Below are positions 1 to 32,000 of a stretch of 32,000 nucleotides of DNA, piece after piece. The DNA lies in contig NC_014408.1 of the NCBI RefSeq assembly GCF_000145295.1, positions 120,001 to 152,000 on the forward strand, given 5' to 3'. The notes under the pieces were generated by a model, which ran no database searches, had not been told where the DNA came from, and saw nothing but the letters and a program-made list of their open reading frames with translations. This stretch comes from Methanothermobacter marburgensis str. Marburg (lineage in GTDB: Archaea > Methanobacteriota > Methanobacteria > Methanobacteriales > Methanothermobacteraceae). Numbering within the stretch: position 1 is the stretch's first letter; each line of letters opens with the position of its first letter. The translations under genes were made by a program, and so were the position numbers.

Positions 1-701
1 ACAGGGTCCTCATGGATGAATTCGGTGTGGAGATTCCAGCAGATGCCGGGAAATTAGAATCAGAGGGGAAGACAGTGGTCATGGTTGCGGTTGACGGCGA
101 GTTTAAGGGGGTTATAGCGGTCTCTGATAGGATAAACCCCGGCGCAACAGCCGCTGTAGGGGAACTTGAAAGGATGGGGATCAGAACGGCAATGATCACC
201 GGGGATAACAGGAGGACGGCTGAGAAGGTGGCACGGGAGGTGGGAATCAGCACCGTTATCGCGGAGGTCCTGCCTGAGGATAAGGCATCAAGGGTCTCTG
301 ACCTCAGATCACGTGGCGTGGGAGTTGCCTTTGTGGGTGATGGTATAAATGATGCCCCCGCCCTCTCAGAGGCAGATCTCGGGATTGCACTGGGAGGGGG
401 AACGGATGTTGCAAAGGAGGCCGGGGAGGTGGTTCTTGTTGGTGATGACCCGCTTGATACCGCAGCTGCCCTTCAGCTTGCAGGTAAGGTCATCTCAAGG
501 ATAAAGCAGAACCTCTTCTGGGCCTTCGCCTACAACGTGATACTCATACCTGTGGCTGCCGGCGCCCTTTACCCGCTTGGGGTGGTGTTCAGGCCAGAGT
601 ATGCCGGCCTGGCAATGGCCCTGAGCTCAGTCACCGTGGTTTCACTTTCACTTTCACTCAGGGGGTACACCCCACCTGCAAGAAGGTTGCGGGAGCTTTA
701 A
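1..701 (+). CDS. Heavy-metal-translocating P1B-type ATPase, C-terminal part (5' end lies outside the window)
   Basis: The frame is open from the window edge and the stop is at 699-701. The translation has the P-type ATPase hinge motif VGDGINDAPAL and MITGDN, followed by two C-terminal hydrophobic helices typical of CopA/ZntA-type pumps. Confidence 0.85.
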   Translation, partial: RVLMDEFGVEIPADAGKLESEGKTVVMVAVDGEFKGVIAVSDRINPGATAAVGELERMGIRTAMITGDNRRTAEKVAREVGISTVIAEVLPEDKASRVSDLRSRGVGVAFVGDGINDAPALSEADLGIALGGGTDVAKEAGEVVLVGDDPLDTAAALQLAGKVISRIKQNLFWAFAYNVILIPVAAGALYPLGVVFRPEYAGLAMALSSVTVVSLSLSLRGYTPPARRLREL

Positions 702-707
702 AAGAAA

Positions 708-3992
<3,285 letters not shown>

Positions 3993-4110
3993 TCACGCAT
4001 CCACAGGGGTGCAGTTCCTCCTTGTTATCCGACTGTAAACTTAAACTTATATTATATGGTACTGTCAGAGATATAATATGATTATCTATCGGTACTCATG
4101 GTGATTTTTC

Positions 4111-4269
4111 ATGGCAAAGAAGGATAAAAAGACACTTCCACCAAGTGGAGCAGGTCTTGTAAGGTACTTTGAAGAGGAAACGAAGGGACCGAAACTCACA
4201 CCTGAACAGGTCGTCGTGATGAGCATAATACTGGCGGTATTCTGCCTTGTGCTCAGGTTCTCTGGTTGA
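4111..4269 (+). CDS. secG: Preprotein translocase subunit Sec61-beta (archaeal SecG)
   Basis: A 52-aa ORF below the ORF-track cutoff: MAKKDKKTLPPSGAGLVRYFEEETKGPKLTPEQVVVMSIILAVFCLVLRFSG. It has the conserved PPSGAGL(V/M)RYF motif and a single C-terminal TM tail anchor. A GGTGA Shine-Dalgarno lies 6 nt upstream of the ATG. Confidence 0.85.
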   Translation: MAKKDKKTLPPSGAGLVRYFEEETKGPKLTPEQVVVMSIILAVFCLVLRFSG

Positions 4270-4280
4270 GGAGTGTTAAA

Positions 4281-5630
4281 ATGGCCATTCATCCTGTTGA
4301 GTTCAGGTACGGGACCCCTGAAATGAAGGCTATCTGGGAGGCCGAAAACAAACTCCAGCGGATGCTCGATGTGGAGGCGGCCCTTGCAAGGGCAGAGGGT
4401 GAACTGGGGATCATACCAGAGGAGGCTGCAGCCGAGATCGCAAGGAAGGCCAGCACAGAGTTCGTTACCCCTGAAAGGGTTAACGAAATCGAAAGAGAGA
4501 CAAAACACGATATAGCATCCATTGTGAAGGCCCTGGCAGAGCAGTGCGAGGGGGATGCAGGGGAATACGTGCACTTCGGTGCAACATCCAATGACATTGT
4601 TGACACCTCCAACTCCCTCCTCCTGAGGGAATCCATAGGGGTTCTGAGGGATAAACTGGTTGAGGTTTTAAGGGTACTCCTGAAACTGGCAGATGAGAAC
4701 AGGGACCTGGTGTGCATGGGGAGAACCCACGGCCAGCATGCCCTCCCAACAACCTATGGCATGAAATTCGCCCTGTGGGCAGATGAGATACACAGACAGA
4801 TTGAAAGACTTGACGCCTGCAGAAAAAGGCTCTGCGTGGGCATGATGACCGGTGCCGTTGGTACAACAGCCGCCCTGGGCGAGGATGGCCTCGAGGTCCA
4901 TGAGAGGGTATCTGAGATCCTTGGACTTGAACCGGTCCTCATATCCAACCAGGTTGTCCAGAGGGACAACCATGCAGAGTTCATGATGGTCCTTGCAAAC
5001 ATAGCCACAACCCTCGATAAGATAGCCCTGGAGATAAGGAACCTCCAGCGGACGGAGATAATGGAAGTGGGTGAAAAATTCGACCCTGAGAAGCAGGTCG
5101 GAAGCAGCACAATGCCCCATAAGATGAACCCCATAACAGCTGAGAGGATCTGCGGTATAGCAAGGGTTATAAGGTCCTACGTTGTGGCTGCACTCGAGAA
5201 CAACCCCCTCTGGCATGAAAGGGACCTCACAAATTCGTCCTCTGAGAGGATAATCCTCCCTGAGGCCTGCATACTAACCGATTACATACTTAAACTGACA
5301 CTTGACGTGCTCAACAACCTGGTATTCTACCCTGAAAACATAAAAAGAAACTTTGAGCTCACAGGCGGCCTTATAATGGCTGAGAGGCTCATGGCGGAGC
5401 TTACAAGGAGGGGTATGGGTAGGCAGACAGCATACGCCGCTGTACGCCAATGTGCCATCGAGGCAAACAGGAAGGGAATGAACCTAAAGGACGTGGTCCT
5501 TGAAAGGCAGGATATCATGGAGCACATTACAGAGGATGACCTTGAGGAGATAATGAACCCTGAAACCTACATCGGTTCAGCCTTAAGGATCGTCCAGCGG
5601 GTCCTTGAGGAGTCAGAGAACTGGCTCTGA
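4281..5630 (+). CDS. purB: Adenylosuccinate lyase
   Basis: Fumarate-lyase superfamily signature GSSTMPHKMNP and the typical PurB N-terminus MAIHPVEFRYGTPEMK. I prefer the ATG at 4281 (AGGAG 7-10 nt upstream) over the TTG at 4266 used by the ORF track. Confidence 0.92.
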   Translation: MAIHPVEFRYGTPEMKAIWEAENKLQRMLDVEAALARAEGELGIIPEEAAAEIARKASTEFVTPERVNEIERETKHDIASIVKALAEQCEGDAGEYVHFGATSNDIVDTSNSLLLRESIGVLRDKLVEVLRVLLKLADENRDLVCMGRTHGQHALPTTYGMKFALWADEIHRQIERLDACRKRLCVGMMTGAVGTTAALGEDGLEVHERVSEILGLEPVLISNQVVQRDNHAEFMMVLANIATTLDKIALEIRNLQRTEIMEVGEKFDPEKQVGSSTMPHKMNPITAERICGIARVIRSYVVAALENNPLWHERDLTNSSSERIILPEACILTDYILKLTLDVLNNLVFYPENIKRNFELTGGLIMAERLMAELTRRGMGRQTAYAAVRQCAIEANRKGMNLKDVVLERQDIMEHITEDDLEEIMNPETYIGSALRIVQRVLEESENWL

Positions 5631-5733
5631 ACCATTCATGGACTATAGGGGCATTATGGTGTTTAATACACCGAAATAAAGTTTTCATAAGTTTTATATG
5701 TTTCATGACCACATAGATATGGCCGGTGATAAT

Positions 5734-6636
5734 ATGCAGCCAAAGGAAATAAAATCTGTAAGGGTTGTCCCCTACACCATTATGAACTCATCGATAGGGG
5801 CAGTATGGGCATTCCTCTTCGCCCTTCTGATCCTGATCTTCGCCGGTGCAATAGGGTCAGTACTTCCAGCTGAAATGAAAGTATTGAAGGGGTTAATCAC
5901 TGGAATATCAGTTGTTGGACTGGTTGTTTTGCCTGTTGGAGCTTTTCTGCTTGGCATAGTAGAATCATTCCTGAGGGCATTCATTTACAACGGCCTCACG
6001 CCCCGCCTTGGAGGCATCAGGCTCAGTTTCATTGACATGGAGCAGATAGAATCATTTGACATCGTGAACACAGCACTCATACTCTCAGCAGTCAGTGCCA
6101 TCCTCGCATTAATATACCAGCTCCTTGTATCCCCCCTTCAGTGGGTATTCTTCAACGCAATCCTCAGCATTGCAAGGACAGTTGAACCATCAGCAGCATC
6201 AAGCATGGCCGCGGTCGGCTCTGCAACGGCACTTGGTACCGTCGTCAACATCGTTATAACACCCATAATGACCTTCATAGTAGCGTTCATAGGAACGGCC
6301 ATTGTACTGCTCCTCTACAACTTCCTCTCAGGGAAAATCACAGCGATAAAACTGAAACTCACAGAGACCGGCGATGGCTTTATGAGCATAGACAGGATAG
6401 AGGCCATACCACTTGGACTCATAACAGGGTCAATTTCTGCTGTTATAGGCCTCATCATAGGGATCATAACATTCATAGTTTCAGCCATCGGGGGGGACTA
6501 CGTCACAGGGCTAATTTTACTGGTGATTGTGACCATCGGGGCATTCCTTTATGCCTTCATAGTCTATGCACTGACAGCACTGTTCTACAATGTCCTGGCA
6601 CCAAGGATAGGGGCCGTGCAGATAAGAATGGAGTAG
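5734..6636 (+). CDS. Polytopic membrane protein of unknown function with a three-fold internal repeat
   Basis: A highly hydrophobic ORF with roughly 6-8 predicted TM helices. Three modules each end in a YN-x-L...G-x-I-x-(L/I) motif (FIYNGLTPRLGGIRLSF, LLYNFLSGKITAIKLKL, LFYNVLAPRIGAVQIRM). I chose the start at 5734 because TTTTATAT (5692-5699) looks like the TATA box and GGTGA (5725-5729) like the SD. The ORF is open from 5698. Confidence 0.6.
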   Translation: MQPKEIKSVRVVPYTIMNSSIGAVWAFLFALLILIFAGAIGSVLPAEMKVLKGLITGISVVGLVVLPVGAFLLGIVESFLRAFIYNGLTPRLGGIRLSFIDMEQIESFDIVNTALILSAVSAILALIYQLLVSPLQWVFFNAILSIARTVEPSAASSMAAVGSATALGTVVNIVITPIMTFIVAFIGTAIVLLLYNFLSGKITAIKLKLTETGDGFMSIDRIEAIPLGLITGSISAVIGLIIGIITFIVSAIGGDYVTGLILLVIVTIGAFLYAFIVYALTALFYNVLAPRIGAVQIRME

Positions 6637-6838
6637 AAACAACCCTTTCTTTTTCTTTTATACGAACAGTTTCAAAATTTAAAGGCTTTAATACTTTAAT
6701 TGAGCACTTTGGAGTATTAGATGTCTGCAAGGGCCATTTTTATATGGTCAATTGGATTTTATGATTGAATTTAATATATGATGAGAAACATAATAACTAA
6801 CCATCTGATTACTTCAAAAGGAGCTATATGGTGATCCT

Positions 6839-9154
6839 GTGATTGATGATTCACGTCTTCTGGCTGCCATACCAACAAAGGCAGAAACATGTGTCCTGAA
6901 AAATAATGGCATAAGGGAAAAATTCAGCCATGAAAAACTTGTAAAATCCCTCCTGAACCTGGGGGCCAGCCTATGGACCTCCGAAAATGTGGCCTCAGAG
7001 GTTGCAAGGTCAGTCTATAATGGAATAACCACCAAGGAGATAAAGATCCTGGTTTATGATGCCCTCAAGAAGGTTGATGAGGAACTGGCGGACAGGTACC
7101 TTGCAGCCAACAGAATGAGGGTGAGAACATCCAGGGACAGGATAGAGACCTTTGACCAGAAAAAGATTGAGGACAACCTTGTAAGGGAGGCCGGGGCCTC
7201 TGAGGAGGTTGCAAGGGAAATCGCATCTGATGTCTGGAGGGAACTCAAGAAACTCAACGTGGAGTACCTCACAGCCCCAATGATAAGGGAGGTCGTGAAC
7301 ACCAAACTCATAGAACACGGCCTTGAAACCCTCCGGAGGAGGTACACACGTCTCGGTATCCCTGTCTACAACATAACAAACCTCATAGAGAACGGCTCCA
7401 GGGACAACGCCAACATGATCCACAACCCCGAGACCGTCCACAAGTACGTGGCCGACGAGGCCCTCAAGCAGTACGCACTCCTCCACATACTTCCATCCAG
7501 GCTTGCAGACGCCCACATGTCAGGGGACATACACATACATGACCTTGAATTCTTTGCTGCAAGGCCCCTTAACTGTCTACAGCATGACCTCAGGCTCTTC
7601 ATAAGGCACGGCCTCCGGGTGGACGGTACAGGTGACCATACATCTGTGGCAGGACCACCAAAGCACCTGGAGACACTCATGAACCATGCAGGGGAGATAA
7701 TGCTGGCATCCCAGCAGAACATGTCAGGCGGCCAGGCAATGAGCCTATGGAACGTCTTCGTGGCACCCTTCGCCTCTGGACTTCCCTATGAGAAGATCAA
7801 ACAGGCTGTCCAGATGTTCATATTCAACCTCAACATGGCCTACGCTGCAAGGGGCAGCCAGGTGCCATTCACAAGCATAAACCTTGAGTTTGGGGTCCCT
7901 GAGTTCCTTGAGGATGAACCAGCCTATGGACCCAGGGGTGAGCACGTGGGTGTGTACGGTGACTTCGCAGAGGAGGCGAGGTTACTGACAAGGGCGTTCA
8001 CGGAGGTCCTCCTTGAGGGGGATGCAGACGGCAAACCCCACCTCTTCCCCAACACCATCTACACCATAAGGCGGGAGACACTGAAGGGTGAATTCCATGA
8101 GGAACTTGGACTGGTCCATGAACTGGCATCCAAGTACGGGACAGCCTACTTCATAAACATGCTGGCAGATTACCGGGGTGAGATGGCCAACTACATGGGT
8201 TGCAGAACAAGCCTCGCAGATAACTGGACAGGTAACTGGGAGGAGGACTGCCTAAGGACAGGTAACCTTGCCTACATAACCCTGAACCTCCCACGGGTGG
8301 CATACCAGTCCAGGGATGACGATGAACTCTTTGAGTACCTTGATGAGTACATTGACATGGCGGTGGAGGTCCTGAGGATAAGGAGGGAACAGGCACTCCA
8401 CTGTCTGGATGACTACCACCTTCTACCATTCCTGTCCCAGGAGATAGATGGTGAGCGCTACTACAGGATAGAGAATGCCACAATGAGCTTTGGATTCACA
8501 GGACTCAATGAGATGCTGGAGTACCACCTGGGCTCAGGTATAGAGGACCCTGAATCGAACAGGTTTGGCCTGAGGGTTGTGGAGCACATAAATGAACGCG
8601 CAGCTGAACTCAAGAAGGAGACAGGCTGGAGGTGGAGCGTGCTCCAGACACCTGCAGAGTCCACTGCCCACAGGTTCGCGATGCTGGACCATGAGCACTA
8701 CCCTGAGGAGGCGGTGCTCCAGGGTACCAAGGGGGCATACTATTACACCAATTCAAGCCACACACCCGTGAATGCAGAGGTGGATATTGTACAGAAGATA
8801 AAGATCGAGGAGAAGTACCACCCCCTCACACCGGGAGGCCACATATTCAACGCCTGGCTCGGCGAGGCAAAACCCGACCCCGCTGCCCTTGAGGGCCTCA
8901 CAAGGAAAATCTGCAGGAGTAGTGACATAGGATTCTGGGCCTACAGCAACGCCCTTAGCTTCTGTCTCAGGTGCAAAACCCTCATGAGGGGGCTTCAGGA
9001 CTCCTGCGCCCGCTGCGGTGAAAGGGATGATGTTGAATGGTATGACCGGATCACAGGTTACGTGCAGCAGGTCGGAAGGGCCAAGTCCTCAAGTGGCGGC
9101 TGGAACAGGGGTAAACAGCAGGAACTTCTGGATAGAAGGAGAATAAACATCTGA
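6839..9154 (+). CDS. nrdD: Anaerobic (class III) ribonucleoside-triphosphate reductase
   Basis: A 771-aa ORF with two N-terminal ATP-cone-like segments (VLKNNGIREKFSHEKLVKSL; RTSRDRIETFDQKKIEDNLV), a C-terminal Zn ribbon CLRCKTLMRGLQDSCARCG and the glycyl-radical motif RITGYVQQV. The GTG start at 6839 is uncertain. Confidence 0.9.
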   Translation: MIDDSRLLAAIPTKAETCVLKNNGIREKFSHEKLVKSLLNLGASLWTSENVASEVARSVYNGITTKEIKILVYDALKKVDEELADRYLAANRMRVRTSRDRIETFDQKKIEDNLVREAGASEEVAREIASDVWRELKKLNVEYLTAPMIREVVNTKLIEHGLETLRRRYTRLGIPVYNITNLIENGSRDNANMIHNPETVHKYVADEALKQYALLHILPSRLADAHMSGDIHIHDLEFFAARPLNCLQHDLRLFIRHGLRVDGTGDHTSVAGPPKHLETLMNHAGEIMLASQQNMSGGQAMSLWNVFVAPFASGLPYEKIKQAVQMFIFNLNMAYAARGSQVPFTSINLEFGVPEFLEDEPAYGPRGEHVGVYGDFAEEARLLTRAFTEVLLEGDADGKPHLFPNTIYTIRRETLKGEFHEELGLVHELASKYGTAYFINMLADYRGEMANYMGCRTSLADNWTGNWEEDCLRTGNLAYITLNLPRVAYQSRDDDELFEYLDEYIDMAVEVLRIRREQALHCLDDYHLLPFLSQEIDGERYYRIENATMSFGFTGLNEMLEYHLGSGIEDPESNRFGLRVVEHINERAAELKKETGWRWSVLQTPAESTAHRFAMLDHEHYPEEAVLQGTKGAYYYTNSSHTPVNAEVDIVQKIKIEEKYHPLTPGGHIFNAWLGEAKPDPAALEGLTRKICRSSDIGFWAYSNALSFCLRCKTLMRGLQDSCARCGERDDVEWYDRITGYVQQVGRAKSSSGGWNRGKQQELLDRRRINI

Positions 9155-9176
9155 GCCTGACCTCTCAGTTCTCTAT

Positions 9177-9209
9177 CCAGAAATGTATTTCTGGTTGTAT
9201 TTTTCTTTT
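9177..9209 (+). terminator. Putative nrdD terminator: perfect 8-bp inverted repeat followed by a T-rich tract
   Basis: CCAGAAAT-gt-ATTTCTGG (9177-9194) is followed by TTGTATTTTTCTTTT, 23 nt after the nrdD stop codon. Oligo-T tracts are the usual archaeal termination signal. Confidence 0.55.
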
Positions 9210-9422
9210 AATTGATTTTCTTGCAACTTGAAGAGCTTTCTTTTTTAATCAAGCACCTAAACTGCTGAAGCTCCTGTATCGGAGTCTTCAGTGTCTGGCG
9301 ATAAATAGTATGGTTTCCCTTTCTGAGTATTTCATCAGATGGAAGTACCAGTTCCCATAAGAGGATTGCGGGTTTATTGTCCTGAGCAAAACTATTTATA
9401 CTAAAATGTCAACAAAGATTAC

Positions 9423-9914
9423 ATGGGAAGAAAACGAGTTTACGAAGTAATTAAGCATCTATCAGCAGAAGAGCTCGATAAAAGAATTAAAAAACTCGAA
9501 AAAGACACTAGAGTGCTTCAAAGACTGTACTTCATAAGACACCTTTACAGAGGAATGAGCGTCGAGGAAGCTGCCGACTTAGCAGGGACAACCAAGGCTA
9601 CAGGTTACGCATGGCTCAAGAGATGGAATTCTAAAGGTTATGAAGGTTTAATTCCTGAATTTGGAGGTGGAAGACCCTCAAAACTTACAGAGGATGAGAA
9701 GGAAGAACTCAAAGAAATGCTCAAGAGAAAGGACTCCTGGACTACAAAAGAAGTTCAGGATCTCATCGAGGATAAGTTTGGAGTTAACTACTCTTCCTGG
9801 CAAGTCAGGAGAATTCTAAAATCCTTTGGAATGAAGTACGCTAAACCCTATCAGAAGGACTATAGAAGGCCCGAGAACGCTGAAGAGACTTTAAAAAAAC
9901 TTAGAAGAGATTAG
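9423..9914 (+). CDS. IS630-family transposase, N-terminal DNA-binding part (orfA)
   Basis: A 163-aa ORF with HTH segments (MSVEEAADLAGTTKATGYAWLKRW; WTTKEVQDLIEDKFGVNYSSWQVRRILKSFG) typical of IS630/Tc1 paired-like DNA-binding domains. It ends shortly after the A7 run at 9893-9899. Confidence 0.8.
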   Translation: MGRKRVYEVIKHLSAEELDKRIKKLEKDTRVLQRLYFIRHLYRGMSVEEAADLAGTTKATGYAWLKRWNSKGYEGLIPEFGGGRPSKLTEDEKEELKEMLKRKDSWTTKEVQDLIEDKFGVNYSSWQVRRILKSFGMKYAKPYQKDYRRPENAEETLKKLRRD

Positions 9915-9951
9915 ATTTAACCAAACAGACATTATAGGATTCGTAGATGAG

Positions 9952-10449
9952 ATGGCAGTTGAAGCAAACGCAAATACAGCAAGAATGTGGAGTTTTAGTA
10001 AGCCCTTTAAGAGAGTAGCCACTTACATTAAAGCCAAGGTTTCAGGGTTTTACAGCATAAACGGAGAAAGCATTATAGAGTTTCCTGAGAGAAACAAAGC
10101 TGAGGACTTCGTATCTTTTCTCAGGAAGATAAGAAATGCCAACCCCGAGAAAAGGATTGTTGTTATTCTCGATAATTTCAGAACCCATCATGCGAAGAAA
10201 GTTAGAGAGAAAGCTGAGGAATTGGATATTGTGTTGGTTTACCTTCCTCCTTACTCTCCCGACTTGAATCCAATTGAAAACGTCTGGAAGAGTGTTAAAA
10301 GAGTTGTTTCAGAAGTGTCTCCTTTGAATGTAGAAGAGTTGAAGGAGACGATTTCAAAGGCTTTCAGAAAGCTAACAAGGTCGACATCTTTTGCGAAGGA
10401 TTGGATTGAGAAGTTCTTGGGTGATAAGTTTAGGATGTTATACACTTAA
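9952..10449 (+). CDS. IS630-family transposase, DDE catalytic part (orfB; frame open from 9895)
   Basis: The frame is open upstream to 9895 and reads ..IIGFVDEMAV.. (first catalytic D) before the first ATG. VVILDNFRTHH and LPPYSPDLNPIENVWKSVK supply the second D and the E. It lies in the +1 frame relative to orfA. Confidence 0.8.
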   Translation: MAVEANANTARMWSFSKPFKRVATYIKAKVSGFYSINGESIIEFPERNKAEDFVSFLRKIRNANPEKRIVVILDNFRTHHAKKVREKAEELDIVLVYLPPYSPDLNPIENVWKSVKRVVSEVSPLNVEELKETISKAFRKLTRSTSFAKDWIEKFLGDKFRMLYT

Positions 10450-10502
10450 CCATAAATGCAGAAAAGTAAGTAGAATGGAGGTCTTGTACTGAATTATACC
10501 AG

Positions 10503-11606
10503 TTAATCCCCACTGAACCTCACAGGCACCGTCTGGGACTCTGATGATCCTCCAAAACCGTGGGCTATCATGGTGTGTCTCCCGGGGCCACCGGCAACCA
10601 CCAGGATTACATCTTCGGGACCTCTAGTTATATGGACCATCCCATCGGTCACGAGCTTTTCATCCAGCTTCCTCCCTCCACGGTCAGCCAGGCGAGCCTC
10701 CACGGTTGCATTTTCATGTATATAATTTTTAACATCCTCCCTGGACCATCCATGGGATGCAACGGTTTCTGCATGTTCGGGGCTCATTATAACCAGTAGC
10801 TCCCCTGGAACGTGACTGTTGTTGCAGCCGGCCGTCGAGGCGGTGTGCACAATGGTGTCAAGGAGGTCCTCAGGGGTCCTGCTCCTGTGGTCATTCACAT
10901 TGTGCGGCGCCTCAACTCCAATCACGGTCACCGTGCTCTCATCGGCGCCAAAACCCCTCTCGACGTGCAGGGGCTCCCAGGGGCTTTCATCCTCATTCTC
11001 CGCGAAGCAGTAGCTGTACTTTGCAGGTGAGCCCATAGTGGCATGGTCACCCACCCCGGGCACCGCACCTGCTATGTTGATGAGGGAGAGCCTCAGGGCA
11101 CGCCCGAGGGTGGCACAGGCAAGGTTACCGGGTCCAAGGCATCCCACACCTGAGTTGAAGCCAATTTCATCTGCAGCGGGGCCGTTGACCAGGACCGCAA
11201 CAGCCACAGGGTGTGTTGTGGCGTTTATACCTGCAAGGTTGAATTCATCCCGTCCGACACCCTCGATGCAGGCCTCTATGAGCGGCATCATTGGGGGTAT
11301 GCAGCCGGCCATCACCGCATTCACCGCCACCTTCTCAACGGTGGCGATCCCCATCCTCGGGGGGAGTGTGGCTATAACGTCCTCTGGTTTCCTGGGGGTG
11401 TATCTGTAGAATTTCCTGACACGGCCCTCTGTGGGTGGTATGATGGGGAGTCCATCGGTCATCCTCTTCTCATAGAACTCCAGGCTTATCCTCTCGGGGT
11501 CAGGGTCGACAATGACCTTCATATCCTCGGGGGATGAGCTGCACAGTCTTTCATCCTCCATGAGGTCCTCTATGAGGCATCCGCATGATTTATCGATTTT
11601 AACCAA
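10503..11606 (-). CDS. Conserved hypothetical protein (367 aa), partner of the CGSC/UGSC-like protein
   Basis: A long ORF with ordinary globular composition. Its TTG start is preceded by GGTGA, which overlaps the stop codon of the upstream gene (4-nt gap), indicating translational coupling. It carries Cys-containing motifs ([21 protein letters not shown]) but no family I can name from memory. Confidence 0.6.
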
Positions 11607-11610
11607 TGTA

Positions 11611-12120
11611 TCACCTCAGATGGTCCAGTATGGATGGTATCAGTTTCTCAGCCTTTCTCCTCACAGCTTCGGGTTCCAGACCCGCTATGGGGTGTTCCAC
11701 CTCAACTATTCGAAGACCCGGCATGCCGTGGGCTGATGCCAGCCTTCTGGCGTATTCACTGAAGCGGTCTGAGCAGATGGAGATGGTGGGGACGCCCATA
11801 CCCTCCAGGCGGATGGCGTCAAGGATCACCCATGTGGTGCAGGAGCCACAGTCACCCAGGGCAAGGATGCAGAGGTCACCCCTGGCAGCCCTCTCTATCT
11901 GTTCAGCCTCTGCCGGGGCACCTGCGGGTTTCTCTGACCAGATAAAGTTGAAGCCACTGAGCTCTGATTCCAGAGTTCTCAGTATGATGTCTGCACCGGG
12001 CTTTGTGTTATCAAAGAGTGATATGGTCCCGGCATCACCTATACTGTTAACAGGGATCTCATCCATACTGGTGTCTGCCAGGGGGTCCATAACCTCCCTT
12101 TCAATGATTTTCACCTTCAT
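11611..12120 (-). CDS. Small thioredoxin-fold-like redox protein with a CGSC motif (resembles the Cys form of the UGSC (seleno)protein family)
   Basis: A 169-aa ORF with the motif [12 protein letters not shown], followed by a pattern resembling a beta-alpha-beta fold. Its size (about 170 aa) and the C/U-G-S-C motif match my recollection of the UGSC family. The fully overlapping + strand ORF (11606-12124) is Ser/Pro/Ala-rich and is rejected. Confidence 0.55.
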
Positions 12121-12135
12121 CTGACCACCATCATG

Positions 12136-13719
12136 TCAGGCCTTCAAGCGGAGCCTTTTTACCACGAAGTCCCTTTCAAGTGAAAGGAGGAATGATGCAG
12201 CCCTTGGACCCATCTTCTTACCTATCAGAACCTTATATATGGCCTGGAATGCCTTCTGGGGTTTAAGCCCATGCTTTCTCAGTATGCTATACATTTCGTC
12301 GTGGAGCTCCTCCGGGCTCATATTCCCTGACTCAAGGACGCATGCAAGTTCCTCTAGGAACTTCCTCTGGGGCTCTGAGAGTTCAACCTGGGGGAGTTCG
12401 TCCTGGACATGGAACTTCACGAAGTCTGGGGCATAGAGTTTGAGCCAGTTTTTAACATTTTCAACCCGTTCCCTCAGCTGGGTTAACTGTTTGTCTGTTA
12501 AATCTTCAATTTCCCTGTCCATGAACTCATCTGGAAGCTGTGAGTTCCTTTTGAGGATACCGTAGAGCCTTTCAAGGTCTTCCCCTGCGATCTGGTAGGC
12601 CACGGTCATGAAGCGGTAGGATGGCCTCAGCGGGAGATCCGGGCCGTCTATCATTGAGACCCGGTAAATCCTTTTGAGTTTCTGCTCCTCCTTCTCTGAG
12701 GCAGCCTCCTCCATACCATAGTAGATCCTCTCTGTCCTGTCGAACTGGTCCATGAGGTCAAGGAATGGCATGTCAGGGTTGAAGTCCTTGTGTTTCATGG
12801 GTTTACTCCGGAATATGAAGTAGTTGAGGCTCTCGGGGGGTCCTATCTCAAGCCACTGGCCTGGTGTGAAGAATACACCCCTTGACTTGGACATGGCCTC
12901 CCCCCTGAGGGTTATCCACTCATAGGGGACCGGGTAGGGGGCAGGGTAATCGAATATCTCCTCTGAGATTATGCTGCTCACATCATATGAGCCACCGCTT
13001 GCGGCATGGTCCTTACCGAAGGGTTCGCAGGTGACGCCCAGGATCTTCCACCTCGCGGCCCACTCAACCCTCCAGGTGAGTTTACCGAGCCCTGACTTTA
13101 TGTCCATCTCCCCATCGAATCCACATTCACAGCGGTACCTCACTGTGTCCCCGCTGAAATCATATGCCTCTGTGGTGTTCACACGCCCGCACCTCTCACA
13201 GATGGGGTTGTAGGGGAGCCAGTCATCCCTCAGGGGCCTTTCCCTGAACCTGTTGAATATCTCCCTTATCTCACCGGCCCTCCTCAGGGAGGTTCTTATG
13301 TAGTCATTGTAGGCCCCTTCGGTGTACATCAGAGCCCCTGAGTGGTGCTCGACCCTTATCCTGAACCTTTCAAGGGCATCCAGGAAGGGTCTCTGGAAGT
13401 GTTCCACGAAACTCTCGCAGCAGCCCTCAGGGCAGGGGATCATGGAGTAGGGCACTCCCAGGTACTTCTCGTAACTTTCTGGGAGGGGATAGGGGACCTT
13501 TCTGAGGGGGTCATGGTCGTCTGCTATCCAGACGGTCCTTGATCTGAACCCATCCTTTTCAAGTGACTTTGATATTGAGCTTGCTATGAAAACGTCGCAG
13601 GAGTTTCCTATGTGTATCGAGCCTGATATGGATGTTCCGCTTGCAACAACGTGCTCATCAACATCCCTGTCCTTAAGTTCATCGGCTATCCTTTCAATCC
13701 AGTGCTTCAAGAAGATCAC
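12136..13719 (-). CDS. lysS: Lysine--tRNA ligase, class I (archaeal LysK type)
   Basis: A 527-aa ORF with the HIGN class I signature ([12 protein letters not shown]), a KMSKS-like MSKSRG and a Cys cluster CERCG...CECG, all typical of class I LysRS. The start is either GTG at 13719 or TTG at 13710, which has GGTGA upstream. Confidence 0.9.
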
Positions 13720-13805
13720 CTGTAAAAAGCGTGATAGAATCAGTGCAGTAAAAAATGTGTGAACTTCAAAATATATTAATTCTTCTCTAAAAAAGGAGTG
13801 GGGGT

Positions 13806-15107
13806 TCAGTCGAAGATCCTGGTATCTGCACTGTCAAGCCACTCGTTGACAATCTTAACAGCGCAGTACTCACCGCACATGGTGCAGGTGTCTGGATCCT
13901 CAGGTGGACGCTCGTCCCTTATGCGCCTTGCCTCTGCAGGGCACATGGCTGCATCGAACTGGGCCTCCCAGTTGAGCTTCTTACGGGCGTTGGCCATTTC
14001 AAGGTCCTTCTCCCCACTGTGGATTCCCTTGGCCATGTCACCCACGTAGGCCCCGATCCTTGTTGCAATGACCCCCTCCTTCACATCGTCAGGGTAGGGG
14101 AGTGCAAGGTGCTCTGCAGGTGTAACATAGCAGATGAAGTCCGCACCTGCAGCCGCAGATGCAGCGGCACCTATTGATGAGACTATGTGGTCATAGCCGG
14201 CCCCTATATCCGTGACTATTGGTCCCAGCATGTAGAATGGGGCTCCACGGCAGAGTTTCTTCTGGAGTATGACGTTGGCCTTTATCTCATTGAGGGGTAT
14301 GTGGCCCGGCCCCTCAACGATGGTCTGGACACCGGCATCCCTGGCCCTGTCGATGAGTTCACCCAGCACTATGAGTTCCTGGACCTGGGCACGGTCGGTT
14401 GAGTCTGCAATGGCACCGGCCCTCATTGCGTTGGCCATGGACATGACAAAGTCGTGTTCCTTGGCTATCTCCAGTATGTAATCGAAGTTCTCATAGAGGG
14501 GGTTTTCCAGTCCGTTTTCAACCATCCAGGCTGATACAAAGGCCCCTCCCCTGCTCACAAGGCCACCCTCACGGCCCTGCCTCTTGAGTCTCCTGAGGGT
14601 CTCCCTGTTGACACTGCAGTGTATGGCCATGAAGTCTATACCATCCTTTGCCTGCTTCTCAATGGCTTTGAACATGACTTCCTCGTCCATGTAGATGGCA
14701 GCGCCCTCCTTCCTTATGGTCTCGATGGCTGCCTGATACACGGGCACGCTTCCAACGGGTATGGGTGAAAGGTCCAGTATGCGTCTCCTTATCTCGTCGA
14801 GGTCCCCTCCCACTGAGAGCTCCATGAGGGTGTCTGCCTTGTTTTCAATGGCAACACGGGCCTTTTTCTGCTCCATTTCGAAGTCCACGATGTCGGTGGA
14901 TGTCCCTATGGTGGCGTTGACCTTGGTCCTTAAACCCTCACCTATACCTACCGGGGCAACATCGTCCCTGTTCAGGTTGCTGGGGATGGCTATTCTCCCA
15001 CTGGCAACTCCTCTTCTTATGAATTCTGGGGTGACATTCTCCGCCTCTGCCACCGCCTTCATTTCTTCTGTTATAACACCTTTTTTAGCTTCATCCATTT
15101 GAGTCAT
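13806..15107 (-). CDS. thiC: Phosphomethylpyrimidine synthase (radical SAM, thiamine pyrimidine moiety)
   Basis: A 433-aa ORF, conserved across its length with ThiC, with the C-terminal CX2CX4C cluster motif [11 protein letters not shown]. Confidence 0.92.
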
Positions 15108-15224
15108 ACAATCACCGTCTGGTTTGACCCTTTAACCCGTGCGGGTATGATTGGGATCAGCTGGAATGAGATTCATGCGCATCTTATATTGGTCCAATCC
15201 AGTTATAAAAACTATGGGGTTTTA

Positions 15225-15263
15225 ATTTTCTTAATAAAAATTCATTGCCCCTGATGTCAGGGG
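15225..15263 (-). terminator. Putative terminator of the PfkB kinase gene
   Basis: The perfect inverted repeat CCCCTGA-tg-TCAGGGG (15248-15263) is followed on the minus strand by AATGAATTTTTATTAA. It lies about 60 nt downstream of the kinase stop codon. Confidence 0.5.
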
Positions 15264-15324
15264 ATCATTCATTTAGGATATTGGAAGATTCATACTTTAT
15301 CTGAATGGGGGTCTGTTCTGCTAA

Positions 15325-16254
15325 TTATATTGGGGGTTCATAACCCCAGTGCCTCTTAAAGCGTCTCACAGCAGATTCCAGATCTGGAATGTTTGTCTGG
15401 GTCCCCTCCTCCTCGACTATGAAGGATGCAACCGCCGATGCAAACCTACCACAGTCCATGAGGTCTGCACCGGCAAGGTAGGCCCTCATGAACCCTGCCC
15501 TGTATGAGTCACCGGCCCCTGTGGGATCGGCAGCCTCCCGGGGTATTGCATCGATTTTAATCACATCATCGGCATAGATAACACTTCCATCCCTGCCGTA
15601 GGTCTTAACCACAACATCCGGGCCCATCTCTATGAGGCCATCAACATCAACCTCCAGTCTGGAGCATATGCGGTCTATCTCGTGGTGGTTACCGAAGAGG
15701 ATGTCGCATACCCCCACAGCCCTCTCAAGCTGGCTCCTGGAGTACATGTGGAGGTCCTGTCCCGGATCGAAGGATATGATCTTCCCCAGCGACCTTGCGA
15801 ATTCACCGCACCTGCAGTTAAAGGAGGGGTCTCCGGTTGCAAGGTGGACCGCCCTGGCAGATTCTATCACTCTGCGCGGGATCTCGCTCTCCCTGAACTG
15901 CGCCGCGGCACCCCAGTAGAAGTAGCTTATCTGGTTGTGGTCGGCATCTGTCATCACAAAGGCGGTTGGTGTTGTTTCAGCTTTCACCACAATCATGGAG
16001 CTTATATCTATGCCGCTGGCCTCAAGGAGCCTCCTGTACTCTGATCCCTCAAAGTCGCCTCCAACGGCTGATACAAGTGATGTTCTAAGCCCCAGCTTTG
16101 ACCCCACCAGGGCTACGTTTGCTGCAGCCCCACCATGGAGGTTCCTCATCCTCCTTATGGCCGTTGATGAGTTGGGTTCGGGAAATTTATCAAGCTGTAT
16201 TATGTAGTCAAAGGCGGTATGTCCAACAGCAAGAAGGTCTCTGTCTTCATTCAT
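15325..16254 (-). CDS. PfkB-family carbohydrate/nucleoside kinase
   Basis: A 309-aa ORF with an N-terminal GG dipeptide region (NLHGGAAANVA) and the C-terminal DPTGAGD anion-hole motif of the ribokinase/PfkB superfamily. Substrate cannot be assigned from sequence alone. Confidence 0.8.
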   Translation of the reverse strand: MNEDRDLLAVGHTAFDYIIQLDKFPEPNSSTAIRRMRNLHGGAAANVALVGSKLGLRTSLVSAVGGDFEGSEYRRLLEASGIDISSMIVVKAETTPTAFVMTDADHNQISYFYWGAAAQFRESEIPRRVIESARAVHLATGDPSFNCRCGEFARSLGKIISFDPGQDLHMYSRSQLERAVGVCDILFGNHHEIDRICSRLEVDVDGLIEMGPDVVVKTYGRDGSVIYADDVIKIDAIPREAADPTGAGDSYRAGFMRAYLAGADLMDCGRFASAVASFIVEEEGTQTNIPDLESAVRRFKRHWGYEPPI

Positions 16255-16326
16255 GGAATCACCCTGAAAATATAAATTAACTCTGCCACCGCGACTTATA
16301 ACATCATTGATTATTCGTTAAACAGA

Positions 16327-17181
16327 TCAGTGTAGCGGTTCAAAACCCGCCTCCAGCACAGCCTCCTGGCCCTCCCTCCTTATGAAATCCATGAATTCCT
16401 CAACCCCTTCACTTTCCCGGCAGACCACGGCACTTATAACATGCCGGGTCTCATTCTTGAGGATTTCAGAGCCACTGAACTGGCTTGCACTGAGGAATGT
16501 CATGAGTTCCTGCTCGTTTTTAACTATCCTCTGGGCATGGTATGGGGACCGAACCTCCCTCACAATTTCAAAACTGACACCGGAATCTGAGAGCACCTCC
16601 CAGGCCAGCCTCTGGGCTGAACCCTCAACCCCAACGAATGATGAGCCATCAAGTTCCCTCATGGTTCTCGCATCACTACCCACAAGCACCAGGTGGTCAT
16701 ATGCAACAGGCACGAAGTCGAGGCCCCTCTGGTAGGCCTGGAGGGGATCGTCAAGGAAGATCACATCAAGGATGCTTCTTTCTGCAAGGTGGAAGAGGTC
16801 AGCATCACAGCATGAAAACAGGGATGCCTCCACTCCGAACCTCTCAATGAAGACCTCGGCAAGGTTTGATGAAATATAACCCGCCGCAACCATGAGCCTC
16901 CCTGACCCACTGAGGACTTTCAGGTGGCGCATGTAGGTTCTGAGGATCTCCATACCCTCTGGTGTGAGTTCTGATCCTGCACCACTGCTTTTTACGAGTT
17001 TAACACCCAGGAGAGATTCCACCCGCAGAACCCTCCTGTTTAAAACCTGTGGTGTCACACCGAGTATCCTTGCAGCCTTCCTCTGGGAGAAGGTTTCCCC
17101 GATTACACGGAGGGTCTCAAGGAATCTGTGATCCAGTTCATGGCCGTTGATCTTCATTCCAGGGAGGGGTTCAATATCCAT
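16327..17181 (-). CDS. Transcriptional regulator: ModE/LysR-type HTH N-domain plus a periplasmic-binding-protein-like C-domain
   Basis: The N-terminus (FLETLRVIGETFSQRKAARILGVTPQVLNRRVLRVESLLGVKLVKSSGAGSELTPEGMEIL) resembles ModE-like LysR HTH domains, including the G-rich loop before LTPEG. The rest resembles a type-2 substrate-binding fold. It is transcribed divergently from phi. Confidence 0.7.
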   Translation of the reverse strand: MDIEPLPGMKINGHELDHRFLETLRVIGETFSQRKAARILGVTPQVLNRRVLRVESLLGVKLVKSSGAGSELTPEGMEILRTYMRHLKVLSGSGRLMVAAGYISSNLAEVFIERFGVEASLFSCCDADLFHLAERSILDVIFLDDPLQAYQRGLDFVPVAYDHLVLVGSDARTMRELDGSSFVGVEGSAQRLAWEVLSDSGVSFEIVREVRSPYHAQRIVKNEQELMTFLSASQFSGSEILKNETRHVISAVVCRESEGVEEFMDFIRREGQEAVLEAGFEPLH

Positions 17182-17309
17182 GGGGATACCTCTAATCTGG
17201 GTGAATTTCCACCCCCTAACATCATCTGCCTATAGCATGGGCAGCTGGGCTGGAATTATTTTTTACTCTTTATATCTCATGATCCATATATTAGATTACA
17301 GGTGTTGCA

Positions 17310-17894
17310 ATGATAATGAGAGAGGCCATCAGGGATATAGTGGATAATCTGGAGAAGATGGAAAGGGAGATTGACGCCGAAACAGTTGATAGATTCATAG
17401 ACACCCTCACATCCGCAGGAAACGTCTTCGTGCTTGGACTGGGGAGGTCGGGGCTAGTTGCAAAGGCCTTCGCCATGAGACTCATGCATCTTGAGATAAA
17501 CGTCTTCGTGGTGGGTGAGACCATAACACCCGCAATAAATGAGGGTGATGCACTGATTGCAATATCAGGTTCAGGGAGGACAAGCTACATAGTCAGCGCT
17601 GCCAGGATAGCCAGGGAGAGGGGTGCCCAGGTCGTTGCTGTAACCTCACATCCAGAATCAGAACTTGGAGGGATAGCTGACCTCACCGTAACCGTGAGGG
17701 GCAGGACAAAGATCGATGGTGAGAAGAACTACATGAAGAGGCAGATACGGGGCAACCATCACTCAAGGACACCACTGGGTACACTATTTGAGATATCAGC
17801 CCTCGTCTTTCTGGACGGCCTCATAGCTGAACTCATGCACAGGCTTGATAAGAGGGAGGAGGACCTCAACGAGAGACACAGCGTGTTTGAATAA
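17310..17894 (+). CDS. hxlB: 6-phospho-3-hexuloisomerase (SIS domain; RuMP pathway used for pentose synthesis)
   Basis: A 194-aa SIS-domain protein (VFVLGLGRSGLVAKAFAMRLMHL...AISGSGRT) closely matching the PHI pattern of methanogens. The start is ATG at 17310 or 17316. Confidence 0.8.
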   Translation: MIMREAIRDIVDNLEKMEREIDAETVDRFIDTLTSAGNVFVLGLGRSGLVAKAFAMRLMHLEINVFVVGETITPAINEGDALIAISGSGRTSYIVSAARIARERGAQVVAVTSHPESELGGIADLTVTVRGRTKIDGEKNYMKRQIRGNHHSRTPLGTLFEISALVFLDGLIAELMHRLDKREEDLNERHSVFE

Positions 17895-17942
17895 AATTAT
17901 GTTTTTAGCATCCGAAAAGCTCAGAATTCAATGGAAAATGTC

Positions 17943-18695
17943 CTAATCAAGTATTATCCTCTCAGGGTGGCTGTATATGTTGAACCTTCTGCCCCTTACA
18001 AATCCCAGCATTGTAAGACCGGTCTTCCCTGCAGCCTCATACCCTGATGATGTTGGGGCGGCGTTCGATGCTATGATGGGAACCCCGGCACGCACAACCT
18101 TTATAAGCATATCCGCGGGCATCCTGCCACTGTAGACCATGAAGCTCCTGGAGAAGTTAACACCGTCCATGGCCCCGGAGCCCAGGACCTTATCAACCGC
18201 CACATGTCTGCTAACATCCTCAAACACCCTGAATTCATCCCCGGTCACAAGGGCGGCAACATGCGTACCTCCAGTCAGCCTCCACACGGTTGCTGCCTTC
18301 ACCATCCGCCTGAATGCATCGAATATGTCCTCAGCCCTCACCCTGAAGTCTGAGTCAACTGGTTCCACCATCTCAACCCTCTGCCTCCATCCACCGAAGC
18401 AATCAGAGCCCATAACAAGCTCACGCCTTATCTCAAGGTCCTCTGATTCTATCTCAACGTCGATGAGGTTCTCTGTGATATCCATGGATCTTATATCATC
18501 CACCGAGTCCACGAGCCCCTCGCCGAGAAGGTAGCCTGTTGCGAATTCCTTAAGGGCAGCGGGACTTGCAGTGAAGCGCTGCTCCAGACCCCCATTTATC
18601 CTTATACGCACCTCAAGGTCATTCACGATTCTTTCAGGGACCCTCCGCATCTCGTCATCCACACGGAACGCCTCAACCTCTCTGTAAAGTGACAT
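17943..18695 (-). CDS. fdhD: Formate dehydrogenase accessory sulfurtransferase FdhD
   Basis: A 250-aa ORF with the FdhD C-terminal pattern (SGRMPADMLIKVVRAGVPIIASNAAPTSSG). The loop GSDCFGGW has one Cys, whereas E. coli FdhD has a CxxC (alignment not verified). Confidence 0.85.
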   Translation of the reverse strand: MSLYREVEAFRVDDEMRRVPERIVNDLEVRIRINGGLEQRFTASPAALKEFATGYLLGEGLVDSVDDIRSMDITENLIDVEIESEDLEIRRELVMGSDCFGGWRQRVEMVEPVDSDFRVRAEDIFDAFRRMVKAATVWRLTGGTHVAALVTGDEFRVFEDVSRHVAVDKVLGSGAMDGVNFSRSFMVYSGRMPADMLIKVVRAGVPIIASNAAPTSSGYEAAGKTGLTMLGFVRGRRFNIYSHPERIILD

Positions 18696-18735
18696 TCATC
18701 CACCACCTCTCATCTAAAAACATATATTCCCCCTG

Positions 18736-18764
18736 GTTTAACAGTTAAACAGATGTTTAAACAT
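18736..18764. promoter_or_regulatory. Two adjacent perfect palindromes in the fdhD / nuoE-like divergent promoter (candidate operator)
   Basis: GTTTAAC-A-GTTAAAC (18736-18750) and ATGTTTAAACAT (18753-18764) share the GTTTAA(A)C core. They sit between AT-rich TATA-like boxes at 18720-18727 (minus-strand gene) and 18773-18780 (plus-strand gene). Confidence 0.45.
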
Positions 18765-18825
18765 TCATCCTAATTAATATGAATGCGACACTAAAATGGA
18801 TCTCACATTTAAGTGGAGGTTTCTG

Positions 18826-19275
18826 ATGGATAAGAAATTGAAGGGGATATTCTCTGGCTACACAGGCCATGCCTCAGAGATCATACCCATCCTCCAGGAT
18901 ATTCAGGATGTCTACGGCTATCTGCCGGAACATGCCCTGGAGGAGGTTGCTGGTTTCACAGGGGTCAGTAAAACACATGTATACGGGGTTGCAACCTTTT
19001 ATGCCCAGTTCAGGTTCAAACCAAAGGGAAGGAAGCACATAATGGTCTGTACAGGAACAGCGTGCCATGTGAGTGGGGCTGAACAGGTTCTGGATGCCCT
19101 TGAGAGGCACCTTGGCATCGGTGAGGGGGACGTCACAGAGGACATGGAGTACTCCCTGGAATCTGTGGGATGCATTGGCTGCTGCTCCCTGGCTCCATGT
19201 GCCATGGTGAACGATGAGGTTGTATCACGCATAAAGCCATCAAGGGTAAGCAAAATTTTCCCAAAAAAGTCTTAG
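18826..19275 (+). CDS. NuoE/HoxE/HydC-like thioredoxin-fold [2Fe-2S] ferredoxin subunit
   Basis: It has the [2Fe-2S] ligand pattern CTGTAC...CIGCCSLAPC and the conserved YGVATFY motif. I prefer the ATG at 18826 (GGAGG 6 nt upstream) to the ORF-track start at 18796. Confidence 0.85.
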   Translation: MDKKLKGIFSGYTGHASEIIPILQDIQDVYGYLPEHALEEVAGFTGVSKTHVYGVATFYAQFRFKPKGRKHIMVCTGTACHVSGAEQVLDALERHLGIGEGDVTEDMEYSLESVGCIGCCSLAPCAMVNDEVVSRIKPSRVSKIFPKKS

Positions 19276-19276
19276 A

Positions 19277-21148
19277 GTGTTTAAAATGTTTGAAGATACT
19301 GCAGGAAGGGCACTGGATGAATACATGTCCCTCTTCAGGGACGAACCGGTGATATTCCTGGGTTCAGCAACCTGTGGAAGATCCGCGGGGGCTCATGAAA
19401 TAGAGAGGGTATTGCTTGAGAGGGCTTCTGAGCTCTCAGTTGAATGCAGCATTGTACACACTGGATGCATGGGCCTCTGCTACGCCGAACCCATGGTTAC
19501 CGTATTCAACGGTGATACCCGTGGCGCCATCTATGGACCAGTGAACAGGAGACTTGCAAAGAGGATAATTCAGGAGCTCGCTGATGGTGAAGAATTCTCA
19601 GCCATTGGCTCTCTTAATGTGGCCTTCAATGGTGACTCATTTGAACCCTCCTACAGCATTGACTTCATGGAGAAACAGTCAAGGAGGATACTCAGAAGAG
19701 GCGGTCTCATAGACCCTGAGAACATCAATCATTACCTGGCGACAGGAGGATACCGGGGGCTCCTCAGGGCACTGGAGATGAAACCTGAGGATATCATTGA
19801 AGAGGTTAAGGATTCCGGACTCAGGGGCCGTGGGGGGGCAGGATTCCCCACCTGGCTCAAGTGGAGCCTCTGCCGCCAGGAGGAATCCGATGTGAAGTAC
19901 CTGGTATGCAACGCCGACGAGGGCGACCCGGGTGCCTTCATGAACCGTTCACTCATAGAGGGGGACCCCCACTCCCTCCTGGAGGGGATACTCATAGCAT
20001 CATATGCTGTGGGTGCAGAGGAGGCCTACATCTACTGCAGGGCAGAGTACCCCCTTGCCCTTGAAAGACTCAGAACCGCAATATCTGACCTCCGGGATCT
20101 CGGACTCCTAGGGGAGGACATCCTTGACTCGGGCTTCAGCCTTGATATAAGGATAAAGGAGGGGGCAGGGGCATTTGTATGTGGAGAGGAGACAGCCCTC
20201 ATAGCATCCATTGAGGGTAAAAGGGGGATGCCCCGTACCAGACCACCATTCCCAACAACAAGCGGCCTTTGGGGGAAGCCAACTGTTATAAACAATGTGG
20301 AGACACTTGCAGCTGTCTCAATGATAATGCAGCATGGTCCAGAGTACTTCAACACCCCGGGAACGGAGGGGAGTCCCGGGACCAAGACCTTCTCCCTTGT
20401 GGGAGATGTGAGGAGAACCGGGCTCATAGAGGTCCCCCTGGGCACAAGCCTGAGGGAGGTCATCCACGACATTGGTGGGGGTGTAAGGGACGGTGAGCTC
20501 AAGGCCGTCCAGATAGGGGGACCATCAGGCGGATGCCTCCCGGCCGAACTTGTTGACACGGGCATAGACTATGATTCACTGACATCTGCCGGCGCAATAA
20601 TGGGTTCAGGGGGCCTCGTGGTTTTATCTGACCATACATGCATGGTTGAACTTGCAAGGTACTTCCTTGAGTTCACTCAGCGGGAATCATGCGGAAAGTG
20701 TGTCCCGTGCCGTGTGGGTACAAGGCAGATGCTCATGATACTCAATGATATAGTTGAGGGTTCAGGAAGAGAGGAGGACCTGGAGATTCTGAGGGACATC
20801 GCAGAAACCGTCAGGGCAGCCTCCCTCTGTGGCCTTGGCCAGACATCCCCCAACCCTGTTCTAACCACACTCAGGTACTTTGAAAGGGAATACCGGGATC
20901 ACATAAACGGAAAATGCACCGCAGCATCATGCAGCCAGCTCATGCACTACCTCATAGAAGCGGAAAAATGTGATGGATGCATGGCATGCCTGAAGACATG
21001 TCCTGCAGACGCCATTGAGGGTTCAAAGGATGAGGTGCATGTTATAGATCAGGAAAGTTGCCTCAAGTGTGGGTCCTGCCTCGACACATGTAAGAGAGAT
21101 GCTGTTCTGAGGGTTCCGGGGCCATACTCCCCGGCCAATCAGGACTGA
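19277..21148 (+). CDS. NuoF/HydB-like FMN- and NAD(P)H-binding iron-sulfur flavoprotein with extra N- and C-terminal cluster domains
   Basis: It has the FMN motif [13 protein letters not shown], the nucleotide site [17 protein letters not shown] and the N3 cluster [12 protein letters not shown]...LCGLGQT. It also has a four-Cys N-terminal thioredoxin-like domain ([19 protein letters not shown]) and two C-terminal CX2CX2CX3C(P) motifs ([23 protein letters not shown]). The start is GTG at 19277 or ATG at 19286. Confidence 0.88.
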
Positions 21149-22056
21149 TAGTAGGGGGACCTTCTTCTGATGGCCTCAAGAAAGAGTTCACGGAGACCCT
21201 CAAGGTCACCGGAGCTGAGGGCTTCCTTGGTGTCAACCAGGTTGTCATTCCGGAGGAGGCATGGCTTAAGCTTCCCATCAGGGGTTACCCTCAGCCTTGT
21301 ACAGTTTGCACAGAACCTCGTGTTGTCCATGGGCCTCACAACCTCCACCTCCCCGTCCCCGATGAAGTACTTCTTGCGGTCCTGCATGAACTTCCTTGTC
21401 ATTATACGGTCAGCCATCTCTGCCAGTTCAGCCTCAATGGGGGTTATGTCGCAGTGGTACCTCTCCACCCCATTATCAGGGCAGCTGTCGGTTTTCAGTA
21501 GTTCTATTATCTGCAGCACCGCGCCCTGCTGACGGCAGAACTCAAACATGTCCCATATCTCATGGTGATTGACACCCCTCAGTATCACCATGTTTATCTT
21601 GACAGGGTCGAGGCCGGCCATAACGGCACCTTCTATTCCCGCCTTAACCCTCTCAAGGTAGTCCTTCCTGGTTATGAACCGGTAGGTTTCAGGTTTGAGG
21701 GTGTCGAAGCTGACATTGACCCGGTCAAGCCCGGCATCCCTCAGGGGGACGCTGAGGTCCTCAAGGAGGGTCCCGTTGGTTGTTATGGAGATATCCCTGA
21801 ATCCGATACTGTTTATCTTCTCGACTATCTCAACAATATCATCCCTTATGAGGGGCTCGCCACCTGAAAGCCTTATTTTCTTCACACCAAGGTCAGAGGC
21901 CACCCTGCATATGTTCTCTATATCCTCTGGGCTCATCTCCTCGTCTGAACGTAAGATCCCGTCCCGGTGGCAGTAGATACAGCTGACATTGCAGCGCCCC
22001 GTCACAGATATTCTCAGCGATACCAGCGGTCTTCTGTGGTTATCATGGACCTGCAT
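21139..22056 (-). CDS. moaA: GTP 3',8-cyclase (molybdenum/tungsten cofactor biosynthesis, radical SAM)
   Basis: A 305-aa ORF with the radical-SAM motif CNVSCIYCH and the C-terminal cluster [18 protein letters not shown]. Its 3' end overlaps the nuoF-like 3' end by 10 bp in convergent orientation. Confidence 0.92.
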
Positions 22057-22070
22057 TCTCTACCCCGATA

Positions 22071-22754
22071 TTAGTCTGGTCTTTTTATGATGAGATCAAC
22101 CTTTTGATGTTTAAGGCTTTCTGTATCAAGGGCATCCACCATGCCGAGAACAGTCCTTGCTATGAAGTTCTGGACGAAGGGGTTCAGGGGGACGGGTTTT
22201 CCATTTACCCTGAGGAGAACCCTATCAGGCTGGCTCTTACAGTTTGTATCATCTGCATCACCCTGAACCTTTGCCTTTGCAAACTCTCTGCATGATTCAA
22301 AGCCGCACTTACCGCAGTTGAGGTCCTGAAGGAGGCCGTAGCTTCTTCTTTCTATGAGCTCAATCAGGTCATCCACTTCATCGATTTTGAATGGATCAAC
22401 AACCTTCAGGGTGAATTCTCCCGGTGTGGATGTTGATATGTTGGCATACTCCATTGACTTGAAGCCCTCAACCACAAGGAAGTCGATGTCGTCCAGCATC
22501 TCAAGGACACCCACAACCTCAGGGAGGTCCATCCCCCTCTCGATAAGGAAGAAGGTTTCCCTTCCAGTTCCTGCAACTATCTCTGCACCGGCCTTCCGGT
22601 GCCTGTCAGTGTCCTTGCCTGGAAAATCAAATCCCCCATGGGTATGCTTGAGGGTCGCGACCCGGTAACCCGCATCCACGAGTTTTCTGACGATTTTCTC
22701 AACCAGGGCGGTTTTGCCGGTGTCCTTGGTGCCTGTCACCCATACTATCCTCAT
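22071..22754 (-). CDS. mobB: MobB-like P-loop protein fused to a CX2CX4CX16C Fe-S domain
   Basis: The N-terminal Walker A (VTGTKDTGKT) and overall MobB pattern are followed by NCGKCGFESCREFAKAKVQGDADDTNC, the RnfB/AcsC-type putative Fe-S cluster motif, and an uncharacterised tail of about 50 aa. It lies 14 bp upstream of moaA on the same strand, so it probably forms an operon with it. Confidence 0.8.
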   Translation of the reverse strand: MRIVWVTGTKDTGKTALVEKIVRKLVDAGYRVATLKHTHGGFDFPGKDTDRHRKAGAEIVAGTGRETFFLIERGMDLPEVVGVLEMLDDIDFLVVEGFKSMEYANISTSTPGEFTLKVVDPFKIDEVDDLIELIERRSYGLLQDLNCGKCGFESCREFAKAKVQGDADDTNCKSQPDRVLLRVNGKPVPLNPFVQNFIARTVLGMVDALDTESLKHQKVDLIIKRPD

Positions 22755-22826
22755 ACTTTCACCTCTTCATAAACTTTATTTTATGTGGGGATAAATTTTC
22801 ACTATAAAAAATTAGCTGAAGATAAC

Positions 22827-25490
22827 ATGAAGGGGACTGTAAAATTCAGGATCGATGGAAGGGAAGTTGAGGCAGCCCGGGGGATGACGGTTCTCGAGGC
22901 AGCCCTTGCAAACGGCATCTATATACCGAACCTCTGTTTCAGGGAGGGTATTGAACCATTTGGGGGCTGCAGGCTCTGTCTGGTTGAGAACAACGAGGGG
23001 CGTCTGGTCACGGCATGTGAAACACCTGCAGAGGATGGTTCTGAGTTCATATCAGAGTCTGAAAGGATAAACAGGATCAGAAGAACCACTCTATCTCTGA
23101 TAATAGCTGACCACAGCAGGGATTGTCTTGCATGCCCCGCATCAGGTGACTGCAGACTCCAGGAGCTTTCATCGTACCTCAACGTATCTGATGGGGACCT
23201 TGAGAGGCTGAGGCCTGAGCTTTCAGGGATTGATGTGGATGAATCCAACCCGTTTTTCCTGAGGAACCACGATAAGTGCATCCTCTGCGGCATATGTGTC
23301 CGTGTCTGCAGGGGACTGGGTGCAGAGGCGGTTGATTTTGCATACAGGGGCCATGACACAAGGATAGCCACCTTCATGGACAGGGATATACTTGATTCAA
23401 GCTGCGTCTCATGCGGTGAATGCGTCGAGGCATGCCCGGTGGGCGCCCTCCTACCCAGGACTGAGAGACCCTCCACCGAGGTGAGGACTGTATGCCCCTA
23501 CTGCGGCGCCGGCTGCGAGATATACCTCGGGGTGAGGGGGAACCGGGTTGTGAGTTCAAGGGGTGTCCCTGATAGCCCTGTTAACCAGGGAAGGCTATGC
23601 GTGAAGGGGAGGTTCGCCCTTAAATTTGTAAACAGTCCCGAAAGACTTAAAAAACCCCTGATAAAGGTTGATGGGGAGTTTGTAGAGGTAGAATGGGATG
23701 AGGCCATCTCAGTTGTGGCCGAAAGGCTCTCTGAATACACTGGGGAAGAGTTTGCGGCTGTGGCCTCTGCCAAGTGCACCAATGAGGAGAACTATCTGCT
23801 GCAGAAGTTCACAAGGGCCGTTATGGGGTCAGGGAACATTGACCACTGCGCAAGGCTATGCCATGCCCCATCACTTACCGGTCTCAGAATGAGCCTGGGC
23901 AGCGGTGCAATGACCAACTCCATATCTGAACTGGGGGCTGCCGGGTGTATACTGGCAGTGGGAACCAACCCAACAGAGACACACCCTGTAACCTCCTACA
24001 GGGTAATCAGGGCCCTGAGGTCACGTGCAAGGCTGGTTGTGGTGGATCCAAGGAAAACCCGGTTATCAGAACTTGCAGATATCCATCTCCAGAACAGACC
24101 GGGGTCTGACATCCCACTTTTAATGGCAATGTGCCGCTTCATACTGGAGGAGGGCCTCCACGACAGCGAATTCATAGATTCCCGCACAGAGAAATTTGAG
24201 GACTTCAGAGACGCTGTCATGGCCCTGGATCTTGATGAGGTGGAGAGGATAACCGGGGTTAACGTTAAGGACATAAGGAGAGCCGCAATAATGTACGCAT
24301 CCAATTCCCCGGCATCCATAATATATTCAATGGGCATCACCCAGCACGTTAATGGGACTGGCAATGTGCTTGCACTCAGCAACCTGGCGCTTCTTACAGG
24401 TAACATCGGTATAAAATCAGCCGGCATCAACCCGCTGAGGGGTCAGAACAACGTTCAGGGGGCCTGTGATATGGGGGCGCTTCCCGACCTCCTCCCGGGG
24501 TATCAGGGCATTGGTGAGGCTGCAGGGAAATTCTCTGAGAAATGGGGTTCACCTATCCCCCCGGCAGGGTTGACACTTCCTGAGATGTTTGATGCCGCAA
24601 GGGACGGAAAAATAAGGTGCATGTACATAATGGGTGAGAACCCACTTCTGAGCGAACCTGACATTGAAAGGACCCGGGAGGCCCTTGAGGGCCTTGAATT
24701 CCTTGTGGTCCAGGATATATTCCTCACAGAGACAGCCGAACTTGCCGATGTGGTTCTGCCCGCGGCATCCTTTGCAGAGAAGGACGGGACATTCACCAAC
24801 ACCGAGAGAAGGGTTCAGCTTCTGAGAAAGGCGCTGGATGCCCCGGGGGATGCTCTCCCTGACTGGCAGATAATCTCCATGATTGCAGGGCGGATGGGAA
24901 GGGAGGACTTTGATTATGAATCAGCGTCCAGAATATTCGATGAGATAAGGGAACTTGTACCCTCATATGCTGGCATCTCCCATGAAAGGCTGAAATCTGG
25001 AGGGATACAGTGGCCCTGCACATCAGAGGAGGACGCTGGAACAGGATATCTTCACTCTGAAGAATTCCCAACACCCACAGGAAGGGCATCGTTCCTGCTG
25101 CCTGATTACCAGTTCAGGGGGGTCCCGGAGGAGTATCCCCTGGTCCTTGTGACAGGGCGAAACCTCTACCAGTACCACACAAGGTCCATGACTGCAAGGG
25201 TGGAGGAACTGGAATCATTCTCAGACCATGAGGAGCTTCTCATGAACCCCGCTGACGCCTCCTCTATGGGTATAAGGGAGGGGGATACTGTTGAGGTCAC
25301 ATCAGAGAGGGGCTCCCTCAGGGTGAGGGCAGGGGTTACAGATGAGGTGATGGAGGGCGTGGTATTCATGACATTCCACTTTGCAGATGCCCCTGCAAAT
25401 GTCCTCACAGGCGGAGACAGGGACCCCTTTTCAGGGATGCCTGGACTCAAGTTCACACCGGTCAGGGTGTGTCGCGTCCAGCTAAGATAA
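22827..25490 (+). CDS. Formate dehydrogenase alpha-subunit homologue of the NAD-linked type (NuoG-like N-terminus plus Cys-type molybdo/tungstopterin catalytic domain)
   Basis: The N-terminus has a [2Fe-2S] pattern CX10CX2CX12C, the His-ligated cluster motif HSRDCLACPASGDC and two ferredoxin motifs (CILCGICVRVC, CVSCGECVEACP). Then come the MopB cluster CPYCGAGC...C and the active-site stretch NIDHCARLCHAPS, which has a Cys-His pair where E. coli FdhF has Sec-His. I prefer the ATG at 22827 to the GTG at 22785. Confidence 0.88.
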   Translation: MKGTVKFRIDGREVEAARGMTVLEAALANGIYIPNLCFREGIEPFGGCRLCLVENNEGRLVTACETPAEDGSEFISESERINRIRRTTLSLIIADHSRDCLACPASGDCRLQELSSYLNVSDGDLERLRPELSGIDVDESNPFFLRNHDKCILCGICVRVCRGLGAEAVDFAYRGHDTRIATFMDRDILDSSCVSCGECVEACPVGALLPRTERPSTEVRTVCPYCGAGCEIYLGVRGNRVVSSRGVPDSPVNQGRLCVKGRFALKFVNSPERLKKPLIKVDGEFVEVEWDEAISVVAERLSEYTGEEFAAVASAKCTNEENYLLQKFTRAVMGSGNIDHCARLCHAPSLTGLRMSLGSGAMTNSISELGAAGCILAVGTNPTETHPVTSYRVIRALRSRARLVVVDPRKTRLSELADIHLQNRPGSDIPLLMAMCRFILEEGLHDSEFIDSRTEKFEDFRDAVMALDLDEVERITGVNVKDIRRAAIMYASNSPASIIYSMGITQHVNGTGNVLALSNLALLTGNIGIKSAGINPLRGQNNVQGACDMGALPDLLPGYQGIGEAAGKFSEKWGSPIPPAGLTLPEMFDAARDGKIRCMYIMGENPLLSEPDIERTREALEGLEFLVVQDIFLTETAELADVVLPAASFAEKDGTFTNTERRVQLLRKALDAPGDALPDWQIISMIAGRMGREDFDYESASRIFDEIRELVPSYAGISHERLKSGGIQWPCTSEEDAGTGYLHSEEFPTPTGRASFLLPDYQFRGVPEEYPLVLVTGRNLYQYHTRSMTARVEELESFSDHEELLMNPADASSMGIREGDTVEVTSERGSLRVRAGVTDEVMEGVVFMTFHFADAPANVLTGGDRDPFSGMPGLKFTPVRVCRVQLR

Positions 25491-25654
25491 GATGTGTGCC
25501 ACCAAAACACTCATTTATATTATTATCTATTGCTGGCTGACCAGGGACGTGTGCTAACAACACACCAATATATATATATTTTTCTATTTGTTTTTTGTAG
25601 AAAATTATTATATACATAGTGGTTAAATGTGTGATTAACACACATGGTGACCCT
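25491..25654 (+). promoter_or_regulatory. fwd operon promoter region with TATA-like boxes and GTGTG/CACAC inverted repeats
   Basis: An AT-rich 130-160 bp spacer with TTTATATT (25513-25520), a (TA)n tract (25567-25580) and ATTATATA (25606-25613). It also has inverted repeats GTGTG-N7-CACAC (25549-25565) and ATGTGTG-N5-CACACAT (25627-25645). The transcription start is not determinable from sequence. Confidence 0.5.
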
Positions 25655-26131
25655 ATGCCGAAACATATAGTTTCTGGACTCAAATACATAGCAGCCGTAA
25701 ACCTAACAAAACAGGGCCATTCACAGAGAGAGATAGCCAAAGCTCTGAAGATAAACAGATCAACTGTTTCTCACTACCTCAACGGGAGAAACCTCTCATG
25801 GAGGTCAATAGAGATTGCAAGGGTAATAACAGAGATGTGTCCAAGGGATTTCCTTCTTCTCACCCACTCCCTTACACAGAACACAGAGATGACAAGGACG
25901 ATAGTGAAGACATGCCAGCAGAGGGAATTCAAGGGAAACGTCAGGAACTCATGTATTGGGTGCGGGCTATGTGTGGACACATGCCTCAGGAAGGCCATAA
26001 CCCTCCGAGACCTCAAGGCACATGTGGATTCCGAATGGTGCTGCGGGTGTCTCATCTGTGTGGATATGTGTCCAACTGATTCTATAGAAATAAAGGAGGT
26101 AGAAATTGATGGAAACGACCGAAGTAATTGA
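25619..26131 (+). CDS. fwdH: FwdH: helix-turn-helix domain fused to a 2x[4Fe-4S] ferredoxin domain (first gene of the fwd operon)
   Basis: Its position is that of fwdH in the known fwdHFGDACB order. The N-terminal HTH is [25 protein letters not shown], and the C-terminal motifs are [11 protein letters not shown] and [12 protein letters not shown]. The start is GTG at 25619 or ATG at 25655. Confidence 0.8.
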
Positions 26132-27158
26132 AGGTAAGAATATTACCGTGGAGCGGACCGGCGAAGAAAACAGAAAGTTGATCTTCCAGGATTGCCTCTG
26201 CGCTGTGTGTGGACTGTGTGGCGAGATATGCCCGGTCAGTGCAATCGAGGTTAACCCAACAGGTGCAATGGTCAGAACAGAACAGGACGAGTCAAAGATA
26301 CTTATCGATGAGAACAAATGTGTCCTCTGCGGTATGTGCAGTTCAATCTGCCCATTCCAGGCTCTTGACCTTCAGATCGATGGAACATCCATAAAAGAAC
26401 TTGCAGAATACCCTAAAATCCTTAAATCAGCCGAAATTGATGATGAAACATGCATACAGTGCAAGGCATGTGAAACAGCATGTCCACAGGACGCCATAAC
26501 CATAACAAGGGAACTTCCAGAAAGGAAGGACCTCATCACAGGTGAAATCGAAATAGACAAGGACACCTGTATATACTGTGGCATGTGCGAGGAAATGTGC
26601 CCGGTTGATGCCATAGAGATAGAACACCAGATACCAAGTTCATCAAGCCCAACCGTTGCAACCGACATCAACGTGGACGAGGACAAATGTGTTCACTGCG
26701 GAATATGTAAGAGGATCTGCCCTGTTGACGCCATAATGCAGGTCTGCAGGATCTGCCCATACGGCGAATACGAGATAAAGGTCCCTGAGGTTACAGGAAC
26801 CTCCTACATCGACCCTGAGCTCTGTGTGAACTGCGGCTGGTGCCAGGAGATCTGCCCTGTTGATGCTGCAACAGTGACTAAGCCATTCGAGGGAGAACTG
26901 ATAATCGACCAGGATACCTGTCAGGCATGTGAGACCTGCGTGATGGCATGCCCATGCAACGTTCTCTCATTCCCGAAACCAGAGAAATCCGGTGAAAAAC
27001 CAACCAAGCTCTACAAGGACGAAAGATTCTGCATATACTGCGGAGCATGTGAGAGATCATGCCCTGTGAACGCCATAGAGGTTAAGAGGAGCAGAATAAA
27101 TACAACTCCAATCAAATCAAAGGCATGGAAGAACGCCTTTGAATCACTACTCAAATAA
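26109..27158 (+). CDS. fwdF: Tungsten formylmethanofuran dehydrogenase subunit F (polyferredoxin, eight [4Fe-4S] motifs)
   Basis: It has eight CX2CX2CX3CP motifs ([12 protein letters not shown] ... [12 protein letters not shown]). AGGAGGT lies 8 nt upstream of the ATG at 26109. Confidence 0.92.
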
Positions 27159-27172
27159 ATGGAGGTAATCAG

Positions 27173-27421
27173 ATGGCAATTGGACTTAAGGCATACCCTG
27201 AACTCTGCCATGGATGCGGAAACTGTGTGATCGCATGTCCCGTGAACGCCCTCAGAAGCCCGGAAGTTGCCGGTGGAAAGGGCCCAACAGATGATGTTGA
27301 GATCATCATGATAGTGGAGGACGGGGTTGTAAACATAAAAAACCCTGACCTTTGCGGAAAATGCGGCACATGTGTTGAAAGCTGCCCTGTGGACGCAATA
27401 AGACTGGAGGAGTTAGAATGA
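27173..27421 (+). CDS. fwdG: Tungsten formylmethanofuran dehydrogenase subunit G (2x[4Fe-4S] ferredoxin)
   Basis: An 82-aa ORF with the motifs CHGCGNCVIACP and CGKCGTCVESCP and a GGAGGT SD. Its stop overlaps the fwdD start (ATGA). Confidence 0.9.
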   Translation: MAIGLKAYPELCHGCGNCVIACPVNALRSPEVAGGKGPTDDVEIIMIVEDGVVNIKNPDLCGKCGTCVESCPVDAIRLEELE

Positions 27422-27810
27422 TGGTCATACTCAACACAGGAAGGACAATATGGCAGGGACAGGCCATAGAATCAGGTAAGGATCTTAAAATGTACGTGGA
27501 TGCAGCTGCAATAATTCAGATGAACGCTGACATGATGAAGCAGCTCGGGATAAACGAAGGAGACAACGTCAAGGTCATATCAGAATATGGAGATGTGGTT
27601 GTCAAGGCTGTTGAAGCAAAGGAACCACTACCAGATGGAATGGTCTACATACCAATGGGCCCATGGGCCAACAGGGTCATAAGACCAGATACAGATTCAA
27701 CAGCAACACCCAGCTTTAAGAATGTACCGGTGGAGATCATACCCACCGATGAAGAGGTTCCTGACATGCCCACCCTCATGAAGGTCTACGGTAAGGTAGG
27801 TCAGATTTAA
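27418..27810 (+). CDS. fwdD: Tungsten formylmethanofuran dehydrogenase subunit D (pterin dinucleotide-binding beta-barrel domain)
   Basis: A 130-aa ORF with the typical FwdD/FmdD pattern (VILNTGRTIWQGQAIESGK ... MVYIPMGPWAN) at the expected position in the operon. Confidence 0.9.
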   Translation: MMVILNTGRTIWQGQAIESGKDLKMYVDAAAIIQMNADMMKQLGINEGDNVKVISEYGDVVVKAVEAKEPLPDGMVYIPMGPWANRVIRPDTDSTATPSFKNVPVEIIPTDEEVPDMPTLMKVYGKVGQI

Positions 27811-27832
27811 TTGGTTCAGCGGGAGGATTCAA

Positions 27833-29542
27833 ATGGAATACATAATCAAAAACGGATTTGTTTACTGTCCTCTTAACAACGTCGATGGAGAGAAGATGGA
27901 CATCTGCGTCAGGGATGGTAAAATAGTTGAGAGCGTCAGTGACTCCGCAAAGGTCATTGATGCATCTGGAAAAATTGTGATGCCTGGAGGTGTCGACCCA
28001 CACTCCCACATAGCAGGTGCAAAGGTCAACGTGGGAAGGATGTACAGGCCAGAAGACAGCCGAAGGGACGCTGAAAAGTTCAAGGCAGGAAGGGCCGGAA
28101 GCGGTTTCTCAGTACCATCAACCTTCATGACAGGTTACAGGTACGCCCAGATGGGTTACACCACCGCAATGGAGGCGGCCATGCCACCACTCCTTGCAAG
28201 GCACACCCATGAGGAGTTCCATGACACACCCATAATAGACCATGCGGCATACCCACTCTTCGGTAACAACTGGTTCGTGATGGAGTACCTCAAGGAGGGA
28301 GACGTGGATGCATGCGCAGCCTACGCCTCATGGCTCCTCAAGGCAACAAAGGGTTACACAATAAAGATAGTTAACCCCGCAGGTACAGAGGCCTGGGGAT
28401 GGGGTGGAAACGTCCATGGAATCCATGACCCTGCTCCATACTTTGACATAACACCTGCAGAGATCATAAAGGGACTCGCAGAGGTTAACGAGAAACTCCA
28501 GCTACCACACTCAATACACCTCCACTGTAACGACCTGGGACACCCTGGAAACTATGAGACAACCCTTGCATCCTTCGACGTGCCAAAGAACATAAAGGCA
28601 AACCCTGCAACAGGTGAAAGGGATACAGTTTTATACGCCACACACGTCCAGTTCCACAGCTACGGCGGAACCACATGGAGGGACTTCGTATCAGAGGCAC
28701 CAAAGATCGCAGACTACGTCAACAAAAATGACCACATAGTCATAGACGTTGGTCAGATAACCCTTGATGAGACCACAACAATGACAGCCGACGGCCCAAT
28801 GGAATACGACCTCCACTCACTCAACGGCCTCAAATGGGCAAACTGTGACGTGGAACTCGAAACAGGTTCAGGTGTCGTCCCATTCATATACTCAGCAAGG
28901 GCACCTGTCCCAGCTGTCCAGTGGGCAATAGGTATGGAGTTATTCCTGCTTATCGACGACCCAGCAAAGGTCTGTCTCACAACAGACAGTCCAAACGCCG
29001 GTCCATTCACAAGGTACCCAAGGGTCATAGCCTGGCTCATGAGCAACAAGTACAGGATGAACCTCATCGAGGGAGAACTCCACAAGTGGGCCCAGAGGAA
29101 GAGTACCATAGCAACAGTTGACAGGGAATACACATTCTCAGAGATAGCCCAGATCACAAGGTCAACATCTGCAAAGGTCCTGGGTCTCAGCGAAACCAAG
29201 GGGCACCTTGGAGTCGGTGCAGATGCAGACATCGCGGTATACAACATCAACCCTGAAACAGTCGACCCATCAGTCGATTACATGGCAATTGAGGAAGGAT
29301 TCTCAAGGGCAGCATACGTCCTCAAGGATGGAGAAATAGTGGTTAAGGACGGAGAAGTAGTGGCCTCACCACATGGAAGAACCTACTGGGTTGACACCCG
29401 GGTTGATGAGTCAACCTACAACGAGGTACTTGCCAAGGTGGAGAGCAAATTCAAACAGTACTACTCTGTTAACTTTGCAAACTACCCTGTGCAGGACGAG
29501 TACCTGCCAAAATCCGCTCCAGTTAAAGGGGTGATGCTATGA
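27833..29542 (+). CDS. fwdA: Formylmethanofuran dehydrogenase subunit A (amidohydrolase-fold, formyl-MFR-forming site)
   Basis: A 569-aa ORF with the metal-binding GGVDPHSHI motif of the amidohydrolase superfamily at the expected position in the operon. Confidence 0.92.
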   Translation: MEYIIKNGFVYCPLNNVDGEKMDICVRDGKIVESVSDSAKVIDASGKIVMPGGVDPHSHIAGAKVNVGRMYRPEDSRRDAEKFKAGRAGSGFSVPSTFMTGYRYAQMGYTTAMEAAMPPLLARHTHEEFHDTPIIDHAAYPLFGNNWFVMEYLKEGDVDACAAYASWLLKATKGYTIKIVNPAGTEAWGWGGNVHGIHDPAPYFDITPAEIIKGLAEVNEKLQLPHSIHLHCNDLGHPGNYETTLASFDVPKNIKANPATGERDTVLYATHVQFHSYGGTTWRDFVSEAPKIADYVNKNDHIVIDVGQITLDETTTMTADGPMEYDLHSLNGLKWANCDVELETGSGVVPFIYSARAPVPAVQWAIGMELFLLIDDPAKVCLTTDSPNAGPFTRYPRVIAWLMSNKYRMNLIEGELHKWAQRKSTIATVDREYTFSEIAQITRSTSAKVLGLSETKGHLGVGADADIAVYNINPETVDPSVDYMAIEEGFSRAAYVLKDGEIVVKDGEVVASPHGRTYWVDTRVDESTYNEVLAKVESKFKQYYSVNFANYPVQDEYLPKSAPVKGVML

Positions 29543-30351
29543 GTGAAATAATATTAACTCCAAAGGAACAGCCTGAAGTGCCACTGGAGGCACCCAACAT
29601 CAAACCCGATGTATTCGCAGGAAAGTCAATAGACGAGATCAAAAACATCCAGATAATGTATGGTAACGAGGTCGTTAAACTGGGAGACTTCTTCGAGGTC
29701 AGCGGAGAACCAGCAGACGCAGCATCAGACATCAAGATCATCATCGACGGCGACGTATACAACACCAAGAGGATAGGCCAGGAGATGACAGCCGGCGAAA
29801 TCCTGGTGAAGGGTAACGTGAACATGTACGTCGGAGCCGGTATGAAAGGCGGCAGGATCACAGTTGAAGGCAACGCAGCCTCATGGGCCGGACAGGACAT
29901 GAGGGGAGGAGAACTTGAAATCCTTGGAAATGCGGCTGACTACGTTGGATCATCCTACCGTGGTGACTGGAGAGGTATGAGTGGTGGCGTCATAACAGTC
30001 CATGGAAACGCCGGAAACGAGATCGGAGAGTACATGAACGGCGGTAAGATCATCATCAAGGGCGACGTCAACATAATGCCTGGCATACACATGAACAACG
30101 GTCTCATAATCATCGAGGGCAACGCCGTTGCAAGGGTCGGCGGTGAAATGGCCGGCGGAACAATAATCGTAAAGGGAATGATACAGGAATTCCTTCCAGG
30201 ATTCAAGTACCTTGGTGTTGAAAAGGACATAGAGGTTAACGGGGAAACCTTCCCTGGAGCATTCTACAAGTTTGAAGGAGATCACGCAATTAAGGGAGCT
30301 AAGGGTATAGTCTATGCGGCTGTCGGATGCAACGGCCACATAGAACCCTAA
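29539..30351 (+). CDS. fwdC: Formylmethanofuran dehydrogenase subunit C (glutamate-synthase-C-like beta-helix)
   Basis: A 270-aa ORF with repeated G-x-x-G-x-x-M-x-G-G beta-helix turns (GNVNMYVGAGMKGGRITVEGNA...). Its start overlaps the fwdA stop (ATGA). Confidence 0.92.
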   Translation: MSEIILTPKEQPEVPLEAPNIKPDVFAGKSIDEIKNIQIMYGNEVVKLGDFFEVSGEPADAASDIKIIIDGDVYNTKRIGQEMTAGEILVKGNVNMYVGAGMKGGRITVEGNAASWAGQDMRGGELEILGNAADYVGSSYRGDWRGMSGGVITVHGNAGNEIGEYMNGGKIIIKGDVNIMPGIHMNNGLIIIEGNAVARVGGEMAGGTIIVKGMIQEFLPGFKYLGVEKDIEVNGETFPGAFYKFEGDHAIKGAKGIVYAAVGCNGHIEP

Positions 30352-30366
30352 CTGGAGGTAATTATC

Positions 30367-31665
30367 ATGGAATACGTGAAAAATGTGGTCTGCCCCTTCT
30401 GCGGAACCCTCTGTGATGATATCATCTGTAAGGTTGAGGACAACGAGATTGTCGGAACCATCAATGCATGCAGGATAGGTCACAGCAAGTTCGTGCATGC
30501 AGAGGGTGCAGTGAGGTACAAAAAACCACTCATAAGGAAGAATGGCGAATTCGTCGAGGTAAGCTACGATGAGGCCATAGACAAGGCTGCAAAGATTCTT
30601 GCAGAATCAAAGAGACCACTCATGTACGGGTGGAGCTGTACAGAGTGTGAAGCACAGGCTGTTGGAGTTGAACTTGCAGAGGAGGCCGGTGCAGTAATCG
30701 ATAACACAGCATCAGTCTGTCACGGACCATCAGTCCTTGCCCTCCAGGACGTGGGTTATCCTATCTGTACCTTCGGTGAGGTCAAAAACAGGGCTGACGT
30801 GGTGGTCTACTGGGGATGCAACCCCATGCACGCCCACCCAAGGCACATGTCAAGGAACGTATTTGCCCGCGGATTCTTCAGGGAAAGGGGAAGATCAGAC
30901 AGGACACTCATAGTCGTTGATCCGAGGAAAACTGACAGCGCAAAGCTTGCAGACATACACCTCCAGCTGGACTTTGACCGTGACTATGAACTTCTCGATG
31001 CAATGAGGGCATACCTCCTTGGAAACGAGATACTCTACGATGAGGTTGCAGGTGTACCAAGGGAGCAGATCGAAGAGGCTGTTGAGGTGCTCAAAAAGGC
31101 ACAGTTCGGTATACTCTTCTTCGGTATGGGTATAACCCACAGCAGGGGTAAACACAGGAACATTGACACAGCCATTATGATGGTTGAGGACCTCAATGAC
31201 TATGCAAAATGGACACTCATACCCATGAGGGGACACTACAACGTTACAGGTTTCAACCAGGTCTGCACCTGGGAGAGCGGATACCCATACTGTGTTGACT
31301 TCTCAGAGGGGGAGCCAAGGTACAACCCAGGGGAGACCGGTGCAAACGACCTTCTCCAGAATAGGGAGGCCGATGCGATGATGGTCATAGCCTCTGACCC
31401 TGGTGCCCACTTCCCACAGAGGGCACTTGAGAGGATGGCTGAGATCCCGGTCATTGCAATCGAGCCCCACAGGACCCCCACAACCGAGCTGGCTGACATC
31501 ATAATTCCACCGGCCATCGTGGGTATGGAGGCTGAGGGTACAGCCTACCGTATGGAGGGTGTCCCCATAAGGATGAAGAAGGTTGTTGACTCAGACCTCC
31601 TCTCAGACAGGGAGATCCTGGAGAGACTCCTTGAAAAGGTGAGGGAATACAGGGCCTCAAAGTAA
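30367..31665 (+). CDS. fwdB: Tungsten formylmethanofuran dehydrogenase subunit B (tungstopterin catalytic subunit)
   Basis: A 432-aa ORF with the N-terminal cluster motif CPFCGTLCDDIIC and the active-site stretch NTASVCHGPSV (Cys-His pair). GGAGGT lies upstream of the ATG. Confidence 0.92.
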   Translation: MEYVKNVVCPFCGTLCDDIICKVEDNEIVGTINACRIGHSKFVHAEGAVRYKKPLIRKNGEFVEVSYDEAIDKAAKILAESKRPLMYGWSCTECEAQAVGVELAEEAGAVIDNTASVCHGPSVLALQDVGYPICTFGEVKNRADVVVYWGCNPMHAHPRHMSRNVFARGFFRERGRSDRTLIVVDPRKTDSAKLADIHLQLDFDRDYELLDAMRAYLLGNEILYDEVAGVPREQIEEAVEVLKKAQFGILFFGMGITHSRGKHRNIDTAIMMVEDLNDYAKWTLIPMRGHYNVTGFNQVCTWESGYPYCVDFSEGEPRYNPGETGANDLLQNREADAMMVIASDPGAHFPQRALERMAEIPVIAIEPHRTPTTELADIIIPPAIVGMEAEGTAYRMEGVPIRMKKVVDSDLLSDREILERLLEKVREYRASK

Positions 31666-31697
31666 TCAGGCCCTCCTATTTCTATTTATTTTAAAAC

Positions 31698-31794
31698 TTT
31701 TGATTTGGTTTCTGTTGATTTTTATGGGTACTTAAAGCACATTGAAATATTTCAGTGGTTCTGTTTTTGATCTGGTTTCTGTTCATGTTTAAGG
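31698..31794 (+). repeat. Two 30-nt imperfect direct repeats between fwdB and nifH
   Basis: TTTTGATTTGGTTTCTGTTGATTTTTATGG (31698-31727) and TTTTGATCTGGTTTCTGTTCATGTTTAAGG (31765-31794) match at 26 of 30 positions. A third partial core, TGGTTCTGTT, lies at 31756-31765. Confidence 0.7.
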
Positions 31795-31832
31795 ATATCT
31801 GAGCGCATAATTTTCAGCCATGTGCCGAAAAG

Positions 31833-31840
31833 TTTAAATA
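31833..31840 (+). promoter_or_regulatory. Candidate nifH TATA box
   Basis: TTTAAATA is preceded by the purine-rich GAAAAG (BRE-like). It lies about 70 nt upstream of the nifH ATG and about 35 nt upstream of the GGAA-N6-TTCC operator. Confidence 0.5.
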
Positions 31841-31872
31841 TGATACCCTCAAATAATAGAGTGTCGGAATAA

Positions 31873-31886
31873 GGAAGCATACTTCC
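31873..31886. promoter_or_regulatory. NrpR-type nitrogen operator GGAA-N6-TTCC
   Basis: GGAAGCATACTTCC is an exact match to the GGAA-N6-TTCC palindrome described for NrpR repression of nif and glnA in methanogens. Placed between the TATA box and the nifH start, it is where a repressor would block initiation. Confidence 0.6.
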
Positions 31887-31904
31887 GACTGAGATGGTGA
31901 TTGA

Positions 31905-32000
<96 letters not shown>

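Follow-up and report, generated by a model that had tools for sequence, protein, structure and literature searches.

A putative Type-1 bifurcating formate dehydrogenase gene cluster beside the fwd operon of Methanothermobacter marburgensis

The window analyzed here, a 32,000-nucleotide stretch of the M. marburgensis str. Marburg genome (NC_014408.1, positions 120,001 to 152,000), contains six genes of interest, MTBMA_c01330 to c01380, all of which were found at the coordinates given in the first-pass annotation (Table 1). Adjoining NuoE-like and NuoF-like genes and the formate dehydrogenase gene fdhA1 are interleaved with fdhD, moaA, and a mobB fusion, an arrangement that the family matches bear out. 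The cluster is also correctly placed directly upstream of fwd, as fdhA1 is followed on the same strand by fwdHFGDACB, the tungsten formylmethanofuran dehydrogenase operon (locus tags per PMC3087415).

Table 1. Genes and intergenic regions of the cluster, with positions numbered from the first nucleotide of the window
Feature	Position	Strand	Evidence
fdhD (MTBMA_c01330, D9PU44)	17943..18695	-	PF02634 E=4.6e-62; TIGR00129 291 bits, cut-off 141
fdhD / nuoE-like divergent intergenic region	18696..18825		Sequence inspection
NuoE-like, predicted BfuC subunit	18796..19275	+	PF01257 E=3.3e-50; 2Fe-2S_thioredx; NF005722 166, cut-off 141
NuoF-like, predicted BfuB subunit (MTBMA_c01350, D9PU46)	19277..21148	+	Complex1_51K, SLBB, NADH_4Fe-4S, C-terminal Fer4 dicluster
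moaA, archaeal type	21139..22056	-	NF001199 451 bits; TIGR02668 403 bits
mobB/Fe-S fusion (D9PU48)	22071..22754	-	NF011063 466 bits; PF03205 + PF04060
mobB / fdhA divergent region	22755..22826		Sequence inspection
fdhA1 (MTBMA_c01380, D9PU49)	22785..25490	+	TIGR01591 817 bits, cut-off 666
fwdHFGDACB (MTBMA_c01390-01450), context	25619..31665	+	NCBIfam FwdF/FwdD/FwdA/FwdC/FwdB matches above cut-offs

The divergent region between fdhD and the nuoE-like gene is A/T-rich, includes a TATA-like string (TAATTAATATGA), and is a candidate promoter. Two further TATA-like strings, CTTTATTTTA and CACTATAAAAAA, lie between mobB and fdhA, where the spacer measures 30 bp with GTG 22785 as the FdhA1 start or 72 bp with ATG 22827; the NCBI call is 887 aa. 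The 3' ends of moaA and the NuoF-like gene overlap convergently by 10 nt, and this tail-to-tail arrangement implies that fdhA requires a separate promoter. With two opposite-strand genes between them, nuoEF and fdhA do not form a single operon in M. marburgensis, which counts against reading their products as a joint enzyme.

The NuoE-like protein likely starts at ATG 18826, which has a GGAGG ribosome-binding site 7 nt ahead of it, and combines a 4-helix bundle with a thioredoxin-like domain. Its C1 [2Fe-2S] ligands (C85, C90, C126, and C130; CX4CX35CX3C) have the same spacing in alignment as C74/C79/C115/C119 of Tsi NfnC, and the PDB chains closest to it (1e-41 to 1e-38) are NfnC/StnA/HydC from bifurcating enzymes. 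The NuoF-like protein, for which 620-aa homologues indicate ATG 19286 as the likely start, has an FMN/NAD(H) site with an Asp beside the FMN within NADEGDPG, B1 [4Fe-4S] ligands (C472/C475/C478/C518), a B2 hinge site of one His and three Cys (C455/H542/C547/C552), and a C-terminal 2x[4Fe-4S] domain (B3/B4) with CX2CX2CX3C motifs at C565-C575 and C595-C605, which are the two extra motifs described at first pass. The four-Cys N-terminal domain described alongside them stands in part: the thioredoxin-like domain is present, with a putative B5 site at C33/C64/C68, the sole invariant N-terminal Cys residues and matched in solved BfuB proteins, but Leu28 occupies the canonical first Cys position of the CX4C motif and C57, although a majority Cys, is clade-specific. 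Alignment shows B2 and B3/B4 ligands present and B5 with three invariant Cys; B5 may hold a [2Fe-2S] cluster or Zn. All of the Bfu-specific residues named in PMC12018979 (the B2 His and three Cys, the CX2CX2CX3C pair, the FMN-side Asp, and the C1 ligands) are found, and conserved NAD-site residues suggest a preference for NAD over NADP.

A search of PDB sequences with the NuoF-like protein gives E=5e-213 to 3e-186 for solved bifurcating BfuB subunits (Caldicellulosiruptor saccharolyticus and Thermococcus sibiricus NfnB, Sporomusa ovata StnB, A. mobile NiFe-HydB, and A. woodii, T. maritima, and T. kivui HydB), versus 8e-128 for FdsB and 1e-112 for NuoF. Its AF2 model (pLDDT 78, pTM 0.79) gives full-length matches (∼600 columns) to bifurcating BfuB chains only, with TMq of 0.77 to 0.87, and spans ∼525 columns with FdsB and ∼400 with NuoF. 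By sequence and modeled fold, the pair is the BfuC/BfuB core of the bifurcating Bfu (HydABC/NfnABC) family, in agreement with the type proposed at first pass; bifurcation itself is a prediction. A plain NuoEF/FdsBG type was rejected, having weaker E-values and shorter fold coverage.

FdhA1 matches the formate dehydrogenase subunit alpha listed by NCBI for M. marburgensis with 100% identity and contains Fer2_4, NADH-G_4Fe-4S_3, two Fer4, Molybdop_Fe4S4, Molybdopterin, and Molydop_binding domains, confirming the NuoG-type N terminus described for it. Its cluster motifs are A1 [2Fe-2S] (C51/C62/C65/C78), A2 (H110/C114/C117/C123), A3/A4 (C165-C175 and C207-C217), and A5 (C237/C240/C244/C272). The string HCARLCHAPS is present, and C359-H360 aligns with the catalytic Cys-His of Rhodobacter capsulatus FdsA, with R552 also conserved; 77 to 80 of 80 relatives keep each of the five cluster motifs and the Cys-His-Arg triad. 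The active-site Cys column is occupied by Sec (TGA) in 31 of the 80 and by Cys in M. marburgensis. These features support a Cys-type Mo/W formate dehydrogenase that is intact and NuoG-like at its front end; it is predicted to be a Type-1 Fdh-BfuA, in which a BfuA-type part is fused to a Mo/W-bisPGD formate dehydrogenase.

A set of 57 related loci, nearly all of them bacterial, has nuoE, nuoF, and fdhA grouped on the same strand, and the gene order of the window, including fwd, is kept in Methanobacterium lacus (CP002551) and related metagenome-assembled genomes at 52 to 56% identity. All Methanobacteriaceae loci examined have fdhA1 immediately 5' of fwdH/fwdF. In neighbor-joining trees (midpoint-rooted, without bootstrap) of both NuoF and FdhA, the Methanobacteriales clade (the window and locus L003) sits beside the same Planctomycetota, Omnitrophota, Chloroflexota, and Spirochaetota loci, and the two distance matrices are correlated (Mantel r=0.42, 0/999 permutations). 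This congruent placement fits one joint acquisition, and the three genes were probably gained from bacteria in one event, in an ancestor shared by Methanobacterium and Methanothermobacter, the unit probably being split later by moaA-mobB and fixed beside fwd. The bacterial origin proposed at first pass is consistent with these trees and synteny, and is stated in PMC13135261.

The closest described relatives are the enzymes that Schut et al. 2022 (PMC9304861) class within the BfuABC family as Type-1 Fdh-Bfu, which are predicted and unpurified, with Carboxydothermus hydrogenoformans as the named example; according to that paper some Archaea have such operons, and its summary table lists Euryarchaeota. 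Like the M. marburgensis module, these have three subunits, with the BfuA pterin active site beside cluster A5 and a BfuB/BfuC core with FMN, B1, the B2 site, B3/B4, and C1. They differ in that the M. marburgensis bfuCB and bfuA are parted by the opposite-strand moaA-mobB and lie beside fwd, and in that the methanogen host neither imports nor grows on formate, making CO2 reduction likely. The closest solved B and C subunits are those of NfnABC/StnABC (Nfn-Bfu) of T. sibiricus, S. ovata, and C. saccharolyticus (PDB 9n5u, 8oh5, and 9bov; 50 to 54% identity, E to 5e-213, TMq 0.83 to 0.87), which share the three-Cys N-terminal site, B2 His and three Cys, B3/B4, and C1, but whose A subunit is an NADPH/FAD module with NADPH, not formate/CO2, as third substrate. 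HylABC-FdhF2 of Gottschalkia (Clostridium) acidurici is, in the accounts of Wang et al. 2013 given in PMC5861303 and PMC9304861, the only purified NAD+/ferredoxin-bifurcating formate dehydrogenase, with the reaction also proposed for the M. marburgensis module, 2 formate + 2 Fdox + NAD+ = 2 CO2 + 2 Fdred + NADH. By the same accounts it shares the NuoF-type bifurcating core but is a Type-3 enzyme, with its pterin subunit FdhF2 separate from HylA, a content of W and Sec, and a formate-oxidizing role in uric acid fermentation.

FdsABG(D) of R. capsulatus and Cupriavidus necator (PDB 6tg9 and 6vw7) is an NAD+-dependent formate dehydrogenase whose alpha subunit, like FdhA1, has a NuoG-like N terminus and a Cys-type Mo-bisPGD domain with an identical CAR(V/L)CH(S/A)P motif. 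It also has NuoE/NuoF-type partners, but FdsB is without the C-terminal 2x[4Fe-4S] domain, matches the NuoF-like protein far less well than BfuB does, and is non-bifurcating and without clusters B2 to B5 (PMC9304861). The best single PDB match of FdhA1 (9t1s_L, E=3.7e-202, residues 233 to 895) is to the catalytic pterin domain of the F420-dependent FdhAB of methanogens (PDB 9t1s and 7bkb); this FdhAB is without the NuoG-like N-terminal extension and has an FrhB-like F420/FAD subunit, not NuoEF, as partner.

Gene content, domains, ligands, synteny, congruent phylogeny, and presence in proteomes, together with the modeled fold, lead us to propose, with a probability of roughly 0.55, that the products of the three + strand genes form a soluble Type-1 Fdh-Bfu heterotrimer (FdhA1 as BfuA, NuoF-like as BfuB, and NuoE-like as BfuC) that reduces CO2 to anabolic formate. 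CO2/formate turnover would take place at a Cys-ligated Mo- or W-bisPGD center of FdhA1, with electrons passing along A5-A4/A3-A2-A1 to B1 and FMN of the NuoF-like subunit. At this point the flavin/B1/C1 site would couple NAD(H), ferredoxin, and formate/CO2, with NAD(H) at FMN and ferredoxin served via C1 and then B3/B4. In a host grown on H2 that can neither take up formate nor live on it, the enzyme would run physiologically as a confurcating one (NADH + 2 reduced ferredoxin + 2 CO2 -> 2 formate), and the product would supply a small anabolic demand, purine C2 via PurP and class III ribonucleotide reductase.

In published proteomes, intensities are ∼1-3e8 for the NuoF-like protein, ∼0.6-2e8 for the MobB fusion, ∼1-7e7 for FdhD, and 0-1.6e7 for FdhA1, the last ∼10-fold higher at 250 nM Ni, although such DIA values compare poorly between different proteins. 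FdhA1 accounts for ∼0.005% of total DIA intensity or less and was undetected in the H2/CO2-limitation data set, and the NuoE-like protein is absent from the published DIA proteomes; both observations count against the Fdh-Bfu trimer. In two of three data sets the intensity of the NuoF-like protein exceeds that of FdhA1 10- to 100-fold, a poor fit to a simple 1:1 complex, and co-expression of the two + strand units, put forward for testing at first pass, cannot be assumed.

FdhD is a sulfurtransferase that sulfurates the bis-PGD cofactor, and MoaA is the GTP 3',8-cyclase that opens Moco/Wco synthesis. To call these the cluster's own maturation genes was an overstatement, as FdhD and MobB outnumber FdhA1 in the proteomes; these two are probably needed as well for the W/Mo formylmethanofuran dehydrogenases, which are far more abundant, and FdhD, MoaA, and MobB are probably common to Fwd/Fmd and the Fdh cluster.

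An unlikely alternative is that on laboratory H2/CO2 the cluster amounts to an accessory or relic with weak expression, anabolic formate arising instead from the formate intermediate of Fwd/Fmd or an HDCR-like side activity of the Hdr-Fwd supercomplex; Fwd/Fmd or an HDCR-like activity is the source proposed in PMC10579436. This accords with the trace FdhA1 levels and with extracts assayed at 40 C, Ni-sufficient or Ni-limited, in which benzyl-viologen-linked Fdh activity was not measurable (PMC12350162); the missing activity and the proposed leakage both count against Fdh-Bfu. However, no ligand or catalytic residue has been lost, the unchanged order across Methanothermobacter and Methanobacterium at only 52 to 60% identity indicates purifying selection, and a trace enzyme could suffice for a small anabolic demand. 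Leakage is also hard to square with the formate auxotroph of Tanner et al. 1989, which, as cited in PMC3087415 and PMC10579436, is deficient in FDH activity with normal methanogenesis; the report of auxotrophs mentioned at first pass is real.

It is rather improbable that the two + strand units function mostly independently of each other, the NuoE/F-like pair as a ferredoxin:NAD(P)+ oxidoreductase, alone or with another partner, and FdhA1 as a ferredoxin-dependent CO2 reductase drawing electrons straight from ferredoxin or the neighboring Fwd polyferredoxins. The distinct transcription units, the constitutive excess of the NuoF-like protein with a Ni response in FdhA1 alone, the constant position beside fwdH/fwdF, and the ability of the Thermococcus onnurineus Fdh3 catalytic subunit alone to reduce ferredoxin are all compatible with this. 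Yet FdhA1 is 100- to 1,000-fold below FwdF and so not co-expressed with fwd, and DIA intensities are a weak basis for between-protein comparison. The one-strand grouping in the related loci, nearly all bacterial, also speaks against separate units, the congruent placement and correlated distances of NuoF and FdhA are those expected of a co-evolving complex, and FdhA1 retains the whole NuoG-type A1/A2 module, which docks a NuoEF-type core in all solved relatives. Similarly improbable is a non-bifurcating, FdsABG-like NAD(P)H-dependent CO2 reductase/formate dehydrogenase with the extra BfuB domains structural or an optional ferredoxin port: full-length FdhA1, front end included, matches R. capsulatus FdsA (E=1.8e-197), homologues are labeled formate dehydrogenase (NADP+) alpha subunit by JGI and NADP-dependent in PMC13135261, non-bifurcating enzymes also have NuoF homologues (PMC5861303), and B5 may carry Zn, but the NADP+ label reflects alpha-subunit orthology, not an assay, bifurcation can accommodate Zn at B5, as in T. 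sibiricus NfnABC, the B2 and B3/B4 sites reportedly missing in non-bifurcating homologues are present, and the NuoF-like protein is clearly nearer proven bifurcating enzymes in sequence and fold.

The genes themselves are not new: PMC3087415 already lists fdhA1 as a second FdhA (2011), Type-1 Fdh-Bfu was defined and its operons predicted in Archaea/Euryarchaeota in 2022 (PMC9304861), and an NADP-dependent FDH of bacterial origin in Methanobacterium and Methanothermobacter was mentioned in 2026 (PMC13135261). As supposed at first pass, no biochemical study of a NuoEF-FdhA module in methanogens was found in the searchable literature. Formate is required for purines and class III ribonucleotide reductase, and FDH-negative mutants are formate auxotrophs (PMC3087415). 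Where M. marburgensis obtains its anabolic formate is called an open question in PMC10579436. MTBMA_c15220/30, once taken for an F420-dependent FdhAB, is ElpAB, a truncated FdhAB paralogue in which ElpA is without the pterin domain and which has no Fdh activity (PMC12350162). With ElpAB set aside, no stand-alone FDH candidate other than FdhA1 is left to provide anabolic formate. That candidacy is what the present analysis adds to genes already known.

All six genes of the Fdh cluster are assigned by Pfam and NCBIfam with scores far above the curated cut-offs, bearing out the gene content proposed in the first-pass annotation, and the sequence signatures read there are confirmed as well: FdhA contains the HCARLCHAPS motif, and the NuoF-like protein has two ferredoxin motifs at its C-terminus. 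The FdhA ORF is 100% identical to the NCBI entry 'formate dehydrogenase subunit alpha [Methanothermobacter marburgensis]'. Locus tags are derived from the published assignment of fwdHFGDACB to MTBMA_c01390-01450 (PMC3087415), together with the order in which UniProt entries D9PU44-D9PU51 appear in proteome tables from the literature. The NuoE-like gene likely starts at ATG 18826, which has a GGAGG ribosome-binding site, and the NuoF-like gene likely at ATG 19286; for FdhA there are two alternative starts, GTG 22785 or ATG 22827. Rfam and tRNA scans of the window gave zero matches.

Genes, other ORFs and cofactor sites of the Fdh region (gene positions in window nucleotides, site positions in residues)
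Feature	Position	Strand	Identifier or remark
purB	4266-5630	+	adenylosuccinate lyase
ORF, 312 aa	5698-6636	+	
nrdD	6839-9154	+	class III anaerobic ribonucleotide reductase
IS630-family transposase, first ORF	9423-9914	+	model positions 3-132 of 299
IS630-family transposase, second ORF	9952-10449	+	model positions 154-298 of 299
ORF, 367 aa	10503-11606	-	
ORF opposite UGSC-family gene	11606-12124	+	
UGSC-family '(seleno)protein' homologue	11611-12120	-	187 bits
ORF, 284 aa	16327-17181	-	
fdhD	17943-18695	-	MTBMA_c01330
NuoE-like	18796-19275	+	MTBMA_c01340
NuoF-like	19277-21148	+	MTBMA_c01350 (D9PU46)
moaA	21139-22056	-	MTBMA_c01360
mobB-FeS	22071-22754	-	MTBMA_c01370
fdhA1	22785-25490	+	MTBMA_c01380 (D9PU49)
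FwdH-annotated ORF	25619-26131	+	
FdhA1 site A1	C51/62/65/78		ligands
FdhA1 site A2	H110/C114/C117/C123		ligands
NuoF-like site B1 [4Fe-4S]	C472, C475, C478, C518		aligned positions
NuoF-like hinge site B2 (His + 3 Cys)	H542, C455, C547, C552		aligned with T. sibiricus NfnB H524, C437, C529, C534
NuoF-like sites B3/B4, two CX2CX2CX3C motifs	C565/C568/C571/C575 and C595/C598/C601/C605		aligned with five solved BfuB chains
NuoF-like Asp adjoining FMN, within 'NADEGDPG'	D214		corresponds to T. sibiricus D195
NuoE-like site C1 [2Fe-2S], CX4CX35CX3C	C85, C90, C126, C130		spacing as T. sibiricus NfnC C74/C79/C115/C119

As far as sequence can show, FdhA1 is a real formate dehydrogenase. It scores 817 bits against TIGR01591 (cut-off, 666), and it matches the Molybdopterin and Molydop_binding domains over their entire length. 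Within a single 901-aa polypeptide it carries Fer2_4, NADH-G_4Fe-4S_3, two Fer4, Molybdop_Fe4S4, Molybdopterin, and Molydop_binding domains, and it thus has the arrangement that defines Type 1 Fdh-Bfu enzymes, in which sites A1 to A4 and the pterin domain by A5 are fused in the A subunit (BfuA) of the electron-bifurcating (Bfu) family. The catalytic portion of FdhA1 has a solved F420-dependent formate dehydrogenase as its nearest match (9t1s_L, E=3.7e-202), and Rhodobacter capsulatus FdsA can be aligned along the whole protein, NuoG-like front included (E=1.8e-197); in both, the catalytic Cys/Sec-His and Arg fall opposite C359-H360 and R552. Ligands of A1, A2, A3/A4, and A5 are conserved in 76 to 80 of 80 relatives. 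An in-frame TGA places selenocysteine at the C359 column in 31 of the 80, all from non-Methanobacteriales loci, and Cys occupies this position in FdhA1 and in the Methanobacteriaceae-like loci L001 to L003.

The NuoF-like and NuoE-like subunits have the features of the bifurcating enzymes. In a search of all PDB sequences with the NuoF-like protein, B subunits of proven bifurcating Bfu enzymes score E=5e-213 to 3e-186, namely those of NfnABC of C. saccharolyticus and T. sibiricus, StnABC of S. ovata, NiFe-HydABCSL of A. mobile, and HydABC of A. woodii, T. maritima, and T. kivui, whereas matches to non-bifurcating FdsB (8e-128) and complex I NuoF (~1e-112) are weaker; the best PDB matches of the NuoE-like protein are likewise C subunits of bifurcating enzymes. 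The ferredoxin domain, B2, FMN/NAD(H) plus B1, and C1 features, listed among the defining Bfu sites in the T. sibiricus structure paper (PMC12018979), are each found in these two sequences. The B2 His is reported to be present in virtually all Bfu B subunits and missing from non-bifurcating homologues (PMC12018979), and the four B2 residues are kept in 62 to 63 of 68 NuoF sequences from related loci. Two stretches of the FMN/NAD(H) site (12 and 11 residues) are identical in the solved enzymes. After alignment, the B2 and B3/B4 ligands stand at the positions of those in solved BfuB subunits. The only structures on which an AlphaFold2 model of the NuoF-like protein (37-sequence alignment, pLDDT 78, pTM 0.79) superposes over ~600 columns are BfuB chains of bifurcating enzymes (TMq, 0.77 to 0.87); the superposition covers ~525 columns (of 620 residues) for FdsB and ~400 for NuoF.

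[quoted passage not shown] The first Cys of the canonical CX4C motif is Leu28, and it is also missing in StnB and T. sibiricus NfnB, whose three-Cys pattern holds a [2Fe-2S] cluster in one solved structure and Zn in the other; the B5 site of the NuoF-like protein may hold either.

Membership of other formate dehydrogenase families was considered and rejected. The non-bifurcating, NAD-dependent FdsABG enzymes align with FdhA1 along its full length, but their beta subunit has neither the C-terminal ferredoxin domain nor the B2 to B5 sites, and the NuoF-like protein carries this domain as well as sites that FdsB is defined without. HylABC-FdhF2 (Type-3 Fdh-Bfu) has a pterin subunit, FdhF2, separate from the H-cluster-less, HydA-like HylA, whereas the pterin domain of FdhA1 is fused to its NuoG/HydA-like N-terminus in one polypeptide. 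In the F420-dependent FdhAB enzymes of methanogens, FdhA has no NuoG-like extension and its partner, FdhB, is an FrhB-like F420/FAD subunit; FdhA1 has a 230-residue NuoG-like N-terminus, and the main ORFs of the window yielded no FrhB-like gene. Thermococcus onnurineus Fdh3 is not a close analogue, as its NADP module is NfnL/GltD-like rather than NuoF-like.

The window enzyme is best placed with the Type 1 Fdh-Bfu enzymes, and Bfu-type coupling to both NAD(H) and ferredoxin is predicted for it. By analogy with solved Bfu enzymes, NAD(H) would bind at the FMN, and electrons would pass between the pterin centre and FMN along A5-A4/A3-A2-A1-B1. NAD(H) is suggested over NADP(H) only because the 11-residue nucleotide-site stretch is unchanged relative to NAD-binding BfuB subunits; in Escherichia coli NuoF, NADH specificity is set by a Glu in this motif. 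A 2026 paper (PMC13135261) labels the enzyme NADP-dependent; we take this label to be an annotation carry-over, since it comes without a cited assay and JGI annotates the homologues as 'formate dehydrogenase (NADP+) alpha subunit'. In vivo, NADH and reduced ferredoxin would be confurcated onto CO2. M. marburgensis lacks a formate carrier and cannot use formate for growth (PMC3087415), and by our own estimate, with formate micromolar and CO2 high, the potential of the formate/CO2 couple lies well above the standard value.

The nuoE, nuoF, and fdhA genes of the window all lie within 6.7 kb but form two plus-strand units split by moaA-mobB; nuoF and the convergent moaA overlap at their 3' ends, and a short divergent spacer separates mobB from fdhA. 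Homologues of all three occur together on one strand in 57 related loci, nearly all of them bacterial. In a neighbor-joining (NJ) tree of FdhA, the window protein is monophyletic with the Methanobacteriaceae-like loci L001 to L003, and in that of NuoF with L003; in both trees the sister group is formed by the same loci from Planctomycetota, Omnitrophota, Chloroflexota, and Spirochaetota. The distance matrices of the two proteins are correlated (Mantel r=0.42, 0/999 permutations). The placement of a bacterial donor is only indicative, because these NJ trees, built with fast alignment settings and without bootstrap, are midpoint-rooted and lack support values. The exact gene order of the window (PHI, fdhD(-), nuoEF, moaA(-), mobB(-), fdhA, fwd) is also found in Methanobacterium lacus (CP002551) and three MAG loci, with FdhA identities of only 52 to 56%. 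The simplest reading is that the nuoE-nuoF-fdhA unit was acquired once from bacteria before the Methanobacterium/Methanothermobacter split, then rearranged and long retained. Homologues of Methanotrichaceae and Thermoplasmatota are placed elsewhere among bacteria. The NuoG-fused FdhA homologues of three acetoclastic loci (L043, L048, and L058; Methanocrinis/Methanotrichaceae/Methanothrix) form a separate clade, and neither nuoE nor nuoF was found in their available flanks (10 kb on each side for L058), so their electron partner must differ.

Co-transcription of fdhA1 with the downstream fwd genes is rejected, as the two are separated by 129 bp of A/T-rich DNA containing TATA-like boxes and oligo-T runs, and protein levels differ 100- to 1000-fold. 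The FwdH-annotated ORF between fdhA1 and fwdF carries a helix-turn-helix at its N-terminus (Pfam HTH_3, E=2.7e-6, above the cut-off) and a 2x[4Fe-4S] region at its C-terminus, an architecture shared with its M. lacus orthologue (10909-11358 in the related locus L081), and it looks more like a DNA-binding, maybe redox-sensing, Fe-S protein than an enzyme subunit. Farther upstream, the split IS630-family transposase is either a frameshifted or pseudogenised copy or subject to programmed frameshifting. The UGSC-family homologue is nearly mirrored by an ORF of equal length on the opposite strand; the class of M. marburgensis reportedly lacks a selenocysteine pathway (PMC13135261). The 312-, 367-, and 284-aa ORFs have no NCBIfam match at E<=1e-5.

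Protein levels were taken from data-independent acquisition (DIA) intensities in the source data of a 2025 Nature paper (PMC12350162), in which the total is ~2e11.

Published DIA intensities of proteins from the Fdh cluster and of FwdF
Protein	Ni series	Fe series	H2/CO2 series
NuoF-like (D9PU46)	~1-2e8, constitutive	5e5-1e7	2-3e8
FdhA1 (D9PU49)	0-2e6 at 5 uM, 1.0-1.6e7 at 250 nM, 2.6e6 at 10 nM		not detected
FdhD	1-2e7	2-7e7 (Fe and H2/CO2 series)	2-7e7 (Fe and H2/CO2 series)
MobB	0.6-0.8e8	1-2e8 (Fe and H2/CO2 series)	1-2e8 (Fe and H2/CO2 series)
FwdF	~2e9	~0.7-3.7e9	

FdhA1 rises ~10-fold from 5 uM to 250 nM Ni and then falls, while the NuoF-like protein is constant and 10 to 100 times more intense, so that the two units differ in apparent stoichiometry and in regulation. 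The NuoE-like protein, MoaA, and FwdH were not detected in these DIA proteomes, and spectral counts of the NuoF-like protein and FdhA1 in purified Elp-Hdr fractions do not exceed those of decoy entries and were set aside. FdhA1 is thus made but scarce, and appears substoichiometric to the NuoF-like protein. Extracts of M. marburgensis assayed at 40 C showed no benzyl-viologen-linked Fdh activity (PMC12350162), and this, with the scarcity of FdhA1, weighs against a simple, abundant 1:1:1 complex. Both observations are compatible with a low-flux anabolic enzyme, and under them the NuoEF-like core could also have a role of its own. FdhD and MobB, which the first-pass annotation regarded as the enzyme's own maturation proteins, are unlikely to be dedicated to FdhA1, because both exceed it in the proteomes; they probably also serve Fwd/Fmd. 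We give roughly one chance in ten to a further-reaching reading, in which a constitutive BfuB/BfuC core, in large excess over FdhA1, would be the methanogen's soluble ferredoxin:NAD+ oxidoreductase, with FdhA1, raised ~10-fold when nickel is limiting, an on-demand third module that turns the core into an electron-confurcating CO2 reductase and the sole dedicated source of anabolic formate. If true, a NuoF-type (Bfu) bifurcating enzyme of a methanogen would for the first time have a defined role, and its core would exemplify Bfu function with substoichiometric BfuA.

M. marburgensis requires formate for purine C2 (PurP) and as the reductant of class III ribonucleotide reductase (PMC3087415), and a 1989 report by Tanner et al., as related in PMC3087415, describes FDH-negative mutants as formate auxotrophs. 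The nrdD and purB genes lie 9 to 13 kb upstream of the Fdh cluster, maybe by coincidence. Formate synthesis was long credited to the F420-dependent 'FdhAB' (MTBMA_c15220/30), but in 2023 Casini et al. (PMC10579436) found this protein nearly missing from the proteome, raising the question of where biomass formate originates; the alternatives named were only Fwd/Fmd or an HDCR-like activity, and the main text never mentions NAD or discusses the window cluster. The 2025 Nature paper identifies MTBMA_c15220/30 as ElpAB, in which ElpA has no pterin domain and ElpA-containing fractions have no Fdh activity (PMC12350162). This leaves FdhA1 as the only stand-alone pterin-containing, FDH-type catalytic subunit reported for M. 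marburgensis, FwdB/FmdB apart.

Kaster et al. (PMC3087415) named FdhD and left NuoEF uncommented, and in 2022 Schut et al. (PMC9304861) defined the Bfu family and included Euryarchaeota in a summary table. Consistent with the earlier impression that the module had no biochemical description, a search of the literature found no biochemical or genetic study of it. The kind of enzyme is therefore known, its class had been predicted, and this member is catalogued but uncharacterised, and novelty is limited to that. The proposal of a possibly bifurcating formate dehydrogenase is upheld by sequence, fold, and evolution, with its function a prediction from sequence and model.

The physiological implication is worthwhile and directly testable, in an organism that is a workhorse of methanogenesis biochemistry and power-to-gas biomethanation. 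Being thermostable and selenocysteine-free, the enzyme is possibly an attractive CO2-reduction catalyst. If the assignment is right, it would be the first characterised Type-1 Fdh-Bfu of any organism, and the cluster would be a candidate locus for the 1989 formate auxotroph. The sole stand-alone formate dehydrogenase of M. marburgensis would then be a bacterial-type NADH/ferredoxin-confurcating enzyme, which would close a gap in metabolic models of this organism and connect a methanogen's ferredoxin pool to its NAD(H) pool.
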